A program made the position numbers and the translations under genes. Below are positions 1-64,000 of a DNA stretch of 64,000 bases, piece after piece. Where the stretch lies: contig JAUWTM010000003.1 of NCBI GenBank assembly GCA_030614715.1, positions 13,763-77,762 of the forward strand, in the 5' to 3' direction. The notes below the pieces were generated by a model. That model ran no database searches, had not been told where the DNA came from, and worked only from the letters and a program-made list of their open reading frames with translations. Positions within the stretch are counted from its first letter, which is position 1. The number at the start of each line of letters is the position of its first letter. This DNA comes from Planctomycetota bacterium. GTDB lineage: Bacteria; JAJVIF01; JAPKYR01.

Positions 1-2
1 GA

Positions 3-422
3 CCCATGTACCTGAATTCGCTCAGTATTTTCGGGCTGCCGATTATCACCTTTGGATCGAGCCGCATTGATGAGCCCGAAGACGCCGACGTATTCATCAA
101 GGAAAACCCGGGTAGGCCGTCCTTCAGAAGGTTCGTGGTCAAGGACGGAAAACTGATCGCGGCGACTTTAATAAATGATGTGCAGAATGCAGGTGTTTTC
201 CAGTACCTTGCACGCGAGAAGGTCGATATCGGCGACATAGCCTCGTCGCTGTTTGAACAGGACCTGGCCGGGATGGATTTCCTGTACCAGCATCACGAAA
301 AGGTTGTCAGCGGCGAAAATATCGACTGGCCAGAATCGATGAGCCTGATCAAATGGTTCAAGAAGGACCATTCGCATACTCGCTGGGGTAAGAAGGAAGC
401 CGGGGAAAAATCAAAGAAATGA
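3..422 (+). CDS. FAD/NAD(P)-dependent pyridine-nucleotide-disulfide oxidoreductase family protein, C-terminal fragment (5' end outside window)
   Basis: The frame stays open to the window edge, so the Met at 6 is an edge artefact. The tail ..GKLIAATLINDVQNAGVFQYLAREKVDIGD.. resembles the C-terminal region of Pyr_redox-type flavoproteins. The stop overlaps the next start (ATGA at 419-422). Confidence 0.5.
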   Translation, partial: PMYLNSLSIFGLPIITFGSSRIDEPEDADVFIKENPGRPSFRRFVVKDGKLIAATLINDVQNAGVFQYLAREKVDIGDIASSLFEQDLAGMDFLYQHHEKVVSGENIDWPESMSLIKWFKKDHSHTRWGKKEAGEKSKK

Positions 423-2299
423 CAGTATCGATTGGAAATATCAGATCACGCACAGCGTTCGTCGACCTCACCAGTGGATCAGTGACGTACGAAGATACAT
501 CGCCCGAGGTCGTTGAGAAGTTCATCGGCGGACGCGGGTTGAACGCAGCGTATCTCTACAAGCTTCTTCCTCCCGACACAGATCCCCTTTCCCCTGAAAA
601 CGTACTGATAGTCGGGACCGGAGCGATGTCCGGGACCGGTGCTCCCAACTCCAGCCGTTTCAATGTCACTGCGCTTTCCCCGGAATCGGGGATATTCGGC
701 GACGCAAACAGCGGGGGATTCTTCGCGACCAAATTGCGTGCATCCGGAATAGACCGGGTCATTATGCTTGGCAAAGCCGACGTACCGGTCATTTTGAAGG
801 TAGAGGACGGTGAAGTCACGATCGAGGACGGCGGGAAATACTGGGGACTGGATGTAAACGAAACGCAGAACGCTATCAAGGGTGACCACGGACCGTCATC
901 AGAGGCAATCTGCATCGGACCTGCGGGGGAAAAGCTCGTACGGTTCGCGTGCGTGATGTCGGGTGTAAAAAATGCAGCTGCGCGCGGCGGCATGGGTGCC
1001 GTGATGGGCAGCAAGAACGTGAAAGCGGTCGTCGCTGCAGGTGGACGTATCGAGGACGGTCTTGTAATAGACGATCCCGATGGTTTCCTGACGCTTTGCG
1101 AGGAATTAAAGGACTATCTCCAGGCTTCTCTAATAGTGAAGGTGCTCGGACATGTTGGAACTCCGCTTCTGTACGAAGTAAGTAATCATCTCGGAGCAAT
1201 CAGGACCCGAAACAGCCAGGACAGCTCGTTTGAGGACACGCTCGATGCCGAGATCATCCATGACCACGTATCGAAAATGATCTCGTGTCATTCATGCGTC
1301 GTTCACTGCAGGCATCGGAACATTCACGAAGGCGAGGGCCCTGAATACACGACAATAGTACTTCTCGGAGCGAATCTTGGAATCGCTGACACCGCCGAGG
1401 TCATCAAACTGAACAACCTCGCCAACAGGCTTGGCCTGGACGTCTCATCGACAGGCGGAATCCTGTCATGGGCGATGGAGCTGTACGAGAAGGGAATAAT
1501 CGACGATTCACTGACCGGTGGACCGGTTAAGTTTGGGGATTACAACCTTGCTGTGAAATTAATAGAATCTGTCGCAAATAGAGAGGGATTCGGAGACATC
1601 CTCGCGGAAAGTTCCAGGGCAGCCGAAAAACTCAACGATCCAAAACGTGATTACCTGACAGCAGTCAAAGGACTCCCGCAATCCGACCCACACGATGTGC
1701 GGTACATCAAGGCGTTCGCGCTTGGGATCGCAACAGCGTCACGTGGAGCCGACCATCTCCGTAGCAGGCCGACGCTGGAAGTTTTCGACCTTCCACCGGA
1801 ACTCCTGAGAGATATATATGGTCAGGATGTAAGCCGCGACCCGACTGAATACGATACGAAAGAAGTCGTTGTCTACACCCACGAGAATATTTATTCGCTG
1901 ATCGACGCGATCGGAATATGCAAGTTCATCTGTCACGGGTTCAACAGCCCGAAACTTCTCAAGCACGAGCATTTCTCGAAGCTGCTGGATAAGGCGTTCG
2001 GCGCAAAATACACCGAAGCTGAACTCCGAGACGTTGCGCTTCGAATTGTCGACCTGGAAAGGATGTTCAACAACCGCCAGGGAATCCGGCGGAAGGACGA
2101 CACGCTTCCCAGACGGTATTTCGATGAACCGATGCCCCACGGTGTCGCGAAGGGACACAAGATTGACCGGGATCAGTTCAAGGGAATGCTTGACAGGTAT
2201 TACAAGATCAGACAATGGAACGATGACGGCACCGTAACGCAGGAACGGATCGATGAGATCGATGCGATGGTGGATCATCTGGCGGGGGTGCGGACATGA
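419..2299 (+). CDS. aor: Aldehyde:ferredoxin oxidoreductase (tungsten-pterin AOR family)
   Basis: 626 aa. N-terminal ..FIGGRGLNAAYLY.., ..EAICIGPAGEKLVRFA.., ..GLPQSDPHD.. and overall length are typical of AOR-family W enzymes. ATGA start/stop overlaps on both sides. A tungstate transporter and a pterin cofactor operon lie elsewhere in the window. Confidence 0.9.
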   Translation: MTVSIGNIRSRTAFVDLTSGSVTYEDTSPEVVEKFIGGRGLNAAYLYKLLPPDTDPLSPENVLIVGTGAMSGTGAPNSSRFNVTALSPESGIFGDANSGGFFATKLRASGIDRVIMLGKADVPVILKVEDGEVTIEDGGKYWGLDVNETQNAIKGDHGPSSEAICIGPAGEKLVRFACVMSGVKNAAARGGMGAVMGSKNVKAVVAAGGRIEDGLVIDDPDGFLTLCEELKDYLQASLIVKVLGHVGTPLLYEVSNHLGAIRTRNSQDSSFEDTLDAEIIHDHVSKMISCHSCVVHCRHRNIHEGEGPEYTTIVLLGANLGIADTAEVIKLNNLANRLGLDVSSTGGILSWAMELYEKGIIDDSLTGGPVKFGDYNLAVKLIESVANREGFGDILAESSRAAEKLNDPKRDYLTAVKGLPQSDPHDVRYIKAFALGIATASRGADHLRSRPTLEVFDLPPELLRDIYGQDVSRDPTEYDTKEVVVYTHENIYSLIDAIGICKFICHGFNSPKLLKHEHFSKLLDKAFGAKYTEAELRDVALRIVDLERMFNNRQGIRRKDDTLPRRYFDEPMPHGVAKGHKIDRDQFKGMLDRYYKIRQWNDDGTVTQERIDEIDAMVDHLAGVRT

Positions 2300-2733
2300 G
2301 ACGTATCTACACGAAACCCGACCTCTGTTCCGGATGCAGGGCATGTTCGATAGCATGCGCGATCGCGCATTTCGGTGTTGCGGATGATTCCCGTGGCGCA
2401 ATACAGATTCTCAGGAACCCGTTCATGGGATTCGAATACCAGGCCGTGTGCCGTATCTGCGAGGAACCGGAATGTGTCGCGGCCTGTATGGGAATCGCAC
2501 TGACAAGGGATCCCGACACGGGCCAGATCCATTTCGATGAGGACCGTTGCATTGGCTGCTGGATGTGCACGATGGTATGTCCTCACCAGGCGGCCATTCC
2601 CGATCCGAAACGGGGCAAGGCCATCATCTGCGACCAATGCGAGGGACGCGACAAACCGGCATGCGTCGCCGCATGCTCTACCGGAGCGGTCACGTTTATT
2701 GAAGTCGAAGATAAGGTTGGAGCCGAAGGCTGA
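2296..2733 (+). CDS. 4Fe-4S dicluster/polyferredoxin-like electron-transfer subunit (AOR partner)
   Basis: 145 aa with four Cys clusters: CSGCRACSIAC, CRICEEPECVAAC, CIGCWMCTMVCP, CDQCEGRDKPACVAAC. The start overlaps the AOR stop (ATGA). Confidence 0.85.
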   Translation: MRRIYTKPDLCSGCRACSIACAIAHFGVADDSRGAIQILRNPFMGFEYQAVCRICEEPECVAACMGIALTRDPDTGQIHFDEDRCIGCWMCTMVCPHQAAIPDPKRGKAIICDQCEGRDKPACVAACSTGAVTFIEVEDKVGAEG

Positions 2734-2798
2734 CGTACGCACGAATTTCCAGTCTTATTAAATACAGTACTTAGTAATCAGTCACCATCGAGCTGAAT

Positions 2799-3788
2799 AT
2801 GCCGCAAGAAAACCTGACCATTGGAGCAGTGGGGGTTGGCGCAGTTGGCACCATCCTCGCATCATGCCTTGCAGAGGCCGGAGCCGATGTAATTGCCGCC
2901 GACATTCCTGTGCGTAAGTCCCAGGTCGATGAAAACGGGCTGCGGGTGACGTGGGCTGACAGGCAGCTCAATAACCTGATCAAGACCGTCGACAACATCA
3001 GCGACCTGAAAGCGCACGAACCGGACGTGATATTCGTCGCAACGAAGGCGTGTCTGTTGAAACGGATCATGCCGGATGTCGCCGATGCTGCGGGTGAGAC
3101 CAGCATTGTCATGAGCGTCCAGAACGGTATCGGCACCGAGGATGAGATCGCGAAGTATGTCAATCCCGGAAGGGTCGCCAGGATGGTTGTGAATTACGCA
3201 GGCAGGATGGAGGAAAACGGCGATGTGTTCGTCAACTGGTTCAATCCTCCTAATGCTTTCGGACCACACGTCGATGGCGATCACCCGGCCCTGGTAAAAC
3301 TCGTAGAGATGCTCAATGAAGCCGGAATGACATCGGACCTTTTCGATTCTGCCACGATCAAGAAGAAGGCATACTTCAAGACAACCCTGAATTCATCACT
3401 TATGCCACTCTGTGCGATAATGGACCGCACGATGAGCGAAGCGATGCGTTGCCCCCTGACTCGAATGCTGGCCGCCGACCTCCTTAAGGAAGCCCTTGCA
3501 GTTGGTCAGAAGCTGGGATACGACTACGGCGAAGGAATAATCGACACGTGCATTGGGTATCTCGACAAGGGCGGAGACCATCACCCATCTATGTCAGTCG
3601 ATCTCAAGTGCAAGCGTCCAACGGAAATCGATTTTATCAACGGGAAAATCCTGGAACTCGGTCAACAGTTTAACGATGTGAATCTGGAGACAAACCGCAT
3701 TATGGTTTCGTTCCTGATCTCGATGGAGATGTGTAACGGAACCCGCGACCCAGAGGACATACCCGGTTATCTCGGGAAATCCCAGTGA
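2799..3788 (+). CDS. 2-dehydropantoate 2-reductase (ApbA/PanE) family oxidoreductase
   Basis: N-terminal Rossmann motif IGAVGVGAVGTILA, then VATKA, VQNGIG and the family-typical SMSVDLKCKRPTEIDFINGKI block. Confidence 0.8.
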   Translation: MPQENLTIGAVGVGAVGTILASCLAEAGADVIAADIPVRKSQVDENGLRVTWADRQLNNLIKTVDNISDLKAHEPDVIFVATKACLLKRIMPDVADAAGETSIVMSVQNGIGTEDEIAKYVNPGRVARMVVNYAGRMEENGDVFVNWFNPPNAFGPHVDGDHPALVKLVEMLNEAGMTSDLFDSATIKKKAYFKTTLNSSLMPLCAIMDRTMSEAMRCPLTRMLAADLLKEALAVGQKLGYDYGEGIIDTCIGYLDKGGDHHPSMSVDLKCKRPTEIDFINGKILELGQQFNDVNLETNRIMVSFLISMEMCNGTRDPEDIPGYLGKSQ

Positions 3789-3880
3789 AATCCGGAGCTC
3801 TCGCGTTTAGAAATCAAGTATGACAAAAACGCTTTGAGAAGCATTACTAATATTAATACTCAGGAAGGAACTAAGAGGAC

Positions 3881-4942
3881 ATGTCAATGGCAACAAAACG
3901 TGAACCAATGCAGTATCCAATACCCAAGAGGAAGGCCCCCGGGCTCTTCGTCCATAAGGATGCATCAGAATTCGGCTTTCAATTTATTAAATATGAGAAG
4001 AACGACGGGATCGCGAAGGTCACCATCAACCGTCCGGAGGTCTACAACTCGTACAACCTCAAGACCCTGATGGAGATGACGGAGGCGTTCGACGACTGCG
4101 CATGTGACGACCGGGTCGGTGTAATTGTCCTGCGTGGTGAAGGCGACGTGGCGTTCTGCACGGGCGGCGACGTCAAGGAATACGCAGAGATGATCGTCCA
4201 GGGCAAGTCGCAGGACATGTGGCACTGGATGAACTGGTTTGTCCGTGCCCACGATGCACTTCGCAACACCGGAAAGACCAGCATCGCCGCGCTGAACGGG
4301 ATCGTGGTCGGGGGCGGCAACGAGTGGAACCTCAGTTGTGACGTAGCCATCATGGCCGACACCGAATGGAAAGAGAAAAAGGACGGCACGAAGGTCCCGA
4401 CACGCTATATCAAGCAGGTCGGTGCAACGGTCGGCTCAGTCGCTGCAGGCGGAGCAACACAAAACCTTCCGCTGGTCGTGGGAATGCGTCGCGCGAAGGA
4501 AATCCTTCTCTTCAACCGCCCGATGCCACCTCAGCAGTGCAAGGAATGGGGTCTCGTCAACGAAGTAGTTCCATACGACGAACTCGATTCAACAGTCGAG
4601 AAATGGGCGAAGGACGCGCTCAGACAGTTCCCGGGTTCGATCAGGTCCACACGCGAGCAGCTCAACTTCTTCAGCAACATGGTCTGGGGAACGAGCATGG
4701 GCTTCGCGAAGGACACACTAATCCGCAACATGGGCGGTATCGAGTCGTACTTCGGGATGGTCGGATTCGCGAAGAAACGTCCGGTTGATTACGATTCAAT
4801 CCGCAGGGCGGCCGCGGAAGGCGCCGACATGGAGCTATTGTTCGGACCGTACGTGCACACCTGCGGTGAATGCGGTCTTGAGGGAATACCGCTCGAGTTC
4901 GATTTCTGCGGCGGTTGCGGCGCGAAGCTGGAGATAGAATAA
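3881..4942 (+). CDS. Enoyl-CoA hydratase/isomerase (crotonase) superfamily protein, MenB/BadI-like, with C-terminal zinc-ribbon tail
   Basis: ..AKVTINRPEVYNSYN.., ..VLRGEGDVAFCTGGDVKE.., ..IAALNGIVVGGGNEWNLSCDVAIMAD.. are the crotonase oxyanion-hole blocks. The last 28 aa carry CGEC..x14..CGGC. RBS AAGAGGA lies upstream. Confidence 0.8.
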   Translation: MSMATKREPMQYPIPKRKAPGLFVHKDASEFGFQFIKYEKNDGIAKVTINRPEVYNSYNLKTLMEMTEAFDDCACDDRVGVIVLRGEGDVAFCTGGDVKEYAEMIVQGKSQDMWHWMNWFVRAHDALRNTGKTSIAALNGIVVGGGNEWNLSCDVAIMADTEWKEKKDGTKVPTRYIKQVGATVGSVAAGGATQNLPLVVGMRRAKEILLFNRPMPPQQCKEWGLVNEVVPYDELDSTVEKWAKDALRQFPGSIRSTREQLNFFSNMVWGTSMGFAKDTLIRNMGGIESYFGMVGFAKKRPVDYDSIRRAAAEGADMELLFGPYVHTCGECGLEGIPLEFDFCGGCGAKLEIE

Positions 4943-4947
4943 ACAAC

Positions 4948-4977
4948 GCTTGATCTTCAATTGATCAGCTCTTTTTT
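4948..4977 (+). terminator. Candidate intrinsic terminator after the crotonase gene
   Basis: Stem GCT(T)GATC / GATCAGC (7 bp, one bulge), loop TTCAATT, followed by TCTTTTTTG. Confidence 0.45.
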
Positions 4978-5015
4978 GTTGAAGTCAATTTACTACCGGT
5001 ATGGGAGTGTTCCAT

Positions 5016-6068
5016 ATGCAATCAATACCTGAAAAAATGAAAGCCGCGGTTCTTCACGGACCGAAAGAACTAAAAGTGCAGGAGGTCGACGTCCCCGTTC
5101 CCGGTCCCGGCGAGGTTTTAGTCGAAGTCGCGGCGAACGGCCTCTGCCACACCGATGTCACCTACTACGAGGCAAAAATCCCCGAGAAGATGCGCGTATA
5201 CCCGCTGATTCTCGGACATGAAGCTGCCGGCAAGGTTGTGAAACTCGGCGACGGTGTCGAGGGTCTCAGAGAGGGCGACAATGTGCTGCTGCCGCCGGTT
5301 TATGGATGCGGTGAATGCGCGATGTGCGGATCCGGACTCGACAACCTCTGCAGAAGTTCCAGCATGCTGGGGGGAAGCAGGGACGGTGCGTACGCGCAGT
5401 ACATTTCCATCCCCGCGAAACATGCTTACAGGATGGATCCATCAGTCGATATGATGAAAGCGTGCGTTGCCGCCGATGCCGTGTCCACCACATATTACGC
5501 TCTCAAGGAACGACTCGGAATCATGCCGGGGGACTCCGTTGCTGTATTCGGCGCAGGCGGACTTGGTCTTGCAGCGCTTAACGTGGCGCGTGAACTTGGT
5601 GCCCAGAGACTGTACGCGATTGACATCCGCGATGAAAGTTTAGAGCAGGCAGCGAAACTCGGGGCAGTCACGATCAACAGCCAGGGCAAGGAGAAGATTT
5701 TCAAGGAACTCAAGAAGATGTCCGAAGACGGAATCCGCCTGGCAATGGACTGTGTTGGCTACGGCAGCACTATCGCCGAGGCATTCAACACTGTCTGCAC
5801 TGGCGGCGAGGTCGGTGTTATCGGATTCACGATGGACAAGGTTGAATTGAGAGCGGGGAACTTCATGGGCCTTCAGAAACGCATCGGCGGCTCGTGGGGA
5901 TGCCCGACCTACCTCTTCCCCGAAGTGGTGAAGCTTCTGGAAGGCGGCGGGATCGATTTCGATGTACTGATCAGCAAGTACTACGAGCTTGACGACGTCG
6001 AGCAGGCGTTTAACGACCTTGAAGCCGGACAGATAGTGGGACGTGCGGTAATTCGCATCCCACATTAA
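5016..6068 (+). CDS. Zinc-dependent alcohol dehydrogenase (MDR) family; candidate hydroxyacyl-CoA/alicyclic alcohol dehydrogenase
   Basis: GLCHTDV, GHEAAGKVVKLGDGV, structural-zinc CGECAMCGSGLDNLC, Rossmann VFGAGGLGL. I prefer the ATG at 5016 over 5001 because GGGAG sits 8 nt upstream of it. Confidence 0.85.
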   Translation: MQSIPEKMKAAVLHGPKELKVQEVDVPVPGPGEVLVEVAANGLCHTDVTYYEAKIPEKMRVYPLILGHEAAGKVVKLGDGVEGLREGDNVLLPPVYGCGECAMCGSGLDNLCRSSSMLGGSRDGAYAQYISIPAKHAYRMDPSVDMMKACVAADAVSTTYYALKERLGIMPGDSVAVFGAGGLGLAALNVARELGAQRLYAIDIRDESLEQAAKLGAVTINSQGKEKIFKELKKMSEDGIRLAMDCVGYGSTIAEAFNTVCTGGEVGVIGFTMDKVELRAGNFMGLQKRIGGSWGCPTYLFPEVVKLLEGGGIDFDVLISKYYELDDVEQAFNDLEAGQIVGRAVIRIPH

Positions 6069-6104
6069 ATAATTTAGAAATACACTGGAAAGAGAGACGA
6101 AATT

Positions 6105-6848
6105 ATGCAACTAGAAGGAAAAAATGCGATCGTAACGGGCGGAAGCCTTGGAATCGGGACCGCTATCGCGCTCGGACTGGCAAAAGCGGGAGCGAATGTC
6201 GCACTGAACTACCGTAAGCACGCCGACGAAGCCAACGCTGTTGTCGCGAAGATCGAGAAGATGGGCCGTAAGGGAATGGCAGTCCAGGCCGATGTTTCAT
6301 CGACATCGGATGCCGAAGCGATGCTCAAGAAAGTGGTCGAGGAATTCGGTTCTATCGACATCCTCGTCTGCAACGCGGGCATCAATCGCGACAGCACCAT
6401 CTGGAAGATGTCCGAGGAGCAATGGGACCAGGTCCTGGATATCAACCTGAAGGGCTACTTCAACTACATCCATGCCTCTGCTCCGTATTTTCGCGAACAG
6501 AAAAGCGGTCGTATCATCAACATCACGTCGATCAACGGCCTGAGGGGTAAGTTCGGGCAGTCCAACTACTCAGCGTCTAAAGCCGGGATCATCGGCCTGA
6601 CAAAAGCGGTCGCGCGCGAGCTTGGACGATCAACTGTTACCGTGAACGCCATCGCTCCCGGGATGATATTGACCGACATGGCGCGTGAGCTCGAACAGAA
6701 ATGGCTCGATGCAGCGATCGGCGAGACCGTTCTCGGGAAGCTGGGTGAATGCGAGGACGTGGCAAACCTTGTGGTCTTCCTAGCATCAGACATAGCAGGA
6801 CACATCACGGGTCAGGTGATCTCTGTCGACGGCGGTCAGTACATCTAG
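6105..6848 (+). CDS. Short-chain dehydrogenase/reductase, FabG/BadH-like 3-oxo/hydroxyacyl reductase
   Basis: TGGSLGIGTAIA cofactor motif, NAGI, catalytic YSASKAG. 247 aa. Confidence 0.9.
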   Translation: MQLEGKNAIVTGGSLGIGTAIALGLAKAGANVALNYRKHADEANAVVAKIEKMGRKGMAVQADVSSTSDAEAMLKKVVEEFGSIDILVCNAGINRDSTIWKMSEEQWDQVLDINLKGYFNYIHASAPYFREQKSGRIINITSINGLRGKFGQSNYSASKAGIIGLTKAVARELGRSTVTVNAIAPGMILTDMARELEQKWLDAAIGETVLGKLGECEDVANLVVFLASDIAGHITGQVISVDGGQYI

Positions 6849-6928
6849 CAAATTCTGACGGATTGAAATTAACGTCCGGATCGCCAGCGTGATGAGCATC
6901 CGGTCTGCACAGCATTAAGGAGAAATCA

Positions 6929-7765
6929 ATGTCTGACGAACTGGTATTACTGGAAAAACCTGAAGAAAATCCGCACGTCGCGATACTCACCTGGAACCGT
7001 ACCGATGCCGGTAACGCCCTGAATACACCGCTGCTTGAGGCACTGGCTGAGAAGTTTGATGAAATCGACGCCGACACGTCGATACGCGTGGTAATAATGC
7101 ACTCGACAGGCAAGCATGCCAGTTTCGGAGCCGACCTCAACGAACTCATTGTCGAGACCGACGGTGAATATTCGAACATGTCGAAATCGGACGCGGCGAA
7201 GCATATTTACGATGGTCGTGTCGTCGCGGGTAAAATATTCAACCTGAGAGTGCCGATAATCGGTGTCATTCACGGCTTCTGTCTTGGTGGCGGAGCTGAG
7301 CTTTACACCCTCTGCGATGTCCTTTACGCTGCCGCAGGCGGTAAAGCGGAAGGCGGCCTTGTCTATGGATTCCCGGAACCGACAATCGGCGTGATGGCCG
7401 GCTGGATGGGACCGGAAACTCTCATGAAGCGCATCGGCGCAGGCGCTGCGAAGGACATCCTGTTATCGGGCAGGTTCATTACCGCCGATGAAGCGCTGTC
7501 GATGGGAATCGTGCAGGGACTCTTCCCGAAGGATGAACTCATGTCGAGTGCGATGGACTGGGCGAAGACCGTCGCAGCCAACGCGCCGTACGCAGTTGAA
7601 TCGACAAGGCGAACGCTGAATCGCGTCGTGTTCCCGCATTTCAAGGAAATTCTTGAATCGACCGGAGATGAAACTGTCGACAATCTCATGACGGCAGACT
7701 TCGTGAAGGGTGCGAAGAAAATCCTGACCAAATCAAAAGATCAACCCGATTACGAAAGAAAATAA
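6929..7765 (+). CDS. Enoyl-CoA hydratase/isomerase family protein
   Basis: ..ILTWNRTDAGNALN.., ..HSTGKHASFGADLNE.., ..IGVIHGFCLGGGAELYTLCD... Strong RBS AAGGAG 6 nt upstream. Confidence 0.85.
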   Translation: MSDELVLLEKPEENPHVAILTWNRTDAGNALNTPLLEALAEKFDEIDADTSIRVVIMHSTGKHASFGADLNELIVETDGEYSNMSKSDAAKHIYDGRVVAGKIFNLRVPIIGVIHGFCLGGGAELYTLCDVLYAAAGGKAEGGLVYGFPEPTIGVMAGWMGPETLMKRIGAGAAKDILLSGRFITADEALSMGIVQGLFPKDELMSSAMDWAKTVAANAPYAVESTRRTLNRVVFPHFKEILESTGDETVDNLMTADFVKGAKKILTKSKDQPDYERK

Positions 7766-7777
7766 CAGGAGAATAAA

Positions 7778-8983
7778 ATGGCATTCCCACTAGACCCGCC
7801 CGTAATAATTATCGAGGGCGCAAGAACCCCATGGGGTAAATTCACCGGCAGTCTGAAAGAATTCACAGCGACCGACCTTGCGGTCAAGGCAAGCGAGGAA
7901 GCGATCAAGCGGAGCGGTGTCCCCAAGGAAAAATTCGGACACACAATCATGGCGGTAACCCGTGCTACATCAAGCCTTGACGCGCATCACATGGGACGTC
8001 ATGTCGGCCTGAAAGTCGGCCTGCCCGAGGAAGCCGGCGGATACATGGTCAACCGGCTCTGCGGTGGATCACTCCAGTCGACGATCAACGGCACAGCCAT
8101 GATTCACTTCGGGGAAATTGAATACGCCCTGACCGGCGGTGCCGAAAGCCTGAGCAACTGCCCGCATTCGATATGGGGTTTGAGGGTCGGGCTAGGCCTT
8201 GGACAGGGAAAAATGCACGACACCCTGTGGGACGGGCTTGTGGATACGTACTGCAACCTGGGCATGGGTCCGACAGCGGAAAAACTCGCCGAGAAGTACG
8301 GCATCACCCGCGAGGAAGCCGATGCATTCGCGTTCCGCAGCCAGGACCTGACAGCGAAGGCCCAGGAAAGCGGTCTGCTCAAAGAGGAAATCATACCGGT
8401 TGAATACACGGTAAAGCGTAAACAGACCGCGATGCTTGAAGCCGATGAAACACCGCGCCTGACCGCGATCGAAAAACTTGCGGGACTTCGAGCTGCATTC
8501 GTCAAGGACGGTCAGGTCACCGCGGGAAACGCATGCGGTCTTGCTGACGGCGCGGCGGCAGTGGTTATCGGTTCTGCAAAGGCTGTCGAACGCGACGGAA
8601 TCGAGCCACTCGGTGAACTCATTGGATGGGCCGTGGTCGGTGTACCGCCGGACATCATGGGAATCGGTCCGGCACCGGCTATCAGGCAGATACTGGAAAA
8701 AACAGGAATGTCACTCGACGATATCGGCCTTATCGAGATCAACGAGGCGTTCGCCTGCCAGGTTCTTGCATGCTGCAAAGAACTTGAACTCGACCCGGAA
8801 CGTGTTAACGTGCAGGGGGGTTCGCTTGCACTCGGTCACCCACTCGGCGCTACCGGTGCACGACTCACATATACTCTGCTCCTGCAGATGCGACGGAACA
8901 AAGTGAAGTACGGCCTCAGCAGCATGTGCATCGGCGGCGGACAGGGAATTGTGGGCCTGTTCAGGAATCCGAGGGTTAGCTAG
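7778..8983 (+). CDS. Acetyl-CoA C-acyltransferase (thiolase)
   Basis: Active-site NRLCGGSLQS, NEAFACQ, GHPLGATGARL, CIGGGQGI. RBS AGGAG. Confidence 0.9.
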   Translation: MAFPLDPPVIIIEGARTPWGKFTGSLKEFTATDLAVKASEEAIKRSGVPKEKFGHTIMAVTRATSSLDAHHMGRHVGLKVGLPEEAGGYMVNRLCGGSLQSTINGTAMIHFGEIEYALTGGAESLSNCPHSIWGLRVGLGLGQGKMHDTLWDGLVDTYCNLGMGPTAEKLAEKYGITREEADAFAFRSQDLTAKAQESGLLKEEIIPVEYTVKRKQTAMLEADETPRLTAIEKLAGLRAAFVKDGQVTAGNACGLADGAAAVVIGSAKAVERDGIEPLGELIGWAVVGVPPDIMGIGPAPAIRQILEKTGMSLDDIGLIEINEAFACQVLACCKELELDPERVNVQGGSLALGHPLGATGARLTYTLLLQMRRNKVKYGLSSMCIGGGQGIVGLFRNPRVS

Positions 8984-9034
8984 TCCGGTCGTGATCATCG
9001 TGTAACGCTTTGTGAGAACTGATTAGGAGGTGAT

Positions 9035-9763
9035 ATTATTATACGTTATGCAGAATGGGTAGTTGCACTGATCATTAACTTAATCGCGGGATTAATACTG
9101 TTCTTTGTCATTCCGTTTTTCGCGGCAGACCTCAACAGGCTGCATATTGCAATTTTTATTGTTTGTTTATTGCTGATCATCTCTGCACTTATTTTAATGT
9201 GGCGACGCCTAGCAGCTTATAAAAACATCGGGATAGTGAATATCGTTCAGTCGATGACTGGCGGCAAAGGCAGTACGGAGACGATTCTCAAAACCGTAAA
9301 AAACCAGTTTTGTTTTATGGGTATAGCCGCCCGTAAATGGATCAACACCGAGCCACTACTGGAGAGTATCATTAAAAAAGTTGCCGCTCGAAATCGCACT
9401 ATGCGATTCCTCCTCCTAAATCCTGATTCTCCTGAGGCGATCCGTTTATCGCAGATTGAACACGGCAATCCGGATGTTGTTCCTGAGGCAATCCGCGATT
9501 CCTTAAGGAACTTTAAAGCATTACGAGAGAAGGGATATAACGTTGATGTAAAATTATATTCCTGCCTGCCGATTTTCCGGATCGCTATTGTCAATAACGA
9601 AACCGCTTACGTCGGATTCTACAGGGCAGGCACTGACGGCAGCAACTCACCACAACTGATATTAAGCAGTAAAGCTAACATTACTTACTTCCAGCCATTT
9701 ACCGAGTTATTTAATGATACCTGGGATAGAACAGCGGTAGATGTCGATTGGGATCAGTACTAA
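9035..9763 (+). CDS. Membrane-anchored (2 TM) hypothetical protein with PLD-like-fold (DUF5919-like) C-terminal domain; start codon uncertain
   Basis: The track starts this ORF at TTG 9170, but the frame is open from 9023. The upstream part encodes WVVALIINLIAGLILFFVIPFF and IAIFIVCLLLIISALILMW, preceded by a perfect AGGAGG (9025-9030). The only possible in-frame starts there are ATT (9035, 9038) or ATA. The soluble part (..MRFLLLNPDSPEA.., ..LPIFRIAIVNNETAYVGFY.., ..FNDTWDRTA) lacks an HKD motif. Confidence 0.45.
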   Translation: MIIRYAEWVVALIINLIAGLILFFVIPFFAADLNRLHIAIFIVCLLLIISALILMWRRLAAYKNIGIVNIVQSMTGGKGSTETILKTVKNQFCFMGIAARKWINTEPLLESIIKKVAARNRTMRFLLLNPDSPEAIRLSQIEHGNPDVVPEAIRDSLRNFKALREKGYNVDVKLYSCLPIFRIAIVNNETAYVGFYRAGTDGSNSPQLILSSKANITYFQPFTELFNDTWDRTAVDVDWDQY

Positions 9764-9778
9764 GCATGGAGGGGGATA

Positions 9779-11218
9779 TTGAGCATTCTGCAAAATATTG
9801 AATCCTACGTATCATCAAGCACTGTTGATTATCACGTTTTTTTCAGAGAACGCGGACTCGCTTTACACGAATCGTACAAAAACAACTCGTTTAATTTAAG
9901 CGCAGCAACGTCTAATCCACCAGAAGTTTCAACCTCCAGGGAATTTCTCGATTTGGTAAATACCAATCTGGAGTACTTAAGCGAGCACTTTCTCGATTTG
10001 TTAATGTCCCCATTGTCCGCTCGAATTTTATGGGCTCTTTATTGCTCAACATCGGACACTCATCTCACGGTTCTGGGTAAGTTATGCCCGTCCTTGGCAA
10101 ACATAGCTCAAGCGGTCCGAGGTGGTCCCAACATCTATAAGCTCAACGGGTGGATCGTACACGTTCTCATCGGTTACGGAATCATTACCGATTACATCCA
10201 CAGGGGCTCACTTCCATCTACGCTGGAATGGCCTTCATCAATTCTCGATTATGTAAATAGGACTCTAAGACCGATTTATAATTCCCTTACGGACATAAAC
10301 AAAACAATCCTACATGCAGGCATGCTGGGACATGACATCGGTGTGTCGGTCGATATTACGGATCATAATCTGCACGGCATACCGCTAGTCTCATCGTTCC
10401 TTGAGGAAATCAGAATTACGCCCGAAACTATCGGTGGAATCAGCCGGGAATTGGATTTTGATGATTTCACCTGGGCTGTAAAAAGCATTGTTAAATACCA
10501 CACTTTTATAAACCGTGTTGGAATCGAATTCAGCATACAACGCTCCGCGTTCGAAATCGAACAACTGGTGCAATCTGCCGACACCTTACCATGGAGGTTG
10601 ACGTTCCTTCGCGAGCATTTTTTTAAACTGCTGTTGCTTGTTGCCACAGGCGATCTAATCGCTGTGGACGACAGTTTATTTACCGAGCGTAAAGCCCGTG
10701 AGATGCAGGACAGTTGGAAATTCCTGGAATTAATAATCAACGACAATATGCATTCATTGGATCCCACCAGCGCGGGATTCAAACGATTTCAGGGCTTTTT
10801 AAACGATGATAATGTGAGCGTATCCAAAACGGAGCTTGATGTGGAACTTACCTCGCTTGGATATGTTCCCGACAGGTTCTGGACCAGTTTCTATCACGCA
10901 CAGGAATTCAACTTTGCACTTTCATTAGTCCGGTTTTTACCAGCTGCGACTGATGCTCTTCTAATATTTGTTTTAATTTTCCTCTTCATCGATTTCAAGT
11001 TCCCGGATACACCTGATATTTACCATGAAATCCGAGTTGTGTTTGATCATAAGCTGGATACTGACGTAATCGAAACGAACTTGTCAGACATCAGTCAATT
11101 TTTAAAAAGCAATCAATTCAAGACTTTGATCAAACAGGATTCACTGGAAATCAACGGCTTAAGGCTTGTCCTTACAGACGACGTAACCGGACAATATGTT
11201 TTCATAACATCTCATTAG
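9779..11218 (+). CDS. HD-domain (metal-dependent phosphohydrolase superfamily) protein
   Basis: ILHAGMLGHDIG (H..HD), then HNLHG, KYH and LVATGDLIAVDD, in the order expected for an HD fold. TTG start with GGAGGGGG RBS (9768-9775). The N- and C-terminal ~180-aa regions are unassigned. Confidence 0.55.
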   Translation: MSILQNIESYVSSSTVDYHVFFRERGLALHESYKNNSFNLSAATSNPPEVSTSREFLDLVNTNLEYLSEHFLDLLMSPLSARILWALYCSTSDTHLTVLGKLCPSLANIAQAVRGGPNIYKLNGWIVHVLIGYGIITDYIHRGSLPSTLEWPSSILDYVNRTLRPIYNSLTDINKTILHAGMLGHDIGVSVDITDHNLHGIPLVSSFLEEIRITPETIGGISRELDFDDFTWAVKSIVKYHTFINRVGIEFSIQRSAFEIEQLVQSADTLPWRLTFLREHFFKLLLLVATGDLIAVDDSLFTERKAREMQDSWKFLELIINDNMHSLDPTSAGFKRFQGFLNDDNVSVSKTELDVELTSLGYVPDRFWTSFYHAQEFNFALSLVRFLPAATDALLIFVLIFLFIDFKFPDTPDIYHEIRVVFDHKLDTDVIETNLSDISQFLKSNQFKTLIKQDSLEINGLRLVLTDDVTGQYVFITSH

Positions 11219-11234
11219 GCAAAGGTCGGAAGCT

Positions 11235-12617
11235 ATGGAGATCCCCGAACATATAAGTGACCTGATTACTGCGTTGGCGGCATCGGGTTTCATCGAATGT
11301 GCACATGAAAATCCCGAACGTGTTGTCAGGAGTTATATACTTGGGTTGCCTTCGAACCCACCTTCGGACGAGTTGTTCAAATCGGTATTCCCTGACCATT
11401 ATGAGCCCGGGACGTTTACTATTTCGGAGCGTAAGTTGAATCCCCCGTATATAACCGTTGATGACCGGCTATCGTACGAGGACTGGGTAATATCGGAAAC
11501 GAATTCTGACCTTGAGAAGCTTATCCCGTTACTTGAAGAACAATGCAAATGGTTAATAACAAATCCATCGATAATTTCCGAACTGCCTTCTAAAGTCCTT
11601 GCTGCGTTGAATTATTCATTCAAGCACGAGTGTACCCTTGCAGAGGAAATATATCAGCAGGAATATACGGATATCTTCAGGCGATTGAATCTGATTTACT
11701 TGACGGGATGGCCGAGAGTTCCATTCAACGAATACGACAAAATAAATGCTGAATTTCAGAAGATCGGAGTAAGCCTCGCAGATATGTGCAGCGATGTTAA
11801 CGAGAAGCTGTTAATGCGGATCAGTGCTGCCGCCGGTCTTATCGGCTTGAATCATAAAAGAAACGCATCCGCAACAGCAGTCCTGTATGATAAGGGTATT
11901 ATTCCAGTCAGCCTTACCGCGAATGACTACGTTAATACAGACATGGTCTTCTCAAACCTGGTCAGCAAAGCGGAGGAAGACTGGAAGATCGGGTATGAGG
12001 ACGAATTCTACGCACGGACATCGAAAGAAAACGGGACTGTCGGTCTCGTGTTTTTCCCGGATGATTACCTGGAAAGCATTATCGACTTGAAGTTAATCGA
12101 ACGCCTGATGGAGAACAACGACAAATTACACACAACGATTATTCCTCGTGCTTTAAGGTTCGGGAACGATGCTGGATACAGCGACATTACAGAATTTCTG
12201 AAACTGGACGTATTTTCAAAACTCGCATCGTATATGAAAGAAGGAAGGCTTGTCATTGAAATCATGGGACCGCTTTCGGGAACCGTGAACGGCAGGCGGC
12301 TTTCATCTCAAGCGGTTGAACATCTGAATTCTGCGGATGTCGTATACGTAAAAGGGGCCAGATCATACGAATGTCTTCAGGGGCTGAACACACACACTTT
12401 TTTTTCATTCGCTGTCTGCCGCAGTTTAAGCGAAGCCGTTACGGGAATCAACGCAGAAACAGGGGGACTTGTACTAATCTACCAGGAGCCTGGAGTACGG
12501 AGTTTTCAAGGATTCAGGAAACGACACCTGCGACAATGTGAGTCACCGTCCGGTAGAAAATATTGGCTGGCGGAAGTAACCGCATCGGATTCAACACTCG
12601 AACATCCCCTTACTTAA
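11235..12617 (+). CDS. DUF89/ARMT1-type metal-dependent phosphatase family protein
   Basis: FFPDDYLESIIDL (degenerate DxxxE block), RFGNDAGYSDI, ADVVYVKGARSYECLQG (KG-x-x-N/S-Y-E block), FAVCRSLSEAVTGINAETGGLVL (KC..v...lg block). These are colinear with the DUF89 fold. Confidence 0.6.
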   Translation: MEIPEHISDLITALAASGFIECAHENPERVVRSYILGLPSNPPSDELFKSVFPDHYEPGTFTISERKLNPPYITVDDRLSYEDWVISETNSDLEKLIPLLEEQCKWLITNPSIISELPSKVLAALNYSFKHECTLAEEIYQQEYTDIFRRLNLIYLTGWPRVPFNEYDKINAEFQKIGVSLADMCSDVNEKLLMRISAAAGLIGLNHKRNASATAVLYDKGIIPVSLTANDYVNTDMVFSNLVSKAEEDWKIGYEDEFYARTSKENGTVGLVFFPDDYLESIIDLKLIERLMENNDKLHTTIIPRALRFGNDAGYSDITEFLKLDVFSKLASYMKEGRLVIEIMGPLSGTVNGRRLSSQAVEHLNSADVVYVKGARSYECLQGLNTHTFFSFAVCRSLSEAVTGINAETGGLVLIYQEPGVRSFQGFRKRHLRQCESPSGRKYWLAEVTASDSTLEHPLT

Positions 12618-15151
12618 AACAAATCATCCAGGTCGTCTTCGCCTTCGCCGGGGGGCATCTGGCCGTGCTCCTTCAGATAGTCCTGGATCAATTCGCTCTC
12701 ACGCTTCGTGTACATCGGGTCCTCATCGAACAAGAAGAACTTACACTTCTCGGTCGTTTCTAGGACTTCGGCAAGAGCTTCCTTCAGATTATCGACACCT
12801 TGGATTGCGTAGACCATTTTATCCTCATCGAGCAATTGGTAAACGCCCTCCGTCTCCGGAACCATCTCGATATTCTCCTCAGTCAGCTCGAGCCACGACT
12901 CCGGCGGGTCCGGAACCTCGCATATAAGCAGCCTCAGGTCGCATCGCAGGCATCGCGACGCCTCTTCCACTGCCTGTTCAGCGGAGTAACCCTGCTCAAC
13001 AAGGTCGAAACAGGCAACAGGGTCAGCTTCGCATAATTTCGGCATCTCGACCCTCTTCAGGTCGACAAATCCCTCTATAACTCCAAGTGTGTTATCCGGT
13101 TCGGTCTCATCCAGGAGTTTGAAATCGATATTTCCATTTCCGCCAAGATGCGCATCGATTCCGGACGCTGCTTTGCGCCCGAGTTTGATTGAATCAATCA
13201 CCGACGCAGGTCCCGACACAACTTCCCCGGCTGCGAAAACTCCGTCGACCGATGTTGCCATCGTTTCATCGTCGGCACTCAGGTTGATATCGATCCCTTC
13301 AAGGAATCCGAGCACAGCTGCTTGCCCGATCGCGATCAGAATCCTGTCTGTTTCATGCGATGTGGTAACTGATTCATCGTATTCCGGTGCAAACCTTCCG
13401 GCGGAATTGAAAACCGAAGTGCATTTCCGGAAGTCTATTTTTTCAACTTTACCATCGCCCGAAATCAGTGTCGGACCCCACCCGGGATGCATGACGATTC
13501 CCTCGGCTTCGGCTTCCACGATTTCCCAGCCGTGGGCGGGCATTTCATCGCGTTCCTCGAGACAGAAGACGTGAACTTCCGAAGGCCCAAGCCTTCGAGC
13601 GGACCGTGCGATATCAATCGCGACGTTACCACCACCAATAATTACCAGCCTTTCACCGTCGAATGGCTTGTCTCCCTTTGACATAGACAACATTAAATCT
13701 TTCAACGTCTCCAGGCCGTAACCGACACCCCCTAGCCCAACACCGTCGCAAGGGAGCTGGACTGATTTCCTCGCGCCAGCTGCGACCAGAACTGCATCGT
13801 TGTTCGATCTCAAGTCCTCGAACGAGATGTCCTTGCCGACCTCAACGCCTGTATTTATTTCGATCCCGAGATCGGTGATGTCAGTGATGTCTTTGTCGAG
13901 TGACATTTCATCGAGACGGTATCGCGGGATACCGTACCGCAGCCATCCCCCTGCCCTGTCCTCCGAATCGTAAAGCGTGACATCGTGACCTTTCAGCTTC
14001 AGGAACCACGCTGCAGTCAGACCTGCCGGTCCGGCACCGATAATCGCGACCTTCTTTCCAGTAGGTTGAATCGAGTCTGTTACACCCTTCCAAATGTATT
14101 CCTCTGTGTGCTCTGTTGCCGCACGTTTCGACGCGCAGATCGCAAGCGGCTCGTTTACATCGTCACTGATGCATTCCTCCTCGCAGGGATGGAAACACAC
14201 CATGCCAAGCGTCCTCGGCAACGGTGCTGTTTCCCGAATGACAGCCTCCGCACGTCCGAATTCACCCCGCCTGATCTCACGGAGATACCTCGGAACATCC
14301 ATTCCGGCAGGACATGCCGCTATACACGCAGTTGTCCTGTCACCATCGACCCTTGACTCCTCGAACTTAAGCCTCAGCGTTCCGGTCGGACATACCTCGA
14401 CACAGCTCAGGCAGAAACGGCATCCGGAATCAGCAATGGTAGCTGCCTTCGTGCCCACGACAACTTTTCCGGTCTCATCAATCACGAAACCGTACGCGTC
14501 TACATCCCTGATCTCACGGCACATCCGGACACATCGAAGGCATGAGATGCACAGGTTATGATCTCGCAGGAAAAGCGGCTCATCCTCAATAATGGGAAGG
14601 TTGGCAGGCATGTAACGGGTGGTTTCAGGGGGAATGCCAACGAAATCAGCGACCTTTCTCAGGTCACATACGTGAAAAATCGGACAGCATCTTTCTTCCT
14701 TGGCGACATTCGTGGAGCATGGCTCAAGTGCGCATCCAAGTTTCTGTGCGCACTGGACGCAGGCGTGTGGATGAGTTGCAAAAAGCTCCTTCAGTTTTGT
14801 TTTACGTTGCTTGTCAATCTCCTCAGACGACGTAACCACATTCATCCCATCAGAGATTATCGTGACACATGCTCTGACAGGCTCGGAATCCCCATCGACC
14901 TCGACCACGCACAGCCCGCAACCCTCGTAACGTCCGTTTGCGTCCGTATTTGCGACAGACTCACTGCCTCGATAGATCTTGTCCCATGAGTCCAGCGACT
15001 CGGGATCGACCGGTGGCAGGTCCGGATGCGAGCAAATTCGTGGAATGTAGATTTCCGTATCGTCCGCAGCCTGCAGGATCGATAATCCCTCGCGTGATTC
15101 GATTTCAGTTCCGTCTATTGTGATTTTAACCATGTCGTTTACCCGGTTCAT
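12614..15151 (-). CDS. Multi-domain iron-sulfur flavoprotein: N-terminal 2Fe-2S/4Fe-4S modules fused to GltD/NfnB-like NAD(P)H-dependent FAD oxidoreductase; candidate ferredoxin-reducing/oxidising enzyme
   Basis: N-terminus KITIDGTEIESREGLSILQAA..CGLCVVEVDG (NuoG/FdhA-type 2Fe-2S), several CxxCxxCxxxCP clusters, GltD-like KKVAIIGAGPAGLTAAWFLKLKGHDVTLYDSEDRAGGWLRYGIPRYRL and VIIGGGNVAIDIARSA. The true start could be the Met at 15133. Confidence 0.75.
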   Translation of the reverse strand: MNRVNDMVKITIDGTEIESREGLSILQAADDTEIYIPRICSHPDLPPVDPESLDSWDKIYRGSESVANTDANGRYEGCGLCVVEVDGDSEPVRACVTIISDGMNVVTSSEEIDKQRKTKLKELFATHPHACVQCAQKLGCALEPCSTNVAKEERCCPIFHVCDLRKVADFVGIPPETTRYMPANLPIIEDEPLFLRDHNLCISCLRCVRMCREIRDVDAYGFVIDETGKVVVGTKAATIADSGCRFCLSCVEVCPTGTLRLKFEESRVDGDRTTACIAACPAGMDVPRYLREIRRGEFGRAEAVIRETAPLPRTLGMVCFHPCEEECISDDVNEPLAICASKRAATEHTEEYIWKGVTDSIQPTGKKVAIIGAGPAGLTAAWFLKLKGHDVTLYDSEDRAGGWLRYGIPRYRLDEMSLDKDITDITDLGIEINTGVEVGKDISFEDLRSNNDAVLVAAGARKSVQLPCDGVGLGGVGYGLETLKDLMLSMSKGDKPFDGERLVIIGGGNVAIDIARSARRLGPSEVHVFCLEERDEMPAHGWEIVEAEAEGIVMHPGWGPTLISGDGKVEKIDFRKCTSVFNSAGRFAPEYDESVTTSHETDRILIAIGQAAVLGFLEGIDINLSADDETMATSVDGVFAAGEVVSGPASVIDSIKLGRKAASGIDAHLGGNGNIDFKLLDETEPDNTLGVIEGFVDLKRVEMPKLCEADPVACFDLVEQGYSAEQAVEEASRCLRCDLRLLICEVPDPPESWLELTEENIEMVPETEGVYQLLDEDKMVYAIQGVDNLKEALAEVLETTEKCKFFLFDEDPMYTKRESELIQDYLKEHGQMPPGEGEDDLDDLF

Positions 15152-15199
15152 ATTGCCGATGATGAACGCACGTCCCGGATGGGTGAATTAATATACCAG

Positions 15200-15230
15200 A
15201 AAAAAACCGACCGCAATTGGTCGGATTTTT
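15200..15230 (-). terminator. Intrinsic terminator (bidirectional shape) downstream of the ferredoxin gene
   Basis: CCGACC-GCAATT-GGTCGG hairpin flanked by A7 on the left and ATTTTT on the right. Read on the minus strand, the hairpin is followed by T7. Confidence 0.65.
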
Positions 15231-15254
15231 ATCAAATTAAGCGACTACCCGGTC

Positions 15255-15536
15255 CTACCACAGATGCTCGAGCGCATTTTTCGGACAGGCCGTGACGCAC
15301 AACAGCGGTGGACGGTCCCTGTCGGGTTTACATGGGGCGCATGAGTACTTTATTTTCTTCCGGTGATCCATGGTCACCGCACAGACCATGTCCTCGTAAT
15401 CGTCCTCAATAATTTCCAGGACGCTTTCGGGACATGCCGGAATGCATGGATGATCCGCACACTCGATGCAATTATCCGTATCGATAATGATAAAGAAATC
15501 ACCCGCGCCGTCCTTGTAACCGTAATGAGCTTTCAT
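15255..15536 (-). CDS. bzdM: 2x[4Fe-4S] ferredoxin (BzdM-position electron donor)
   Basis: 93 aa; CIECADHPCIPACP and CAPCKPDRDRPPLLCVTACP. The start overlaps the upstream stop (TAATG). The symbol is assigned from gene order only. Confidence 0.6.
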   Translation of the reverse strand: MKAHYGYKDGAGDFFIIIDTDNCIECADHPCIPACPESVLEIIEDDYEDMVCAVTMDHRKKIKYSCAPCKPDRDRPPLLCVTACPKNALEHLW

Positions 15537-16411
15537 TACTTACCAGCCTTTGCAAGTTTTTTCCTGAGCAGGTTCTGGGCGAACAGTGCAGCACCCAGCG
15601 CACCTGCGATCTGCGTGTCTGTATCAAAAGGCAGAGCCTTGATTCCTAATTCTTTCTCAAGCCTTGTAACAACGCCGGAATTTTTTGCGATTCCACCAGT
15701 GATCGCGAAATCCTCCTCGACCCCGACCTGCTCCAGGAGGGTCACAACGCGATGCGCCATAGCGGAACAGTAAGCGGCAAGCACCTTTGACTTCGACCAG
15801 CCTTCCCTGAGCAGTCCGGTTGCCTCCGACTTGGCGAAAACAACGCATGTGCTCGAAACAGGTGGCGGCTCCTCCTCAACATCGAGGGACAGTTCACCGA
15901 CTTCACCGATCGGAATTGCGAGCAGGTCGGCAAACACTTCCATGCCTCGTCCGGTACCTGCGGCGCACTTGTCGTTCATAGCGAAGGCAGTAACCTTGCC
16001 TTTTTCATCGCACCGGATAACCTTGCAGTCCTGGCCGCCCATATCAAGGACTGTCCTGACCGATGGACCGTACATGGCGTTCGCGCCACGGGCATGGCAC
16101 GCGATCTCGGTGATAGCCTTGTGGGAAAACGGCACGTTGACCCTGCCGTAGCCGGTGCCGATCACGAAACCGACATCATCAAGCGTAAGCCCGGTTCCCT
16201 CGATCGCCCAATTGAACGAATTGTTCGCACTCTCAGGACTGCTCGAGCCTGTTCGCATGTTGGAGTAGGCGTAAAGTTCGCCGTCGACCACGATTACCGC
16301 CTGGGATGAGACGGAACCGACGTCCACGCCTGCAGTGATCAATTCACCATCGCGCCAGTCCTTGTTTTCATCGTGCCAGTTGTATTCTTTCCAGCGCCAA
16401 AACTCAGCCAT
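15536..16411 (-). CDS. bzdQ: BcrA/BcrD/HgdC-type ATPase subunit of ATP-dependent benzoyl-CoA reductase-like enzyme
   Basis: Acetate/sugar-kinase fold ITAGVDVGSVSSQAVIV, cluster-ligand region DKCAAGTGRGME, GGIAKN. It is the second of two non-identical ATPase genes. The symbol is by position in N-O-P-Q-M order. Confidence 0.7.
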   Translation of the reverse strand: MAEFWRWKEYNWHDENKDWRDGELITAGVDVGSVSSQAVIVVDGELYAYSNMRTGSSSPESANNSFNWAIEGTGLTLDDVGFVIGTGYGRVNVPFSHKAITEIACHARGANAMYGPSVRTVLDMGGQDCKVIRCDEKGKVTAFAMNDKCAAGTGRGMEVFADLLAIPIGEVGELSLDVEEEPPPVSSTCVVFAKSEATGLLREGWSKSKVLAAYCSAMAHRVVTLLEQVGVEEDFAITGGIAKNSGVVTRLEKELGIKALPFDTDTQIAGALGAALFAQNLLRKKLAKAGK

Positions 16412-16468
16412 TATTTTATCCCTTCTTTTAAATTCTTATCGATTCGCGAAATGAACGTCCGCGACAGT

Positions 16469-17239
16469 TTACAAACCTTCGGCGGCGATGATCGCAGCCC
16501 CGTATGCCCCGACGAATTCAGGGTCCTCAGGAATTATAATTTTTGTCTCAAGTGCTCTCTCGAGAGAGTCCACGAAACCAGTGTTGTAAGCGACCCCACC
16601 GATCAGAACCACGTCGGGCTCGAATCCGACCTTCCTCGCGAGTGACACAATTCGACTCGCGATTGCGTCGTGGACCGCACGTGCGATGTCCTGCTTCGGG
16701 GTTTTCGCGTGTACCAGTGTGACAACCTCAGACTCCGCGAACACCGCACACTGCGCGTTCATTGGAATCGATGCGTCTGACTGAAGTGACAGTGGACCGA
16801 GTTCCTCGATCGGAACCTCAAGCGCACGGCTCATCGATTCGGTGAACGCACCTGCTCCTGCAGCGCACTTCTCATTCAGCGCGAAGTCCAGCACCTTACC
16901 TTCATCTGTAGTTCTGATGGCTCGACCTTCCTCAGCGCCGACATCGAGAACCGTCCTGGCATTCGGGTACAGTTCCCGTACTCCGCGGGCGTCGCTTCCG
17001 ACCTCGGTCACCTCGTGCTCCGTGTACGGCGCGTTTTTACGTCCCGCTCCCGTCGCTGTGGTCTTTTCGATATCGCCCTGTGCGATTCCAGCAGCCTCAA
17101 GTGCTCCCGCAAACGCCTTCTCGGCAGCCTCGCGGCTTTCGAATCCCGCCAGTTCGATACTCTTACCGATGATTTCTCCGTCTTTGAGGATCACGACCTT
17201 GATCGTCTTGGATCCCATGTCTATTCCTGCGGTGATCAT
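16469..17239 (-). CDS. bzdP: BcrA/BcrD/HgdC-type ATPase subunit of ATP-dependent benzoyl-CoA reductase-like enzyme
   Basis: ITAGIDMGSKTIKVVIL, EKCAAGAGAFTE, GGVAYN. I chose the start at ATG 17239 (TGGAG RBS 6 nt upstream) rather than 17326, which would overlap the upstream gene. Confidence 0.7.
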   Translation of the reverse strand: MITAGIDMGSKTIKVVILKDGEIIGKSIELAGFESREAAEKAFAGALEAAGIAQGDIEKTTATGAGRKNAPYTEHEVTEVGSDARGVRELYPNARTVLDVGAEEGRAIRTTDEGKVLDFALNEKCAAGAGAFTESMSRALEVPIEELGPLSLQSDASIPMNAQCAVFAESEVVTLVHAKTPKQDIARAVHDAIASRIVSLARKVGFEPDVVLIGGVAYNTGFVDSLERALETKIIIPEDPEFVGAYGAAIIAAEGL

Positions 17240-17285
17240 ATGCAACTCCAGTTTCCTGTACACAATGAACGGGATAAAACCCGGT

Positions 17286-18599
17286 CTATTTCTTGTAGCC
17301 AAGTGTTTCCATGAACGCATCGACACGCGCCATGGTCTTTGTGAGATCGAATTCCCTCTCGTCTCCCATGTTTCCTTCGTACGTCATTACCGGATACCCG
17401 GCTTCGATCAGGCCCAGCCTGTTCTCGGCGATACCGATGCTCAGACCCTCACAACCGCGGTTGTAATGAAGCATGACACCGTCAAGTTTCCATTCTTTTG
17501 CGATGCGAATCATCATCTCTGTCTTGAGATGCGGTGAGTAGAAATGCTGCCACTCAGGCTTGCTCAGATTCCAGTCGGCGTAGATACGCAGCGCGTGATC
17601 GCGATCCTTGATTTCGATTCCGGCCTGCTCGGGTGTGGTCCGTCCGCCCCATGTACCATCGGGTTTGACCTCCCAGATTCCGATCAGTCCAAACGTGTAA
17701 AGCGAACCGACCGAGATCGCTCCGAACTGTTCAAGGTAACGGAACAGGCTCAGGAATCCCCACGGTGGCTGGGTGTCCGACATAAGGCGGCACTGCTCGT
17801 TGGCAATCGCGGCGATCTGGTTATCGACCCTGTACTGGACTTCATCGCGAAGTTCCTCGTAGAAGTCCGCGCAGACCTGGTAATGTTTCATCAGTGTGCC
17901 GAGGACGTAGAGCGAGTACATCGTCTTTTCCTCGAGAGGTGCCGGGATGGCCTTGTTAAGGGCACAGACATCGGCCCATGCGGATGTCCCACGGCATTCG
18001 TCGTTGACGGCTTTGATGAGTTTTTCGTCATCGTAGGTCCGGCCAGTGGTCTTCTCCAGCCACTCGATCCCGTCGTGCATCTGACCTACAAGGTAATCGA
18101 TCTTGGGATCGTTCAGGCCCTTGATGTTCTCGTACGGTCCAACCGATACGTCGATGCTGAAGTACGGGATGCCTCCCTCGAGGTCAGAAACCACCTGGTA
18201 CCATTTCGAATGGCTGCAGCAGATGTGGTCCTGCCAGAGGAAATCGGGCTTTGGAAACGGACCGCCGAAGGCGTACTCGTTGAGGATGATCGATCCCCAG
18301 TAGTTGCGCATGTACGAGCAGAGGTCTCGTGCGTATCCGGCTTTCTCGGTGGCCTCAAGACATCGCATGGAGAACTTCTTGTCGGCAGCGATCGATGCAG
18401 CATACGGCTCACTGGTGATGCAATGAACGTCATCACCAAGACCGGCCGTCAACGCTCCGAGGGTCCAGGCACCGCCGGCCCACCGGATTCCACCCTTCTC
18501 ATGGGCTTCGGCGTAGTCGCGGTAGTAGTTCTGCCGAAGCTCTTTTGCTTTACCCCATAGCTTCAGGGGTTCTGTTTTATATAACGCTTTAGTTGACAT
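17286..18599 (-). CDS. bzdO: Benzoyl-CoA reductase/2-hydroxyacyl-CoA dehydratase family subunit (BcrB/BzdO-like)
   Basis: 437 aa, the size of BcrB-type subunits. It sits between the BcrC-like gene and the two ATPase genes. Confidence 0.65.
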
Positions 18600-18613
18600 C
18601 GTATTTACTCCCG

Positions 18614-19744
18614 TCAGTCGAACAGGTCTTCATCGCCTATCATTTCAAGGAATGCCTCGACCCTGATTCTAAACTGTCCCAGTGGTACCGTCACATCAAA
18701 CTCGAGGAAAAGGTTTTTAACGTCAATATCGTTCAGAGCCTTCCGGATGGTAGGAGTGTCGGCCTCGTGGGGGTCGCAGAATTTCTGCTGGATAACAATC
18801 GCGCCGGCAACATCCCAGTCTTTAGCCATTTTCAGGATGTGGTCGAGCCGCGAGCGGTCCTCCCAGTCTTTCGAAGGGCAACGTGGACGGTCTATGTAAC
18901 GCTGCGCGATGCTCTCGAGCATGTCGCCGTTGCCTTCGGGCGTCGTGTTCCAGAAGTACCTCGTTCCGGTGCAGTGATCGTCTGTTACAAACGTGGCACC
19001 GCAGCTCTCGACCATGTTGATGAATTTGATGTCATCGTCCTCACTGCCGAGTATCATCAGCCTCGCACCAGTCTCCCGACCCGTATCGCGGTTCGGAAGC
19101 TCGGCGAGGACCCGTTTCAGCTCCTCGTTGTGCTCAGCCTTGTCGACCAACTGCGATGAAATTACCATCTCCATCGCTTCCTCCCCGGAGAGCGGAGGAT
19201 TTTCGGCTTTGCGAAGCTCGTAGACCTCGCGCATCAGCCTGCGGTTCTCGTCGTAGACCTCGGCAGCCTTTTTTATCATTTCATCCGTGATAGTTACGCC
19301 GGTCCATTCCTCGACCGCCTTTTTGAAGATCTCGATCTCCGAGACCAGGTACGGCAACGCGCGCGGGCTCTGGACTTTCATCGGATGCGGCATATAGTAC
19401 GTGAATTCGAGGGGAATATGCTTCTCCCACGATGTGAAAGTCTGCCTGATGTGGAGACATGACTGTGCAATCGTCAGCCCGTCGAGGTAATCGTACCGGC
19501 CCTTGAGTCCCTGGGCGAGACAGTCGCGGCAGAACGGACAGAACATGCCGAAAATGTGGGGTTCGGTTACGTCCTGTGGCTCGTGACTGCCGAGGATTCG
19601 CACTGGAAGCACTCCCGCGGCATAAAGGATCTCCTCGGGTACGTACGTGCAGAAGTACCCGATTACCTTTCCGCCGTTGTGCTTCTGCCAGTCCTTCGCG
19701 TAGTCGTGACGGTTCTGTTCCCAATCCCGAAATTTATCGAACAT
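18614..19744 (-). CDS. bzdN: Benzoyl-CoA reductase/2-hydroxyacyl-CoA dehydratase family subunit (BcrC/BzdN-like)
   Basis: Start moved to ATG 19744, which has AAGGAGAAG 4 nt upstream (377 aa). The longer track ORF has no RBS. Conserved Cys region ..FCPFCRDCL... Confidence 0.65.
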
Positions 19745-19914
19745 CCAGCTTCTCCTTACAGCGTGTAAAAAGGCATAAAAAAAATTTAGACAAACACCAG
19801 TATTTCCCGGAATCTGAGACGTGAGATCGAAGTACTCCCCGTGAAAAACCAATCATCTATTAATATTAGTCGAGTATCCGATCAACACTCAGGTCCGAAA
19901 AGTAACGCAGGCGC

Positions 19915-19944
19915 ATTTTACATCAGCACGAGCAACTTTGTCAA
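19915..19944 (-). promoter_or_regulatory. Candidate sigma70-type promoter for the bzdNOPQM-like operon
   Basis: On the minus strand: TTGACA (19944-19939), 18-nt spacer, TAAAAT (19920-19915). It lies about 170 nt upstream of the start at 19744. Confidence 0.45.
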
Positions 19945-20057
19945 ATAAGATTTAATAGTAGTTAAGGGATAAAGAAATGTTCGCAACGATGCATGAACAG
20001 AAGGTTTCCGGGGATTTTAAATAGTGTTTTTACGTCACATGCTTGATGCATGAATAA

Positions 20058-20498
20058 TCAGTCGGCCCTGATACACATCAAAGTCTGCTGCATGATTGCG
20101 CATAATTTCTCAAGCCCGTCCTCGACTGAAAATATGTCGATCCTCGAGATCGAGAGCGAACGTCCGTGCTTCACTACATTGCCACGGGCAATAATGGGGT
20201 CACCCTTCGCCTCACCGAGTAGATTGATCTTGAATTCGACTGCCAGCATGTTCGCGTCGTTCGGTTCGAGCGTCCAGGCTGCATATCCACCGGCGTTGTC
20301 ACCGATAGTTGTTAGTATCCCGCCGTGAACGGACCTGGACTGCTGGGTAAATTCCTCGCGCCAGGGCAGAGTGACCTCCGCGTAGCCGGGACGGAGATCG
20401 GTCAACTGCGCCCCGATCCATCGCATGGTTTTCTGACGGTTGAAGTTTTCTATCAGGAGCTCCGGGTACCCGGGGTCATAATATTCGTAATCAGGCAT
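20058..20498 (-). CDS. PaaI/hotdog-fold acyl-CoA thioesterase
   Basis: ..GYAEVTLPWREEFTQQSRSVHGGILTTIGDNAGGYA.. is typical of PaaI/4HBT-type thioesterases. Start at ATG 20498 (AAGGAC RBS). Confidence 0.8.
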   Translation of the reverse strand: MPDYEYYDPGYPELLIENFNRQKTMRWIGAQLTDLRPGYAEVTLPWREEFTQQSRSVHGGILTTIGDNAGGYAAWTLEPNDANMLAVEFKINLLGEAKGDPIIARGNVVKHGRSLSISRIDIFSVEDGLEKLCAIMQQTLMCIRAD

Positions 20499-20581
20499 GG
20501 GTTTGGTCCTTAGGGTCACAAATGTGAGGAATAATGGTAGCATAATGAATCGTTCTCAGGAAGCTGACGCAACGTGTGAAT

Positions 20582-20627
20582 TTGACATGTAAGCTCGATA
20601 ATCAATTGATTATACAAATTGACATGT
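20582..20627. promoter_or_regulatory. Operator-like element: perfect 16-bp palindrome flanked by two TTGACATGT direct repeats
   Basis: TTGACATGT at 20582-20590 and 20619-20627. ATAATCAATTGATTAT (20598-20613) is its own reverse complement. It lies 35-80 nt upstream of the SIR2 start. Confidence 0.5.
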
Positions 20628-20661
20628 GCTATTGTTCGAATAGACACATCTATTTATAGTT

Positions 20662-21696
20662 ATGCTAAGTGACATAGAAGAAATTGCTAAGCTGGCACAG
20701 AATTATGTTTCAAGGCAACCAGTAGTAATCCTTGGCAGTGGAGCATCTATACCTTATGGCTTACCTTCGATGGATGAACTTGAATTTGAAATTTCACAGT
20801 CTATTGAATTTGAGACCTATAGCGAGGAGTATCCGATCTGGGAAGAATTCAAAGATGTCTTAAAAGAAACGCAAGACTTGGAAAACGCCCTTAATGCTGT
20901 AACTTTAACACCCATTATGCTTGAGAAGGTTCTAGAAGTAACGTGGCGATTTATTACGCGTCGGGATTTCGTATTTCTCAGATCGTTAATAACAGGTTAT
21001 CGCGAATTTCAACTGCCAAATTTATTTAAATTTCTCACAAGAGTTGCTAATCCAAACCTGCTCGTTATTACGACTAATTATGATAGGCTAGCTGAATATG
21101 CTTCGGATCTTTCTGGTGCAGAAACAATAACTGGATTTACAGACGGTTTACTAAGGCGATTCGATCCAAGCCGTTTATATCAAGGGAGAATCACATCCGA
21201 TAAGGCTCGCATAAGCATATATAAAGTTCATGGCTCTTTGGATTGGTTTGAAGATCAGCATGGTGAACCCATTTCAATCCCACTTTCATTCGAACTACTT
21301 GATGCACTGAAGCCATTAATTGTGACTCCTGGAGTTACTAAATATCGAGAGACTCACAATGAACCTTTTAGGTCAATAATGTCTAAGGCAGATACCGCCC
21401 TCAGAGAAGCTTCATCTTATCTTTGTATTGGATACGGATTTAATGATGAGCATGTTCAACCAGTTCTTACTCAGCGAATCAATAGGGACAAAATTCCGAT
21501 TGTTTGCGTTTCTAAAACATTAAGTCCAAGTGGTCGAAGGCTACTACTTGATAATCCATGTGAAAATTTCTTAATTTTCGAGCAAGCCAAGAACGGAACA
21601 AAAATCTATCTGCCATCTGCACCAGACGGTGAAATCTATAAAGACTTACATCTTTGGGAACTTCATGAATTCCTTAAACTATTAGAAGATGATTAA
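20662..21696 (+). CDS. SIR2-like NAD+-binding/NADase domain protein (SIR2_2 family), defence effector
   Basis: PVVILGSGASIPYGLPSM (GxGxS Rossmann), VITTNYDRLAEYA (TNYD), YKVHGSLDW (HG), LCIGYGFNDEHV. These blocks are colinear with defence-type SIR2 proteins. Confidence 0.8.
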   Translation: MLSDIEEIAKLAQNYVSRQPVVILGSGASIPYGLPSMDELEFEISQSIEFETYSEEYPIWEEFKDVLKETQDLENALNAVTLTPIMLEKVLEVTWRFITRRDFVFLRSLITGYREFQLPNLFKFLTRVANPNLLVITTNYDRLAEYASDLSGAETITGFTDGLLRRFDPSRLYQGRITSDKARISIYKVHGSLDWFEDQHGEPISIPLSFELLDALKPLIVTPGVTKYRETHNEPFRSIMSKADTALREASSYLCIGYGFNDEHVQPVLTQRINRDKIPIVCVSKTLSPSGRRLLLDNPCENFLIFEQAKNGTKIYLPSAPDGEIYKDLHLWELHEFLKLLEDD

Positions 21697-21707
21697 GGAG
21701 CTTGACC

Positions 21708-23474
21708 ATGTCACTTTTCAATTATGAGGACAGCGAAGCAATCGGAGGAGTATTTAGTGTCGACACAGGCTCAGTGTTGGTTAGAGTTGAAGACGTTGAG
21801 CAATTAAGGAAATTACAGGTTAATCACCTTGTCGCTTTAAGAAGTTCAAGGACAGGTCAACATCTGATTGGCATCATCCACAAAATTATGAGAAAGGCAT
21901 TGATGAAACCCCTAGATGAAGAAACAGATGAAGCCACACCTGAAGACGGCACCTTTGAAGAAAATATTATTCGTGTGACACTAATAGGCACGCTAAAGGA
22001 TAAGGCGGGTGAAAAACCTAACGTCTTTCAGCGTACATTAGAATCTGTCCCTGAAATTGACGCAAGATGTTTTATTTTATCAGGTGAAAGACTGACTAAA
22101 TTTATGCAAGCAATATCGATCGGTGCTGGCACCAAACCAAATGCATTATCTTTAGGGAAATATACTATTGACGAGGATGCTAATGCTTGGCTAGATGGTA
22201 ATCGGTTTTTCCAGAGACATGCCGTCTTAGTAGGAGCTACAGGATCCGGCAAATCGTGTGCAACTGCACATATATTGGAGCAGGTTGAACCTTTACAAAA
22301 TTCAAATGCGATACTTTTTGATATCCACGGTGAATATAAGACAATCGAAGGTGATAACATACAGCATTTTCATGTTGCTGGACCAAGCGATCTGGATCAA
22401 GGCACTGGTCTCGCTGACAATGTAATTTTTCTACCATATTGGTTACTAACATACGAAGAAATGATCGCTTTCTTATTAGATCGAAGTGATTTGAATGCGC
22501 CTAATCAGGCAATGTTATTTGCGAGGTCTGTTACAAAAGCTAAAAAGGATTATCTTGAAAAAGAGGATAAAAATGAAATTTTAAAGAACTTTACAATTGA
22601 TAGTCCAGTCCCATATTCATTAGATTCAGTAATTGGATCCCTAAAGATACTTAACGAAGAAAAAGTCCCTGGTGCAACAGGCAAACCAATTAAAGGCGAC
22701 TTCCACGGTAAGCTATCCCGATTCCTTCAAAGGCTGGAGGCTAAAATTGGAGATCGAAGGTTAGGCTTCATGTTCGGTGGTGGCAAAGACGTAATGGATT
22801 ATGATTGGATGCTAACACTCTGTACAAAGTTGATTGGAGGATCAGGTCAACAGCCTTATGGTGGTGTCAAAATAATAGATTTCTCTGAAGTTCCTTCAGA
22901 TGTTCTTCCATTGATGACTGGCATGGTAGCTAGGTTGGTGTTTTCCATCCAGCAATGGACTGAAAAAGAAGAATTACATCCAATAGCTATTTTTTGTGAT
23001 GAAGCCCATCTATACATACCCGAACACCTTGCAGCCAATGCGGTCAATGAAGCTGGATTTCGGAGTTTTGAGCGTATAGCAAAAGAGGGAAGGAAATATG
23101 GAGTTGGATTGGTAGTAATCAGTCAGCGCCCCTCTGAAGTAAATCGAACCATACTTAGTCAATGTAATAACTTCATTGCCATGAGATTAACAAACGCAGA
23201 AGATCAATCTGTGATTCGTCGGCTTTTACCTGATAGTTTAGGAGGATTCTCTGAACTTTTACCCATCTTAGACACTGGAGAAGCAATAGTCGTTGGTGAT
23301 GCATCGCTATTACCATCAAGAATTCGTATTGATCTACCTAAAAAGAAACCAACCAGCGCAACAATAGACTTTTGGGATGAATGGTCAAAAAAAAGCACAT
23401 CAACTGGAATCGCCAATGCCGTTGAATCCCTGCGTCTACAGGCAAAAATCAAGAAAAATCTACCTGTCAGATAG
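21708..23474 (+). CDS. herA: HerA/FtsK-like (DUF87) ATPase, partner of SIR2
   Basis: Walker A VLVGATGSGKSC, Walker B IAIFCDEAHLYIP, VVISQRPSEV, N-terminal barrel-like IGGVFSVDTGSVLVRVED. ATG 21708 is preferred: AAGGAG at 21695-21700 gives a 7-nt spacer. Confidence 0.85.
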   Translation: MSLFNYEDSEAIGGVFSVDTGSVLVRVEDVEQLRKLQVNHLVALRSSRTGQHLIGIIHKIMRKALMKPLDEETDEATPEDGTFEENIIRVTLIGTLKDKAGEKPNVFQRTLESVPEIDARCFILSGERLTKFMQAISIGAGTKPNALSLGKYTIDEDANAWLDGNRFFQRHAVLVGATGSGKSCATAHILEQVEPLQNSNAILFDIHGEYKTIEGDNIQHFHVAGPSDLDQGTGLADNVIFLPYWLLTYEEMIAFLLDRSDLNAPNQAMLFARSVTKAKKDYLEKEDKNEILKNFTIDSPVPYSLDSVIGSLKILNEEKVPGATGKPIKGDFHGKLSRFLQRLEAKIGDRRLGFMFGGGKDVMDYDWMLTLCTKLIGGSGQQPYGGVKIIDFSEVPSDVLPLMTGMVARLVFSIQQWTEKEELHPIAIFCDEAHLYIPEHLAANAVNEAGFRSFERIAKEGRKYGVGLVVISQRPSEVNRTILSQCNNFIAMRLTNAEDQSVIRRLLPDSLGGFSELLPILDTGEAIVVGDASLLPSRIRIDLPKKKPTSATIDFWDEWSKKSTSTGIANAVESLRLQAKIKKNLPVR

Positions 23475-23486
23475 CTTAATTTTCAT

Positions 23487-25805
23487 TCACAGCGGATACC
23501 GGCGCGGGAACTCAGGGAATTTACGAGCCAGCATTGCTTTCAGGCCCACAGACGCGTCGGGGTGACGGAAAATCTCCTCGAGATGCTGGTTCAACTCATA
23601 TGCCGCCGACTCATCAAGGTCCACGCCTTTAAGATAATCGTCGAAGCCCTTGCTGATCAGCCAGTTCGACACCCAGACCGCGTTCGGTGAGTTCGCCGCT
23701 GCGCGGTTCGCGATCCTGATCACCTGCTCGCGCCATGGTGACGTGTGGAACGTGACAGCGTCGCGACGTCCGTGGGCATAAAGCGTCGGAATCAGGTCCG
23801 CCTTGAGGAAGAGGTGCTTCATGTAGTGGATCTCTTCTTTGTCATCGAGCGTTAACGCAGTCGGGATCTCCTCGATTTCAAGCGCGTCGATCTGGTCTCT
23901 TGTCAGGGCCTTACCGCCGTTCTCAGAGATTGCCCTGCACAGCCTGACCGCGACCTCGTCGCGGGTGTTCGACGGGACCACCAGGTCGGCAAGTCCGAAG
24001 TAACGCAGCAAACGTTGGGATGATGTCGCAGTACCACCCGCAAGAATGTAATAACGCGCCATCGCGAGTGCGAGATCGGCATCACCGGTTGTCCGGTGAA
24101 TGATCCGCGACATCATAAGCGTCCCGCGAAGTCCCGGGAAGATACCGAGACGGGTTTCGGGAAGCGCGTACGACGTGTGGTTCGTGGCAATCACGATCGT
24201 ATCGGGATCCCACGCGAAAGCCATCGCTGTCTCGACCCCGCCGCCGAACGCCTGACCGTCCACGATCGCTACCTTCGGCTTGCCCGACCCGGTCATCTTG
24301 TGGAACATGATGTCCTGCCATCGAGCGGTGCCCTCGCGGATCGCGTCGAACCTGCCCGCTTCCATGTTCTCGACAAATTTCGGCACGTTCGCCCCGGCGA
24401 TGAAAGTCTTTATCGGTGCCGTGTCGAAAACTATCGTGTCGACGTTGTCATCGGCGTTCGCCTTGGCAAACGCCTCCTCCAGCATGTCGAAAACGAAGTC
24501 GTCGAGCGCGTTTGCGGTTGTCGGTGAGTTGAGAGTGATCCATGCGATCCTGGATTCCTCGCACGTCTCGTACTCAATCGGATTCATCTTCAGTTCGAGG
24601 TCACTACCCGCGTCCGCGAGTGCCTTCAGGTTGGCCGGGATCGGGAAATGGTATCCATCCTTCTTCGCAAGCGAAGCACGGTCCTGCACCATCCGCCAGC
24701 CTTCCTTAATTCCATATTTATTGAAGAACGTAAACGGTCCCGCTCTCCAGAGGAACGCATTTTTCGCGAGAATTTCAAAATCCTCGGGTGTGATTACGCC
24801 TGCATCGACGATCTCAAACGCAGACATGAACGCGATCGCAAGAAACCGTTCTTTTAACTGGTTAACGACCGCTTCATCGCCTGTGCCCGGGCCCGGACCC
24901 TCGACCGGGAGCCATCGGACAGTCGACGGATCTTCCGCTTTCAACTGCTCCTCAACCAGCGCTCGGAAACCATCGGTCGGCTTGAAGAAGTCCTTATAAA
25001 CCTTGAAAAGCGGATCGTCCGGATCGGAATTGTCAGCAAATGATTCCATGGCGTAAAGGCCGATCGCGATCCCGGTCGCATCCATCAGGGCAAGGAATCC
25101 CATCGGCAGATTGAACGCAGCTCTCGCGCCGGCCTCGACATCACCCTTGTCGAAGCCCTCGTCGACCATCCTGCACGCTTCAAGCAACAGTGCGACGAAA
25201 AGAATGTCCGCGGCGCCACCCTTACGGCTGGAAGTGATCGGTGTCGAGACCTTACCGCCCATTTTCATGTAATACATGCCGGTCCGGATGGCATCTTTCG
25301 ATGCCGCATCGGTGCCTGCCACCTCACCGCCACGGTTCTTGTGCGGCAGGTAGAAGTAATGCATCCAGACGACCTTGTCCGATCGTTTGACCGCGTCGGA
25401 CAGGATGTTCGTGTTGAGTGACGAGGAATTTGTCGCGAGGACGACGTCCGGCGCACACAATTCATCGAGCTGCTGGAAGATTTTCGTTTTAATATCCAGC
25501 CGCTCAGTCGCCGATTCGATCGCGATTTTAAGTTTCTTCCCACCACATGCCGTTGGATAATCGGTCGTAGTGAGAATCCGTTCCTGAATCGCAATGATCT
25601 CATCATCGGTGAAGATGCGTCCACGTGCACCATCGAGTTCTTTCGCTATGGTCTCGCGCGCGGTGTCCAGGATCTCGTCAGCAATGTCGATCAATCCGAC
25701 AACGAACCCGTTCTGCGCGTACGCCTGCGCGATACTCGCGCCCATCGTGCCCGCACCGACAACAAGTAATTCAACATCGTCCCATGTGTATTTTTTGTCT
25801 GTCAT
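23487..25805 (-). CDS. Fused 3-hydroxyacyl-CoA dehydrogenase / enoyl-CoA hydratase (FadB/FadJ-like, dehydrogenase domain first)
   Basis: N-terminus LLVVGAGTMGASIAQAYAQNG (HADH Rossmann). Central/C-terminal crotonase block ..VAIVDGQAFGGGVETAMAFAWD... 772 aa. Confidence 0.85.
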   Translation of the reverse strand: MTDKKYTWDDVELLVVGAGTMGASIAQAYAQNGFVVGLIDIADEILDTARETIAKELDGARGRIFTDDEIIAIQERILTTTDYPTACGGKKLKIAIESATERLDIKTKIFQQLDELCAPDVVLATNSSSLNTNILSDAVKRSDKVVWMHYFYLPHKNRGGEVAGTDAASKDAIRTGMYYMKMGGKVSTPITSSRKGGAADILFVALLLEACRMVDEGFDKGDVEAGARAAFNLPMGFLALMDATGIAIGLYAMESFADNSDPDDPLFKVYKDFFKPTDGFRALVEEQLKAEDPSTVRWLPVEGPGPGTGDEAVVNQLKERFLAIAFMSAFEIVDAGVITPEDFEILAKNAFLWRAGPFTFFNKYGIKEGWRMVQDRASLAKKDGYHFPIPANLKALADAGSDLELKMNPIEYETCEESRIAWITLNSPTTANALDDFVFDMLEEAFAKANADDNVDTIVFDTAPIKTFIAGANVPKFVENMEAGRFDAIREGTARWQDIMFHKMTGSGKPKVAIVDGQAFGGGVETAMAFAWDPDTIVIATNHTSYALPETRLGIFPGLRGTLMMSRIIHRTTGDADLALAMARYYILAGGTATSSQRLLRYFGLADLVVPSNTRDEVAVRLCRAISENGGKALTRDQIDALEIEEIPTALTLDDKEEIHYMKHLFLKADLIPTLYAHGRRDAVTFHTSPWREQVIRIANRAAANSPNAVWVSNWLISKGFDDYLKGVDLDESAAYELNQHLEEIFRHPDASVGLKAMLARKFPEFPRRYPL

Positions 25806-25851
25806 CTATGTAATCCTCAACACGTGTTTTTCAAAATGAAGTCGCAGGTCT

Positions 25852-27096
25852 TTAAAGATAGCTCTTGATAATGAGCGCTCCACCCTGTCCGCCGCCGATA
25901 CAGGCCGACGCGAGTCCCATACCGCCCTGGTGAATGACAGCACCGCTGAGACGGCACCCGGTAGCACCCAGCGGATGCCCGATCGCGATCGCGCCTCCCC
26001 AACGGTTTACCTTGCTTCGGTCAAGTTCAAGAACCTTCTCGACCGCCATGTACTGCGCTCCGAAAGCCTCGTTAATTTCGAAATTGTCGATGTCATCGAA
26101 CGTGAGTCCAGCGCGATCGAGTGCCATATGAATCGCCGGCACCGGGCCGATTCCCATGTGTGCAGGGTCTACACCTGCTACCGCCCACGACACAAATTCC
26201 GCGATCGGTTTCAGTCCCAGCTCCTTTGCGTATGCTTCGGTGGTCAGGACCATCGCCGCGCCGCCGTCAACGATCCCGCTCGCGTTCGCGGCGGTCGTAA
26301 CGCCGTTCGGCTTGACCGGTTTCATTCGCTCAAGAATCTGCATCGTCGTGTCCGGACGTATCAGGTTATCGTGCTCGACGACCTTGACTCCCCTTCGAGT
26401 CTGAAGCTCCACCGGGGTAATTTCCTTCCCGAGGTTGCCGTTCTCACGTGCCAGAGTTGCTTTCTGCTGGCTTTCGAACGCAAACTGGTCGATTTCCTCG
26501 CGCGTGATGCCGTAGTAACTTGCGAGATTCTCGGCAGTATCCATCATGTCGCTGTTCGTGTAGGTGTCCTTAAGGCCGTCCTTGAAGAGGAAATGCGCTG
26601 TCGGTCCGGCCATGTACGGGAATCCGTATGCTGCGCCGTAGATCACGTATGGCGCCTGCGACGGGCTTTCATACCCGCCGGCGAGTACCATCTTTGAGTC
26701 CCCGGTGATAAGTTCCTTCGCCGCCAGCGTAAGTGCCTCGGCACCGGACCAGCAGATACGGTTGACCGTGAGTCCGCGACTTGTCCACGGCAGTCCTGAT
26801 TTCAGTCCAACATGCCGCGCGCCGTAATGAGAGTCCAGCGATGTATGCTGGGCGTTACCCATGATCACCTGGTCGATTAACTCGGTGCGGTCTTCGAGCC
26901 CGGCTTTCGCGATCGCTCCCTTCGCTGCGTAAACACCGAGATCGATCGGATTTATATCCTTGAGGTCGGTACCCACCACCGTAAATGGTGTCCGTGTGGC
27001 TGACAGGACGACTACCTTGACGCCAAGTTTCTGCATCAGTTCGACCGCTCCACCACCCACGGGAGGAGAGTCGCTGAAGATCGGATTTTTGTGCAT
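25852..27096 (-). CDS. Acetyl-CoA C-acyltransferase (thiolase)
   Basis: NRICWSGAEAL, NEAFGAQ, GHPLGATGCRL, CIGGGQGGA. 414 aa. Confidence 0.85.
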   Translation of the reverse strand: MHKNPIFSDSPPVGGGAVELMQKLGVKVVVLSATRTPFTVVGTDLKDINPIDLGVYAAKGAIAKAGLEDRTELIDQVIMGNAQHTSLDSHYGARHVGLKSGLPWTSRGLTVNRICWSGAEALTLAAKELITGDSKMVLAGGYESPSQAPYVIYGAAYGFPYMAGPTAHFLFKDGLKDTYTNSDMMDTAENLASYYGITREEIDQFAFESQQKATLARENGNLGKEITPVELQTRRGVKVVEHDNLIRPDTTMQILERMKPVKPNGVTTAANASGIVDGGAAMVLTTEAYAKELGLKPIAEFVSWAVAGVDPAHMGIGPVPAIHMALDRAGLTFDDIDNFEINEAFGAQYMAVEKVLELDRSKVNRWGGAIAIGHPLGATGCRLSGAVIHQGGMGLASACIGGGQGGALIIKSYL

Positions 27097-27337
27097 AGAA
27101 ATAACCTCGGTCGGTTTTCGGCCGTTAAAAACGAAAAAAAATGAAATGCCCGAGTAACGTAACAGATACCCCAGACCATGTCAAGAAGTGCGATGGGAGT
27201 GTAAATCAAAATCATATCGCGCCGTTGACACAGCATTGAAATTCGCACCTGTAGCGATCTTTCCAGCTTGGTGTGACGTTGAAATACATAATCCCTGACT
27301 GAAACGGCACAGGTAATTATTGGTCTTCCAGCAGAAA

Positions 27338-27367
27338 GGGCACCCGTGTATGGGTGCCCTTTTTTTT
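27338..27367. terminator. Strong GC hairpin + T8 (best read on + strand); may also serve as end of the minus-strand oxidoreductase operon
   Basis: GGGCACCC-GTGTAT-GGGTGCCC followed by TTTTTTTT (27360-27367). On the minus strand the same hairpin is followed only by TTTCT. Confidence 0.6.
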
Positions 27368-27402
27368 GCAGATTAAAAGTGCTGGTCCGATGTAACAGCG
27401 GA

Positions 27403-28299
27403 TCAGATGTGCGGGAGCACGTATTCAAACCGTGCAGCCTGCAGACGTGCCATCACACCGCAGCCAAGGATAACCTGACGTAACAGGAGCATACCGATCA
27501 AGCCGAGAATTCCGGCAAGTATATGCATGCCGATGGCTGTTCCTCCCATTCCATACAGGTTAATTAATTCCAGGACTAACGGTACGAACAGACCCATTAA
27601 GAATACACCGACCCAGAACATTCCTGAGAATTGCCCTGACATCAGCATTTCTGCCGCGGCGCGTCCTTCCGGCGTCCTGTGGGTACCCCAGATGTAGAGT
27701 GCCATCGCCAGAATCAGGAAGACCGCCAGACCAGTCGAATGTACAGCAAGGAACTTCATCTGCTCTACCGCGTCCGGGACAAATATCGACGACAGTAGAA
27801 GCGTCGCAAGTAGTCCTGAATAGAGTGCACTCGCCAGGAATACAATCGGCAGGAGCGGGTTTGCCCAGAAGGCGATCGGCCTGTTAGCGGCCAGAAGGAA
27901 CCCGGTGTAAAGCATCACACCAAATCCCATTACGATCCCGATGAATCCAAGGATGGGTAGCAATCCCCCTCCGGCATTGAACACCGTAAGGAGCCAGTGG
28001 ATACCCGCGAATATGACGAACAATAAGACAATAATCACACCGCGGGAAATCCATGAGGTCCCCGGACACTTCATTGCATGGATCGCATTCATGGGTCTAC
28101 CCAGACCCACCAGGAGAACAACGTAACCAATTGCCAGGATGATTACTCCGGAGATAATGCCAACCTTGGAGATACCAAGCCAAGCTTCACCGGCGTAACC
28201 AGCCAGGGCGCCTATTACATAGGTGGCTGCTCCCAGACCACCGAGAAACAGGTAAATTGCATGATCCCAGCCCCATTTAGTTTGAGCTTTCATTTTCAT
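27403..28299 (-). CDS. NrfD/PsrC-type polytopic membrane anchor subunit
   Basis: KWGWDHAIYLFLGGLGAATYVIG is the NrfD-family N-terminal signature. Multiple hydrophobic helices follow. Start at ATG 28299 (GAGGTGA RBS overlapping the upstream stop). Confidence 0.8.
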   Translation of the reverse strand: MKMKAQTKWGWDHAIYLFLGGLGAATYVIGALAGYAGEAWLGISKVGIISGVIILAIGYVVLLVGLGRPMNAIHAMKCPGTSWISRGVIIVLLFVIFAGIHWLLTVFNAGGGLLPILGFIGIVMGFGVMLYTGFLLAANRPIAFWANPLLPIVFLASALYSGLLATLLLSSIFVPDAVEQMKFLAVHSTGLAVFLILAMALYIWGTHRTPEGRAAAEMLMSGQFSGMFWVGVFLMGLFVPLVLELINLYGMGGTAIGMHILAGILGLIGMLLLRQVILGCGVMARLQAARFEYVLPHI

Positions 28300-28306
28300 T
28301 TGTATG

Positions 28307-28936
28307 TCACCTCGGTGGTAAGTAATAACATGATGGATCAGTTCCGAACTCCGGGTTAAGCTGGAAACCAGCATTCCGTCGAATCAGAATAGAAATTTCA
28401 CTCTCGGGATCATCGAGATCGCCGAATGTTCGAGCCTTGGCCGGGCAGGCCTCTACACATGCAGGATCCTTACCGTCCGCGATCCGATCTTTGCAGTAAT
28501 CACACTTCGTGGCCAATCCAAAGCCGTTCTTCAGTTCCCACTGCTCCAGACAATAAGCCTCGTAAGGGTCGAGTTCGCCCTCGGCATCGGGGAAGTAGGT
28601 TTCGAACGTTGAAACAGTCTGTCGGGCCCCATATGGACAAGCCATCATGCAGGTTTTGCATCCCATGCACAGATCGGGATCAACCGTGACGATGCCGTTC
28701 TCGTCCTGCTGCGTTGCTCCGGTCGGGCAAACGTCCATGCATGCCGGCTCAGCACATTGCTGGCAGACGAGAGGAAGCATTTGCCGTAATGCAGAAGGGT
28801 AAGTTCCGATCTCGGCAGACACACACTTAGCCCAGTCGACTCCCTGTGGCGTGTGGTTTGCCGCCTTGCAGGCTACGGAACAGGAATAACACCCGTAGCA
28901 TCTTTTTAAGTCAATGACAAAGCCGTGACGTGTCAT
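28307..28936 (-). CDS. 4x[4Fe-4S] ferredoxin-type subunit (DmsB/PsrB/NrfC family)
   Basis: CYGCYSCSVACK, CQQCAEPACMDVCP, CMGCKTCMMACP, CDYCKDRIADGKDPACVEACP. No RR leader. Confidence 0.85.
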   Translation of the reverse strand: MTRHGFVIDLKRCYGCYSCSVACKAANHTPQGVDWAKCVSAEIGTYPSALRQMLPLVCQQCAEPACMDVCPTGATQQDENGIVTVDPDLCMGCKTCMMACPYGARQTVSTFETYFPDAEGELDPYEAYCLEQWELKNGFGLATKCDYCKDRIADGKDPACVEACPAKARTFGDLDDPESEISILIRRNAGFQLNPEFGTDPSCYYLPPR

Positions 28937-31578
28937 CTTGCTTCACCCTCCTTCATCTTGTAGATTTTGACCTTTACACAGGCATCTGTGCCCTGGGTCA
29001 GTGGGTCTGTGTACTCAATACCCACCTGGATCAGGTCATCGAAGAATTGACCCTTTCCTTTCGCTATGGGGGTCCCCCTGGCCCAGTGGCCATGACATCC
29101 TGCGACCGCGAGATGCTCCGGATGCAAGCCCTGAACAAGTTTCACCGGCCCTTTAATCTTCTTGCCAACCGAGTTCTCAACCCATACCCAGTCGTTGTCC
29201 TTTAATCCCTTCTTCTTCCCGAAGTCCTCGTTGATCTGCATCAGGTAAACAAAGGGATCGTTGATCGAGATCTCGTCGAGCCACGGGTTGTTCTGGGATG
29301 ATGATTGAGTATGGAACGAGGGTCGCCAGCAGAAAGCCCAGAGTTCGTACTCAGGACGCTTCTCCGTGTGAGACGGGCACGGGAACCAGTTTACCAGACC
29401 CGTATAGAACCTGAGGTCCAGCAGGTTCTCACCACCGTACTCCGCGAGAAGCTTGCTGGCTTTCTGCCCACCATCGATGAAGAACTCAAAGTAGATAGGC
29501 ACCCTGACAGGTACATGCCACCGCCAGTACATCTCCTCGGGCTTTGTCGGCCACTTTTCCAAGCCTGTTTTCTTAAGTGCCTCAAGGCCCTTAGTATCAC
29601 CAAGCCTGTCCTTCAGTACCCGGTCGCAGACATCCGTCCAGGTGTAGTCCTCGCCCTCCTTAAGCCTGTACTTCTCTGACATCTCACCGCCATACCTGAC
29701 CGGTATGAGGTCGTTGATCACCTGGAAGTACTTGTCCTTGATCCCGAGCCTGTCGGCAAGGTCGAGCATTACGTCATTAAAGTCACGCCGCTCGAACATA
29801 GGCTCGACAAGGGGTTGGCGAATCTGCCATACCCATTCGTCCATACCTGTTGGATGGCAGAAAGTGGAGGGGAACGTCACGCAGGGTGTGTATCGCTCCA
29901 TGAAGCTGGCGTCGGGAAGGACAATGTCCGCAACCGCCTCCGTGAACTCGTTCTGGTAGATATTGAACGAGAATATGAAATTAAATTTCTTGAGGAAATT
30001 CTCCGTAATATCATGCGCGTTCGCCATCGTCATTACGGAATTGGAACCGAAGTTGATCATGATCTCCGGCTCATAGTCGAGTTTGAACTGTTCCCTGTAC
30101 TTATCCCAGTCGGGGGACATAATCGTAAACGCATTATAGATCGAGCTTGGGAACATATCCTGCAGGTCAAGCCTCGTAGGAGCATGAGGCTCCCTGAGCG
30201 GGTAGGGTTTGTGGTCGTATACCCAGCCCTTGACGATCATCAACCCGTCAGGACAGGCGTACGGAATCGTCTCGGGTTTACCGGTGTCCGGATGGCCGTG
30301 AGAAACAGGTGGTCCGTGTCCCATGGCACCTCCGGGAACATCGGCAGCCCCGACGACGTGGTTCATAAGGTCGATTGCGAGACAGTTCCAGCCGGAGTTG
30401 ACATGGCCCTGACTGCCCCTGAAGAAAATTGCAGCCGACGGCCTGAGCGGGAACTTTTTACCTTTAATGGTGATCGTGCTGCCGATCTGGGCATTCTCAG
30501 CGAACTCCTTCGCAACACGTCGGAGCGTCGATATAGGCACCGATGTAATCTGCTCGACCTTTTCAAGAGGATAATTCTCCTTCACGTGGTCCTTCAGGAT
30601 CTGGAAGCTGGGCTGGCACTGAACTCCATTCACGGTGTAGGAACCAAGAAGGGCGAGATCCGGACCCACGAACGGGTCCATCTCGTAGAAGTCGAACGGT
30701 TTAGCCCTGTTGTCGCCAAGATCCCAGACAAGGGGTTTGTTTGTCTCCGGATCCCGTACGTACTTCCCATCCTCTTTGATCAGGTAGGGAGCATTTGTCT
30801 TCCATCGCAGGTAGTCAGCGTCCCATGTGTTGAGCTCGTTCAGCATGACGTTAATCATACCGAGTACGGCTGCGGCATCTGTACCTACGCGGATGGGCAC
30901 CCATTCTTCAGCCTTAGATGCCTGTGTAGACAGGTAGGGATCGAAAACGACCGCTTTCATTCCCCTTACCCTGGCATCGGCAACCCACTGGGCACTCTGT
31001 AAGGCTGCATGGCCAGCACCATGACCCTTCGAGCAACCGAAGTAAAGGGTGTAATTGTTGTAGTTCCAGTCCGGAATGATGGACCATGCGGCATGTGTAA
31101 TGCCGTTCATGAAGTGCGCACCATTACCGCACCACAACCCGCCGCCTGACACCCAGTAGTTTTTAAAGCCGAAGGCACGCATGAAGGCTGGAACCGCAAA
31201 ACGGATCTCGCTGGTCTGAACAGTGGTTGCCTGGAAATAGCAACCCCTTCGATCTTTCATGTTCTTGAGCTTGTCCACGATCGTGGTCATAGCTTCTTCC
31301 CAGGAAATCCTCTCCCATTTGGGGTCCTCATGCACACCTTTTTTAGGATTGGTCCTCTTGACCGGGTAATTAAGACGATGCCGGTCATAGAGCGTATGCA
31401 GTTGGGCAGTACCTTTTGCACAGATTCTGCCACTGCCGGCCGGTGTTTCAGGATTACCTTCAAGGGCGACGATGACGCCATCGACCCTGTGAGCTTTGAT
31501 GCCACACTGTCCGTAGCATCCACCACAGGATGTAGGGATCCATACATCTTCCTTGACTTGAGTAGACTGTGCAGTCAT
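28933..31578 (-). CDS. Molybdopterin (bis-PGD) oxidoreductase catalytic subunit, DMSO-reductase superfamily, no Tat signal
   Basis: 881 aa. N-terminal FS0 motif SCGGCYGQCG..x..ICAKG begins at residue 18. The N-terminus MTAQSTQVKEDVWIP has no twin-arginine motif. Confidence 0.85.
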   Translation of the reverse strand: MTAQSTQVKEDVWIPTSCGGCYGQCGIKAHRVDGVIVALEGNPETPAGSGRICAKGTAQLHTLYDRHRLNYPVKRTNPKKGVHEDPKWERISWEEAMTTIVDKLKNMKDRRGCYFQATTVQTSEIRFAVPAFMRAFGFKNYWVSGGGLWCGNGAHFMNGITHAAWSIIPDWNYNNYTLYFGCSKGHGAGHAALQSAQWVADARVRGMKAVVFDPYLSTQASKAEEWVPIRVGTDAAAVLGMINVMLNELNTWDADYLRWKTNAPYLIKEDGKYVRDPETNKPLVWDLGDNRAKPFDFYEMDPFVGPDLALLGSYTVNGVQCQPSFQILKDHVKENYPLEKVEQITSVPISTLRRVAKEFAENAQIGSTITIKGKKFPLRPSAAIFFRGSQGHVNSGWNCLAIDLMNHVVGAADVPGGAMGHGPPVSHGHPDTGKPETIPYACPDGLMIVKGWVYDHKPYPLREPHAPTRLDLQDMFPSSIYNAFTIMSPDWDKYREQFKLDYEPEIMINFGSNSVMTMANAHDITENFLKKFNFIFSFNIYQNEFTEAVADIVLPDASFMERYTPCVTFPSTFCHPTGMDEWVWQIRQPLVEPMFERRDFNDVMLDLADRLGIKDKYFQVINDLIPVRYGGEMSEKYRLKEGEDYTWTDVCDRVLKDRLGDTKGLEALKKTGLEKWPTKPEEMYWRWHVPVRVPIYFEFFIDGGQKASKLLAEYGGENLLDLRFYTGLVNWFPCPSHTEKRPEYELWAFCWRPSFHTQSSSQNNPWLDEISINDPFVYLMQINEDFGKKKGLKDNDWVWVENSVGKKIKGPVKLVQGLHPEHLAVAGCHGHWARGTPIAKGKGQFFDDLIQVGIEYTDPLTQGTDACVKVKIYKMKEGEAR

Positions 31579-31717
31579 AAATTACCGCCTTTTGAAATCC
31601 TGACTCCTTTTCGCGGAGTCATGTACTATGGGTGGAATGAGTATATTCCACCACAATATGCAGACTTTACTGTATATGAAAGCCGATAAATTACGGCTGC
31701 TAACTAATAATGTTAAA

Positions 31718-33859
31718 TCAAGTGGGCAATGATCTCTCTTCTTTGCCCTTATAGACCGCATCCCCGAAATTAATCCTGCGCATCTGCGGCTGACTCGCCA
31801 CTTCCTCAAAGAAGTGGGCGGACAAGCCAACCACTCGACCGTACACGAATAATGCCTTCGCGAGATCCGGGTGCAGGCCAAGATCAGCGACTATCGCGCC
31901 TATAACTCCATCCACGTTGATCGGAAGGCTCATGCCCCGGACTCTCTCGAAAATATCTGTCACGAGTTTCGAGATAGCGACACATTTGCCGCCCAGACCG
32001 GAGTCATCGATCAGTTTCCACAGGGGTGTCCGACGTGGATCAGTAGTATGGATGCGGTGTCCAAGTCCCCCGACGCGCTTGCCTGCTTTCATATACTCAT
32101 TGAGAACAATGACAGTCGCGTCCGCCAGTTCCTTATTTTGAGATTCTGCTACTTCGATGCACTTCCTGAAGAATGTAGCAGCCTCTGCTCCCGCACCACC
32201 ATGAACGTCCGTGATTGCCCCTACACCAGCCGCAATGCCCATCTGGTAAGAGGGCCTGACTGTCGCGGCGAGTAGAGTTGATTGAGCCGATGGTGGTGTA
32301 GCACCGTGGTCGACGCATGTAGCGATAATCGTCTCGATTATCTTCGCCCTCTTGGAATCGACTTTCTTTTCACCCGTAACTGCGCGGTAAATAATACTTG
32401 TGAAGTCTTCCTTGTCGTAAGGAGCATCCATGGCGTCTTCATTGCCAAGAATGTGGGCGAGGTAACGTGCGAATCGACCCAGTGAATAAATTGTCTTATT
32501 GACAGGGCCATCCTTTCCAGATTCAGTCATGCCCTGAAGTGTTTCATCCATTAAGAAGCTCTTGGCCAGGGTAGCGGAGATATCCTCACCCTCGAACCGT
32601 GTGATCGGGGGAGCTGGTATCTTTGATGCTGCGATAGCCGATTTCTCATGCTCTGCGAGCACTTTTTTCGAGGGAAGCTCCAGCTTGAGAAGCAGGTGCG
32701 CAGTCTCGAGAAGGTTACCCCTGGCGCAGACGTCCTGAATCGGGTAACCCGAAAGCAGGATTTCATTGGGAGCGATCTTGGTGATCAGCGTACCCCAGCC
32801 TGCTTTCTTCGGAGGCTCCTCCCAGGTTGTTCTCATCTTCTCGTAATAACGACCGACGTCAAAGTACGTCTTCCCGGCCAGCTTGTCCTGAACCGCATCG
32901 ATGAGGTCGTACTGGCTGTTAACGACCGTCACACCGGCACTTTCAAGTGCTTCCTTCTTGGACTTGTACGTACCGCGTACCTGTCCTGGAGCGACAATCG
33001 CTCCGGCGTGACCCATTGTCTTCCCTTCCGGCGCATTCGCACCAGAGATCAACGCGACCATAGGCTTGGGATACTTATCCGGGTTCGCCAGGATATCCTC
33101 GGCGAGAAGTTCTTCCTTCGATCCGCCGATCTCACCAGCGATCACAACGAGGTCGGTGTTTTCGTAATCCATTGCAACCGGTGCAATATCCTGGAAAGTC
33201 GATCCATTTGCACCGTCACCGCCGATCCCGAGAACCGCGTTCTGTGCAATACCAACGCTGGCAAGTGCATCAGACATGTGGTAAAGGATCGCACCGCTCC
33301 TGGAGATAATCGTCACACCATGTGGACCCGCTTTTCCGTGTTCGACCTCTTCCGGATAGAAGACATCGGGAAGCATCCCGACCTTGATTCCCTCGGGTGG
33401 GAATATGCAGCCAGGTGTGTTACCGCCGAACAGGACGGTCTTGTGTTTACGTGCGGCGACGAGGATATCTCGAACATCTCTCAGGGGTATTCCCTCTGTA
33501 ATGAGCATGACAAGGGGTACACCGGCTTCGATAACCTCGAGAGTGGCATCCCGTGCGCTCGTGAAATGTCGCCAGATCGAAACCGCAGCGATATTCGGGT
33601 GTTCCCCGATACACTCGGTCATGCTGTCGTATACAGGAATGGTCTCGTGCACCCGCTGACCGCTTCGTCCCGCGGCTACCCCGGCTGTGACCGTGGTGCC
33701 GAATTCGCGCATCAGGCCTGCGTGGCGGGTCCCCTGCCTGCCAAGACCTACTACCGCGGTCTCAACCTCCTGGGTTTCTTCGATCGTTTTCACGAGGTCC
33801 GGACGGGCATGCTTTATGAGGTGACAGAGCATTCCTTTGTGGGCAGGTACTCTTTGCAT
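31718..33859 (-). CDS. aclA: ATP-citrate lyase alpha-type subunit (SucD-like CoA-ligase domain fused to citrate-synthase-like lyase domain)
   Basis: SucD-like ..IISRSGAILYHMSDALASVGIAQNAVLGIGGD.., phospho-His loop GHAGAIV, C-terminal citrate-synthase-family GLGHRIHTTDPRR. A CcsB-Ccl fusion cannot be excluded. Confidence 0.7.
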   Translation of the reverse strand: MQRVPAHKGMLCHLIKHARPDLVKTIEETQEVETAVVGLGRQGTRHAGLMREFGTTVTAGVAAGRSGQRVHETIPVYDSMTECIGEHPNIAAVSIWRHFTSARDATLEVIEAGVPLVMLITEGIPLRDVRDILVAARKHKTVLFGGNTPGCIFPPEGIKVGMLPDVFYPEEVEHGKAGPHGVTIISRSGAILYHMSDALASVGIAQNAVLGIGGDGANGSTFQDIAPVAMDYENTDLVVIAGEIGGSKEELLAEDILANPDKYPKPMVALISGANAPEGKTMGHAGAIVAPGQVRGTYKSKKEALESAGVTVVNSQYDLIDAVQDKLAGKTYFDVGRYYEKMRTTWEEPPKKAGWGTLITKIAPNEILLSGYPIQDVCARGNLLETAHLLLKLELPSKKVLAEHEKSAIAASKIPAPPITRFEGEDISATLAKSFLMDETLQGMTESGKDGPVNKTIYSLGRFARYLAHILGNEDAMDAPYDKEDFTSIIYRAVTGEKKVDSKRAKIIETIIATCVDHGATPPSAQSTLLAATVRPSYQMGIAAGVGAITDVHGGAGAEAATFFRKCIEVAESQNKELADATVIVLNEYMKAGKRVGGLGHRIHTTDPRRTPLWKLIDDSGLGGKCVAISKLVTDIFERVRGMSLPINVDGVIGAIVADLGLHPDLAKALFVYGRVVGLSAHFFEEVASQPQMRRINFGDAVYKGKEERSLPT

Positions 33860-33926
33860 TTCTTCATCTCCTGTCTTTCACAGTAGCGTAATCAGACATC
33901 CCGGCTGATATTTCCTGACAGCCGGG

Positions 33927-35225
33927 CTACTTCGCGGCAACCGCAGCTCCCTGGGCTTTAACTTTAAATCCCTTTGCTATACCGTCCTTGATCACGTCAG
34001 CCATGATCTTCTGGTTGCCAATCACTATATCTAAATTCTTAAGAGCTTCAGGTGTTTCGACCAAAGCCTTTTCCAGGTATGCCCTTGCGCTCGGAAGATC
34101 GGTTCCGACCATCCTTCCGACGATCGGCAGCATCCGCTGACCCTTCTCATGCCTGTCCCGGAGTGCTTTCACTGTTCCCCTGATGAAGATGTCGCAGGAT
34201 GAGATCCCTCCGAACCTGGAGGTCACTATCAGGTCGACAAGTTTCTTGTCCATCAGTACGTGGAACATCTCGGCAACACCTTCGACTGGTGGGCCACCGC
34301 CGGAATCCATGAAATTGACCGGAACCACCTTGCCGTCAAAGAACCTGTCGCCGACATTGGCAGTCTCGTCAATCGAGAAAATTCCGTAACCGGCACCACC
34401 GGGTACCAGCCCGACATAAAGTTTGTCGGGATCACCCTCGAAGTCCTCCGGCAGCAGGTCAACGTACAGGAATCCGGCATCCCGTGCCCTTTGCTCGTCG
34501 CTGGTCAGCTCGGATACATCGTGACGGGATTCTTTCAGGCCGAGAAGCTCGAACAGGCCGCCCTGCCTGTAAATGGCGTTGTCGTCGATGACGACCTTGG
34601 CGTCCGCCGCAACCGCCTGGTTATCGGTAGTGATAATCAGCGGGTTGATCTCGGCAGTCTTGCAGTCGTACTCCTGGTACGTGGCATACAACTTCTTCAC
34701 AGCGTCGAGTATCGCCGGTTTGACCGCGTCATTTCCAAGGCCCTTCACGAGGAAGTCCGTGAATTCATTCGCGATGTTATCGGGCAGCTCGAGCTCGTTT
34801 CCGGGAATCTCTATCTTCAGGATGGCTTCGGGTGTTTCAAGCGCCACCCCTTCGATGTCGACACCACCCTTGGCACTGACCATCATGATCACGTTGAAGC
34901 TCGCGGGATGGGTCGTGATTCCAACGTAGCACGCACCGGCTTCGTCAGCTAATTCCTCGACGAGGAGTGTTTCGACCGGGTAGTCCTTGATCACGAGTTT
35001 AAGCATGTCGGCCGTGATCTTTTTCGCTTCCGCGAGGTCTTTCGCTTTCTTGATGCCCCCGGCCTTGCCGCGTCCGCCGATCAATACCATCGACTTCATC
35101 ATTACCGGGAACGTGAGGTCCAGAGCGTCCAGATCGTCGGGTGACTGGATTACCCCGTACTGGGTCGGGATAGTGAGACCCGTCGCTCCGAAAACTTTCT
35201 TGGCTTCATATTCGTAGAGTCGCAC
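33927..35225 (-). CDS. aclB: ATP-citrate lyase beta-type subunit (SucC-like ATP-grasp)
   Basis: MRLYEYEAKKVFGATGLTIP.. is the SucC/AclB N-terminal ATP-grasp signature. 432 aa, directly upstream of the aclA-like gene. Confidence 0.7.
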   Translation of the reverse strand: MRLYEYEAKKVFGATGLTIPTQYGVIQSPDDLDALDLTFPVMMKSMVLIGGRGKAGGIKKAKDLAEAKKITADMLKLVIKDYPVETLLVEELADEAGACYVGITTHPASFNVIMMVSAKGGVDIEGVALETPEAILKIEIPGNELELPDNIANEFTDFLVKGLGNDAVKPAILDAVKKLYATYQEYDCKTAEINPLIITTDNQAVAADAKVVIDDNAIYRQGGLFELLGLKESRHDVSELTSDEQRARDAGFLYVDLLPEDFEGDPDKLYVGLVPGGAGYGIFSIDETANVGDRFFDGKVVPVNFMDSGGGPPVEGVAEMFHVLMDKKLVDLIVTSRFGGISSCDIFIRGTVKALRDRHEKGQRMLPIVGRMVGTDLPSARAYLEKALVETPEALKNLDIVIGNQKIMADVIKDGIAKGFKVKAQGAAVAAK

Positions 35226-35298
35226 AATAACTCTCCTTTCTGTCGATTCTCTCAGGCCGACCGCATATCCATGCCGGTCGGAATTTATATTTCATCCC

Positions 35299-35790
35299 CT
35301 ACGACCTGGTTTCTTCCTTCAGTTTCTGCATTGTGTACGGCAGTAAGCCGCCTGCATCCCTGATTTCCAGGATCTCGGGAGGAAGTTTCGGGAAGTTGTA
35401 CGCCTTGCCGGCGACCTCGATGGTCCCGGCGGTTGCATCGAACTTCACTTCGTCACCGTCTTTGTACGCGTCGACTGCCTCAGGGCATTCAATTAATAGA
35501 AGTCCCTGGTTAATCGCTGCGCGGTAGAAAATTCGCGCGAAGCCCTTCGCGACAATCGCCTGTACGCCGACTGCCTTCAGTCCGAGTACCGGCTGCTCAC
35601 GCGAACTGCCGCATCCGAAGTTCGGTCCCACGAAAAGGATATCTCCCTCATGCACGTTACCGGAAAACTCCGGGTCCAGATCTTCAAGCAGGTGGGGTTT
35701 GATTTCCTCGGCTGTCGCAGCGGTGTACGTGTACTTGCCCGGGAAGAGCATGTCGGTGTTAATGTCGTCGCCATATTTCCAGACCTTCAT
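35299..35790 (-). CDS. Aconitase-family small (swivel) subunit, LeuD/HacB-like
   Basis: ..NTDMLFPGKY.., ..GPNFGCGSSREQPV... The start overlaps the large-subunit stop (ATGA type, 35787-35790). Confidence 0.8.
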   Translation of the reverse strand: MKVWKYGDDINTDMLFPGKYTYTAATAEEIKPHLLEDLDPEFSGNVHEGDILFVGPNFGCGSSREQPVLGLKAVGVQAIVAKGFARIFYRAAINQGLLLIECPEAVDAYKDGDEVKFDATAGTIEVAGKAYNFPKLPPEILEIRDAGGLLPYTMQKLKEETRS

Positions 35791-37064
35791 TGCGGCACCC
35801 CCTCGAGTACTTTCCTGGGATCGGTAAGCTTGCCTGTCAGTGCCGATGCAGCGACAGTCGCCGGGCTAGCAAGGTAAATCTCGGCTTCCTTACAGCCCAT
35901 TCGACCCTTGAAGTTACGGTTCGCGGTGCTCAGGCACCTTTCACCCGGAGCGAGAACTCCCTGGTGAGCACCAAGGCACGGGCCGCATCCCGGCGGAAGC
36001 ACGATTGCACCCGATTTGGACAATCTCGTTATGACACCCTTTTCGAGTGCGGCCTCGTAGACCTCTTTCGAAGCGGGAAGAACCAGTAGACGGGTTCCAT
36101 CGGCAATCTGTTTACCATCAAGAATGTCAGCGGCTTCCTCGAGGTCACCGAGACGTCCATTGGTGCATGTACCCAGCAGGAACTGCTGAAATTCCAGACC
36201 CTCGAGTTCGGTAACGGGTTTTACGTTGTCGACCTTGTGCGGTGCGGCAACGACCGGTTCGATTGTCGAAAGGTCGTAGGTCAGTTCACGGATGTAGGAC
36301 GCATCGGGATCAGCCCAGACAGATTCATACTCACTTTCGTTGACACCGATCGATGTCAGGTACGCGCGAGTCTGGTCATCGACCTCGAATACTGCGATCT
36401 TCGCTCCCATCTCGATACCCATGTTCGCGATGGTGAGCCGGTCCTCCATGTTGAGGGATGTAATGTTTCCGTGAAATTCTACAGCCTGGTAACTCGCGCC
36501 GCCGGCGCCGATATCACCGATGATGTGCAGGATAAGGTCCTTGGCAGTCACACCGGGTCGCAGCTCATTGGTGAAGGTCATTTTGATAGTGTCAGGTACC
36601 CTCAGCCATGTTTTCCCGCGGAGGATAAGAGCTGCGGCTTCAGTGCGATCTACACCGGTGGCGAACGCCCCGACTGCACCGTAGGAGCACGTGTGAGAAT
36701 CGCTTCCCACAAGAATGTTTCCCGGATGCGCAAGACCTTTTTCGACGAGAACCTGGTGACAAATCCCCTGTCCCACGTCAAAGAAATTCTTGAGATTGTG
36801 TTTCTTCACATAGTCACGAGTGTTGAGGTGATTTGTTGCGGTTTTCTCACTGGCCGCCGGAATTACGTGATCCAGAATGATGACAGGCATGTCCGGCCGC
36901 GCGACACCGAACTCTTCGAGCTCGGCACCGATTTTACCGATGATCGCGGCGGTGTTGTCGTGCGTCAGGAGATGGTCCGGTTCAACAATTACGATCTGAC
37001 CCGGTACAACCTCATCCTGACCTGACTTTTTAGCCAGGATCTTCTCAGCAAAGGTTTTACCCAT
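35787..37064 (-). CDS. Aconitase-family large subunit, LeuC/HacA-like
   Basis: MGKTFAEKILAKKSG.., ..VGSDSHTCSYGAVGAFATG.., ..TCTNGR.., ..CGPCLG.. (Fe-S ligand cysteines). Confidence 0.8.
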   Translation of the reverse strand: MGKTFAEKILAKKSGQDEVVPGQIVIVEPDHLLTHDNTAAIIGKIGAELEEFGVARPDMPVIILDHVIPAASEKTATNHLNTRDYVKKHNLKNFFDVGQGICHQVLVEKGLAHPGNILVGSDSHTCSYGAVGAFATGVDRTEAAALILRGKTWLRVPDTIKMTFTNELRPGVTAKDLILHIIGDIGAGGASYQAVEFHGNITSLNMEDRLTIANMGIEMGAKIAVFEVDDQTRAYLTSIGVNESEYESVWADPDASYIRELTYDLSTIEPVVAAPHKVDNVKPVTELEGLEFQQFLLGTCTNGRLGDLEEAADILDGKQIADGTRLLVLPASKEVYEAALEKGVITRLSKSGAIVLPPGCGPCLGAHQGVLAPGERCLSTANRNFKGRMGCKEAEIYLASPATVAASALTGKLTDPRKVLEGVPQ

Positions 37065-38889
37065 GTGTACTCACCCCCGATACGTCGGCGTTTAAAAGTC
37101 CGCCGCGCTTGTAAATATCTAACTGGACGCCTGCAAACGGCTGCCCCTGGACTTCAGCACCGGATGGAAGTTTGATAATGCCGGTCGACAGATCGACATC
37201 GATCTCATCTCCATCCTTGAGGTCGGTTGAAACAAGGTCGGCATTCATGATCGGGAATCCCTGGTTGATCGCGTTACGCTCGTAGATCGCACCGTACGAT
37301 TCGGCGATTATCAATGCTGTCCCAAGGGCTTTGAAACAATCGACAGCCTGCTGGCGAGATGATCCCGCCCCGAAGTTCTTCCCGGTCACCACGATATCGC
37401 CGGGCTTAGCCTTCTTCGAGTAATCCTCCCAGCCTTCAAGGTTGTCGAAGGTGTACTGGCCCATCTCGGAAAGTTCCGTAATAGCCAGGTACCTGTTATG
37501 GTAGATCATGTCAGTGTCGATGTTGTCCTGGCGGATAACCCAGACACGTCCCTTGACCTTCGTTGGTTTCGGAGCGGTGTCAGCGGCCGTAACAACAGCT
37601 GGTGCGGCTTCCCCGGTCTTCCCGATCTCGAACAATACAGGTGCATCAGGCAGCTGTTCGGGGAAAGTGATAATTCCTGCGATCGCGGAGGCTGCGACTA
37701 TCGCAGGTGACGCAAGGTAAACTTCTCCCTTGCCCTGTTTCCCGGCAAAATTACGGTTACCGGTGCTGAGAGTGACCTCACCCGGGCCGTTCTGACCGAT
37801 CTGTCCGGCAGCGCATCCGGCACATCCGGCATTGCCCACGAGAGCTCCGGCATCCTTGAAAATTTTCATCAGGCCTTCATTGAGTGCCCGCTGCCAGATC
37901 TCATCCGTTGCAGGAACGATTTTCAGCACTACACCAGGAGCGACATGCTTGCCCTTGAGAATATCAGCAGCAAGTTTAAGGTCCTCGTACCTGCCGTTGG
38001 TGCAGGAACCGATGAACGCTGATCCGATCTTTGTACCGAGAACACTCGATACATCGGTAACATCCTCGGGATGACCGGGTCGAGCTATGTACGGTTTAAG
38101 TCCCTCGATATCGATCTCAAGTGTCTTAACATACTCAGCATCTTCGTCTGCGCTGATCGGATCGAGCTGCCTGCCGGTAGCCTTCTCGCAATAGTCCATT
38201 ACTTCCTTGTTCGGCGTGAACAGGGCGATAATGCCACCCATCTCGGTGACCATCGATGCCATCGTAATGCGGCCGGCCAGTCCGAGGTTGTCCACCGCGT
38301 CACCGTAATACTCTGCGGAATACCCGAGCAGACCGTTCGCACCGGTCTCCTTCAGCACCGCGAGAGTCAAATCCTTCGGGGTAGCCTCCGGTGACGGGGT
38401 TCCCTTCAGGATGATTTTCAAGCTCGGAGGCACCTTGAACCAGGTCCGTCCGTAAGCAAAAGCATGGGCAATGTCGAGATCGCCCATTCCCTGGCCGAAT
38501 GCACCGATCGCACCGAGAATATTCGCGTGCGAGTCGGTTGATACAAAGGTCGAACCGGGCCATGCAAGCCCGTTGTCGATCGCCAGATGCGTGCCGATAC
38601 CGCTGTCGATATCGTAGACCTTAATCCCGTATTCACGAGCAAACACGCGGCAGATCTGCTGGTTGGTGGCATACTTCTGGTCCGATCCGCCAGGATTGCA
38701 GTCAAACGTGAAGAAGGTCTTAGCCGGGTCGTCGACATCGAGTCCATTTTCCCTGATGTTCTTGACTACGCTGGCTCCACCGAAGTCGCGTGCAACTCTT
38801 GCATCGATTACGATATCAACGATGTCACCGGGCGAGACATCCTTACCCGTGTGCGCGCCAAGAATTTTCTCGATCATTGTTTTGCCCAT
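37057..38889 (-). CDS. Fused aconitase-family hydro-lyase (LeuC-like + LeuD-like domains in one 610-aa chain)
   Basis: N-terminus MGKTMIEKILGAHTG.., ..STDSHANILGAIGAFGQG.., ..SCTNGR.., ..CAGCAAG... C-terminal swivel ..NIDTDMIYHNRY.., ..GKNFGAGSSRQQAV... Confidence 0.8.
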   Translation of the reverse strand: MGKTMIEKILGAHTGKDVSPGDIVDIVIDARVARDFGGASVVKNIRENGLDVDDPAKTFFTFDCNPGGSDQKYATNQQICRVFAREYGIKVYDIDSGIGTHLAIDNGLAWPGSTFVSTDSHANILGAIGAFGQGMGDLDIAHAFAYGRTWFKVPPSLKIILKGTPSPEATPKDLTLAVLKETGANGLLGYSAEYYGDAVDNLGLAGRITMASMVTEMGGIIALFTPNKEVMDYCEKATGRQLDPISADEDAEYVKTLEIDIEGLKPYIARPGHPEDVTDVSSVLGTKIGSAFIGSCTNGRYEDLKLAADILKGKHVAPGVVLKIVPATDEIWQRALNEGLMKIFKDAGALVGNAGCAGCAAGQIGQNGPGEVTLSTGNRNFAGKQGKGEVYLASPAIVAASAIAGIITFPEQLPDAPVLFEIGKTGEAAPAVVTAADTAPKPTKVKGRVWVIRQDNIDTDMIYHNRYLAITELSEMGQYTFDNLEGWEDYSKKAKPGDIVVTGKNFGAGSSRQQAVDCFKALGTALIIAESYGAIYERNAINQGFPIMNADLVSTDLKDGDEIDVDLSTGIIKLPSGAEVQGQPFAGVQLDIYKRGGLLNADVSGVSTHG

Positions 38890-38903
38890 TGTATTACCCC
38901 TTT

Positions 38904-39479
38904 TTACTGAATCAGGTCACCTTTCTTGAGCATTACGAGAGGATTGAACGTCGCGAAGTCGGCCTGGTGGATCAGCACAGTCTCGATCACCTGCGGCCTT
39001 CCGTCGCCCTCTTTCGCATGGCAGATTATCGTATTGATAACCTCATCGTTCATTCCCATCTCACCGGCGAGTATCGCCCCGGAGATCGGATGCCTCGCGC
39101 ATCTGCCAGCGTGGCTCTTGCGGTATCCACCCGACCCGTCCGGCTCGATTTCCATCAGCTTGCCGACATCGTGCAGGATGCCACCGGCGATGAGACGGTC
39201 CATGTCGATTGGGTATGGAACGTTTTTATAGTTGTCAATCTGAGCCTGGGCCAGCGCAATCGCGCCATCAGTTACCGCAAGTGTATGCTCGATAAAATTG
39301 ACACCCTTCGTGTCGGTGAGCAGCGTGAACGGGATGTTCAGGAGATCGTCGACGCTCTTCCATCCACCGCGTTCACATCCTGCGAGCCAGACATCGACGA
39401 CCTTGTCCCTCAGGGCAGCATCGCCGATCTTCTTGAGCTGCTTTTTAAACAGCCCTTCGATATCAGCCTTTGAAATCAT
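38904..39479 (-). CDS. HD-domain protein (HDIG-like), function unknown
   Basis: ..IAGGILHDVGKLMEIE.., ..ICHAKEGDG... 191 aa, embedded in the TCA-type operon. Confidence 0.7.
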   Translation of the reverse strand: MISKADIEGLFKKQLKKIGDAALRDKVVDVWLAGCERGGWKSVDDLLNIPFTLLTDTKGVNFIEHTLAVTDGAIALAQAQIDNYKNVPYPIDMDRLIAGGILHDVGKLMEIEPDGSGGYRKSHAGRCARHPISGAILAGEMGMNDEVINTIICHAKEGDGRPQVIETVLIHQADFATFNPLVMLKKGDLIQ

Positions 39480-39489
39480 TTTTTCACCT

Positions 39490-40686
39490 TTAAACCCTTA
39501 CTTTAATCTTTGCGATGATCGCATCGCCCATCTGCTCGCAGCTTGCAGCGCCTTTTTCGATCACGTCAGCGCGTCCCGTCATCTTCATCATGTCGTACGT
39601 GCGGGTCTTGCCGTCCTTGATCACTTCTTCGATCGCATCTTTAATCATCTTGGCCTTTTCAAGTTCGTCGATATGATCGAGCATCATTGCCGCACTGAGG
39701 ACCATCGCGATCGGGTTGACGATGGATGTGTCGTAATCGGCATACTTCGGTGCTGAACCGTGAGTCGGCTCGAATACCGCGCAGTCCTCGCCGATGTTGC
39801 CACTGAGCGCGAATCCAAGACCACCCGTCAGTCCCGCGAAGCCGTCCGATGCGATATCACCGAACATGTTTCCGCAGAGAATTACACCGTAGGTCTCGGG
39901 ATTCTTCGTCAGCCACATCATCTGGGCGTCGATGTTAGTCGACCAGTGATCGATGTCCGGGTATTTTTTCTTGGCCTCCCGGGCAGCGGCTTCCATCATG
40001 CCGGAGGTCTCTCGAATCACGTTCGGCTTCTCGCAGACCGTCACGGATTTGTAGCCATGCTTCTGGGCATACTCGAATGCCTTCTCGGCAATGAAGTAGC
40101 AGGCATCCCAGCTGAATATTCGGCTTGAGATCGCCAGCTCAGGTCCCGGCACGTCTTTGAAGGCGGCGAATTTCTTGTGCGATTCGAACGCCTTGCGTAC
40201 ATTTTCGGGCGGGTCGGTCCACTCAACTCCGGCGTACAGACCCTGTGTGTTCTGCCTGAAGATCACGACGTCCACCACGGGCTCCTCAAAGCCACCGTCA
40301 GATGTCCGTCGAATGAAGTTCAGTGGGTTGCCCGTGTATGTTCTGCACGGGCGAATGCAGAGCTGCAGGTTGAATTTCTGCCGCAGGCCGACAATGGGGC
40401 TGTAATAGACAAAGCCCTTGTCCTTCAGTTCCTTATTGATTTCCGCTGCTGCCTGGTCCTTGGGCTTCGATGTGATAGCCCCGAACAGAGCCAGACGGTG
40501 TTCCTTGAGAAGGTCGAGGGTTCGATCGGGAAGCGGGTTCCCTTCGCTGCACCAGAATTCCCAGCCAATGTCAGCATGGACGTAATCCGCTTCAAATCCA
40601 ACGGTTTCGAGCACTCTCAGGGCCTGCTCAAGTACGTGTGCACCAATACCGTCTCCCGGCATGGTTACAATAGTCCTTTTTGTCAT
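39490..40686 (-). CDS. icd: Isocitrate/isopropylmalate dehydrogenase family (likely isocitrate dehydrogenase)
   Basis: ..IVTMPGDGIGAHV.., ..CGNMFGDIASDGFAGLTGGLG.., ..FEPTHGSAPKYA... The context between aconitase-family and 2-oxoacid oxidoreductase genes favours isocitrate as substrate. Confidence 0.7.
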   Translation of the reverse strand: MTKRTIVTMPGDGIGAHVLEQALRVLETVGFEADYVHADIGWEFWCSEGNPLPDRTLDLLKEHRLALFGAITSKPKDQAAAEINKELKDKGFVYYSPIVGLRQKFNLQLCIRPCRTYTGNPLNFIRRTSDGGFEEPVVDVVIFRQNTQGLYAGVEWTDPPENVRKAFESHKKFAAFKDVPGPELAISSRIFSWDACYFIAEKAFEYAQKHGYKSVTVCEKPNVIRETSGMMEAAAREAKKKYPDIDHWSTNIDAQMMWLTKNPETYGVILCGNMFGDIASDGFAGLTGGLGFALSGNIGEDCAVFEPTHGSAPKYADYDTSIVNPIAMVLSAAMMLDHIDELEKAKMIKDAIEEVIKDGKTRTYDMMKMTGRADVIEKGAASCEQMGDAIIAKIKVRV

Positions 40687-40705
40687 TGTTTATTCCTCCG
40701 CGTGT

Positions 40706-42052
40706 TTAACCAGCAGTTGTTGACTCACTAGTAGCTTTAACGCCCGCCGAGACAGCCTTGATGTTGATCTCAGCAATTTTCGGGGACTGGAAAGTGCTGA
40801 TCGCCGTTTCGAATGCCTCGATGGGATATAGTTCACTGTCAGCCAGCATTAATGCGATTGCGGCAGTCGACAGTGACAGCTTACCCGCTTCCTTTGCCAG
40901 GTCCTTAAATGGAATTCGCCTTATCTGCGCCTTAGTTTCGGGTAATTCAATATCGTTATCAGCGTACAATATGCAGGTTTCGGGCAGACTCGCGATCTTC
41001 GCCCTCGTCCGCTTCAGGCCGTCCTCTGAGATTAACACGAAATATTCGGGACTTTCAATACCTGTATAGTCAATACGTTCAGGACTAAGAATTATCTCCG
41101 CGACCGAGTGTCCGGTCTGGACGGTAATCGGGTAATCGTCCTTCTGAGCGGCTTTTAGTCCAGCGAATATCCCGCCCTCGGCGAACAGCGTTGCCGCAGA
41201 CTTGATCTTCTGGCCGGCGCTTCCGGCGATTATGATCCCTGTCTGGTGGTCCACCTTGTTATCGAACTTCGGTTCGATCAGGATTCGCGGCTTCAGCACG
41301 CCTTTGCCAGCCTCGTATGCCTGACGATAGTTATCCGAGTACTCAAGTCGGGGTTTGTCGGCTACAAGCCCGGTTTTAAACCCATAGCTTTCCATCAGTT
41401 CGAAGAGTTCCTGCTTCCGAAGCTTGTTGCGCGGCATGTAGTATGCAGTGCAGAGCTCCCAGACATCCACGAACGCGTAACCCGGCTGCTCGATCGCCTG
41501 TGCGATTATGTCCGGCAGGTCCTTGTCAAACGAGGTTGTTCTGTATACCCACGCGCCTCCAGCGGCTGCCGCCGTCCCGCACAAATCCATCGGACCCTCG
41601 GGATTACCCCAGGGAGTCGTCGATGTTATTCCGCCCGATGGTGTGGTCACTGAATGCTGTCCACCGGTCATTCCGTAATTGAAATTGTTGCCGATCAGGA
41701 GTGTGATACCAATATTACGACGTGCCACGTTTAAGAAGTGCGTGCCGCCGATCCCGGCAGCGCCGTCGCCCATGAGTGCGATCACAGTAAGTTCCGGTTT
41801 GGCAAGTTTCAACCCGCAGGCGTATGTAATTGACCGGCCGTGAAGCCCGTGGAATGCGTTCGTCGTGAAATACCTGTCCGACAGGCCGATGCAGCCGATG
41901 TCGGTAACGATCACGACGTTTTTCGGATCGGGCTGAAGCTTAACCAGCGCCTTGTCCAGCGCATGGATGAGAGTGGTGTGCCCACATCCAGCGCAGAACG
42001 GCAGCGGCCCGATTTTATCCGTCATGTATGACTTGTATTCTGTTGCAGTCAC
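40706..42052 (-). CDS. korB: 2-oxoacid:ferredoxin oxidoreductase beta subunit (TPP-binding) fused to gamma-like domain
   Basis: N-terminus FCAGCGHTTLIHAL, GDGAAGIGG TPP motif. The C-terminal ~170 aa IIAGSAGQKIKSAATLFAEGG.. resembles the gamma (catalytic-domain) subunit. Confidence 0.75.
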   Translation of the reverse strand: MTATEYKSYMTDKIGPLPFCAGCGHTTLIHALDKALVKLQPDPKNVVIVTDIGCIGLSDRYFTTNAFHGLHGRSITYACGLKLAKPELTVIALMGDGAAGIGGTHFLNVARRNIGITLLIGNNFNYGMTGGQHSVTTPSGGITSTTPWGNPEGPMDLCGTAAAAGGAWVYRTTSFDKDLPDIIAQAIEQPGYAFVDVWELCTAYYMPRNKLRKQELFELMESYGFKTGLVADKPRLEYSDNYRQAYEAGKGVLKPRILIEPKFDNKVDHQTGIIIAGSAGQKIKSAATLFAEGGIFAGLKAAQKDDYPITVQTGHSVAEIILSPERIDYTGIESPEYFVLISEDGLKRTRAKIASLPETCILYADNDIELPETKAQIRRIPFKDLAKEAGKLSLSTAAIALMLADSELYPIEAFETAISTFQSPKIAEINIKAVSAGVKATSESTTAG

Positions 42053-43182
42053 AGCAGGCCTCCCTCATTGATGATTTCATCGGGAGTGACCAGGGTCGTG
42101 TTCATCTTCAGGACAGGCACGATATCGATACCGGGTGGTGCCAGCCTTTCGATCTCGATCAGGTACTGACCCATGTTCATTTCCGGCACGACGATCTTCT
42201 TAATCCCATTCATCGCAGCCTTGATTACCTTCTCAGGAACCGGCCACAGCGTCTGGAGCACAAGCGATGATATTTTCCTTCCCTGCTCCCGTGCCTTTCG
42301 TATCGCAACTTCCACCGATCTCGACGTAATCCCGTAGCTGATTACCAGCGTGTCGGCACCGTCCTGGTAGTCTGCCTTGTAAAGGGAAAGTTCATCGACA
42401 GCGGAATCGATCTTGGCCGCATAATGATCGAGCATATGCTGTATGACATCCGGCTTCGTAACAAGGTAGGCTGTCTTGTCATGAGTGGAGGTGGTGTATC
42501 TTGCGATGTACTCACCTCCGAACTCGGAGAACGCAGGCACCTCTTCGATCGAATCGAATTGGTGAGGCAGGTATTCATCGAGTCCTGACTTCACCCTCTT
42601 ACGATCTATCCGGGGTGGCAGCTCGATCGATTCAAGGTCCGCGGCTTCCTTGGTCACGCCGGTTTCCTTGCTGCCCATTATAAACACTGGAGTGCGCAGC
42701 CATTCGGAGAAGTTGAAAGCGATGTACGTAAGTTTGTACGCCTCTTCAACAGTCGCCGGGCTGAGTGCGATCACCGGCAGGCCGCCGGACGTGACCCAGC
42801 GGGTGAACTGGATGTCACCCTCCGCGCCCTTGGTCGCCGAGCCTGTCGCAGGGCCCTGCCGCTGGATGTTAACTATAACCAGCGGAGTTTCTCCCATGAT
42901 CGCAAGTCCGATGTTTTCGCTGTACAGGCTGATCCCGGGTCCGCTGGTTGCGGTCAGGACTTTCCGTCCGGCCATCGAGGCACCAAGGCAGAATCCCATC
43001 GAGGCGATTTCGTCCTCGGCCTGGATCACGAGCCCACCAGCTTCAGGCACATGCTCGTTCATGAAATGGAGAATAGAAGATGCGGGGGTAATGGGGTAAC
43101 TGGCATAGAAATCGCAACCAGCGGCGATAGCACCACGTGCGATAGCTTCGTTGCCTTCAATAAATTCGAATCCCATATCCAC
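42049..43182 (-). CDS. korA: 2-oxoacid:ferredoxin oxidoreductase alpha subunit
   Basis: ..GNEAIARGAIAAGCDFYASYPITPAS.., ..TSGPGISL... The stop overlaps the korB-like start (4 nt). Confidence 0.8.
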   Translation of the reverse strand: MDMGFEFIEGNEAIARGAIAAGCDFYASYPITPASSILHFMNEHVPEAGGLVIQAEDEIASMGFCLGASMAGRKVLTATSGPGISLYSENIGLAIMGETPLVIVNIQRQGPATGSATKGAEGDIQFTRWVTSGGLPVIALSPATVEEAYKLTYIAFNFSEWLRTPVFIMGSKETGVTKEAADLESIELPPRIDRKRVKSGLDEYLPHQFDSIEEVPAFSEFGGEYIARYTTSTHDKTAYLVTKPDVIQHMLDHYAAKIDSAVDELSLYKADYQDGADTLVISYGITSRSVEVAIRKAREQGRKISSLVLQTLWPVPEKVIKAAMNGIKKIVVPEMNMGQYLIEIERLAPPGIDIVPVLKMNTTLVTPDEIINEGGLL

Positions 43183-43383
43183 TCCTTTTGTGTTTTAGGA
43201 ATGAGTATAGTAATTGACTGATTGGTGCTTCAACCAGCAATCCGCTCTGGATCGCTGATCGTAAGACCGGTTCAGATCAATAACAGAAGAAATCCCCTTT
43301 TAATTACAGGTCCCATCCGACATGGGGGAGGACTATAATATATCTAAAGAAAAACAAAGTCAAGAAGTGCGGATATCGCACTT

Positions 43384-43405
43384 TGTGCATGTGATCACAT
43401 TCACA
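43384..43405. promoter_or_regulatory. Two overlapping CRP-type half-site pairs (TGTGC-N6-TCACA and TGTGA-N6-TCACA)
   Basis: TGTGCATGTGATCACATTCACA. The second pair (43390-43405) is a perfect TGTGA-N6-TCACA. It lies about 200-220 bp upstream of the korA-like start. Confidence 0.45.
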
Positions 43406-43716
43406 AGCCTTTATTAATAGGCCTTACAGGCTTAATTTATTTAATTTAAGTTATTTTTTGTGATTTAAAGCTCAAAAAAGTTGATTTTTTTACTAATTTT
43501 TAGCATAAAGTTCGTGCTTTTTTACACTAACCGGGACTGATGCGGGTTACAGAACATGTAAATGTATCGCTGCGATTGCAGCGTAATTGTGTTTTTTTAA
43601 TTGCTCATTTTCCACTTTCTTAACCGGTGATAAAATTCAAGATCAATATTTCTGTCAGATAGACTGTATTGCTTTATATCACCCGAAGCCGCAGTCTCAA
43701 ACGACCCACTGAATCG

Positions 43717-43740
43717 AAAAAACCGGGATTTAAGTCCCGG
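43717..43740 (-). terminator. Intrinsic terminator of the CoA-transferase gene
   Basis: Minus strand: CCGGGA-CTTAAA-TCCCGG followed by TTTTTT (A6 at 43717-43722 on the + strand). It starts about 50 nt after the stop at 43789. Confidence 0.7.
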
Positions 43741-43788
43741 CTTGTTATTAGTTAACAATTAATATGCTTACAAAAAATCATGGGGCCA

Positions 43789-44997
43789 TCATAATACTTC
43801 CTGTTCACGCAGATCCTTGATCTGATCCTCGGTGTAGCCCAGCACGTCTGTCAAAATCTCATCCGTATGCTCTCCCAGCGTCGGTGGTGGCAGCTTGACT
43901 TCAAGGGGAGTACTCGAGTACTTGATCGGAATCCCCGCGAGTTTCAATTTCCCGATCGTCGGATGCTCGACCTCCTCCACCATGTTACGGTGACGCACCT
44001 GCGGGTCGGCGAACAGGCTTTCCATCGTGTTGACAGGACCGCAGGGTATCGACGCTTCAACCATCAGGTCCATCCACTCGTCGCAGGTTTTTGTCATCAA
44101 TACTTCCTGTACCATCGGAATTAATACTTCACGGTTCTCCACACGCTTCGGGTTTGAAACGAACCTTGGATCCTCGGTCCAATCCTGCTTGTCGGTGATC
44201 CTGCAGAAGTTAATCCACAGCTTCTGGTTGGCGACTGCAATTGCTACCGGAAGTGTCTTTGTCCTGAAAACCTGGTACGGGACGATGGATTCATGCGCGG
44301 TACCCCAGTGCCTAGCCTCGACATCGCCGACAAGATACGAGCTTGCGATATTAGCCAGGCACGAAATCTGTGCGTCGAGAAGCCCGATGTCGATGAACTG
44401 GCCTTCACCGGACTTTTGACGCCACAGCAGCGACGCCATGATCGCACCCGATGCGTAAACACCGGTAACAACATCGGTGATCGCAACGCCGACCTTGACC
44501 GAATCGCGTCCCGGCTCACCCGTGATCCACATTAAACCACCGACAGCGGACAGGACCATGTCGTATCCGGGACGGTCGCGGTACGGGCCGTCCTGGCCGT
44601 AGGCCGTGATCGAACAGTAAATAATTTTGGGATTTATCTCCTTCACCGTATCGTAATCCAGCCCGAATCGTTTCATCAGACCGGGGGTAAAGTTCTCTAT
44701 GAGAACGTCGGAAGTTTTGATGAATTCCTTGATCAACTCGACCCCCCTGGAGTTCTTGAGATCGACAGTTATGGATTTCTTGTTACGGTTACAACAGATA
44801 TAGTATGCGCTTTCACCTCCGGCGAACGGTGGTCCCCACGTGCGGGTGTCATCGCCGACGCCGGGACGTTCCACCTTGATAATCTCCGCACCGAGATCCC
44901 CGAGAATCATTGTGCAGTACGGTCCCGCAAGAATCCTCGAAAGATCGAGTACGCGTATGCCGGAAAGTGGAAAGTCTTTTTCAGGTTGATCAGCCAT
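43789..44997 (-). CDS. Family III CoA-transferase (CaiB/BaiF/Frc family)
   Basis: PLSGIRVLDLSRILAGPYCTMILGDLGAEIIKVERPGVGDDTRTWGPPF is the hallmark N-terminus. 402 aa. Confidence 0.9.
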   Translation of the reverse strand: MADQPEKDFPLSGIRVLDLSRILAGPYCTMILGDLGAEIIKVERPGVGDDTRTWGPPFAGGESAYYICCNRNKKSITVDLKNSRGVELIKEFIKTSDVLIENFTPGLMKRFGLDYDTVKEINPKIIYCSITAYGQDGPYRDRPGYDMVLSAVGGLMWITGEPGRDSVKVGVAITDVVTGVYASGAIMASLLWRQKSGEGQFIDIGLLDAQISCLANIASSYLVGDVEARHWGTAHESIVPYQVFRTKTLPVAIAVANQKLWINFCRITDKQDWTEDPRFVSNPKRVENREVLIPMVQEVLMTKTCDEWMDLMVEASIPCGPVNTMESLFADPQVRHRNMVEEVEHPTIGKLKLAGIPIKYSSTPLEVKLPPPTLGEHTDEILTDVLGYTEDQIKDLREQEVL

Positions 44998-45059
44998 TAT
45001 TAGTTCTCCTTGTGTGTTCGGGAATTGCCATTGACGTTGCTATGGTGTTCCTTTTTATT

Positions 45060-46937
45060 TTAAAAGTCCATCTGGTAGACGTAAACTCCGTCCTCAATAC
45101 TGCTGGTCAATTTCAACCCGCAGCGGTTAAAAACATGCTGCATTGCCCTGTTCTGCGGGAAGGTCTCGGCTGTGAATCCTGCAATACCGTAACTCCTTGC
45201 GATATTTGTAAGGTGCTGGAACAGGAACGACCCAATACCATGTTTCTGCCAGCTGTCGTGAACCAGGAACGCAACCTCCGCCCTGTTTGTCTTCGGGTCC
45301 AGGTAGTAACCGCCCATCGCGATGATCTCTTCTCCGTGTGCTTCCTCGAGCGTACCCACGATCACGACCTCGGTACGGTGATCGATAAAGACAAGGTCGT
45401 GAATCTGCTTGTGCTGGAGACGTTTCATCCTTGACATGAACCTCAGGTACACGCTCTCCTCGGATAGTGCGTAGAAGAGGTCCTTGACCCGGTCCGGATC
45501 TGTCGGGTGTATCGGCCTGAAGTTAATAAGTGTCCCGTCATTCAGGATGTATGTCGCGCGCAGGTCCGACGGTCCGACATGAATTCTCCCCCCCAGCTCT
45601 ATCATCCTGCGGTGCAGGTAATTCGCTACGATAGCTTCCTTGAGCAGCTTCTCGCGGAAATCGGGATGCGCTATGCTGATCAGTGCAAGCGTGCGTTCCT
45701 GTATGCTTTTTCCGTGCAGGTATGCCGAACCGAATTCGGTGACAACATAATGCACATCGCCACGGGTTGTAACGACCCCTGCCCCTTTGCTTAAGTGGGC
45801 AACGATCCTCGAAACTTTCCCGTCCTTCGCGGTCGACGGCAATGCGATGATCGCTTTCCCACCGTTCGACATCGCCGCGCCCCTGTTGAAATCCGCCTGC
45901 CCTCCGATCCCTGAATAAATCATTGTTCCAAGCGAATCAGAACAGACCTGTCCTGTCAGGTCGACTTCGAGCGCCATGTTCACGGCGACCTGTTTATGCT
46001 GCCGTCCGATCACGACCTGATCGTTCACATATTCTGTTGGCCTGAATGAAAAGACCGGGTTATTGTCTATGTAATCGTACAGTCGACGTGTTCCCAGGCA
46101 GAAACTGGTAACGATTTTTCTCTTGTCTACCGACTTGCATGCCCCGGTTATTACACCGGACTCCACGAGATCGATGATTGCATCGTTAATCATCTCTGAA
46201 TGTACACCAAGGTCTTCCTTACCCTTGAGGTATTCAAGTACTGCCTGGGAGATTCCACCGATCCCGACCTCGATAGTCGATCCGTCATCTATCAACGCCG
46301 CAACGTACTCGCCAATCTTGCTGGTAATATCGTTTCGATCCGGTGCGACATATTCCAGTAACGGCAAATCACCGGGAACCAGGTAATCAAAATCGTGAAC
46401 GTGCAGGTTGCAGTCGCCACGGGTCCTCGGCATTTGCGGGTTAACCTGGGCAATAACAATCGATGCATTCTCAGCCGCGCTCTTAGCAATATCTACCGAT
46501 ATCCCTAGGCTGCACATGCCGTCCTCGTCCGGCGGCGTGACCTGTATCAGTGCAGCGTCCAGGGGAAGCTGTCCGGACGTGAACAGGTCGGGGATGTCCG
46601 AAAGGAAGATCGGTGTGTATTCAGCATGCCCATCGCTGACGAGTTCCCTGATATTCCCGGTAACATAGAAACTGTTCATCCTGAAGTACTGCGCGAGATC
46701 CTTTGTTGCGTAAGGCGCGTCCCCGAACGTCAGCAGCTGGACAATCTCAATGTCCGCAAGCTCCTTCGACACCTGTACCAGCGCTTCGGTAAGTTTTAAC
46801 GGCTGGGCGCATCCTGTCGATATAAAAACGCGGCTCCCCGGACGAATATAACTTACCGCTTTTCTCGCAGTAGTCAGCAGGTCGGGATACTTACCCTCCC
46901 AGTCCGGATCGTAATTTCTCTTTGACTGTTCAGCCAT
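45060..46937 (-). CDS. Acetyl-CoA hydrolase/transferase family domain fused to C-terminal GNAT acetyltransferase domain
   Basis: N-terminal ~430 aa resemble 4-hydroxybutyrate/acetate CoA-transferases (..GSRVFISTGCAQPLKLTEAL..). The C-terminal ~150 aa carry GNAT motif A (WQKHGIGSFLFQHL..) and ..NRAMQHVFNRCGLK... Confidence 0.75.
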   Translation of the reverse strand: MAEQSKRNYDPDWEGKYPDLLTTARKAVSYIRPGSRVFISTGCAQPLKLTEALVQVSKELADIEIVQLLTFGDAPYATKDLAQYFRMNSFYVTGNIRELVSDGHAEYTPIFLSDIPDLFTSGQLPLDAALIQVTPPDEDGMCSLGISVDIAKSAAENASIVIAQVNPQMPRTRGDCNLHVHDFDYLVPGDLPLLEYVAPDRNDITSKIGEYVAALIDDGSTIEVGIGGISQAVLEYLKGKEDLGVHSEMINDAIIDLVESGVITGACKSVDKRKIVTSFCLGTRRLYDYIDNNPVFSFRPTEYVNDQVVIGRQHKQVAVNMALEVDLTGQVCSDSLGTMIYSGIGGQADFNRGAAMSNGGKAIIALPSTAKDGKVSRIVAHLSKGAGVVTTRGDVHYVVTEFGSAYLHGKSIQERTLALISIAHPDFREKLLKEAIVANYLHRRMIELGGRIHVGPSDLRATYILNDGTLINFRPIHPTDPDRVKDLFYALSEESVYLRFMSRMKRLQHKQIHDLVFIDHRTEVVIVGTLEEAHGEEIIAMGGYYLDPKTNRAEVAFLVHDSWQKHGIGSFLFQHLTNIARSYGIAGFTAETFPQNRAMQHVFNRCGLKLTSSIEDGVYVYQMDF

Positions 46938-49038
46938 TATTATCGTTTGCTACCGACAGGATCATCCTGGCATCCACGACAACCGGTGGATTGCCGATTT
47001 CCCTGACCACGAATGGATTTATGTCCAGTTCCGCGATCTGGGGAAAATCAGTGACAAGCTGGCTTATTCGCTGGAGACCACTCGCTACCGCCTGGAGGTC
47101 TATTCCCGCCTGTCCGTGACGCTCCTTCAGCAGCTTGTACGACCGCGTACTCTTGAGCATCTGCATCGCTTCTTCCTGCGTGATCGGCGCAAGGTAGAAA
47201 GTCACGTCCTCCATGACCTCCACGAAAATTCCCCCCAGGCCGAACATCAGCATCGGACCGAAATCCGGATCCAACCTTGTCCCTATGATCACCTCGAGTC
47301 CCGGCGAACACATCTGCTCCACGTAAACACCCTCGACCCGGGACTTCGGGGCTCTACGGTTGACACGCAGCATCATGAGTTCGAATGTATCCCTCACGGC
47401 ATCCGCATTTGCGACGTTAAGTTTCACGCCGCCGACATCTGACTTGTGAATGATGTCGTACGACGCAATCTTCATGGCTACCGGATAACCGATCCTTTCA
47501 GCAACTTCTACAGCGTCCTCGGCATTGTTGGTAATACCACCATCCGGTACGTTGAAATCGTAAGCGCGCAGAATCTCCTTCGCCTGGACCTCCGTGATCT
47601 CCGCGTGTCCCCTTTTAATGTGCCTGTTGATAACACGCTCGACTCGCCGCCTGTTAACAGGGAACCTCGTGACTACCCTCGGCGGTCGCTTTCGCCACGC
47701 AGAATAGTCAACCATGGCTTTCATTGCCTTAGCCGCTTGTTCCGGGGAAATAAAATACGGCAGGTTCAATGCAGCGAGTTCGTCACGTCCCGGACTCATC
47801 TCATCCCCACCCATGAACACCGAAAGAAGCGGCTTCTCACCCTTCAGGCAGTCCTTCAGGGCACGGGCTGTCTCGGCCGGCTGCGTCCTCTCCTGGTTGG
47901 TCATTATTACGATCAGGCCATCGACATTCTCATCATCCTGCAATGTCGTGACAGCTTCCACGTACCTGTCGGGACCGGCGTCTCCAATCAGGTCGATCGG
48001 ATTGCCAACCATCGCTGCAGGTGGAAATTTACCTTTCAATAACTTAATTGATGCTTCACCGGGCTCCGCCATCTGCAGGCCTAGACGGTCGATTGCATCG
48101 ACAGCCATAACTCCCGGTCCGCCTGCATTCGTGATGATCACAATACGGTCTCCGTCCGGTAGCGGCTGAAGTCCGAAGGCAGTAGCAAAATCAAGGAGAT
48201 CACCGAATGTGTCGGCGCGGACGACGCCGGAACGTTTGAAAGCGGCACCGTAGCCAATCGACCCGCTGTTTACCTCACCAGTGTGTTTTATCGCAGCCCT
48301 GCCACCTGCTTTGGTAGTTCCGACTTTCAATATAATGACTGGTTTCGTTGAAGCTGCGATCTCCGCCGCCTTAACAAATCCGTCACCGGATGAAATAGTT
48401 TCCAGGTAACCGCAGATCACTTCGGTCTGTTCGTCGGCAGCCAGTGCTTCAAGGAAGTCGATCTCGTTAAGGTCGGCCTTATTCCCGAGGCTCGCGAACT
48501 TGGCAAGGCCGAGGTGACGGCCATGCGCCCAGTCAACGATTGTCGAACACACAGCTCCGGATTGTGAAAAGATCGAGATGCTTCCCCGAGACGGCATTTT
48601 CCTCGCAACTGAGGCGTTCAGGTTGTTTTCGGTGTTGATCAATCCCAGTGAGTTTGGTCCGAGGAGACGCACGCCTGCATTTGAGCACATTTCCGCGATT
48701 TCATTTTCCCTGTCGACGCCCTCGCCACCGACCTCCTTGAATCCCGCACCGAGTACGGTCACCGCCTTTGCCCCCGCGGTGATTGATTCCCTGACTGCAT
48801 CCACCACCAGCGGTGCCGGGACGACGATGATGCTGAGATCGATTTCCTTTCCGTAAGTTTTAAGATCCGGGTAACACGCAAGGTCCAGAATGGAATCCGC
48901 GTTAGGGTTTACAGGTATAATCGTTCCATTAAATCCACAATCGACCAGGTTTCGAACAACCCTGTGGCCGAACTTGTCAGGTGATCTGGATGCGCCTATT
49001 ACTGCAATGCTTTGCGGATTTAACAGCGATTCAAGCAT
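46930..49038 (-). CDS. ADP-forming (NDP-forming) acyl-CoA synthetase, fused alpha/beta domains
   Basis: CoA-binding LLNPQSIAVIGASRSPDKFGHRV, ligase-CoA and ATP-grasp regions. I prefer the start at ATG 49038 (AAGGTGG upstream). The track start at 49101 adds 21 non-conserved residues. Confidence 0.8.
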   Translation of the reverse strand: MLESLLNPQSIAVIGASRSPDKFGHRVVRNLVDCGFNGTIIPVNPNADSILDLACYPDLKTYGKEIDLSIIVVPAPLVVDAVRESITAGAKAVTVLGAGFKEVGGEGVDRENEIAEMCSNAGVRLLGPNSLGLINTENNLNASVARKMPSRGSISIFSQSGAVCSTIVDWAHGRHLGLAKFASLGNKADLNEIDFLEALAADEQTEVICGYLETISSGDGFVKAAEIAASTKPVIILKVGTTKAGGRAAIKHTGEVNSGSIGYGAAFKRSGVVRADTFGDLLDFATAFGLQPLPDGDRIVIITNAGGPGVMAVDAIDRLGLQMAEPGEASIKLLKGKFPPAAMVGNPIDLIGDAGPDRYVEAVTTLQDDENVDGLIVIMTNQERTQPAETARALKDCLKGEKPLLSVFMGGDEMSPGRDELAALNLPYFISPEQAAKAMKAMVDYSAWRKRPPRVVTRFPVNRRRVERVINRHIKRGHAEITEVQAKEILRAYDFNVPDGGITNNAEDAVEVAERIGYPVAMKIASYDIIHKSDVGGVKLNVANADAVRDTFELMMLRVNRRAPKSRVEGVYVEQMCSPGLEVIIGTRLDPDFGPMLMFGLGGIFVEVMEDVTFYLAPITQEEAMQMLKSTRSYKLLKERHGQAGIDLQAVASGLQRISQLVTDFPQIAELDINPFVVREIGNPPVVVDARMILSVANDNNG

Positions 49039-49159
49039 GCGCCACCTTATCGATGGTTTATTTTCAACGTGATGGGATCCCCCCCTTATCCGAAGACCCA
49101 TCGTATATAAATGCCTGCCGCAGTTGTATATGTCAAGACGTTAAGTAAAATTTTGGATG

Positions 49160-49963
49160 TCATTTATTGAATTCACGCAGGATCTCCTCGTTCATTTCAG
49201 TAAACCAGCGGTCGCTTTCCCTGATCACTTTTCTCTTCAATCGACCGTAGCTTTCCAGCAGCCTGCGTCCCCCTTTTGTCAGCCGCGATCCGCCTCCAGC
49301 CTTTCCTCCGGTCTGCCTGTCGATTAATTCGAATCCTAGACGTTCCTCCGCACGTTTGATGTCTCCCCACGCGTGACGGTACGAAATTCCCTCCTCCTTC
49401 GCGGCTTTCGTCAGGCTACCGAGGAGGTCGATACCCTGCAGCAGTCGAGCCAGTCCCTCGCCAAACACAACCTTTCCCTCAACACCGAACCAGATCTTGG
49501 TCCGTATCGATAACTTCTTTTTTAATAGAAACTCCTGCTGGGATTCCATGATGTGCATGATCTTAGTCACGGCTTTAGCCGGCAGCTTCAGTTTTCCAAA
49601 AACAGATTTCCACTTAGGTTTATTGCCGTCCAGACCTACAAGAATATTTGCAGCATTGCGGAATTTAAATGAATCTACACGACGGTCACCGTTGAGCTGG
49701 TCAAGGAATATGGTCACGTCGGCATCGAGTTTTCCAACTAACCGGTTGGACTCGACAATGCAGTGCCTGTGCTTACCCTTGAGTCCGACGATGAACCTAA
49801 GGCCATCCTCGGAGGACGTAAAAAAGTTGGCAGGTCCATCCTTCCTTCGCTTGCCACGCCCGATTTTCACATATACGGCGTCCGGCAGGACCTTTGCAAG
49901 GTCCTGTGACAGGGTTGTTTTACCAAGCCCTGAACTTGAGCCGGATATGAGCCATATTTTCAT
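49160..49963 (-). CDS. MobB-like P-loop domain fused to ModE-type winged-helix DNA-binding domain (no Mop/TOBE domain)
   Basis: N-terminus MKIWLISGSSSGLGKTTL (Walker A). The C-terminus GISYRHAWGDIKRAEERLGFELIDRQTGGKAGGGSRLTKGGRRLL matches the E. coli ModE N-terminal block (GISYKSAWDAIN...TGGKGGGGA.LT). The start overlaps the upstream stop (TAATG). Confidence 0.75.
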   Translation of the reverse strand: MKIWLISGSSSGLGKTTLSQDLAKVLPDAVYVKIGRGKRRKDGPANFFTSSEDGLRFIVGLKGKHRHCIVESNRLVGKLDADVTIFLDQLNGDRRVDSFKFRNAANILVGLDGNKPKWKSVFGKLKLPAKAVTKIMHIMESQQEFLLKKKLSIRTKIWFGVEGKVVFGEGLARLLQGIDLLGSLTKAAKEEGISYRHAWGDIKRAEERLGFELIDRQTGGKAGGGSRLTKGGRRLLESYGRLKRKVIRESDRWFTEMNEEILREFNK

Positions 49964-50274
49964 TACGGGAAGCACCCCAGCTGGCACTCATTAATCCTGA
50001 TGTCAAGGTGATTCATGAGTTCACCCATGACGCGACGCTCAATTTTCATCTTCGACGCGGCTGCGAAAGCGTAAGGGCATGTAACACGTCCCCCCGCATG
50101 CAATACGCCTGTTTCACAGATTTCTTTATCTTCCGGCCAGTCAATGACCACACCTGCACCGTCGGCAGATGTCGCCCATTCAACCGTAATTCCCGCGTCA
50201 CCGAAAAATTTCTCCAGGTTCTCCTTCGCCGAATCCGACGGATTATCCAGGTAGATCTTTGTCGTCTCACTCAT
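49963..50274 (-). CDS. Small conserved-Cys hypothetical protein (103 aa)
   Basis: Translationally coupled on both sides: ATGA with fdhD, TAATG with the MobB::ModE gene. Four Cys: EIC, TCPY, NECQLGC. Confidence 0.5.
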   Translation of the reverse strand: MSETTKIYLDNPSDSAKENLEKFFGDAGITVEWATSADGAGVVIDWPEDKEICETGVLHAGGRVTCPYAFAAASKMKIERRVMGELMNHLDIRINECQLGCFP

Positions 50275-51092
50275 GTTGTAATTCGCTCCTCATTTGAATA
50301 AATGTTGAATCGATTACCCCGTGCAAACCCGATCAGGGTTATTCCAAACTCTCTTGCTAACTGTACGGCACCCCTGGTCGGAGCTGAGTGTGAAATTACG
50401 TATTCCACATCGCCCCGTACCGACTTCGCGACAATGTCACTCGACAGACGCCCGCTCGAGAGTATTATTTTTCGCCCAGGTATTTTTTCCGGGTTCAAAT
50501 GCATCCATCCCACAATTTTATCGATGCAGTTATGTCTTCCAATGTCCTCTGAGATATGAATCAGTTCCTCACCGTCGCTGAGAGCCGCGATGTGAACTCC
50601 CCCGGTCTCCTGGAACAATTTCGATGCCTTGAGCAACCCTCGCATCAGGCCTTGTACGGCTTCCGCCTTCAGCGTGCTCACCGATTCCACTTTTCTGAAC
50701 AATTGCGACTGAAGTGGATCGACGAACGACACGCCAGCACCACAGCCTGAGGTCACTGACCGTACCGTGGGGATATTTGTGCTCGGAATGTCTTCCCCAG
50801 TCTTAACGACTACCGCGTGCAGACCTTCCCGGAACTCTATATCCCGAATGGCCGAAGGGTCATTGATCACGCATTCTGTGTAAAGGAACCCGACTGCCAG
50901 TTCTTTTACCTCATTAAGAAGCGACTGCAGCGCGACAATCTCACGGTCGTTCACAAAGATCCGAAGCGATGTCTCACGTACAACCGGGTCCTCTACTTCC
51001 ACAAGGCCGTCAGCCCGGGAGTAACGCACAATATCCATATCGTCCCAGAGGAATTCAGAGGACATTGCTGTCCTCCCATTTCTTAAAATCAT
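50271..51092 (-). CDS. fdhD: Formate dehydrogenase accessory sulfurtransferase FdhD
   Basis: ..GGVHIAAL.., ..EDIGRHNCIDKIVG.., ..LSSGRLSSDIVAKS... An alternative start at 51065 is possible. Confidence 0.85.
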   Translation of the reverse strand: MILRNGRTAMSSEFLWDDMDIVRYSRADGLVEVEDPVVRETSLRIFVNDREIVALQSLLNEVKELAVGFLYTECVINDPSAIRDIEFREGLHAVVVKTGEDIPSTNIPTVRSVTSGCGAGVSFVDPLQSQLFRKVESVSTLKAEAVQGLMRGLLKASKLFQETGGVHIAALSDGEELIHISEDIGRHNCIDKIVGWMHLNPEKIPGRKIILSSGRLSSDIVAKSVRGDVEYVISHSAPTRGAVQLAREFGITLIGFARGNRFNIYSNEERITT

Positions 51093-51630
51093 CCGGCGTG
51101 TTCACGTTATGGAATGCCCTGTCGTTATCAATATAAACAGTGTTGTGATCGACGCCCCTGAAGAACCTCAGGGCCGCGTGATGCCCACTTTTCAGTGCAG
51201 TATCCAGAACATCGACAAGCTCACTGCTGACAACCGAGCAAAGCGGATGCTCGTTGGTTTCGGTGACTGCAAAAACAACCTGCGCTGGATTTTCGAGGGT
51301 GTATTGAAGTAGTTTTCTAATTTCAGCAGCGGTTATGCCCGGAAGGTCGCACGGGAGCACCAGAATTCTCTCCGCTCCAGTCTCCACAAGCGCGCTGTGG
51401 ATTCCCGCAAGAGGTCCGCAGCCGGGATACCTGTCCTGTACCATCGGAAGCCCGAGGTCACTGTATATTTCCGAGTCATCCGTGGAGAGATGGATGTCAG
51501 TGATTCCCGCTGCACGGATCTCATCCGCAATTTTACCGACAAGCGTAGTATCACCGACCGTCTCAAGACCCTTGGGACGTCCGTAGCGAAGGCTTTTTCC
51601 TCCAAAAATTATGACAGCGGTTGTAATCAT
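51055..51630 (-). CDS. mobA: Molybdenum cofactor guanylyltransferase MobA
   Basis: AVIIFGGKSLRYGRPKGL, ..GPLAGIHSAL.., ..VLPCDLPGI... Confidence 0.85.
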   Translation of the reverse strand: MITTAVIIFGGKSLRYGRPKGLETVGDTTLVGKIADEIRAAGITDIHLSTDDSEIYSDLGLPMVQDRYPGCGPLAGIHSALVETGAERILVLPCDLPGITAAEIRKLLQYTLENPAQVVFAVTETNEHPLCSVVSSELVDVLDTALKSGHHAALRFFRGVDHNTVYIDNDRAFHNVNTPDDFKKWEDSNVL

Positions 51631-51636
51631 TTCTTC

Positions 51637-52179
51637 CTAATGAGTATGCAGATGGTCCTTTTCACCAAGTTTTTTACCACACTCGTGCGACTCTCCCCTC
51701 ACGGTCTCAAGCGCATGCGGGAGCAGCGGCAGAAGGGATTCCAGCGACTGCATCGCTCCGCGTTCGCTTCCCGGAACGTTAATAATCAGGCTGCTCCCGC
51801 GAATTCCCACAATTCCCCGCGACAGGTACGCCCTGATCGTCTTAGTGCCGCCTTCGTGACGCAAATACTCTGAAAGACCCGGTATCTCTTTCTCAACAAC
51901 CTCTCCAGTGGCTTCCGGTGTGACATCCCGTGGTGCGAGTCCCGTTCCACCGGTCGTCAGGACAAGGTCTATACCATCGTCATCGACCAGTTTCTTTAAC
52001 ACGGCAACAATATCCTCTTTCTGATCGGGCACAATCACCGGGTCATTCGCTTCCGCACCATGATCCCGAAGCACACCGGTAAGCATCGGCCCGACAGTGT
52101 CCACGCGTTCGCCGGATGAGCGTGAGTCCGACATTGTCACAATCTGTGCCTTATACGACTTCAACGGTTTGTCCGACAC
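51637..52179 (-). CDS. mogA: MogA/MoaB-family molybdopterin adenylyltransferase
   Basis: ..AQIVTMSDSRSSGERVDTVGP.., ..LVLTTGGTGLAPRDVTPEAT... It overlaps the upstream gene by 29 nt. Confidence 0.8.
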   Translation of the reverse strand: MSDKPLKSYKAQIVTMSDSRSSGERVDTVGPMLTGVLRDHGAEANDPVIVPDQKEDIVAVLKKLVDDDGIDLVLTTGGTGLAPRDVTPEATGEVVEKEIPGLSEYLRHEGGTKTIRAYLSRGIVGIRGSSLIINVPGSERGAMQSLESLLPLLPHALETVRGESHECGKKLGEKDHLHTH

Positions 52180-53056
52180 TGACCTCGCCTCCTTTGATTA
52201 CAGCTGCGAAAATTCCCTCACGGGGCATCGGGCAGTCTCCGACCTGTTTTTTAATAGCACAAGCCGCGTGACATTCCTTCCCAATCTGCGTGACCTCAAG
52301 TTCCACATCGCCTATTCGCAATTTTGTGCAAACCGGAAGCTCGTGGGGCATGAAGCCCTCGATTGTCAGGTTCTCCCCGAAATCACCCGGTTTAACATCA
52401 AGCCCCTTTGCATTGAGTTTTTTATGAGACTCGATGCTGATAATTGAAACCTGGCGTTTCCCCGGTGCAGCGTGGGCATCGCCCTCGACTCCGTAACCTT
52501 CGATAAGTTTTATCGTCCCTACGTTAACTTTTACAGTGCCCTTTTTTTCGCTGACGCATGCCGCGAGAATCTTCGCGGTCCTTTTCTCCTCACTGCGCAC
52601 ATAATGACCTGACCGTCCTCCGGATTTCTCCAGCAGACGTATACCGCAGATTCTCATGGACTTGTCGGCAGCCTTGCACATATCGTAGATGGTCAGTGCC
52701 GCGACCGACACAACTGTCAGCGCTTCCATCTCGATACCTGTTTTCCCGGTGGTCACAACTTTCGCGGTTATCTCAATGCCATTTTTTTCAAACTTAAAAT
52801 CAACAGAAGCCTGCTCAACAGGAAGCAGATGGCAGAGCGGTACCAGCTCGCTCGTGCGTTTCGCAGCCTGGATTCCAGCTACCCGCGCAACCGCAAGTAC
52901 GTCACCCTTCGGGATTGCTCCGGACTGAATCGCGTCAAGGACGTCCGGACGTATGTAAATAAATCCGCCTGCGATCGCTATACGCTTTGTTATGTCCTTG
53001 TCAGAAACGTCGACCATTCTTGCATTGCCTTTTTCATCGAGATGACTCAGTTCCAT
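52151..53056 (-). CDS. moaC: Cyclic pyranopterin monophosphate synthase MoaC fused to a C-terminal MOSC domain
   Basis: MoaC part: LSHLDEKGNARMVDVSDK..KGDVLAVARVAGIQAAKRTSELVPLCH. MOSC-like part: ..GDAHAAPGKRQVSIIS..GDFGENLTIEG..IGDVELEVTQIGKECH. Start at ATG 53056 (GGGAGG RBS), 1 nt after the moaA stop. Confidence 0.8.
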   Translation of the reverse strand: MELSHLDEKGNARMVDVSDKDITKRIAIAGGFIYIRPDVLDAIQSGAIPKGDVLAVARVAGIQAAKRTSELVPLCHLLPVEQASVDFKFEKNGIEITAKVVTTGKTGIEMEALTVVSVAALTIYDMCKAADKSMRICGIRLLEKSGGRSGHYVRSEEKRTAKILAACVSEKKGTVKVNVGTIKLIEGYGVEGDAHAAPGKRQVSIISIESHKKLNAKGLDVKPGDFGENLTIEGFMPHELPVCTKLRIGDVELEVTQIGKECHAACAIKKQVGDCPMPREGIFAAVIKGGEVSVGQTVEVV

Positions 53057-53057
53057 G

Positions 53058-54029
53058 TCAGCCTCCCACCTTTGACATGCCGCTTCCAATGTGTTCAAGC
53101 GTCCTGCCCGTTTTACGCGCGATGAAATCAGTAACTTTCTCGATGAACTCATCATCCGTCACGCCTGACAGTGCATTGAGCTGGAGTTCATCAGAACTGT
53201 AAAGACACGACCGAAGTGTGCCCTGGCAGTCGATTCGAATGCGGTTGCATGTCCCGCAGTATGGTTCCGAAGTGCCGGGAATTATTTCGAACTGGTAGTC
53301 ATTGTTCTCGAACCCGTAACGACGGGCGATCTTTCCATGAGTCCCGTTCGCAGCTTTAATTTCGCGCACCTTCCCGAATGCGTTATCAAGCTCCTTCACT
53401 ATCTCGGCTTCAACAGGTCCCCTGCCATCGATATCCACGCGGGTCAGGGTCGACGGTGGCATGAATTCGATGAACCTGGACATGTAACCCTCGCGGTTTG
53501 CCCATTCCACAAACTCACAAGCCTCGTTGAATCCCGGAAGCAGGACGGTGTTGATCTTGATCGGATCGAACCCGGCTTCGCGCGCGGTCCTGAGACCCCT
53601 GAGAACGTCTTGAAGGTTACCGCCACCGGTGATGTACCTGTATTTATCGGGATCGATTGAATCCAGTGAGACATTCACCCGGGATAGTCCGGCTTTGTAC
53701 AGCGCCTGTGCCTTGCCAGCAAGCAATACGCCATTAGTAGTCAGTGTAATTTCCCCCAGGTTCGGTATGCAGGAAATTATCTCAACCAGGAACTCGATAT
53801 TCTTCCTGCCGAGTGGTTCTCCTCCTGTCAGACGTATCTTATCAATACCGAACAGTTCAATAAACCGTGCGGCAAGACCCGCAAGTTCCTCGAGACGGAG
53901 GACATTTCTGTACGATGTAAAATCAATACCCTCCTCGGGAATGCAGTAGATACACCTCTGGTTGCAGCGATCCGTCACTGACAGCCGAAGATAACTGATC
54001 TTTCTCCCGAGTTTATCTTTGAGTTCCAT
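53058..54029 (-). CDS. moaA: GTP 3',8-cyclase MoaA (radical SAM)
   Basis: YLRLSVTDRCNQRCIYCIPEE (CxxxCxxC), C-terminal CGTCNRIR. I prefer the start at ATG 54029 (GAGGAA RBS). Confidence 0.9.
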   Translation of the reverse strand: MELKDKLGRKISYLRLSVTDRCNQRCIYCIPEEGIDFTSYRNVLRLEELAGLAARFIELFGIDKIRLTGGEPLGRKNIEFLVEIISCIPNLGEITLTTNGVLLAGKAQALYKAGLSRVNVSLDSIDPDKYRYITGGGNLQDVLRGLRTAREAGFDPIKINTVLLPGFNEACEFVEWANREGYMSRFIEFMPPSTLTRVDIDGRGPVEAEIVKELDNAFGKVREIKAANGTHGKIARRYGFENNDYQFEIIPGTSEPYCGTCNRIRIDCQGTLRSCLYSSDELQLNALSGVTDDEFIEKVTDFIARKTGRTLEHIGSGMSKVGG

Positions 54030-55233
54030 GATGGTTTCCTCTTGTAAAGAAGAAATCAACCTCCTCTCCTGCCGGAACCACGTATTTTCCTTCCTTTAAT
54101 CTTACGAACGAGTTTGTACCCACGACTGCGAAGATATCCGCAGAACCCATTGAGTCAACCGGATACGCCTTCCAGCCACCGTCCTCCCATACAATTTTCG
54201 ACGCCTTTAACAGGGTACGATCGGTTTTAACCTTGAATTCACCCGCAGCTGTTGCCTTGAACCATTCTGTCCTGAAGTCCACATCGCCTGACATACGACG
54301 TATCAGCGGTCCTGCGTAAAGTTCGAATCCCAGGTAAGCAGCGACCGGGTTTCCCGGAAGTCCAAAAACATACGTCTTGTCACGCTTGCCGAACAGCAGG
54401 GGTTTTCCGGGTTTCTGAGCGACCTTGTGGAATAATATCTCGACTCCAATTTCCCTGAGGATGTCCGGTGCAAGGTCGTAGTCACCCATCGAGACTCCGC
54501 CGGTCAATGCGAGGATGTTATATTCGAGTCCTTTCTCAATGAACCTCTTCAGTTCATCAGGATCGTCGCCGGGATTTCCGAGCCTGATCGGAACGCCTCC
54601 CCACAAAAGGCACTGGACGTTCAGCCCGTACGTATTGGAGTCCCTGATCTGGCCAGGTTCGGGGATCTTCTTCGACGGTCGTACCAGTTCGCTTCCAGTC
54701 GACAGTATCCCTATACGCGGGACGCTGTAAACGTTCACCTTGGCGCGTCCGGCCATCGCCATCACGGATGCCACAGCCGAATCGATTACCAGCCCGACTG
54801 GTAACAGCTCCACCCCCTTCTTCACTTCCTCACCCTGCACGGCTATGTTCGTACCGGATTCGATCCCGGCATTTAGTTTTACATTCCCGTCACCTGCATC
54901 CGATGTCAACTCGACCTGGATGACCGCGTCGGTACCGGGAGGCAGTGGTGCACCGGTCATGATTTTTACAGCATGACCTTCAGGAACCGGATCGGTTCTG
55001 AACTCTCCCGCGCTTACGACACCATCGACAGGCAGGATCACACCCTCGCCAGAGGACGCTGCCATCAGGGCGTATCCGTCCATCATCACCCTGTCAAACG
55101 CGGGAAAGTCGATGTCGGAAAATACCGGTTCGGAAAGGATATATCCCTTTGAGCCCTCTATCACCACGTGCATGGTCGGAAGCGTTTCAGCTTCCCCAAG
55201 GACAATTTCCACTGCATCGTCGACTGATATCAT
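54013..55233 (-). CDS. moeA: Molybdopterin molybdenum/tungsten-transferase MoeA
   Basis: ..FDRVMMDGYAL.., ..ILSTGSELV.., ..LTGGVSMGDYD.., ..VAQKPGKPL... 406 aa. Confidence 0.9.
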   Translation of the reverse strand: MISVDDAVEIVLGEAETLPTMHVVIEGSKGYILSEPVFSDIDFPAFDRVMMDGYALMAASSGEGVILPVDGVVSAGEFRTDPVPEGHAVKIMTGAPLPPGTDAVIQVELTSDAGDGNVKLNAGIESGTNIAVQGEEVKKGVELLPVGLVIDSAVASVMAMAGRAKVNVYSVPRIGILSTGSELVRPSKKIPEPGQIRDSNTYGLNVQCLLWGGVPIRLGNPGDDPDELKRFIEKGLEYNILALTGGVSMGDYDLAPDILREIGVEILFHKVAQKPGKPLLFGKRDKTYVFGLPGNPVAAYLGFELYAGPLIRRMSGDVDFRTEWFKATAAGEFKVKTDRTLLKASKIVWEDGGWKAYPVDSMGSADIFAVVGTNSFVRLKEGKYVVPAGEEVDFFFTRGNHHGTQR

Positions 55234-55271
55234 TGCGCGTTTCCTGTACTGATTTCCTAAAACACATTTAG

Positions 55272-56285
55272 TTACTGGTGCACGTGAATCGCTGTGGACT
55301 TAAAGTGCACCCACACGTCATCACCGACACCCAGGCCAAGTTCCTTCATTGCGCGATCGGTAAGCGTAACCCGAAGCTGAAAACCGGACCCGCAGTGTAC
55401 CGTAACTAATACGGTTCTTGTACCCGATGTCTCGATCTTTTGAATCTCACCGTTGTAACTGTTACGTGCCGATGTCTCGATCGGCTGCTTCGATGCAAGA
55501 ACTTCGTTTGGATTAACGGACACTATGTATTCTTTCCCATCCTCTAGGTCACCGGGAAAATAAACAGACGTTCCAGCCTCTGTTAACAGTTCGTAACCAT
55601 CGTCGGTTCTCGACGCGGTAAGCCTGAACACGTTTTCGGGTGTCCATGGCGACACCTTACCTGACTGGAGGGTAATAATACGGTCTGCAAGTTTGTACGC
55701 ATGGGACAGGTCATGTGTCGAAAAGACCAGGGTCCTGTCCTCCGGCAGATTTTTAATTGTATCCTCCAGCACGGCAGCACTTGCAGAGTCGATAAATGTA
55801 AACGGCTCATCCATGATCAGTATTGATGGCTCGCGGATGAGTGTTCGTGCAATAGCGGCACGTTTCCTCTCACCCGAGGAGAACGTACGCGGTGATCGAT
55901 TGAGCACATCCTTCAGTCCAAGCCTGCCAGCGTACTTTTCAATCCTCGAAAGCCTGTCGTTTTTCGATATCCCGTTGCCCGAGATCGCAAATTCAAGGTT
56001 TTTTTGGAGCGAACCCCTGAAAAAGTACGGCTCCTGCGCCATGTAACCGAGATGCCCGCGAACTTTCTCTATCCTTCGCCAGTCCGCAGGTTCTCCGTGC
56101 ACTTTCACGCTGCCGGTGTCAGGTTTGTCCAACAGGGCTGCCACTGTAAGCAGGGTTGTTTTACCAGAACCGTTAGGCCCGACAACCGCCACACGCTGAC
56201 CCTTCTCAATCTCAAGGGACTTCACGTCCAGGATTGCCCTGTCGTTATGGGTCTTCCTGATATTTTGCAGTTCCAGTGCTTTCAT
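55272..56285 (-). CDS. tupC: Tungstate/molybdate ABC transporter ATP-binding protein with C-terminal TOBE-like domain
   Basis: Walker A GPNGSGKTTLL, signature SGERKRAAIART, Walker B ILIMDEP. C-terminal ..VTLTDRAMKELGLGVGDDVWVHFKSTAI... Confidence 0.8.
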   Translation of the reverse strand: MKALELQNIRKTHNDRAILDVKSLEIEKGQRVAVVGPNGSGKTTLLTVAALLDKPDTGSVKVHGEPADWRRIEKVRGHLGYMAQEPYFFRGSLQKNLEFAISGNGISKNDRLSRIEKYAGRLGLKDVLNRSPRTFSSGERKRAAIARTLIREPSILIMDEPFTFIDSASAAVLEDTIKNLPEDRTLVFSTHDLSHAYKLADRIITLQSGKVSPWTPENVFRLTASRTDDGYELLTEAGTSVYFPGDLEDGKEYIVSVNPNEVLASKQPIETSARNSYNGEIQKIETSGTRTVLVTVHCGSGFQLRVTLTDRAMKELGLGVGDDVWVHFKSTAIHVHQ

Positions 56286-56977
56286 GTTCCAGCCCTGTGC
56301 GTTGCCTGGTAAACAAGGATATTAATAATGAAAACAATGATCAGAAGTACAAGCCCAAGTGCTGTAGCCCGACCAAACTCTCCCTGGCTGGTCAGAAGGG
56401 CTATCCCGGTCGTGATCGTGCGGGTTTTGCCGAAAATGTTCCCCCCCAGCATCATCGACACGCCAACCTCCGCGATTACACGCCCGAACGCCGCGACAAC
56501 CGAGAGCAGGACTAGCTCTCTGATCTCACCCAGCAATGCAGCGTAGGCCCGCAAACGTCCCGTGCCCAGGGCTAACGATGTTGCCATTATCCTGGGATCG
56601 GCCACCCTGATCGCGTTCGACACCATTGCCGTTATGATTGGCGTCGCGAGTATCACCTGCCCGATGACTATCGCTGTCTGGGAAAAAAGCAGACGGTAAT
56701 CACCAAGGGGACCCTCACGGGTCAAAAACATGTACACAAGATGCCCGACCACCACTGTCGGCAGGAACAACAGGGTGTTGAATATAATGTCAATCGCACG
56801 TTTTCCTTTGAATTTCCCGAGCCCCAGCCAGATCCCCAACGGGAAAGCGATGATCGCGGCAATAACTGTCGAGGTGAGCGCAACCCTGAACGACGTGCCG
56901 ATGAGACCGTATACTTCAATGTCACCACCAGACAGCAGGTGGAACGCTTCAGCTATCGAGTCGAACAATTGACCCAT
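56282..56977 (-). CDS. tupB: Tungstate/molybdate ABC transporter permease
   Basis: 231 aa, polytopic. It overlaps the ATPase gene by 4 nt and sits between the binding-protein and ATPase genes. Confidence 0.75.
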   Translation of the reverse strand: MGQLFDSIAEAFHLLSGGDIEVYGLIGTSFRVALTSTVIAAIIAFPLGIWLGLGKFKGKRAIDIIFNTLLFLPTVVVGHLVYMFLTREGPLGDYRLLFSQTAIVIGQVILATPIITAMVSNAIRVADPRIMATSLALGTGRLRAYAALLGEIRELVLLSVVAAFGRVIAEVGVSMMLGGNIFGKTRTITTGIALLTSQGEFGRATALGLVLLIIVFIINILVYQATHRAGT

Positions 56978-57001
56978 GCGCTTTAACCCGTGTACTAAGT
57001 C

Positions 57002-57886
57002 CTACCGGTTGGCCACATTGAACAACCGGTGCGTGTTTACTTCATAGTCGTTTATCAAATCGATCGACGTGGGTCCGGTAATCCAGTTCACCAGCTCCAT
57101 CGCCTCGTCGTGTAACAGATCCGGATGCAATTCCGGATTCAGGGGTATTATCGAGTAGATATTTTCCAGGGCCGGATCACCGAGCAGCAGCAGGACGAGG
57201 TCAAGGTGATTCACCATCGAGTAATATGTGCCGGAGTCGGTCAGCGTATATGCTTCCATCTGGTCTGCAATAGTCAGCACTGCACCCATACCCTGCCCGG
57301 ATTCAATGTACCAGTCACCCTCGGGGGTCTCTCCCACGAGTTCCCAGATACTCAGCTCTTTCTTGTGCGTCCCTGAATTATCACCGCGGGAAATGAACTG
57401 TAAATCGCCACTGAGAAACAGAGAAAATGCCTCTTCGGCGGTGCGAACATTTCTGATCCCGAGAGGATCACTCCCCGGACCCACGATTACGAACTCGTTC
57501 TGAGCAACGTAATGTCGCGCTAAACCGAAGCCTTCATCGATGAACTCCTGTTCTGCTTCTGGAGCATGGACCAGTACAATATCGACGTCGCCTTTCCGGC
57601 CCATTTCAAGGGCTGCACCAGTGCCGACAGCGATTACATCGACCTCTATGCCCGTTTCGGCTGTAAACACGGGTAGGAGGTGGTTCAGAAGACCGGAGTT
57701 GTCTACACTGGTCGTAGTCGCGAGCTTGATTACAACATTCTGCTGAGTTTCACCAGATGTATCGTCCGGTTCCTCACCGGGAACGTCCCGTGCCGGTGTA
57801 CACGAGAAAATGCAAATCACGATCACGGAAAAAATTGTCACCAGAATCTGCCGGTGCGCCGATTTAAAATTCCCCTGGAATTCCAT
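57002..57886 (-). CDS. tupA: Tungstate-binding periplasmic lipoprotein TupA
   Basis: Signal peptide with lipobox ..ICIFSC. KLATTTSVDNSGLL, VGTGAALEMGRKGDVDIVLVHAPE and RGDNSGTHKKE match TupA-type binding proteins. Confidence 0.8.
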   Translation of the reverse strand: MEFQGNFKSAHRQILVTIFSVIVICIFSCTPARDVPGEEPDDTSGETQQNVVIKLATTTSVDNSGLLNHLLPVFTAETGIEVDVIAVGTGAALEMGRKGDVDIVLVHAPEAEQEFIDEGFGLARHYVAQNEFVIVGPGSDPLGIRNVRTAEEAFSLFLSGDLQFISRGDNSGTHKKELSIWELVGETPEGDWYIESGQGMGAVLTIADQMEAYTLTDSGTYYSMVNHLDLVLLLLGDPALENIYSIIPLNPELHPDLLHDEAMELVNWITGPTSIDLINDYEVNTHRLFNVANR

Positions 57887-58059
57887 GTATGATTACCCCT
57901 TAATTAATCGACAACCCCATGAAGTGAAAAGCAACCGCCGTTATGCTACATGTAACATAACGTCGTGTCAAGTCCTTGCGGATCAACACCAGTTTGCTCC
58001 GGTCTATTCCAGCAATTTAACTGCTGGAAGTTAATAAAAATTGCAATTTTTTCCTATTT

Positions 58060-58117
58060 TGTGAAAATTTTCACTAATATTGTGATTTTTTTCACTAATA
58101 TTGTGATTTTTTTCACT
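58060..58117. promoter_or_regulatory. Three phased CRP/FNR-family-like sites TGTGA-N6-TCACT, 21-bp spacing, in the tupA / Cys-rich-gene divergent region
   Basis: Site 1 58060-58075 (core GTGAAAATTTTCAC is a perfect 14-bp palindrome), site 2 58081-58096, site 3 58102-58117. A candidate extended -10, TGgTAAAAT, lies at 58125-58133. Confidence 0.6.
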
Positions 58118-58120
58118 AAT
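58071..58120. repeat. 21-bp tandem direct repeat, 2.4 copies (TCACTAATATTGTGATTTTTT)
   Basis: Identical copies at 58071-58091 and 58092-58112, plus a partial third copy at 58113-58120. Confidence 0.9.
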
Positions 58121-58194
58121 TACATGGTAAAATTGTAATAGATGATTATTGTCCTTCTGAATTCAAATTCATCAAAGCCAAAAGGGGGCTAGAC

Positions 58195-58542
58195 ATGACT
58201 ATCACTCATCATGAAGTTCAAAAGGAAAAAGTACAGAATCAGCCATCAGGTGAGGAAACTCGATCGATAGCGACCCAGCGTAACCTGTGCCTTTCCTGCA
58301 CTGCAACAAAGGGGTGTACCAACCGACGGACAGGTTACCCGGTACACTACTGCGACAGCTACAAAAATCCCCAGCTCCACGACTACGCACCCTATTTCCC
58401 TCCTGACGCCAATACCGGCGAACAAATGTCAGGCGAAGCACTCGGCCTTTGCGCAAATTGCGTATACCGTCCTACCTGCACTTTCGCCATTTCCGAAATG
58501 GGAATATGGCACTGCTCAATGCACGAATGTATGTGGCCCTGA
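58195..58542 (+). CDS. Small Cys-rich protein with an internally duplicated LCxxCx5C...HxC module
   Basis: 115 aa. Module 1 is L31-C32-x2-C35-x5-C41..H51-x-C53. Module 2 is L85-C86-x2-C89-x5-C95..H106-C107. GGGGG RBS-like run upstream. Confidence 0.55.
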   Translation: MTITHHEVQKEKVQNQPSGEETRSIATQRNLCLSCTATKGCTNRRTGYPVHYCDSYKNPQLHDYAPYFPPDANTGEQMSGEALGLCANCVYRPTCTFAISEMGIWHCSMHECMWP

Positions 58543-58828
58543 TACCGGCGAAGAGATTTTAATTAACAAGGTTGATTTCATACCTGACCATGCGTAAGCC
58601 TGTCAGTGGCATGATCCTACCGCCAATTAGAGCAGCTTCCTGAAAGAAGGTCGTTGTTGTCAATCGGAATTATCCGGCAACGAACTTAAAAAAGCAGTCA
58701 GCCTGAATAGACAGCGTTGGTTTGTTAGTGCTATATTGTTAGAAGTAAAGCGGAATATGCACACTGTCCGCGGAATATTCTGATGTCCGGTTATCGGCAA
58801 ACACACCGGATCGGAACCTGGAGGAATC

Positions 58829-59032
58829 ATGTTCGGCATACGTGGTTGGGAATGGATTATTCTGCTGGTAATAATTCTCCTGATCTTTGGACCGTCCAAG
58901 ATACCTGACCTCGCTCGGTCTGTAGGCAAAGCGATAACTGAGTTCAAGAAAGGTATCAAGGGCGCCAAGGAAGAACTGGGTGACATCCCCAAGGAGATTG
59001 CAGACGCGGAGGAGGAGGTCAAGAGTAGCTAG
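58829..59032 (+). CDS. tatA: Twin-arginine translocase subunit TatA/E
   Basis: MFGIRGWEWIILLVIILLIFGPSKIPDLARSVGKAITEFKKG. GGAGG RBS. Confidence 0.9.
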   Translation: MFGIRGWEWIILLVIILLIFGPSKIPDLARSVGKAITEFKKGIKGAKEELGDIPKEIADAEEEVKSS

Positions 59033-59033
59033 G

Positions 59034-59819
59034 ATGGCTGGGTCAAACGGGCAAGTTTCTCCGCCTGAAGACAGTATTGCACCGGCGGAAGACACCGTGA
59101 AGATCAGCCCGATCTACGAACACCTGAACGAACTTCGTTTACGCTTCATTTACTCGACAATCTATCTCATCGCCGGCTGTATTGTCGGTTTTTTTGTTAC
59201 CGAAAAATGGGTTTTCGCGTGGATCCTCTCACCGATAGTGGCGATACCCGAAGCCCAGCTGCAGGTGCTGGGCCCGGCTGAGAAACTGACCTCATTAATC
59301 AAGACGTCCTTCATCGTGGGACTGTTCGTCGCATTGCCGTTTATCGTTCACCAGTTTTGGCTTTTCCTGAGACCCGGCCTTAAAAACAATGAAAGGCGTT
59401 ATTTACTCCTGATGATCCCTGCATCGGCAATTCTGTTCACCATCGGTGCGGCATTTATTTTTTTTATCATGCTTCCTGTCGCTCTTCCGTTCCTGATCGG
59501 CTTAGACCTTGGAGTTGATATCGAAACGAATATTACGCTGGAACTTTACTTTACATTCGTGCTGCTCCTGATTCTCGCCGGTGGATTAGTTTTCCAGATA
59601 CCGCTGATTACTTACTTCCTCGCAAAACTTGGAATTGTCAACGCCGGAATGCTTGCATCGAACCGTAAGTTCGCAGTCCTGGGTACCGTCTTCCTTGCCG
59701 CTATGCTGACACCGACTGGTGATCCCCTCAATCTCATGCTCCTTGCACTTCCCATTTACATACTTTTTGAAATCAGCATTTTTATAGCTGCCGGGACTTA
59801 CAAGCCGCGAAAAGATTAA
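59034..59819 (+). CDS. tatC: Twin-arginine translocase subunit TatC
   Basis: ..HLNELRLRFIYSTIYLIAG.. and six hydrophobic segments. Start at ATG 59034, directly after the tatA stop. Confidence 0.85.
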   Translation: MAGSNGQVSPPEDSIAPAEDTVKISPIYEHLNELRLRFIYSTIYLIAGCIVGFFVTEKWVFAWILSPIVAIPEAQLQVLGPAEKLTSLIKTSFIVGLFVALPFIVHQFWLFLRPGLKNNERRYLLLMIPASAILFTIGAAFIFFIMLPVALPFLIGLDLGVDIETNITLELYFTFVLLLILAGGLVFQIPLITYFLAKLGIVNAGMLASNRKFAVLGTVFLAAMLTPTGDPLNLMLLALPIYILFEISIFIAAGTYKPRKD

Positions 59820-59835
59820 TGTGAATTATTTCACC
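59820..59835. promoter_or_regulatory. CRP/FNR-family-like site TGTGA-ATTATT-TCACC upstream of the formate dehydrogenase genes
   Basis: Same half-site/spacing architecture as the 58.06-58.12 kb triplet. It starts 1 nt after the tatC stop, about 250 nt upstream of the FDH start. Confidence 0.4.
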
Positions 59836-60081
59836 CGCCTGTCCAATCCCCATTATTAACGAGAAATTATCGATATTAAAACTATTTTTCAACCAAGCGT
59901 TATGTTCAATTTTTCACAACGGATTGCCAACATTGTACTTTCTTTCACATAAATCAAGGTGGTATACTCCGGCCAGTTAAATCACTCTCATCTGTATTAA
60001 CTTCTCATCCTCGGGAAGTATCAGGTTTTAAATCACAGTCTGGTTACCTGTAGGACCATGACTGAATTAAGGGTGACCTCG

Positions 60082-63000
60082 ATGAAACTCTCACGGCGTG
60101 ATCTTTTAAAACTGATCGGTTTGACCGCAGCCGGCACTGCTGTTGGCACTCAGCCGGCGCATGCAGCCGATCATCCAAGCCCGCATGACCCACCACCAAT
60201 GAAGACCGAAGGGGCAACAAAAACCTACTCGGTCTGTCCATACTGTGCCGTCGGTTGCGGGATTGATGTCTACGTGAAAGACGGTGTTGTAATTGGTGCC
60301 GAGGGCAATCCGGACCATCCCATCAACCAGGGGGCCTTGTGCCCCAAGGGACAAGCCCTGGCCAGCATCGCCGCACACAGGAATCCACGACGTCTTGATA
60401 AAGTAAGGTATCGTCCGGCGGGCGGAACCGATTGGCAGGACATTTCGATGGATGAAGCTCTCGACAGGATCGCAGGGCTTATAAAGGAAACCCGCGACCG
60501 GACTTTCGTCCAGCGCGACTCCAACGGTGTGACAGTAAACCACACCGAAGCCATCGCGTCCCTCGGTGGAGCATCCTTGGACAACGAAGAATGTTACACA
60601 ATTCATAAATTCGTAAGGGCTCTAGGTATAAATTACTTCGAGCACCAGGCAAGGATATGCCACTCCTCGACCGTCGGGGCACTTGGGTCGAGTTTCGGTC
60701 GAGGCGCGATGACCAACCACTGGACCGACATGGGTAACAGCGACTGCTTCTTCATCATCGGATCGAACGCAGCACAGAACCATCCGATGGCATTCAAGTG
60801 GATCACACATGCCCAGGAAACCCGTGGCGCAAAGCTTCTCGTGGCTGATCCCCGGTTCACCACGTCGGCCGGCAGTGCGGACCTGTTCGTACGTTTCCGA
60901 CCCGGAACCGACATCGCCATCATCGGCGGCATGATCAACTACGTGCTCGGGAATAACCTTCAGCACACCGATTACGTTAAGCTGATGTCCGACGGTCCGT
61001 TCCTGGTCAAGGAAGATTTCGAGTTTGATCCGAACACGGGAATTTTCTCCGGCTACGACGAAAGCAACAGGAAATACGCAACCGGAAGCTGGGACTACCA
61101 GCGCGGCGAGGACGGAAAAGCGCTTCGCGATCCCACAATGCGCGACCCGAACTGCGTTTACCAGCACCTGAAGCGGCATTACTCACGTTATACTCCTGAG
61201 AAGGTATCCGAAATCTCCGGAATCCCGGTTGATACTTTTGTTCAGCTTGCAAGCATGTATGCCGAGCACGGTGGTACCAGTACAAAGAACGGGTCCATCC
61301 TGTATGCAATGGGTTCGACCCAGCACACTGTCGGGGTCGCATACATCAGATCATACGTAATCCTGCAGCTGCTCCTCGGCAACATGGGAGTCGCCGGCGG
61401 CGGAATCAACGCACTTCGCGGCGAGAGCAACGTGCAGGGTTCCACCGATATGGCGATGCTGTTCCATATCATCCCGGGATACATGGCATGCCCGGTCGCA
61501 GCCAGCCATCCAAATCTCCAGGCATACATAGAGAAAGAAACACCGCAGTACGGTTACTGGGCGAATAAACCAAAGTTCCTTGTCAGCCTCCTGAAAGCGT
61601 TCTGGGGTGAGTATGCAACACCCGAACGCGACTTCTGCTTCGACTTCCTGCCTAAACGATCACCCGGCACCGAGGGTCACGGTCATTCGTGGATCGCATT
61701 GTTTGAAGCGATGCACGCTGGAACCATTGAAGGCCTTCTGGTCTGGGGTCAGAATCCGATGGTGGGCGGTCCGAACACCAACTTTACCGGCGAGGCACTC
61801 GATAACCTGAAATGGATGGTAGCCGCCGACCTCTGGGAGACCGAGACATCGATCTTCTGGAAGCGTCCGGGTGCTAATCCGGCTGACATCCAGACGGAAG
61901 TTTTCCTCATTCCTGCAGCTTCATCATTTGAGAAAGAGGGAAGCATCACTAACTCCGGTCGATGGATCCAGTGGCGATACGCGGCTGTTCCACCTCCGGG
62001 TGAAGCGAAGGCCGATCTCTGGGTCCTGGATCAGTATGTCCGACGCCTGCAAGCCCTTTACAACGCGGAAGGCGGACCGGTTAAGGAAGCGATCACAAAG
62101 CTCAACTGGGACTACACTCCGGAAGGTGAGCATGAGCCGTCAGCCCACAGGGTTGCGATGGAGATCAACGGCTACTACACAGAGACGTCACCACGACACG
62201 GCGACCAAGTTGAGAATTTCACCAAGCTTACCGCGGACGGGACCACTGCATCGGGCAACTGGATCATGTCGGGCTTCTACCCGGATCCGGAAACCAACCA
62301 TGCCGAAAGGCACGACAACAGCGACCCGTCCGGACTTCTCATATTCCCCAACTGGACCTACGCATGGCCGGTTAACCGTCATGTCATATACAACAGGTGT
62401 GCTGCCGACGAGAGAGGTCAGCCGTGGGATCCCGCAAGGCCGCTCGTAAGCTTCAACCCAGCCTTCGCGGACGCCGATCCTGCCGAGAGAGCAAGCTGGC
62501 AGACGGAGTGGACGTTTAACGACGTGCCCGATTTCTCCAAGACCGCACATCCGAGGGCGTCCATCGCAGCTCCGTTCATCATGCCCAATGACCAGCACGG
62601 CTACATGTTCGTACCGAAGGGCAAGACGAAGGGCGGTCCGTTCCCCGAGCATTACGAACCGTTCGAAACACCGCTTGCCATTAATCCAGTGCATCCGGGA
62701 GCTAACAGGATGATCGATAACCCGGTCATCGTGCTCTGGCAGGATGCGATGGACACGCGTGCGGAAACCGGAAGCGCAGAATTCCCGATTGTAGGAACTA
62801 CACATAGGCAAATCGAGCACTGGCTGTCCGGTGCGATGACCAGGAACCTCGAACCCCTATGCGAACTGGCCCCCGAGATGCATGTCGAGATGAGCCCCGA
62901 ACTCGCTGAAGCTAAGGGCATCAAGGCCGGTGACTGGGTGCGTGTCGTATCGGGACGCGGCAATGTACTGGCCCGCGCAAACGTGACCAGGCGAATGGAA

Positions 63001-63189
63001 GCGTTAATGCTAGGCGGGGTCAAGACTGAGATCGTTGCATTGCCGTGGCACTGGGGCTACGCAGGCCTCAGGTGGGGTGGAGACGAGAACCTGAACTACT
63101 CCGCCAACCTGCTTACGGCAAACGTCGGTGACTGCAACACGATGATACCTGAATACAAGGTTTTCCTGTGCGATATTCAAAAGACTTAG
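60082..63189 (+). CDS. fdnG: Formate dehydrogenase catalytic (alpha) subunit, FdnG-like, Tat-exported, cysteine-type
   Basis: Tat leader MKLSRRDLLKLIGLTAAGTAVGTQPAHA. FS0 CPYCAVGCG. The active-site block HQARICHSSTVGALGSSFGRGAMTNHW has Cys (TGC 60658-60660) where Sec enzymes have TGA. I prefer the start at 60082 (AAGGGTGA RBS); 60058 is possible. Confidence 0.85.
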   Translation: MKLSRRDLLKLIGLTAAGTAVGTQPAHAADHPSPHDPPPMKTEGATKTYSVCPYCAVGCGIDVYVKDGVVIGAEGNPDHPINQGALCPKGQALASIAAHRNPRRLDKVRYRPAGGTDWQDISMDEALDRIAGLIKETRDRTFVQRDSNGVTVNHTEAIASLGGASLDNEECYTIHKFVRALGINYFEHQARICHSSTVGALGSSFGRGAMTNHWTDMGNSDCFFIIGSNAAQNHPMAFKWITHAQETRGAKLLVADPRFTTSAGSADLFVRFRPGTDIAIIGGMINYVLGNNLQHTDYVKLMSDGPFLVKEDFEFDPNTGIFSGYDESNRKYATGSWDYQRGEDGKALRDPTMRDPNCVYQHLKRHYSRYTPEKVSEISGIPVDTFVQLASMYAEHGGTSTKNGSILYAMGSTQHTVGVAYIRSYVILQLLLGNMGVAGGGINALRGESNVQGSTDMAMLFHIIPGYMACPVAASHPNLQAYIEKETPQYGYWANKPKFLVSLLKAFWGEYATPERDFCFDFLPKRSPGTEGHGHSWIALFEAMHAGTIEGLLVWGQNPMVGGPNTNFTGEALDNLKWMVAADLWETETSIFWKRPGANPADIQTEVFLIPAASSFEKEGSITNSGRWIQWRYAAVPPPGEAKADLWVLDQYVRRLQALYNAEGGPVKEAITKLNWDYTPEGEHEPSAHRVAMEINGYYTETSPRHGDQVENFTKLTADGTTASGNWIMSGFYPDPETNHAERHDNSDPSGLLIFPNWTYAWPVNRHVIYNRCAADERGQPWDPARPLVSFNPAFADADPAERASWQTEWTFNDVPDFSKTAHPRASIAAPFIMPNDQHGYMFVPKGKTKGGPFPEHYEPFETPLAINPVHPGANRMIDNPVIVLWQDAMDTRAETGSAEFPIVGTTHRQIEHWLSGAMTRNLEPLCELAPEMHVEMSPELAEAKGIKAGDWVRVVSGRGNVLARANVTRRMEALMLGGVKTEIVALPWHWGYAGLRWGGDENLNYSANLLTANVGDCNTMIPEYKVFLCDIQKT

Positions 63190-63239
63190 TGAAAAACCGA
63201 TGACATTGTGACCGAGTGACAATGGCAAAGGAGACCTAG

Positions 63240-64000
63240 ATGTCAACATACGCAATGCTAAACGACCTGACGAAGTGCATCGGATGCCGTGCATGTCAGG
63301 TGGCCTGCAAGGAATGGAACGACCTGGAGTATCACAGGACGTATTTCACGAACACGCGTGATAATCCACCCAAGCTGGAAGCGGCAACATATAACAGGCT
63401 CGAGTACAATTACCTTCCGGATACAGATCCCGCATTGCCGCAACGCTGGTACTACCGGCGTCACATGTGCCTGCATTGCGAGGATCCGGCTTGCGTGGCT
63501 GCCTGCCCGGTGGAAGCCTTCGTTAAGACCGAGGAAGGTGCGGTTGTATACGACGAGTGGAAATGTATAGGCTGCCGCTACTGCATGCTGGCCTGCCCGT
63601 TCACTATCCCTAAGTACGAATGGAAATCCTGGAATCCCGCGGTAACTAAGTGCACGTTCTGTTTCGACAGGATCGGTGCCGGTGAGGAGCCCGCATGTTC
63701 GAAGGTCTGCCTGACGGACGCGGTGATCTTCGGTAACCGGGAAGATATTATTGCCGATGCCCATGCACGAATTGCCGCAGCACCGGACAGGTACCAGGAT
63801 ACCGTGTACGGCGAGAAAGCCGTCGGTGGGACAGCTGTAATGTTCCTGTCGACCAAAGATATAACGCTCGATGATTTCGGGTTCCGTACTGACCTGGGCG
63901 AGGCTTCGTACCCGTCATACTCATGGGCATCGCTATCCAAGGTGCCATACGTTGCGGTTATCGTCGCAGCCCTGATGAGTGTCATTTACTTTATTACACA
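63240..64000 (+). CDS. fdnH: Formate dehydrogenase Fe-S (beta) subunit, FdnH/HybA-like, 3' end outside window
   Basis: This ORF is not in the ORF track because it runs off the window. My own translation from ATG 63240 (AAAGGAGA RBS) is MSTYAMLNDLTKCIGCRACQVACKEWN..CLHCEDPACVAACP..CIGCRYCMLACP..CTFCFDRIGAGEEPACSKVC.., ending in a hydrophobic VPYVAVIVAALMSVIYFI segment. Confidence 0.85.
   Translation, partial: MSTYAMLNDLTKCIGCRACQVACKEWNDLEYHRTYFTNTRDNPPKLEAATYNRLEYNYLPDTDPALPQRWYYRRHMCLHCEDPACVAACPVEAFVKTEEGAVVYDEWKCIGCRYCMLACPFTIPKYEWKSWNPAVTKCTFCFDRIGAGEEPACSKVCLTDAVIFGNREDIIADAHARIAAAPDRYQDTVYGEKAVGGTAVMFLSTKDITLDDFGFRTDLGEASYPSYSWASLSKVPYVAVIVAALMSVIYFIT

Follow-up and report, generated by a model that had tools for sequence, protein, structure and literature searches.

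A rare and patchy three-gene cassette in a Planctomycetota genome as a candidate undescribed conflict module

Defence systems commonly act by depleting a metabolite, and in type III CRISPR, the setting to which Cam1 also belongs, CorA is paired with the signal-degrading phosphodiesterase NrN. DUF89 enzymes are best known from elsewhere, as metabolite damage-control phosphatases. They hydrolyse phospho-metabolites and pyrophosphate, and their active site, whose residue roles we take from the same source, resembles that of the T4 Pnkp 3'-phosphatase (PMC9062747). Here we describe a cassette that unites a divergent DUF89 enzyme with a divergent HD-superfamily enzyme and a membrane protein, within a 64,000-nucleotide stretch of Planctomycetota DNA (the window). 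None of the three families is present in PADLOC v2.0.0, and no link between them and defence was found in the searched literature; within these two sources, the view of an earlier note on this DNA that no described system matches still holds. We put at roughly even chances the proposal that the cassette is a horizontally acquired, undescribed three-part conflict module, most likely anti-phage and of abortive-infection type; both its defence function and its substrate are what we infer. The parts of the cassette are arranged as follows.

9025..9030, + strand: Shine-Dalgarno AGGAGG for gene 1, from sequence, 7 nt before ATT 9038
9038..9763, + strand: gene 1, membrane protein of two TM helices followed by a C-terminal DUF5919-like (inactive PLD-like) domain
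9056..9202, + strand: two predicted TM helices of gene 1 (~9056-9127, ~9140-9202), hydrophobic stretches WVVALIINLIAGLILFFVIPFFAA and LHIAIFIVCLLLIISALILMW
9260..9739, + strand: soluble DUF5919-like domain of gene 1, lacking the HKD motif (hhalign, PF19319, Foldseek)
9768..9775, + strand: Shine-Dalgarno GGAGGGGG for gene 2, from sequence
9779..11218, + strand: gene 2, 479-aa HD-superfamily phosphohydrolase of a rare divergent clade
10118..10672, + strand: gene 2 residues 114-298, predicted from invariant motifs to form the catalytic core
11235..12617, + strand: gene 3, 460-aa DUF89/ARMT1-like metal-dependent phosphatase of a distinct clade
11901..12398, + strand: Pfam ARMT1-like match in gene 3, residues 223-388, with motifs FFPDDYLE, GNDAG and KGARSYE
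12614..12617, no strand: right edge of the insert, where the gene 3 stop overlaps that of a convergent gene

The three genes share a strand, with gaps of 15 nt between genes 1 and 2 and 16 nt between genes 2 and 3; gene 2 starts with TTG and gene 3 with ATG. This layout, both ribosome-binding sites, the spot GC values (41.7% at 10981-11040, 61.7% at 8881-8940) and every peptide block quoted in the earlier note were recovered. Homologues at 40-52% identity for each gene indicate that all three are real, and the frames are intact across 3.6 kb with all family-invariant residues kept. Cassette GC is 44.1%, about 10 points under the window flanks (55.3% left, 53.6% right), and GC3 is 46-49% where flanking genes have 58-69%. 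The second AT-rich insert, lying 8 kb off and called a defence island in the earlier note, is SIR2+HerA. At the right edge, gene 3 and a convergent 845-aa oxidoreductase gene overlap in their stop codons (ACTTAAA), and no terminator-like site was found between the two. Nor did the window yield a convincing promoter or terminator belonging to the cassette, which, combined with the lack of a canonical start for gene 1, makes its expression uncertain.

The gene 1 frame is open over 9023-9763 and contains no ATG, GTG or TTG upstream of 9170, the first canonical start available, use of which would remove TM1 and half of TM2; the public annotation gives a truncated 188-aa product. The TM helices are therefore encoded only if translation starts at ATT 9038 or ATA 9041. 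Judging from the sequence, the start is probably non-canonical and lies at ATT 9038 (alternatives: ATT 9035 and ATA 9041), the position with which the initial Met of homologues P0090-92, L006, L014 and L015 aligns. Rare ATT starts serve low-level expression in bacteria, as in E. coli infC. The two N-terminal helices claimed earlier are supported by hydrophobic stretches at residues ~8-31 and ~36-56 (numbered from 9035) and by an AF2 model with helices at 2-25 and 33-64, on the proviso of that unusual start. The soluble domain, which the earlier note had likened to HKD-less, DUF5919-type PLD-like modules, bears out the likeness at a remote level. By hhalign it matches the central part of the fusions described below (probability 96.7%, E 4.6e-10); PF19319 matches 3 of 7 family members just below threshold (best E 6.3e-5), the window protein itself not being among them; and Foldseek with a weak model (pLDDT 58.7) returns PssA, of the PLD superfamily, as its top 13 hits (E 0.17-0.4). 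The domain is read as non-catalytic because no His is invariant across the family. Along the strand motif PIFRIAIVNN..YVG the domain is colinear with HxK..D..G of the PLD superfamily but lacks the HKD His and Lys, so gene 1 cannot be a PLD-type enzyme. The domain is preceded by two TM helices, whereas DUF5919 proteins presumably have an HTH there.

Gene 2 belongs to the HD superfamily by remote criteria. Its core presents an RGGxNxYKxxGWxxH motif, then H185-D186, H196, H241 and D292; the set H128/H185-D186/H196/H241/D292 is invariant across 44 diverse family members, and a library-wide profile search aligns its HD and H(x)3G to the HD domain of a GlnD protein. On this invariant set and profile link the original HD assignment stands, even with no Pfam HD match and no sequence match of any kind in Pfam, NCBIfam or PDB, profiles included. 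Homologues are scarce: only 8 among 5.8e9 clusters, and 62 family representatives among 1.84e9 proteins. The AF2 model (pLDDT 87, pTM 0.89) is mostly alpha-helical and its fold matches are weak (TM 0.2-0.37), with PDE10A, PDE2A and PDE5 among them; the best are to the class II CC-adding tRNA nucleotidyltransferase 3wfo-3wfs (E ~3e-3, probability 1.0), at TM-scores of only 0.33-0.37 and rmsd of 9-11 A. Gene 2 thus shares H..HD..H..H..D and an all-alpha core with the superfamily (PF01966; the GlnD uridylyl-removing domain; class I cyclic-nucleotide phosphodiesterases), but is set apart by its unique invariant RGGxNxYKxxGWxxH and a C-terminal mixed alpha/beta domain. A further hint, that it might be a dNTPase-type enzyme, is not supported: PADLOC and the top Foldseek hits show no dGTPase/SAMHD1-type likeness, and gene 2 is unrelated to the defence dGTPases.

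The earlier assignment of gene 3 to DUF89 is confirmed by a PF01937 score of 38.5 bits (gathering cut-off 25) and a family-profile match to PDB 2g8l (E 2.5e-4). Its motifs are colinear with those of the DUF89/ARMT1-like damage-control phosphatases (PF01937; PH1575 = 2g8l; S. pombe Duf89/Duf8901), in the order nucleophile Asp, ND motif and KGxxx(Y/F)E. D276, D277, N311, D312 and R376 are invariant in the family and K373 is found in 12 of 15 members, with D276/D277/D312/K373 corresponding to Duf8901 Asp248/Asn249/Asp286/Lys401; gene 3 probably shares the aspartyl-phosphate chemistry of DUF89 enzymes. To judge from these motifs, both enzymes of the cassette keep their predicted catalytic residues. 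Gene 3 nevertheless differs from described DUF89 proteins: an invariant Asp replaces the canonical metal-/phosphate-binding Asn (DD versus DN), its clade is separate (~20 clusters), it has a conserved extra N-terminal region (YEPGTFT..ER, YQQEYTD..RR), and it scores 16.6 against a cut-off of 440 for the NCBIfam damage-control equivalog. Likewise unreported for DUF89 are its associations, as operon neighbour or fusion partner, with HD, TM, TIR, 2H and methyltransferase modules.

The three families travel together across phyla, in the company of immune-type genes and mobile elements. Co-occurrence in other genomes, predicted from the window, was found in at least five lineages, in the same or permuted order, and gene fusions add support. 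The order gene 1-gene 2-gene 3 is seen in the window, the P0004/P0090/P0010 contig and L006 (and as gene 1-gene 2 in L014, whose contig ends without gene 3), while the commonest branch (L015-18) has gene 3-gene 1-gene 2; at L003/4, L012 and L002, gene 2 accompanies a gene 1-gene 3 fusion and an EEP enzyme. L010 encodes a single fusion of TIR_2 (109.6 bits, matching defence TIR models), a gene-1-like domain and DUF89, the TIR replacing the 2-TM segment. The families are extremely patchy and rare, and gene 2 has decayed in L006 and L010. As a point against the conflict reading, distant homologues of gene 2 (L009) and relatives of gene 3 (L019-24) can also be found with no other member of the triad. 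Flanks differ at every locus, and the cassette was never found in aromatic-degradation operons elsewhere, so that it is not confined to such operons at native GC; at all 12 other loci at least one flank exceeds it in GC, and at 10 of them both do.

The neighbours, on which the defence association is based through about a dozen distinct loci, include several immune-type genes. A Metallophos-NB-ARC-TPR gene shares 4 nt with gene 2 at L001 and L007; L010 has NACHT-HEAT, Metallophos_2 and a gene-3-like gene in one run; and at L019-21 an NTP_transferase gene, a gene 3-2H fusion and a TIR-NB-ARC gene adjoin two ThsB genes, which are TIR genes of Thoeris type. Integrases, IS elements or resolvase adjoin L015-18, L009 and L002, and toxin-antitoxin genes are also present. 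Relatives of gene 3 form fusions with a 2H cyclic phosphodiesterase (both HxT/S motifs) or a SAM methyltransferase, and other lineages add EEP, Metallophos or 2H phosphoesterases to the module. Some homologues lie beside a GDPGP1-like gene or beside GT4, NTP_transferase or phosphoglucomutase genes, the last three being sugar-nucleotide/envelope-type neighbours that could point to metabolism, against a conflict reading; the GT4 among them has its Pfam match in the 'GT4-conflict' family.

It is because the triad recurs shuffled and fused, in unrelated bacteria and by immune-type genes, that we favour an undescribed conflict system. In such a system, the two enzymes might work one after the other on a phosphoester derived from a nucleotide: the HD enzyme would cut a diester or anhydride, as the fused 2H domain could in some relatives, and DUF89 would strip the remaining monoester via aspartyl-phosphate chemistry. 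The dead PLD-like domain of gene 1 may bind either the DUF89 enzyme or the compound consumed or released in these steps, and this binding would gate an N-terminal killing module: here the 2-TM segment, damaging the membrane, and in a Solibacter relative a TIR NADase domain. The hydrolases could make the ligand, clear it (safety or reset), or act as depleting effectors. The cassette core includes no signal-making enzyme (cyclase, CD-NTase), which leaves the ligand-gated model with no known ligand source.

Were the hydrolases themselves the effectors, they would destroy an essential phosphorylated metabolite on infection—nucleotides, NAD(P)-derived compounds and CoA/4'-phosphopantetheine are candidate targets—with gene 1 only anchoring or regulating them at the membrane. 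The full catalytic sets, the known DUF89 substrates (PMC9062747) and the extra phosphoesterases of other lineages are all compatible with this, but we consider it unlikely: gene 2 shows no likeness to dGTPase/SAMHD1-type enzymes in PADLOC or the top Foldseek hits, the 2-TM to TIR swap resembles an effector slot rather than an anchor, and unregulated hydrolases would be toxic, with no regulator evident. Also horizontally acquired, but not immune, would be an accessory metabolic or envelope module, e.g. for phospho-sugar or lipid head-group damage control at the membrane. The main known role of DUF89, the likeness of gene 1 to phosphatidylserine synthase folds, the GT4, NTP_transferase, GDPGP1-like and phosphoglucomutase neighbours and possible read-through from the catabolic operon into the window cassette lend it some appeal; against it, gene 1 lacks HKD catalytic residues, no pathway hosts the cassette twice, neighbours are mostly TIR, NB-ARC, NACHT, ThsB, toxin-antitoxin or integrase genes, the GT4 partner is of the conflict type, and genes of useful metabolism are not typically so rare, patchy and pseudogenised, making it quite improbable.

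The tRNA nucleotidyltransferase matches of gene 2, the 2H and methyltransferase fusions of gene 3 relatives, the Metallophos and EEP partners and the likening of the DUF89 active site to Pnkp (PMC9062747) would suit a module that processes or repairs RNA ends in conflicts. Gene 2 would bind RNA, tRNA included, and open 2',3'-cyclic phosphates; DUF89 would then take off the resulting phosphate, leaving partners to methylate or trim the ends. Yet the structural overlap is slight by TM-score and rmsd, no locus has a ligase, kinase or RtcB-type partner, and membrane-anchored DUF89 fusions and the TIR fusion fit RNA repair poorly; we regard this as decidedly doubtful. That this genome carries the cassette as a passenger, silent or decaying, with its gene 1 start codon lost and its promoter absent, would accord with the missing canonical start and promoter and with decay at L006 and L010, but is very improbable given the intact frames, the retained invariant residues, the perfect AGGAGG 7 nt ahead of ATT 9038 and the use of ATT starts for low-level expression.

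Among known systems, the conflict reading invites comparison, drawn from general knowledge, with ligand-gated effectors (CBASS TM/TIR-SAVED or STING, type II Thoeris Macro-TM, Cam1, and CorA with NrN). The cassette has no homology to SAVED, CARF, STING, Macro or SLOG, and its core lacks a cyclase, CD-NTase or Cas10; what gene 1-type proteins share with these effectors is an N-terminal 2-TM or TIR segment joined to a small non-catalytic domain derived from a nucleotide enzyme, with phosphoesterases likewise encoded next door. STAND NTPases (Avs / bNACHT-type) are absent from the window cassette and associated with its families in some lineages only, but there NB-ARC/NACHT proteins that carry Metallophos or TIR domains are encoded in one operon with genes 2 and 3 as a pair or with relatives of gene 3.

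Judged from its sequence and genomic context, the cassette is a rare, mobile module of three families, previously undescribed, with the genomic hallmarks of a defense or conflict system. Its three same-strand open reading frames, the gaps between them (15 nt between genes 1 and 2, 16 nt between genes 2 and 3) and two Shine-Dalgarno sites were all recovered as the earlier note on this DNA had described them; the start codons listed come from the present analysis:

9023-9763, + strand: gene 1 frame, open throughout, with a probable ATT start at 9038
9025-9030, + strand: Shine-Dalgarno AGGAGG of gene 1, read from the sequence
9768-9775, + strand: Shine-Dalgarno GGAGGGGG of gene 2, read from the sequence
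9779-11218, + strand: gene 2, TTG start
11235-12617, + strand: gene 3, ATG start

The spot GC counts of that note were likewise reproduced, at 41.7% and 61.7%. Overall, the cassette has 44.1% GC versus 55.3% in the left flank and 53.6% in the right, and a GC3 of 46-49% versus 58-69% in neighboring genes. It lies within a coherent anaerobic acyl-CoA/aromatic locus: to the left are genes for an alcohol dehydrogenase, an SDR, an enoyl-CoA hydratase and a thiolase, and to the right a convergent Fe-S/flavin oxidoreductase, two BcrAD/BadFG ATPases, two HGD-D subunits and a thioesterase. The defense island that had been proposed 8 kb from the cassette consists of SIR2 and HerA, both with very strong PADLOC matches, and occupies an insert more AT-rich than the cassette, between the thioesterase gene and a 3-hydroxyacyl-CoA dehydrogenase gene:

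20662-23474: second AT-rich insert, 39% GC, GC3 28-31%, SIR2 and HerA (PADLOC 381 and 789 bits)

At this distance from the cassette, the insert means that the same catabolic locus took up a known defense system; foreign DNA has struck it twice, once in the form of SIR2-HerA. No terminator or att-like repeat bounding the cassette insert, and no promoter at it, rose above shuffled expectation, and neither Rfam nor tRNA scans of the window gave a hit. A 21-nt inverted repeat (8850-8870 and 12536-12556) was considered as a boundary and dismissed as chance, lying inside coding regions. At the right edge, gene 3 (+) and the 845-aa oxidoreductase gene (-) end in overlapping stop codons at 12614-12617, and because neither intergenic DNA nor a terminator separates the two genes, their convergent transcription must collide.

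The start of gene 1 is unusual. There is no ATG, GTG or TTG in its frame before 9170, and both transmembrane (TM) helices of its homologues align with window codons upstream of that point. The Met of the homologues falls exactly opposite ATT-ATT-ATA (9035-9043), and a perfect AGGAGG stands 7 nt upstream of the ATT at 9038, which is for these two reasons the likely start. The public record of the protein (P0089, 188 aa) begins too late and leaves out both helices, an annotation lesson in how a non-canonical start codon can truncate a call. The rare ATT/ATA start may serve to keep a membrane-toxic product low.

Co-occurrence of the three families elsewhere, which the earlier note proposed to check, was found, with the same or a permuted gene order and with fusions between genes 1 and 3. 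The order gene 1-gene 2-gene 3 is shared by the window, a Logan contig encoding the homologues P0090, P0004 and P0010, and locus L006, whose gene 2 is reduced by decay to fragments; locus L014 carries genes 1 and 2 before its contig ends. The commonest branch (loci L015-L018, 68 collection blocks) has the order gene 3-gene 1-gene 2. At L003/L004, L012 and L002, gene 2 either precedes or runs divergently to one gene whose product joins TM helices, the gene 1 domain and the gene 3 enzyme; after it comes a gene of the endonuclease/exonuclease/phosphatase (EEP) family. The middle domain of this fusion and gene 1 are homologous (HMM E 2e-6 and 2e-5; hhalign probability 96.7%, E 4.6e-10), which ties gene 1 to gene 3 by a Rosetta-stone link. 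Context is usable at about 13 distinct loci, and in 11 of them gene 2 is next to gene 3 or its fusion; the exceptions are L009, a mobile element with a solo, distant gene 2, and possibly L014. The triad does form a unit. In L006 itself (8468-11392, in a high-GC genome bearing sporulation genes), the gene 2 fragments lie at 9216-9800 and 9731-9976 with the HD core deleted, and three Tubulin_2 (PF13809) proteins of about 1000 aa are encoded immediately upstream on the opposite strand.

The assignment of gene 3 to DUF89, first made by eye, is borne out by profile searches. Residues 223-388 match PF01937 in a Pfam scan at 38.5 bits, versus a gathering cut-off of 25, and most homologues carry a precomputed PF01937 assignment. 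In addition, a profile of 15 family members matches the DUF89 structure 2g8l (E 2.5e-4), pairing FFTDDyLE with YITDNVGE, GNDA with INDA, and KGARSFE with KGQGNFE. The active site of Duf8901 comprises the nucleophile Asp248, Asn249, the second metal-binding residue Asp286 and the phosphate-binding Lys401 (PMC9062747). Their counterparts in the window protein are D276, D277, D312 and K373: in place of the Asn, an invariant Asp is found throughout the gene 3 clade, and the Lys is replaced in 3 of the 15 members, all divergent. The enzyme is probably catalytic, though in an altered way. Orthology to characterized damage-control phosphatases was ruled out by sub-cut-off scores against the NCBIfam equivalogs (NF040824, 16.6 bits, cut-off 440; NF041594, 13 bits, cut-off 500).

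Gene 2 is more elusive. Its eight members searched match no Pfam family at E<=10, NCBIfam and PADLOC returned noise only, and PDB sequence searches with two profiles of the family, A1 and A5, gave no match. The family is also rare, amounting to 8 clusters among 5.8e9 and 62 representatives among 1.84e9 proteins, and a scan of a genome collection recovered only two loci, distant or fragmentary. Across 44 members at 18-46% identity, N118, Y120, K121, W125, H128, H185, D186, G188, H196, G200, H241, D292 and R336 are invariant, of which H128, H185-D186, H196, H241 and D292 form the metal-site pattern of the HD superfamily; the alignment of these 44 sequences was too diverse to give a usable scanning pattern. 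When the gene 2 profile was run against the 1.84e9 proteins, the sole outside match was P0088, a GlnD protein (E 4.5e-4), whose PF01966 domain at residues 475-580 is the aligned region, HD falling on HD and H(x)3G on H(x)3G. The HD assignment of the earlier note is thus carried by the invariant metal residues and the GlnD link, not by any Pfam HD or PDB sequence match.

The predicted structure of gene 2 is confident (AF2 pLDDT 87, pTM 0.89), and its best Foldseek matches are weak ones to class II CC-adding tRNA nucleotidyltransferases (E about 3e-3, TM-score 0.33-0.37). Further matches are to the class I cyclic-nucleotide phosphodiesterases PDE10A, PDE2A and PDE5 (E 0.06-0.3, TM-scores 0.2-0.37), and a Foldseek search of viral structures found nothing. 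The suggestion that this might be a dNTPase-type HD enzyme did not survive: a dGTPase/SAMHD1-type defense dNTPase was rejected on the lack of a PADLOC match and the absence of such enzymes among the top 50 fold matches. We call gene 2 a putative, divergent HD-superfamily phosphohydrolase, not of dGTPase type.

Gene 1 comprises two TM helices and then a soluble domain, and belongs to a small family of four database clusters and three members met in loci. The window protein has no match to Pfam DUF5919 (PF19319); three of the seven family members match it just below threshold, with a best E of 6.3e-5, and the L014 protein scores 21.7 bits versus a cut-off of 23.5 (E 1.9e-4). The AF2 model is poor (pLDDT 58.7), and its top 13 Foldseek matches, all to PssA of the PLD family, are non-significant (E 0.17-0.4). 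A PDB sequence search with the gene 1 profile returned nothing. HKD chemistry, HxK(x)4D, is absent because no His is invariant in the family, the motif position reading F-R-I-A-I-V-N-N. In sum, the guess of a PLD-like, DUF5919-type domain lacking HKD stands as to the motif and gains sub-threshold support from relatives, but the window protein itself gives no match. A PADLOC CARF_TM match to gene 1 (E 0.008) was dismissed as covering the TM helices alone; against PADLOC the window cassette proteins otherwise gave noise, including Cas12b at E 0.04.

The company kept by relatives of the cassette is rich in conflict-related genes. For instance, in L010, a Candidatus Solibacter locus (MAG, 1-7253), a 799-aa protein joins TIR (109.6 bits), a gene-1-like domain and DUF89. 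This TIR, which replaces the TM helices, matches defense-system TIR models, and beside the fusion lie what remains of gene 2 and a run of genes for NACHT-HEAT, Metallophos_2 and another gene-3-like protein; gene 2 is degraded here as it is in L006. The NACHT and NB-ARC genes at these loci are STAND partners: at L001/L013 and L007/L008 there is a 4-nt overlap between gene 2 and a Metallophos-NB-ARC-TPR gene, and nearby lie CHAT, AAA_35, another NB-ARC-TPR gene and a DUF433/DUF5615 pair. Loci L019-21 hold a contiguous NTP_transferase gene, a fusion of gene 3 with 2H (both HxT/S motifs kept) and a TIR-NB-ARC gene, adjoining two ThsB genes and a TIR-methyltransferase. The dense TIR island there (L019 455-10498, also L020 and L021) includes an unannotated 415-aa gene beside the ThsB-type TIRs. 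EEP, Metallophos and 2H enzymes, phosphoesterases from other superfamilies, are recurrent recruits to the module; for the EEP and Metallophos partners, PDB searches yielded nothing informative.

Methyltransferases and glycosyltransferases also appear. The gene 3 relatives P0027 and P0028 are fused to a SAM methyltransferase related to MADS mad2 (61.7 bits). Class I SAM methyltransferases recur convergent with and next to gene 2 in L014 (3533-4339, -) and near the module in L003 (6776-7561, -; assigned by motif alone). The gene 2 homologue P0048 has its N-terminus in one open reading frame with a GT4 glycosyltransferase, for which there is a further match to the Pfam family 'GT4-conflict' (PMC8195603). 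At L005 (2-4213), a run of genes comprises GT4, two unknowns of about 300 aa each and gene 2; one of the 300-aa genes has a precomputed GDPGP1_C match, unreproduced in our own Pfam scan. These two arrangements point to a possible sugar-nucleotide link.

Signs of mobility accompany these loci, whose neighbors variously include an integrase, IS66, a resolvase, IS110, a serine recombinase, a HEPN/MNT pair, Bro and ParB. In L009 (331-1033, Clostridium MAG), a HEPN (DUF86-like)/minimal nucleotidyltransferase pair, a large serine recombinase and Bro-like and ParB-like genes, all assigned by eye from translations without HMM, surround the solo gene 2, and the locus looks like an integrated mobile element. 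Relatives are not confined to aromatic-degradation operons of native composition: cassette GC falls below at least one flank in 12 of 12 other loci, and below both in 10. A phage or plasmid origin is unsupported, since no homologues turned up when the plasmid and phage collections were searched with tblastn or when IMG/VR was scanned for patterns. The cautious view of the earlier note, that the cassette looks like a horizontally acquired accessory module, possibly for defense or stress, is supported.

How might such a module work? Both enzymes retain intact catalytic residues, from which phosphoesterase activity is predicted. In relatives, genes 1 and 3 are physically fused, and the module N-terminal to the gene 1 domain is either 2-TM or TIR. 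In the reading that we prefer, about as likely as not, the HD and DUF89 enzymes would act as a two-step phosphoesterase relay on a nucleotide-derived compound, with the dead PLD-like domain as a ligand- or partner-binding switch for the 2-TM/TIR killing module. Its weak point is that the core contains no signal-making enzyme. A bolder signaling proposal, which we consider unlikely and advance tentatively, is a new type of cyclase-free immune signaling module: a phosphoester ligand would be generated or cleared by the HD clade and the DD-type DUF89, and the dead PLD-like domain would read it to fire exchangeable 2-TM or TIR killing modules.

Other, less likely explanations were weighed alongside the relay. 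The hydrolases might themselves be effectors that deplete a metabolite, or the module might heal RNA ends, as the CC-adding-enzyme fold match of gene 2, the 2H and methyltransferase fusions of gene 3 relatives and the Pnkp-like DUF89 site would suggest. Sugar-nucleotide neighbors and the PssA-like fold of gene 1 point instead to non-immune envelope or damage-control metabolism. The cassette could also be a silent passenger in this genome. Natural variants (2-TM or TIR, split or fused, STAND-linked, 2H- or methyltransferase-fused) offer ready comparisons for dissecting mechanism.

Were the signaling proposal true, it would describe the first immune roles for DUF89, DUF5919 and the gene 2 HD clade, and could reveal an immune logic based on phosphoester hydrolysis, not nucleotide cyclization. 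Should the cassette be a defense system of any kind, three families without a known immune role (DUF89, the new HD clade of gene 2 and dead PLD domains resembling DUF5919) would join the prokaryotic immune repertoire, and DUF5919 would gain its first functional context.

That no described system matches the cassette, as the first reading had held, is upheld for PADLOC v2.0.0 and the literature searched. None of the three core families is present in PADLOC-DB v2.0.0, where relatives match only through their fused TIR and methyltransferase domains, and no paper in the library searched ties DUF89, ARMT1, PF01937 or DUF5919 to defense or RNA repair. The logic of such modules is already known, while none of the three parts belongs to a described system. 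CBASS, Pycsar, Thoeris and type III CRISPR encode a signal synthase in the operon (CD-NTase, cyclase, TIR or Cas10), whereas none of the three genes of the window cassette is of this kind; a TIR domain occurs in some relatives only. The proposed switch would be analogous to known arrangements in which SAVED, STING, Macro or CARF domains carry TM or TIR effectors, and to CorA, which is found with a signal-degrading phosphodiesterase.

What the first reader, a model, noticed from the sequence alone, without database searches (positions are those of the whole stretch)
20499..23486. SIR2-HerA two-gene anti-phage island dropped into a catabolic locus
Seen: a 344-aa protein carries the defence-type SIR2 blocks VVILGSGASIPYGLPSM, ITTNYDRLAEY, KVHGSLDW and CIGYGFNDEHV. 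Five nt after its stop comes a TTG, and 11 nt after it the preferred ATG, of a ~590-aa ATPase. That ATPase has Walker A GATGSGKS, Walker B FCDEAHLY, ISQRPSE and an N-terminal barrel-like region. The pair sits in strongly AT-rich DNA (35% GC in my spot count at 21001-21060), on the opposite strand to both neighbours.
Known: SIR2-HerA pairs (also called Nezha) are a described defence system. The HerA hexamer scaffolds SIR2 NADase, and infection triggers NAD+ depletion.
Inference: this is a horizontally acquired abortive-infection module. No integrase or transposase is visible, so the acquisition mechanism is unclear.
Basis: partly seen in the sequence, partly recalled or inferred. Interest (0 to 1): 0.7.

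Follow-up and report, generated by a model that had tools for sequence, protein, structure and literature searches.

The report
Foreign SIR2–HerA anti-phage gene pair
Two adjacent genes, recently acquired by an uncultured anaerobe and inserted into a metabolic gene cluster, encode an intact SIR2 NAD-degrading enzyme and its HerA ATPase partner; this is an ordinary new example of a known anti-virus system, notable only because its ATPase is closest to those that normally pair with a nuclease.

Summary

- **Genes:** 20662-21696 encodes a 344-aa SIR2_2 protein. 21708-23474 encodes a 588-aa HerA/DUF87 ATPase.
- **Profiles:** both match PADLOC SIR2/HerA profiles over their full length (381 and 788 bits).
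- **Catalytic residues:** Asn139, Asp141 and His190 of the SIR2, and Walker A/B of the HerA, are invariant across the clade.
- **Structure:** the SIR2 model (pLDDT 90) matches SIR2 subunits of solved SIR2–HerA complexes before any other SIR2.
- **Conservation:** the same SIR2→HerA pair recurs in MAGs of many phyla, on plasmids, in E. coli chromosomes and on seven viral contigs, often beside restriction or integrase genes.
- **Foreign origin:** GC3 is 28-31% against 67-69% in neighbouring genes, and 84 orthologous loci lack the pair. A second contig reproduces both junctions. I found no integrase, tRNA or flanking repeats.

One qualification: this is not the Nezha lineage. The HerA is closest in sequence and fold to HerAs of DUF4297(Cap4-nuclease)–HerA systems. 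The N-terminal regions of both proteins have no significant sequence relative among solved structures.

Verdict: a new member of a known kind, of modest interest. NADase activity and phage defence are inferred, not shown.

The parts
20550..20661 (+). AT-rich upstream non-coding region of the island. It probably holds the module's own promoter, and it contains a direct repeat AAT/ATTGACATGT at 20579-20590 and 20616-20627. There is no Shine-Dalgarno sequence before the SIR2 ATG.
   Evidence: Sequence read. The repeat is family D20. Similarity to the PaaI leader of relatives L008/L009 fades about 50 nt upstream of the PaaI start, roughly window 20545-20550. The consensus promoter scan found no convincing + strand site here, so promoter function is inferred.
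20662..21696 (+). SIR2-family protein, 344 aa: the predicted NAD+ glycohydrolase effector. Gly-rich NAD loop 24-29, catalytic Asn139/Asp141 (TTNYD) and His190 (KVHGS).
   Evidence: Pfam PF13289 at 1e-12. PADLOC SIR2 PDLC04087 at 381 bits covering 5-341 of 344. Catalytic residues align to solved SIR2–HerA SIR2s and are invariant in alignment A1. AF2 model has pLDDT 90.3, and its top 39 Foldseek PDB hits are all SIR2 subunits of SIR2–HerA complexes, TM 0.48-0.69 and mostly 0.6 or higher.
21697..21707 (+). 11-nt intergenic spacer with a GGAG ribosome-binding site 7 nt before the HerA ATG, which implies an operon.
   Evidence: Sequence. Plasmid homologues have the same 9-13 nt spacing.
21708..23474 (+). 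HerA/FtsK-type ATPase, 588 aa from the ATG (590 from TTG 21702). Beta-rich N-terminal region 1-~140, Walker A 176-183 (Lys182), Walker B 429-436 (Asp431/Glu432), RecA-like core and C-terminal tail.
   Evidence: Pfam DUF87 at 2e-21 plus HerA_C. PADLOC HerA PDLC04105 at 788 bits, full length. PDB best hits are HerAs of DUF4297–HerA at 2e-77. Motifs are invariant in A3. AF2 core pLDDT is 80-94 and the N-terminus is low. Foldseek result.
20550..23486 (.). Extent of the compositionally foreign island, about 2.9 kb. The right edge is only 12 nt from the stop codon of the convergent 772-aa neighbour.
   Evidence: GC profile, GC3 contrast, sequence at the right junction, and absence of the pair from orthologous loci.

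Best explanation
This is an intact two-gene SIR2–HerA anti-phage module. It was acquired horizontally, and probably recently, from a lower-GC donor, and it lies between two blocks of a CoA-dependent anaerobic catabolic locus in an uncultured bacterium.

By homology with solved SIR2–HerA complexes, the HerA ATPase should form a hexamer. Its N-terminal beta-barrel crown would dock a ring of SIR2 protomers through the SIR2 N-terminal helix. In uninfected cells the NADase is held inactive. Infection cues (phage proteins and/or DNA ends sensed through HerA) would release SIR2 to hydrolyse NAD+, using Asn139/Asp141/His190. That would stop growth of the infected cell (abortive infection).

Shown here:
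- gene integrity and family membership by profile and fold;
- conservation of catalytic and ATPase residues;
- conserved SIR2→HerA adjacency across many taxa and mobile elements;
- foreign composition, and absence from orthologous loci.

Inferred:
- complex formation and stoichiometry;
- NADase activity, the trigger and the defence phenotype;
- expression in this host.

The pair belongs to a short-SIR2 lineage (about 340-360 aa). The HerA of this lineage is closer to HerAs partnered with the DUF4297/Cap4 nuclease than to any structurally solved SIR2-partnered HerA.
For: - Family membership: full-length PADLOC SIR2 and HerA matches (381 and 788 bits), and Pfam SIR2_2 and DUF87 above their gathering cutoffs.
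- SIR2 active site: catalytic residues align to SaSir2 N226/H287 and PsSIR2 N163/D165/H212. N139, D141 and H190 are invariant in 41 homologues.
- HerA ATPase site: Walker A Lys182 and Walker B Glu432 are invariant, and Asp431 nearly invariant, in 36 homologues.
- SIR2 fold: the model (pLDDT 90.3) matches SIR2 of E. coli, Paenibacillus and S. aureus SIR2–HerA complexes at ranks 1-39 (TM 0.48-0.69, mostly 0.6 or higher). KomC, DSR2, ThsA, SPARSA and sirtuins follow at TM about 0.40-0.49.
- Conserved adjacency: the pair is adjacent in Nitrospinota MAGs, four plasmids from four phyla, two E. coli chromosomal lineages and a Klebsiella plasmid, and seven viral contigs. Neighbours there include integrases, methyltransferases and Type IIG R-M.
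- Foreign origin: GC3 is 0.28/0.31 against 0.67-0.69. In 12 other hosts the module's GC tracks the local GC (differences of -0.06 to +0.05), against -0.145 here. The pair is absent from 4 + 80 orthologous loci.
- Assembly: the junctions are reproduced in a second contig.
- Mechanism template: taken from PMC11472057, PMC11514289 and PMC13434337.
Against: - No experiment exists for this protein pair or, as far as I could establish, for its exact subfamily.
- The scores fall far below the NCBIfam equivalog cutoffs for the characterised anti-phage SIR2 and HerA (42.9 against 500; 152 against 800).
- The SIR2 N-terminal 132 residues and the HerA N-terminal 145 residues contain the elements that form the SIR2–HerA interface in solved complexes. 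Neither region has a significant sequence match in the PDB.
- The HerA N-terminus is modelled at low confidence, so the docking mode is unverified.
- No convincing promoter, terminator or SIR2 ribosome-binding site was detected, so expression in this host is unproven.
- SIR2–HerA subtypes differ in activities (helicase/nuclease versus nickase, ATPase or none) and in stoichiometry (12-mer versus 14-mer SIR2) (PMC11514289, PMC11472057, PMC13434337). Details cannot simply be transferred between subtypes.
Confidence: 0.85

Rival explanations
1. It is the same module, but its primary antiviral action is DNA-directed. HerA acts as a DNA translocase or nickase whose activation on phage DNA ends gates or supplements the NADase. 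This would resemble the type III Sir2-HerA cascade or the DUF4297–HerA nuclease complex more than simple assembly-activated NAD+ depletion.
For: - The HerA is closest in sequence (264-221 bits against 151-95 bits) and in fold (ranks 1-27) to HerAs of DUF4297–HerA dsDNA-cleaving complexes (PMC11291478).
- PADLOC PDLC02188, the HerA model that best matches HerAs next to DUF4297, scores 294 bits against 161 for the canonical SIR2–HerA HerA model.
- Type III E. coli Sir2-HerA uses a HerA nickase and an ATP checkpoint (PMC13434337).
Against: - No nuclease domain is detectable in either protein.
- The type III nickase residue D218 could not be mapped: the window HerA and the E. coli relatives L092 and L093 have Ile, Asn and Ser at position 218.
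- The SIR2 catalytic triad is invariant, so NADase is clearly under selection.
- This rival is a refinement of the best explanation, not an exclusive alternative.
Confidence: 0.25
2. It is an intact-looking but functionally silent passenger. The cassette arrived recently and is not expressed, or not functional, in this host.
For: - Composition is strongly un-ameliorated.
- No recognisable sigma-70 promoter or Shine-Dalgarno sequence lies before SIR2, and there is no terminator.
- Only 12 nt separate the HerA stop from the convergent neighbour's stop.
Against: - Both ORFs are full length against their profiles, with every catalytic residue intact, despite AT-rich DNA in which random stop codons are frequent.
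- The promoter scan covers only one promoter type, and the host is unknown.
- The island brings about 110 nt of its own upstream DNA containing two TTGACA boxes.
Confidence: 0.08
3. It has a non-defence role, such as a DNA-repair HerA with a regulatory sirtuin, or a plasmid/ICE maintenance (addiction) module.
For: - Archaeal HerA–NurA acts in DNA end resection, and the archaeal HerA matches at 1e-25 to 1e-30.
- Homologues are common on plasmids near replication genes, for example pADAP.
Against: - The SIR2 fold is closest to defence SIR2 subunits, not to deacetylase sirtuins.
- There is no NurA or Mre11/Rad50 neighbour.
- Homologues sit beside R-M, integrase and other defence genes.
- Related E. 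coli Sir2-HerA lineages were shown to be antiviral (PMC13434337).
Confidence: 0.04
4. It is an assembly or binning artefact: a low-GC fragment from another organism joined into the contig.
For: The source is a metagenome-assembled genome, and the GC drop is abrupt.
Against: Host genes flank the island on both sides of one contig. A second record (40-kb contig of GCA_048633415.1) is 99.98% identical across both junctions.
Confidence: 0.01

Closest known systems
SIR2–HerA defence systems with solved structures: E. coli Nezha (8SU9/8SUB/8J4U), Paenibacillus sp. 453MF (8W9L/8WIV/8WLD), S. aureus (8YHO/8YHX)
   Same: - Two-gene operon with SIR2 upstream of HerA.
- SIR2_2 domain with the same Asn/Asp/His catalytic residues.
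- HerA with DUF87 and Walker A/B.
- The SIR2 fold matches these SIR2 subunits first (TM 0.48-0.69, mostly 0.6 or higher).
   Different: - Very low sequence identity: SIR2 14-17% in structure-based alignments, HerA 17-22%.
- The SIR2 is shorter, at 344 aa against 381-428 aa.
- The N-terminal parts of both proteins have no significant sequence similarity to these structures.
- These HerAs rank below the DUF4297-partnered HerAs.
DUF4297(Cap4 nuclease)–HerA defence system (8XAU-8XAY, 8ZIQ-8ZIT, 9C1M-9C1O)
   Same: - The HerA ATPase core is the closest solved relative of the window's HerA: 264-221 bits by single sequence, 317-287 bits by profile, 26-30% identity, Foldseek ranks 1-27.
- Similar protein length, 571-617 aa.
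   Different: - The partner there is a Cap4-like dsDNA nuclease, not SIR2.
- Phmmer alignments with 9c1m and 8ziq begin only at window residue ~143-148, so the N-terminal barrel is not aligned. Barrel-region identity to plasmid DUF4297-partnered HerAs is 18-20%.
- The output is therefore predicted to be NAD+ hydrolysis rather than DNA cleavage.
Short-SIR2 + HerA pairs on plasmids and in E. coli chromosomes (Serratia entomophila pADAP WP_010895769/WP_010895767; P. aeruginosa pF045_1; E. coli EC416 WP_074387873/WP_064173247; E. coli 503025 WP_164546354/WP_001297331)
   Same: - Same architecture and sizes: SIR2 333-358 aa, HerA 575-597 aa.
- Same best PADLOC HerA model, PDLC04105.
- HerA is collinear over the full length, including the N-terminus, at 45-59% identity.
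   Different: - SIR2 identity to the E. coli versions is only 28-29%.
- These records are annotated only as 'SIR2 family protein' and 'ATP-binding protein'.
- I could not determine whether any of them corresponds to the experimentally validated E. coli types I-III (PMC13434337), because no sequences were available.
Other defence SIR2 effectors (Thoeris ThsA, DSR1/DSR2, SPARSA/short pAgo-SIR2, KomC)
   Same: SIR2 NADase fold and the abortive-infection logic of NAD+ depletion.
   Different: - Lower structural similarity (TM about 0.40-0.49).
- The window has no SLOG, pAgo/APAZ or KomB partner.
- The partner here is a HerA ATPase.

Membership tests
SIR2–HerA anti-phage system (broad sense, as in PADLOC/DefenseFinder) | A protein with a SIR2_2-type (PF13289) SIR2 domain | tested here: met
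   PF13289 at 48.6 bits against a cutoff of 24.5. PADLOC SIR2 PDLC04087 at 381 bits covering residues 5-341. The top Foldseek hits are SIR2 of SIR2–HerA complexes.
SIR2–HerA anti-phage system (broad sense, as in PADLOC/DefenseFinder) | Conserved NADase catalytic residues (Asn and His; Asp in PsSIR2) | tested here: met
   N139 and H190 align with SaSir2 N226/H287; N139, D141 and H190 align with PsSIR2 N163/D165/H212. They are invariant in 41 clade members.
SIR2–HerA anti-phage system (broad sense, as in PADLOC/DefenseFinder) | A HerA/FtsK-superfamily ATPase (DUF87 central domain) with intact Walker A and B | tested here: met
   PF01935 at 77.6 bits against 23.2, and HerA_C at 25.2 against 22. 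PADLOC HerA PDLC04105 at 788 bits, full length. GATGSGKS and FCDEAHLY are present, with K182 and E432 invariant and D431 nearly invariant.
SIR2–HerA anti-phage system (broad sense, as in PADLOC/DefenseFinder) | sir2 and herA adjacent, on the same strand, with the linkage conserved in other genomes | tested here: met
   11-nt gap with an RBS. The same order and spacing occur in L002/L003, L088-L091, L092, L093, L096 and seven viral contigs.
SIR2–HerA anti-phage system (broad sense, as in PADLOC/DefenseFinder) | HerA N-terminal beta-barrel that docks the SIR2 ring via the SIR2 alpha1 helix | tested here: inconclusive
   The SIR2 model has an N-terminal helix at 2-16 with the invariant Q13. HerA residues 1-140 are predicted as beta-strands but at pLDDT 30-60, and they have no sequence match in the PDB. 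No complex prediction tool was available.
SIR2–HerA anti-phage system (broad sense, as in PADLOC/DefenseFinder) | HerA-dependent NADase activity and phage protection | not testable with these tools
   Requires biochemistry and plaque assays.
NCBIfam equivalogs SIR2_antiphage (NF042942) and HerA_antiphage (NF042943) | Score at or above the curated equivalog cutoff | tested here: not met
   42.9 bits against a cutoff of 500, and 152 bits against 800. The best HerA model is HerA_antiphage_2 (NF042944) at 303 bits against 850. The pair is therefore outside these narrowly defined characterised subfamilies.
Nezha (E. coli Sir2-HerA cluster 1, PDB 8J4U/8SU9) | Close sequence relationship to the Nezha SIR2 and HerA | tested here: not met
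   SIR2 scores 24.6 bits (E 1e-4) over residues 134-272 only. HerA scores 109 bits, ranking fifth among PDB HerAs. PMC13434337 treats lineages this divergent as separate types.
E. coli Sir2-HerA types I-III (PMC13434337) | Sequence clustering with a type representative; for type III, the HerA nickase Asp218 | tested here: inconclusive
   No type sequences or accessions are held. The window HerA and the two E. coli relatives found here (HerA 45-46% identical) have no Asp at position 218, which argues weakly against type III.
DUF4297–HerA system | A DUF4297/Cap4-nuclease partner adjacent to HerA | tested here: not met
   The partner is SIR2. Genuine DUF4297 partners (PDLC02187, 120-124 bits) were seen next to more distant HerAs, L094/L095.
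DUF4297–HerA system | HerA of the DUF4297-associated clade | tested here: inconclusive
   These are the closest solved HerAs. However, the window HerA scores 788 bits on PDLC04105 against 294 on PDLC02188. It looks like a neighbouring clade rather than a member; no tree was built.

The most novel reading that the evidence does not exclude
The window's pair may represent an uncharacterised SIR2–HerA lineage built on the 'nuclease-type' HerA chassis.

- The ATPase core is closest to DUF4297-partnered HerAs, while the N-terminal docking region has diverged.
- One member of the same HerA clade (L149) is preceded by a non-SIR2 protein and a PD-(D/E)XK nuclease instead of SIR2.

If so, effectors have been exchanged on one HerA scaffold. 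This lineage may then assemble or be triggered like DUF4297–HerA (a split-spiral to planar hexamer switch, with DNA engagement) rather than like Nezha, using a SIR2–HerA interface not yet seen in any structure.
Probability: 0.35. Interest if true: 0.45.

Novelty: new member of a known kind. Interest (0 to 1): 0.25.

Why it matters
- **As a defence system it is routine.** SIR2–HerA is a described abortive-infection system, and this subfamily is already captured by PADLOC profiles.
- **Ecology.** The system is rarely documented in uncultured anaerobes that carry BcrAD/HGD-type CoA-dependent pathways. Here it arrived as a bare 2.9-kb cassette with no recombinase, tRNA or repeats, at a synteny breakpoint inside a metabolic cluster. 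This shows that defence cassettes are not confined to classical defence islands.
- **Mechanism.** The pair illustrates modularity of HerA-scaffolded immunity. Its ATPase is closest to those partnered with a nuclease, and the interface regions have no solved relative. That makes this clade a reasonable target for asking how HerA scaffolds switch effectors. Enterobacterial and plasmid homologues would be more tractable for such work than this MAG copy.

Tried and rejected
1. **Empty-site search.** The 772-aa flank gene found four orthologous genome loci (76-81% identity), but only the thiolase–FadB pair is syntenic. The HGD flank gene found 80 metagenome loci (64-83%). None has SIR2 or HerA, and only L008 keeps PaaI next to HGD, with an unrelated upstream gene. 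There is therefore no clean empty site, and the exact insertion boundaries remain approximate.
2. **Mobility signatures.** There are no tRNAs. No flanking direct or inverted repeats exceed what chance gives. No integrase or transposase domains occur in the neighbouring genes scanned within about 10 kb.
3. **Expression signals.** Promoter and terminator scans gave counts at the shuffle expectation, with no convincing + strand promoter upstream of SIR2.
4. **RNA families.** The Rfam scan of 19800-24000 gave only a chance-level hit.
5. **Placement in E. coli types I-III.** The paper's sequences and supplements are not held. A DNA search of E. coli genomes with the Serratia copy gave only short core matches, although these led to two related E. 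coli lineages. The D218 position check was negative.
6. **Host naming.** Cluster look-ups carry no names. Related contigs are labelled only 'bacterium' or 'Planctomycetota bacterium'.
7. **HerA monomer AF2 model.** The N-terminal 170 residues and residues 510-556 are low confidence, so the barrel and the interface could not be assessed.
8. **Is low GC intrinsic to the family?** Rejected. In 12 other hosts the module's GC (0.27-0.57) tracks the local GC.
9. **Is the 9.1-12.6 kb low-GC block a second defence system?** It has no PADLOC hits.

Full report
**Observation**

The region holds two co-directional ORFs on the + strand: 20662..21696 (344 aa) and 21702/21708..23474 (590 aa from TTG, 588 aa from ATG).
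- SIR2: VVILGSGASIPYGLPSM at 21-37, ITTNYDRLAEY at 136-146, KVHGSLDW at 188-195, CIGYGFNDEHV at 255-265.
- HerA (588-aa numbering): GATGSGKS at 176-183, FCDEAHLY at 429-436, ISQRPSE at 471-477.

The SIR2 stop (TAA, 21694-21696) is followed by the TTG after 5 nt and the ATG after 11 nt. GGAG lies 7 nt before the ATG. The PADLOC HerA profile alignment starts at that Met, so the ATG is the likely start.

GC is 0.37-0.41 in the 500-nt windows centred within the two genes, against 0.52-0.59 in most flanking windows. GC3 is 0.28/0.31 in the pair against 0.67-0.69 in four neighbouring genes.

Both neighbours are on the minus strand: a 4HBT/PaaI-type thioesterase and a 772-aa 3-hydroxyacyl-CoA dehydrogenase/enoyl-CoA hydratase fusion.

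**What the proteins are**

*Protein 1.* It passes Pfam SIR2_2 (48.6 bits, cutoff 24.5) and matches PADLOC SIR2 model PDLC04087 from end to end (381 bits). Against solved structures it aligns to the SIR2 subunits of the S. aureus, Paenibacillus and E. coli SIR2–HerA complexes.

The papers on those complexes define the catalytic residues as SaSir2 N226/H287 (PMC11514289) and PsSIR2 N163/D165/H212 (PMC11472057). In the alignments these correspond to N139, D141 and H190 of the window protein. All three, plus the Gly-rich NAD loop, are invariant in an alignment of 41 diverse clade members.

An AlphaFold2 model built on that alignment is confident (pLDDT 90.3, pTM 0.90).
- Its 39 best Foldseek matches in the PDB are all SIR2 subunits of SIR2–HerA entries (TM 0.48-0.69, mostly 0.6 or higher, alignments of roughly 330-440 columns).
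- KomC, DSR2, ThsA, SPARSA and eukaryotic sirtuins follow at TM about 0.40-0.49.

*Protein 2.* It passes Pfam DUF87 and HerA_C, and matches PADLOC HerA model PDLC04105 over its full length (788 bits). The Walker A lysine and Walker B glutamate are invariant, and the Walker B aspartate nearly invariant, in 36 homologues whose mean column identity is 78%.

The closest solved HerAs are not those partnered with SIR2.

| PDB HerA | System | phmmer bits | Profile bits |
|---|---|---|---|
| 9C1M | DUF4297–HerA | 264 | 317 |
| 8ZIQ | DUF4297–HerA | 238 | 287 |
| 8XAU | DUF4297–HerA | 221 | 289 |
| 8WIV | Paenibacillus SIR2–HerA | 151 | 205 |
| 8J4U | E. coli Nezha | 109 | 123 |
| 8YHO | S. aureus Sir2–HerA | 95 | 118 |

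The literature and PDB entry titles identify 9C1M, 8XAU and 8ZIQ as HerA of the DUF4297(Cap4-like nuclease)–HerA system. Foldseek on a moderate HerA model (pLDDT 67.8, core 80-94) gives the same order: ranks 1-27 are DUF4297-partnered HerAs.

PADLOC agrees with this picture.
- HerAs that sit next to genuine DUF4297 proteins (PDLC02187) on Pseudoalteromonas and Agrobacterium plasmids hit PDLC02188 best, which identifies that model as the DUF4297-system HerA.
- The window HerA scores 294 bits on PDLC02188, against 161 bits on PDLC02185, a more distant HerA model that I take, from its numbering next to the SIR2 model PDLC02186 and not from a test, to be the original SIR2–HerA HerA.

The similarity to nuclease-partnered HerAs is confined to the ATPase body.
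- Phmmer alignments with 9C1M and 8ZIQ begin only at window residue ~143-148.
- The first 145 residues alone find nothing in the PDB even at E ≤ 10, and the first 132 residues of the SIR2 find only chance-level hits (E > 1).
- Identity to plasmid DUF4297-partnered HerAs is 38-39% in the core but 18-20% in the N-terminal region.

In solved SIR2–HerA complexes, the HerA N-terminal barrel and the SIR2 alpha1 helix form the interface (PMC11514289, PMC11472057). The parts that decide partner choice are therefore exactly the parts without a solved relative.

**Is the pair a conserved unit?**

Yes. The SIR2 has more than 2,300 relatives, and the top 120 are full-length at 42-52% identity. Hits come from MAGs labelled Nitrospinota, Zixibacteria, Deltaproteobacteria, Planctomycetota, Gammaproteobacteria, Syntrophales and others.

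Direct inspection shows SIR2 immediately upstream of HerA in the following places:
- two Nitrospinota MAG contigs;
- plasmids of Serratia entomophila (pADAP), Pseudomonas aeruginosa, Aliarcobacter faecis and a planctomycete, with gaps of 9-13 nt;
- a Klebsiella plasmid;
- two E. coli chromosomal lineages, with HerA 45-46% and SIR2 28-29% identical to the window proteins and collinear over the full length;
- seven IMG/VR viral or proviral contigs.

Neighbours in those places include integrases, DNA methyltransferases, a Type IIG R-M enzyme, an IetA-like ATPase and a GIY-YIG nuclease. These are defence-island and mobile-element contexts.

**Acquisition**

The local genes form a CoA-dependent anaerobic catabolic locus: BcrAD/BadFG ATPases, HGD-D subunits, a ferredoxin/flavin oxidoreductase, a thioesterase, the dehydrogenase/hydratase fusion and a thiolase. 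Molybdopterin oxidoreductase and ATP-citrate-lyase-like genes lie further out.

Orthologous loci were recovered from both flanks, 4 genome loci and 80 metagenome loci. None contains SIR2 or HerA, and the pair sits exactly where synteny breaks. Similarity to the PaaI leader of the closest relatives fades about 50 nt upstream of the PaaI start (roughly window 20545-20550), so the foreign DNA starts near 20550. It ends within 12 nt of the neighbour's stop codon.

In 12 other hosts the module's GC (0.27-0.57) follows the local GC, differing by -0.06 to +0.05. The -0.145 offset here therefore marks a recent, un-ameliorated transfer from a lower-GC donor, not a property of the family.

No tRNA, integrase, transposase or meaningful terminal repeat is present. 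A second contig record is 99.98% identical across both junctions, which excludes a chimera.

**Mechanism (inferred)**

By analogy with the solved systems, a HerA hexamer docks two stacked rings of SIR2, 12 protomers in E. coli and S. aureus and 14 in Paenibacillus. Free SIR2 is auto-inhibited, and assembly or infection cues open the NAD+ pocket. In E. coli type III, phage SSB (T7 Gp2.5) and Gp5.9, DNA nicks and ATP consumption gate the NADase (PMC11472057, PMC11514289, PMC13434337).

For the window pair, the following are shown:
- intact catalytic residues and an intact ATPase site;
- operon structure;
- the family-level fold.

The following are inferred:
- complex formation and stoichiometry;
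- the trigger;
- NAD+ depletion;
- expression in this host.

The HerA resembles the nuclease-partnered clade, which switches from a split spiral to a planar hexamer on assembly and engages dsDNA (PMC11291478). A DNA-gated variant of the mechanism is therefore a live alternative.

**Comparison and novelty**

The pair meets all the sequence-testable defining features of SIR2–HerA in the broad sense. It is not Nezha, and it falls far below the NCBIfam equivalog cutoffs for the characterised subfamilies.

A 2026 classification splits E. coli Sir2-HerA into Nezha and types I-III, at 13-22% mutual identity (PMC13434337). I could not place this clade among them for lack of sequences. A simple check for the type III nickase Asp218 was negative in the window HerA and in both E. 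coli relatives.

The subfamily is already represented by PADLOC models, and NCBI annotates homologues as 'SIR2 family protein' and 'ATP-binding protein'. This is therefore a new member of a known kind.

**Verdict**

Interest is modest at 0.25. The only feature beyond routine is the nuclease-type HerA chassis with an uncharted interface, together with hints of effector exchange in the same HerA clade. In L149, a HerA of this clade follows a 325-aa non-SIR2 protein and a PD-(D/E)XK nuclease.

Noticed in passing
window 9170-12617 (+ strand): A second low-GC block (GC 0.42-0.45 against about 0.53) holds three co-directional ORFs: 197 aa and 479 aa with no Pfam or PADLOC hit, and 460 aa with an ARMT1-like/DUF89 domain (PF01937, 1e-9). 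It abuts the other end of the BcrAD/HGD cluster. The two of its ORFs used as queries (479 aa and 460 aa) have no counterpart in the 84 orthologous loci, so it looks like another lineage-specific insertion of unknown function.
   Followed up: partly
L149 3087-6668 (IMGVR_UViG_3300027852_000095): A HerA of the same clade (555 aa, 41% identical over the full length, PDLC04105 at 653 bits) is preceded not by SIR2 but by a 325-aa protein with no Pfam or PADLOC hit (hhalign against the SIR2 clade profile gives probability 0.05%) and by a PD-(D/E)XK nuclease. This may be a different effector set on the same HerA chassis.
   Followed up: partly
window 20579-20590 and 20616-20627: A direct repeat AAT/ATTGACATGT occurs twice, 37 nt apart, in the island's own upstream region. 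Each copy contains a TTGACA box. This could be tandem -35 elements or a regulator site. No Shine-Dalgarno sequence precedes the SIR2 ATG.
   Followed up: no
window 23487-28374 compared with L017, L020, L021: In relatives at about 72% identity, the molybdopterin oxidoreductase/Fer4/NrfD genes (window 27403-31578) lie directly next to the HGD genes. Relative to them, the window has thiolase–FadB–(SIR2–HerA)–PaaI inserted. The gap between these two operons is a variable region even without the defence pair.
   Followed up: partly
window 43001-44000 and 58001-60000: There are two further low-GC kilobase bins (0.43 and 0.44-0.46). The first lies between the 377-aa ORF ending at 43182 and the 3' end of a CoA-transferase III gene (43789-44997, minus strand). 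The second covers a TatC gene (58980-59819) and its upstream region. These were not examined further.
   Followed up: no
L096 (Klebsiella pneumoniae plasmid pKP18-231-2) and L098 (IMG/VR provirus): Related SIR2–HerA pairs are embedded in larger defence contexts. In the Klebsiella plasmid the pair sits between DUF499 and DUF1156 proteins. In L098 it sits between a Type IIG R-M enzyme and an IetA-like ATPase.
   Followed up: no
alignment A1 (SIR2 clade profile), residues 18-147: The N-terminal half of the clade profile weakly matches human FAM118B (E 1e-4) and the KomC SIR2 NADase (E 6e-4) in the PDB. This hints at a shared N-terminal Rossmann segment among SIR2-like proteins from very different lineages.
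   Followed up: no
L008-L087 (80 metagenome loci; more than 557 relatives found): The HGD-HGD-BcrAD-BcrAD-ferredoxin/flavin oxidoreductase gene order next to the island is strongly conserved across many sediment and groundwater metagenomes at 64-83% identity. It appears to be a widespread, apparently uncharacterised ATP-dependent CoA-ester reductase/dehydratase cluster.
   Followed up: no

What the first reader, a model, noticed from the sequence alone, without database searches (positions are those of the whole stretch)
58060..58120. Three helically phased TGTGA-N6-TCACT sites generated by a 21-bp tandem duplication in a divergent promoter region
Seen: TGTGAaaatttTCACT (58060-58075; the inner 14 bp GTGAAAATTTTCAC form a perfect palindrome), TGTGAttttttTCACT (58081-58096) and TGTGAttttttTCACT (58102-58117). 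Site centres are exactly 21 bp apart, two helical turns. Sites 2 and 3 arise from an exact 21-bp tandem repeat. A TGgTAAAAT extended -10 candidate follows at 58125-58133. The region lies between tupA (start 57886, minus strand) and the Cys-rich gene (58195, plus strand).
Known: TGTGA-N6-TCACA is the CRP consensus, and related CRP/FNR-family regulators use the same architecture.
Inference: a CRP/FNR-family dimer binds cooperatively on one face of the DNA. It would control the tungsten/cofactor operon in one direction and the Cys-rich/tat/fdh genes in the other.
Basis: partly seen in the sequence, partly recalled or inferred. Interest (0 to 1): 0.6.

Follow-up and report, generated by a model that had tools for sequence, protein, structure and literature searches.

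The report
Triplicated Rex redox-repressor operator
The three evenly spaced palindromes are real, but they are most likely binding sites for Rex, the well-known NADH-sensing repressor, not for a CRP/FNR protein. One ancestral site was copied three times on the promoter of a small Cys-rich gene that heads the Tat/formate-dehydrogenase cluster, so this is a tidy but ordinary case of redox control.

Summary
**Observation:** confirmed in every detail. There are three TGTGA-N6-TCACT sites at 58060, 58081 and 58102, spaced 21 bp apart. The period-21 identity is exact over 58068-58120. A TGgTAAAAT extended -10 follows.

**Interpretation:** partly supported.
- Extended to 18 bp, the sites read TTGTGAA-N4-TTCACAA, the canonical Rex operator, with 1, 2 and 2 mismatches.
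- The genome encodes one clear Rex protein with all DNA-contact residues conserved.
- It encodes no cNMP-domain (CRP/FNR) protein, and most genomes of its family have none either.
- The Rex consensus is 10-25 times over-represented in this genome's intergenic DNA. It sits before classic Rex targets: PFOR, 2-oxoacid:ferredoxin oxidoreductase, thiolase, EtfB, acyl-CoA dehydrogenase, malic enzyme, fumarate reductase, MvhD and H+-PPase.
- Homologues of the Cys-rich gene in 9 of 12 related loci carry a single such box. The triplication is unique to this genome.
- Box 3 lies 9 bp upstream of the -10 hexamer. The same layout occurs at other Rex-box promoters here, which fits repression by occlusion.

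**tupA side:** probably not controlled by these sites.
- tupA has its own conserved palindrome, CGTTATG-N10-CATAACG, on its sigma-70 promoter.
- That palindrome recurs upstream of fdhA, and a ModE-type regulator is encoded in the cluster.

**Verdict:** a new member of a known kind, of modest interest.

The parts
58059..58076 (.). Rex box 1, TTGTGAAAATTTTCACTA. It has 1 mismatch to TTGTGAA-N4-TTCACAA and is the strongest copy.
   Evidence: It ranks 3rd genome-wide (23.7 bits) with a matrix trained on 22 other intergenic sites.
58080..58097 (.). Rex box 2, TTGTGATTTTTTTCACTA, with 2 mismatches (half-site position 7 on the left, position 2 on the right).
   Evidence: Rank 14-15, 19.5 bits. GTGAT half-sites also occur in the boxes before etfB, korA, the H+-PPase gene and the fumarate-reductase cytochrome b gene.
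58101..58118 (.). Rex box 3, identical to box 2. It ends 9 bp before the -10 hexamer and so covers the -35/spacer zone.
58047..58120 (.). 21-bp tandem array (an 18-bp operator plus a 3-bp linker). Period-21 identity is exact over 58068-58120. A decayed fourth copy, ATTGCAATTTTTTCCTAT, lies at 58040-58057.
   Evidence: TRF, the repeat finder D1/D2, and direct reading.
58125..58133 (+). Predicted extended -10 (TGgTAAAAT) of the Cys-rich gene promoter. The predicted start of transcription is near 58140.
   Evidence: Sequence. The same 'box, then 4-9 bp, then -10' layout is seen at mvhD (TGGTATAAA), acs (GGTAAAAT) and the malic enzyme gene (TGATATTCT). No mapped transcription start is available.
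58195..58542 (+). 115-aa Cys-rich protein gene, the first gene downstream of the array. It matches no Pfam or NCBIfam family.
   Evidence: Homologues in relatives are preceded by a single Rex-like box.
58829..59819 (+). tatA (58829-59032) and tatC (58980-59819).
   Evidence: Pfam TatA_B_E and TatC. No terminator is predicted between the Cys-rich gene and tatA, or between tatC and fdhA.
59819..59836 (.). Weak Rex-like box ATGTGAATTATTTCACCC. The core GTGAA-N4-TTCAC is intact but the flanks have 3 mismatches. It starts at the last base of the tatC stop codon.
   Evidence: It scores 13.0 bits, rank 56. It is not conserved in L026.
59898..59921 (.). ModE-type palindrome CGTTATGTTCAATTTTTCACAACG, 38 bp upstream of the TGgTATACT extended -10 (59960-59968) of fdhA. 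It is not a Rex box, although it resembles one.
   Evidence: It is one of only two intergenic matches in the genome to CGTTATG-N10-CATAACG at up to 2 mismatches, and one of only two with at most 1. A perfect copy lies at the same position before the 83%-identical fdhA of L026.
60058..63189 (+). fdhA: a Tat-exported FdnG-type formate dehydrogenase alpha subunit, of the Cys type.
   Evidence: TIGR01553 scores 1112 bits against a cut-off of 814. The twin-arginine leader and HQARICHSSTV are visible.
57939..57962 (.). ModE-type palindrome CGTTATGCTACATGTAACATAACG, overlapping the -10 of the tupA promoter.
   Evidence: the repeat finder I2 and a perfect match. It is conserved upstream of tupA in 6 relatives.
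57943..57971 (-). Predicted tupA sigma-70 promoter, TTGACA-17-TAGCAT (10 of 12 matches).
   Evidence: The TTGACA followed by the palindrome is shared by relatives.
57002..57886 (-). tupA-like tungstate-binding protein gene. It is the first gene of the cluster tupABC-moeA-moaA-moaC/MOSC-mog-mobA-fdhD.
49160..49987 (-). Regulator with a ModE-type DNA-binding domain in its C-terminal part. It is the candidate binder of the CGTTATG-N10-CATAACG palindromes.
   Evidence: TIGR00637 scores 79 bits, below its cut-off of 98.5. Pfam HTH_1 matches residues 186-240.
43389..43406 (.). A further Rex box in the window, ATGTGATCACATTCACAA, upstream of the 2-oxoacid:ferredoxin oxidoreductase alpha gene (42049-43182, -).

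Best explanation
**What it is.** The three sites are operators of Rex, the NADH/NAD+-sensing repressor. An 18-bp Rex box plus a 3-bp linker was amplified by slipped-strand duplication into three abutting copies. Boxes 2 and 3 are identical, so the last duplication is recent.

**How it works (inferred).**
- When the NADH/NAD+ ratio is low, Rex dimers occupy the boxes.
- Box 3 covers the -35/spacer region just upstream of the extended -10 (TGgTAAAAT). Boxes 1 and 2 cover the adjoining upstream DNA. RNA polymerase is therefore excluded from the promoter of the Cys-rich gene.
- With no terminator predicted downstream, tatA-tatC and probably fdhAB are also repressed by loss of read-through.
- When NADH accumulates, Rex closes and leaves the DNA, and the cluster is expressed. 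This supplies a periplasmic formate dehydrogenase that can act as an electron outlet or inlet.

**The tungstate/cofactor operon.** tupA is most likely governed separately. A ModE-type regulator would bind CGTTATG-N10-CATAACG on the tupA promoter, and the same palindrome lies upstream of fdhA.

**Shown:** the motif identity, the presence of rex, the absence of CRP/FNR, the regulon enrichment, and conservation of a single box with the gene.

**Inferred:** the promoter position, the repression, read-through, and any cooperativity between boxes.
For: 1. **Motif.** The boxes match TTGTGAA-N4-TTCACAA with 1, 2 and 2 mismatches. This is the published Rex consensus (PMC2883068; PMC6391272, citing Ravcheev 2012).
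2. **Regulator.** There is one rex gene, at G000:C22, 224 aa. It scores 262.6 bits on NF003995 (cut-off 126) and passes two equivalog cut-offs. It gives E = 1e-52 to T. maritima Rex. All listed DNA-contact residues are conserved (R12, S33, K43, Q46, R48, K49, G58, R60, G61, Y64), as are GxGxxG and the NAD-binding Asp (with PMC8836258).
3. **Regulon enrichment.** In 438 kb of intergenic DNA there are 6 one-mismatch sites against 0.23 simulated, and 18 two-mismatch sites against 2.0 simulated, maximum 5. All 6 one-mismatch sites and 18 of 25 two-mismatch sites are intergenic.
4. **Targets.** The sites lie before the genes for fumarate reductase cytochrome b, thiolase, Acs, acyl-CoA dehydrogenase, ADP-forming acetyl-CoA synthetase, PFOR, KorA, EtfB, malic enzyme, MvhD and H+-PPase, and before gatC..rex itself.
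5. **Rank.** With a matrix trained without the array, the boxes rank 3rd, 14th and 15th in the genome.
6. **Conservation.** Nine of 12 loci with a Cys-rich homologue, across the family, order and class, have a Rex-like box about 100-300 bp upstream. Those before the NuoE/F-type operons (L002, L003, L005) share the asymmetric TC[ATG]CT right arm.
7. **Rex in relatives.** Rex is present in 13 of 15 related genomes.
8. **Promoter layout.** The layout 'box, then 4-9 bp, then -10' recurs at mvhD, acs and the malic enzyme gene.
9. **Precedents.** Rex-like motifs lie before a periplasmic fdh cluster in Calderihabitans (PMC7306483). Rex binds before a tungsten enzyme in C. bescii (PMC6391272). S. aureus ldh1 has two Rex sites (PMC2883068).
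Against: - There is no binding, expression or transcription-start data.
- Boxes 2 and 3 each carry two mismatches and may bind weakly.
- The triplication occurs in no other genome of the phylum held here. Its adaptive value is therefore unproven, and it could be a young neutral slippage product.
- Direct Rex control of fdhA in this genome rests only on read-through and on a weak box at 59819. The stronger look-alike at 59902 turned out to be a ModE-type palindrome.
- The genome is 87% complete, so a missing regulator cannot be fully excluded.
Confidence: 0.8

Rival explanations
1. A CRP/FNR-family dimer binds the three sites and activates or represses both divergent operons.
For: TGTGA-N6-TCAC is also the CRP-type core. 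If transcription started about 10 bp further downstream than predicted, the centres would fall at -41.5, -62.5 and -83.5.
Against: - The genome has no cNMP_binding domain and no Crp HTH (PF00325) match, and nothing above the HTH_Crp_2 cut-off. The weak hits checked by Pfam are ArsR-, DUF134- or XRE-type.
- Six of 8 same-family genomes lack the domain, including a 99%-complete one.
- The conserved flanks (TTGTGAA...TTCACAA) and the target genes fit Rex.
Confidence: 0.04
2. Only one box works as a Rex operator: either box 1, the ancestral and strongest copy, or box 3, the one on the promoter. The other copies would be a recent, selectively neutral slippage product with little regulatory effect.
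For: Boxes 2 and 3 are identical, so the duplication is young. No other genome of the phylum has a 21-bp phased pair. Relatives have a single box. Position-7 mismatches lower affinity in S. aureus (PMC2883068).
Against: Boxes 2 and 3 still rank 14-15 genome-wide. GTGAT half-sites occur in several other likely functional boxes. Box 3 holds the position that single boxes hold at other promoters.
Confidence: 0.25
3. The array acts mainly through DNA structure. Phased A/T tracts every 21 bp would give a curved, UP-element-like region that stimulates the promoter, with no dedicated protein involved.
For: A4T4 and T7 tracts recur in phase directly upstream of an extended -10 promoter that lacks a -35 element.
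Against: This does not explain the conserved GTGA/TCAC arms. It also does not explain the genome-wide enrichment of the full palindrome before redox genes or its conservation with the Cys-rich gene.
Confidence: 0.04
4. An unidentified non-Rex, non-CRP regulator with the same specificity binds the sites.
For: The genome is incomplete, and many of its helix-turn-helix proteins are uncharacterised.
Against: A Rex protein with fully conserved recognition residues is present, and the regulon content is the textbook Rex one.
Confidence: 0.05

Closest known systems
Rex operators (ROP boxes) of the Rex regulon: S. coelicolor, B. subtilis, S. aureus, Thermotogales, Clostridia (Ravcheev et al. 2012 as cited in PMC6391272; PMC2883068)
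   Same: The same 18-bp palindrome TTGTGAA-N4-TTCACAA. A Rex protein with the same DNA-contact residues. The same kinds of target genes (PFOR, thiolase, Etf, dehydrogenases, hydrogenase-related genes). Boxes overlap promoters.
   Different: The host is an uncultured bacterium of a small phylum with 14 species genomes held, where I found no description of the regulon. Here one box has been triplicated as an exact 21-bp tandem repeat.
Multi-site Rex promoters: S. aureus ldh1 with two sites (PMC2883068); B. subtilis cydABCD with three YdiH/Rex sites (Schau et al. 2004, recalled from memory, paper not held)
   Same: More than one Rex dimer sits on one control region.
   Different: In those cases the sites are separate sequences at irregular spacing. 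Here the copies abut at 21 bp and arose by recent tandem duplication.
Rex control of tungsten or formate enzymes: C. bescii XOR and tungstate transporter (PMC6391272); Calderihabitans periplasmic fdh (PMC7306483)
   Same: A Rex box lies next to genes for a W/Mo pterin enzyme and its metal uptake and cofactor genes. Binding at the C. bescii transporter was weak, which parallels the doubt about tupA here.
   Different: The enzymes and gene orders differ. Here the Rex boxes head a Cys-rich gene plus tatAC, not the enzyme gene itself.
CRP/FNR sites (TGTGA-N6-TCACA)
   Same: The same core and spacing of the two arms, with a dimeric regulator on one DNA face.
   Different: No CRP/FNR protein is encoded. 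The conserved flanking TT/AA and the regulon content point to Rex. The predicted position fits a repressor, not a class I or class II activator.

Membership tests
Rex operator / Rex regulon | An 18-bp inverted repeat TTGTGAA-N4-TTCACAA with conserved G-T-G in each arm | tested here: met
   The boxes have 1, 2 and 2 mismatches out of 14 specified positions. The GTG/CAC cores are intact in all three.
Rex operator / Rex regulon | A rex gene in the same genome with conserved DNA-recognition and NAD(H)-binding residues | tested here: met
   There is one gene on C22. NF003995 scores 262.6 bits against a cut-off of 126. The alignment to PDB 5zz5/7wb3 conserves R48, K49, R60, G61 and the other contact residues (PMC8836258).
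Rex operator / Rex regulon | The motif is over-represented in intergenic DNA and lies before redox and energy-metabolism genes | tested here: met
   Six one-mismatch sites against 0.23 simulated, and 18 two-mismatch sites against 2.0 simulated. The targets are annotated.
Rex operator / Rex regulon | The site is conserved at orthologous or homologous loci | tested here: met
   Nine of 12 loci with a Cys-rich homologue carry a box upstream. The triplication itself is not conserved.
Rex operator / Rex regulon | The operator overlaps or abuts the promoter | tested here: inconclusive
   Box 3 ends 9 bp before a predicted extended -10, and the same layout occurs at other boxes.
Rex operator / Rex regulon | Rex binds the DNA and NADH releases it | not testable with these tools
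   This needs EMSA or footprinting with and without NADH and NAD+.
CRP/FNR binding site | A CRP/FNR-family protein (cNMP-binding barrel plus Crp-type HTH) encoded in the genome | tested here: not met
   PF00027 and PF00325 give no match, and PF13545 gives none above its cut-off. The domain is also absent from 6 of 8 genomes of the same family. Caveat: the genome is 87% complete.
CRP/FNR binding site | A TGTGA-N6-TCACA palindrome | tested here: met
   The form is TGTGA-N6-TCACT. This feature is shared with Rex boxes and does not discriminate between the two families.
ModE-type operator (side finding at the tupA and fdhA promoters) | A conserved palindrome on the promoter of the Mo/W transporter, plus a ModE-type regulator in the genome | tested here: inconclusive
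   The palindrome is conserved in 6 relatives and is restricted in this genome to tupA and fdhA, and it is found in L026. The regulator domain scores 79 bits, below the TIGR00637 cut-off of 98.5. Binding is untested.

The most novel reading that the evidence does not exclude
The 21-bp unit may be an evolvable operator-copy-number dial. Slippage would add or remove whole Rex boxes that abut on one DNA face. Three Rex dimers would then form a contiguous, cooperative coat from about -83 to -23. This would give an ultrasensitive NADH switch for the Cys-rich/Tat/formate-dehydrogenase cluster. It might also block a second, upstream minus-strand promoter (TTCAGA-18-TACAAT, 58161-58132) that reads through the array towards tupA. 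Copy number could differ between strains of the population.
Probability: 0.12. Interest if true: 0.5.

Novelty: new member of a known kind. Interest (0 to 1): 0.3.

Why it matters
- The finding corrects a plausible misassignment. TGTGA-N6-TCAC is shared by CRP/FNR and Rex sites, and here the gene content of the genome decides between them.
- It extends the Rex regulon to a small, uncultured phylum.
- It shows a 300-bp divergent control region split between two sensors. A redox sensor (Rex) serves the Tat/formate-dehydrogenase side. A metal sensor (ModE-type) serves the tungstate-uptake side and also fdhA.
- The exact triplication is a clean natural example of operator birth by slippage. It could be used to test whether abutting Rex dimers cooperate.
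- None of this changes current understanding of Rex.

Tried and rejected
- **CRP/FNR regulator.** Rejected: no such gene in this genome or in most relatives.
- **Known RNA element** (for example a Moco riboswitch) in the intergenic region. Rejected: nothing significant in Rfam.
- **Sigma-54 promoter**, as found before the homologous Cys-rich genes in relatives. By eye, no GG-N10-GC element with correct spacing follows the array in this window. A sigma-70 extended -10 fits instead.
- **57-aa ORF at 57965-58138 spanning the repeats**. Considered spurious: no Shine-Dalgarno sequence, it starts inside the tupA promoter, and the repeats are absent from relatives. It was not tested by homology search.
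- **Rex control of tupA.** Six orthologues in relatives have no Rex-like box at their promoters; the nearest, in two of them, lie about 320-450 bp upstream. Twenty-eight distant metagenomic tupA loci have no box at all.
- **The 59902 'weak Rex box'.** Reassigned to the ModE-type palindrome.
- **Closer strains, to test repeat copy number.** The metagenome scan with the Cys-rich protein found nothing. The scan with TupA found only relatives at 53% identity or less.
- **Ravcheev 2012 and Schau 2004** are not held in the library.

Full report
**Observation**

- The three sites are TGTGAAAATTTTCACT at 58060, and TGTGATTTTTTTCACT at 58081 and at 58102.
- Their centres are 21 bp apart.
- TRF calls a 21-bp array at 58047-58120. 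Period-21 identity is exact over 58068-58120.
- The pattern occurs 3 times in the window against 0.1 expected, and 0 of 100 shuffles reach that number. The whole 4.29-Mb genome holds 11 such sites.
- TGGTAAAAT follows at 58125-58133.

The gene context is also confirmed.
- On the minus strand lie a TupA-like gene, tupB, tupC, moeA, moaA, moaC-MOSC, mog, mobA and fdhD, followed by a regulator with a ModE-type helix-turn-helix domain.
- On the plus strand lie a 115-aa Cys-rich ORF, tatA, tatC, a Tat-exported Cys-type FdnG-like fdhA, and fdhB.

The phasing is a consequence of the repeat unit length. It is not an independent signal.

**Which regulator binds the sites**

The window belongs to an 87%-complete MAG with 254 contigs and 51.7% G+C.

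CRP/FNR is not supported.
- A six-frame search finds no cNMP_binding domain and no Crp HTH, and nothing above the HTH_Crp_2 cut-off. The controls ring as expected.
- The weak HTH_Crp_2 hits checked by Pfam are ArsR-, DUF134- and XRE-type proteins.
- Six of eight genomes of the same family also lack the domain, one of them 99% complete. The two that have it carry it in frames of about 160 and 545 aa, not of CRP size.

Rex fits.
- Extended by two bases on each side, the sites read TTGTGAAAATTTTCACTA and TTGTGATTTTTTTCACTA (twice). That is 1, 2 and 2 mismatches to TTGTGAA-N4-TTCACAA.
- This is the published Rex operator: S. aureus TTGTGAAW4TTCACAA (PMC2883068), and the general consensus quoted in PMC6391272.
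- The genome has exactly one Rex gene, on C22, 224 aa. It passes three NCBIfam Rex cut-offs.
- It aligns with T. maritima and T. thermophilus Rex at E = 1e-52 to 1e-49.
- Every residue listed as contacting DNA in the T. maritima ternary complex is identical after a +3 offset: R12, S33, K43, Q46, R48, K49, G58, R60, G61 and Y64 (PMC8836258). The GxGxxG loop and the NAD-binding Asp are also present.
- Rex is present as a single copy in 13 of 15 related genomes.

**Is there a Rex regulon in this genome**

- All six one-mismatch matches to the consensus are intergenic, as are 18 of 25 two-mismatch matches.
- In 438 kb of intergenic DNA, second-order Markov simulations give 0.23 one-mismatch and 2.0 two-mismatch sites (maximum 5). 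The observed numbers are 6 and 18.
- The genes downstream are the classical Rex set:
  - fumarate reductase cytochrome b, thiolase, acetyl-CoA synthetase divergent from an acyl-CoA dehydrogenase, and ADP-forming acetyl-CoA synthetase;
  - PFOR, a 2-oxoacid:ferredoxin oxidoreductase (in this window, box at 43389) and EtfB;
  - malic enzyme, MvhD, H+-pyrophosphatase and an AlaDH/PNT-like protein.
- A weaker box lies before gatC, in the gene string that ends with gatB and rex. This suggests autoregulation.
- With a matrix trained on 22 sites outside the array, box 1 ranks 3rd in the genome (23.7 bits). Boxes 2 and 3 rank 14th-15th (19.5 bits).
- The position-7 A-to-T change of boxes 2 and 3 also occurs in the boxes before etfB, korA, the H+-PPase gene and the fumarate reductase gene. 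Position 7 is a tolerated, affinity-lowering position in S. aureus (PMC2883068).

**Comparative evidence**

- Homologues of the Cys-rich protein exist in 10 of the 40 relatives searched, and as a second copy in this genome.
- Nine of 12 such loci have a Rex-like box (at most 3 mismatches) about 100-300 bp upstream of the gene.
- Several of the boxes share the asymmetric right arm TC[ATG]CT seen here.
- In those relatives the box lies about 33 bp upstream of a sigma-54 promoter (TGGCAC-N5-TTGS) and downstream of an NtrC-type activator gene. The operon continues with NuoE/NuoF-like genes or a glutamate dehydrogenase gene.
- So a single Rex box travels with this gene family. In the window the sigma-54 context is replaced by a sigma-70 extended -10, and the box is triplicated.
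- No other genome of the class or phylum (14 species genomes held) contains two GTGA-N6-TCAC cores at 21-bp spacing. The triplication is therefore lineage-specific and, given the identity of boxes 2 and 3, recent.

**Position and mechanism**

- Box 3 ends 9 bp before the -10 hexamer TAAAAT.
- The same arrangement, a box followed after 4-9 bp by a -10 element, occurs at mvhD (TGGTATAAA), acs (GGTAAAAT) and the malic enzyme gene (TGATATTCT).
- This supports both the promoter call and repression by occlusion of the -35/spacer zone.
- With a start near 58140, the box centres fall near -31.5, -52.5 and -73.5.
- No terminator is predicted between the Cys-rich gene and tatA, or between tatC and fdhA. 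Read-through into tatAC and fdhAB is therefore plausible.
- Internal promoter candidates exist at TAGACA-18-TATATT (58708-58737) and TGgTATACT (59960-59968).
- Whether the three dimers cooperate is not known.

**The tupA side**

- The best sigma-70 match in the region is TTGACA-17-TAGCAT at 57971-57943 on the minus strand.
- It is overlapped by a 24-bp palindrome, CGTTATGCTACATGTAACATAACG, at 57939-57962.
- All six tupA orthologues in relatives (52-66% identity) have CGTTATG-N10-CATAAC/T-type palindromes after a TTGACA. None has a Rex box at its promoter.
- Twenty-eight more distant metagenomic tupA loci have neither element.
- In this genome the palindrome matches only one other intergenic place at up to 2 mismatches: 59898-59921, 38 bp upstream of the fdhA extended -10.
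- The 83%-identical fdhA of MAG locus L026 has a perfect copy at the same place.
I reassign it.
- A ModE-type DNA-binding domain is encoded at the end of the cofactor cluster.
- The simplest reading is classical ModE logic: the transporter promoter is repressed, and the enzyme gene is controlled from an upstream site. Rex adds the redox input on the other promoter.
- The Rex array is about 100-150 bp upstream of the tupA start of transcription, where a repressor is not expected to act.
- A weak minus-strand promoter match at 58161-58132 (9 of 12) would read through the array, so an effect on tupA cannot be excluded.

**Direct Rex input at fdhA**

- In this genome only a weak box remains at 59819-59836. 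Its core is intact, its flanks are poor, and it ranks 56th.
- The 80%-identical fdhA of L027 has two good boxes at -413 and -127. The second lies just upstream of a TATAGT -10.
- Rex control of this enzyme is therefore seen in near relatives, but here it probably runs mainly through the upstream promoter.

**Comparison with what is known, and verdict**

- This is a Rex operator set. It meets the sequence, regulator, regulon and conservation criteria. Binding and NADH response cannot be tested here.
- Multiple Rex sites on one promoter are known: S. aureus ldh1 (PMC2883068), and B. subtilis cydA, which I recall from memory only.
- Rex boxes before a periplasmic fdh cluster have been predicted in Calderihabitans, and Rex binding before a tungsten enzyme has been shown in C. 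bescii (PMC7306483, PMC6391272).
- Earlier notes of this scan report tandem Rex boxes in other phyla. I treat these as leads only.
- What is particular here is the exact 21-bp triplication, the small uncultured phylum, and the division of the control region between Rex and a ModE-type regulator.
- I rate it a new member of a known kind, with interest about 0.3.

Noticed in passing
window 57939-57962 and 59898-59921; L026 812-835; L034-L039 upstream of tupA: A 24-bp palindrome, CGTTATG-N10-CATAACG, sits on the tupA promoter and about 38 bp upstream of the fdhA -10. These are the only two intergenic matches in the genome at up to 2 mismatches. It is conserved before tupA in six relatives and before the closest fdhA orthologue. 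It is probably the operator of the ModE-type regulator at 49160-49987.
   Followed up: partly
window 58195-58542; L002-L013; G000:C190:15134-15370: In relatives the Cys-rich gene family sits between an NtrC-type sigma-54 activator gene and NuoE/NuoF-like or glutamate dehydrogenase genes. A Rex box lies about 33 bp upstream of a sigma-54 promoter. The family matches no Pfam or NCBIfam model. It looks like a conserved first gene of Rex-controlled, NADH-linked operons.
   Followed up: partly
window 58007-58029: A near-perfect 23-bp palindrome, TTCCAGCAATT-t-AACTGCTGGAA, lies between the tupA promoter and the Rex array. I did not see it in the relatives' tupA upstream regions. Its function is unknown.
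   Followed up: no
window 58037-58050 and 58129-58139: A perfect 14-bp palindrome, AAAATTGCAATTTT, lies just left of the array. A similar AAAATTGTAAT lies just right of it, overlapping the -10. The left one is part of a decayed fourth repeat copy.
   Followed up: no
G000:C22, about 11.9-16.9 kb (L025): rex lies directly downstream of gatB on the same strand. A Rex-like box, TCGTGAATATTTTCACTT, lies before gatC, 34 bp upstream of a perfect TGATATAAT. This suggests autoregulation through a gatC..gatB-rex transcript, which is an unusual linkage.
   Followed up: partly
window 43389-43406 and 43458-43475; G000:C186:5280 and 5347: The kor and etfB promoters each carry two Rex-like boxes 67-69 bp apart. 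At etfB the second box overlaps the -10.
   Followed up: no
window 49160-49987 (-): The ModE-type helix-turn-helix domain lies in the C-terminal part of a 275-aa frame whose N-terminal 170 aa match no Pfam family.
   Followed up: no
whole genome G000 and relatives: The phylum is represented by only 14 species genomes in the held set, all in one class. Most members of the family lack any cNMP-binding protein, while nearly all have one Rex.
   Followed up: partly
window 57965-58138 (+): A 57-aa ORF runs in frame through the repeats (…FTNIVIFFTNIVIFFTNYMVKL). It is probably spurious.
   Followed up: no
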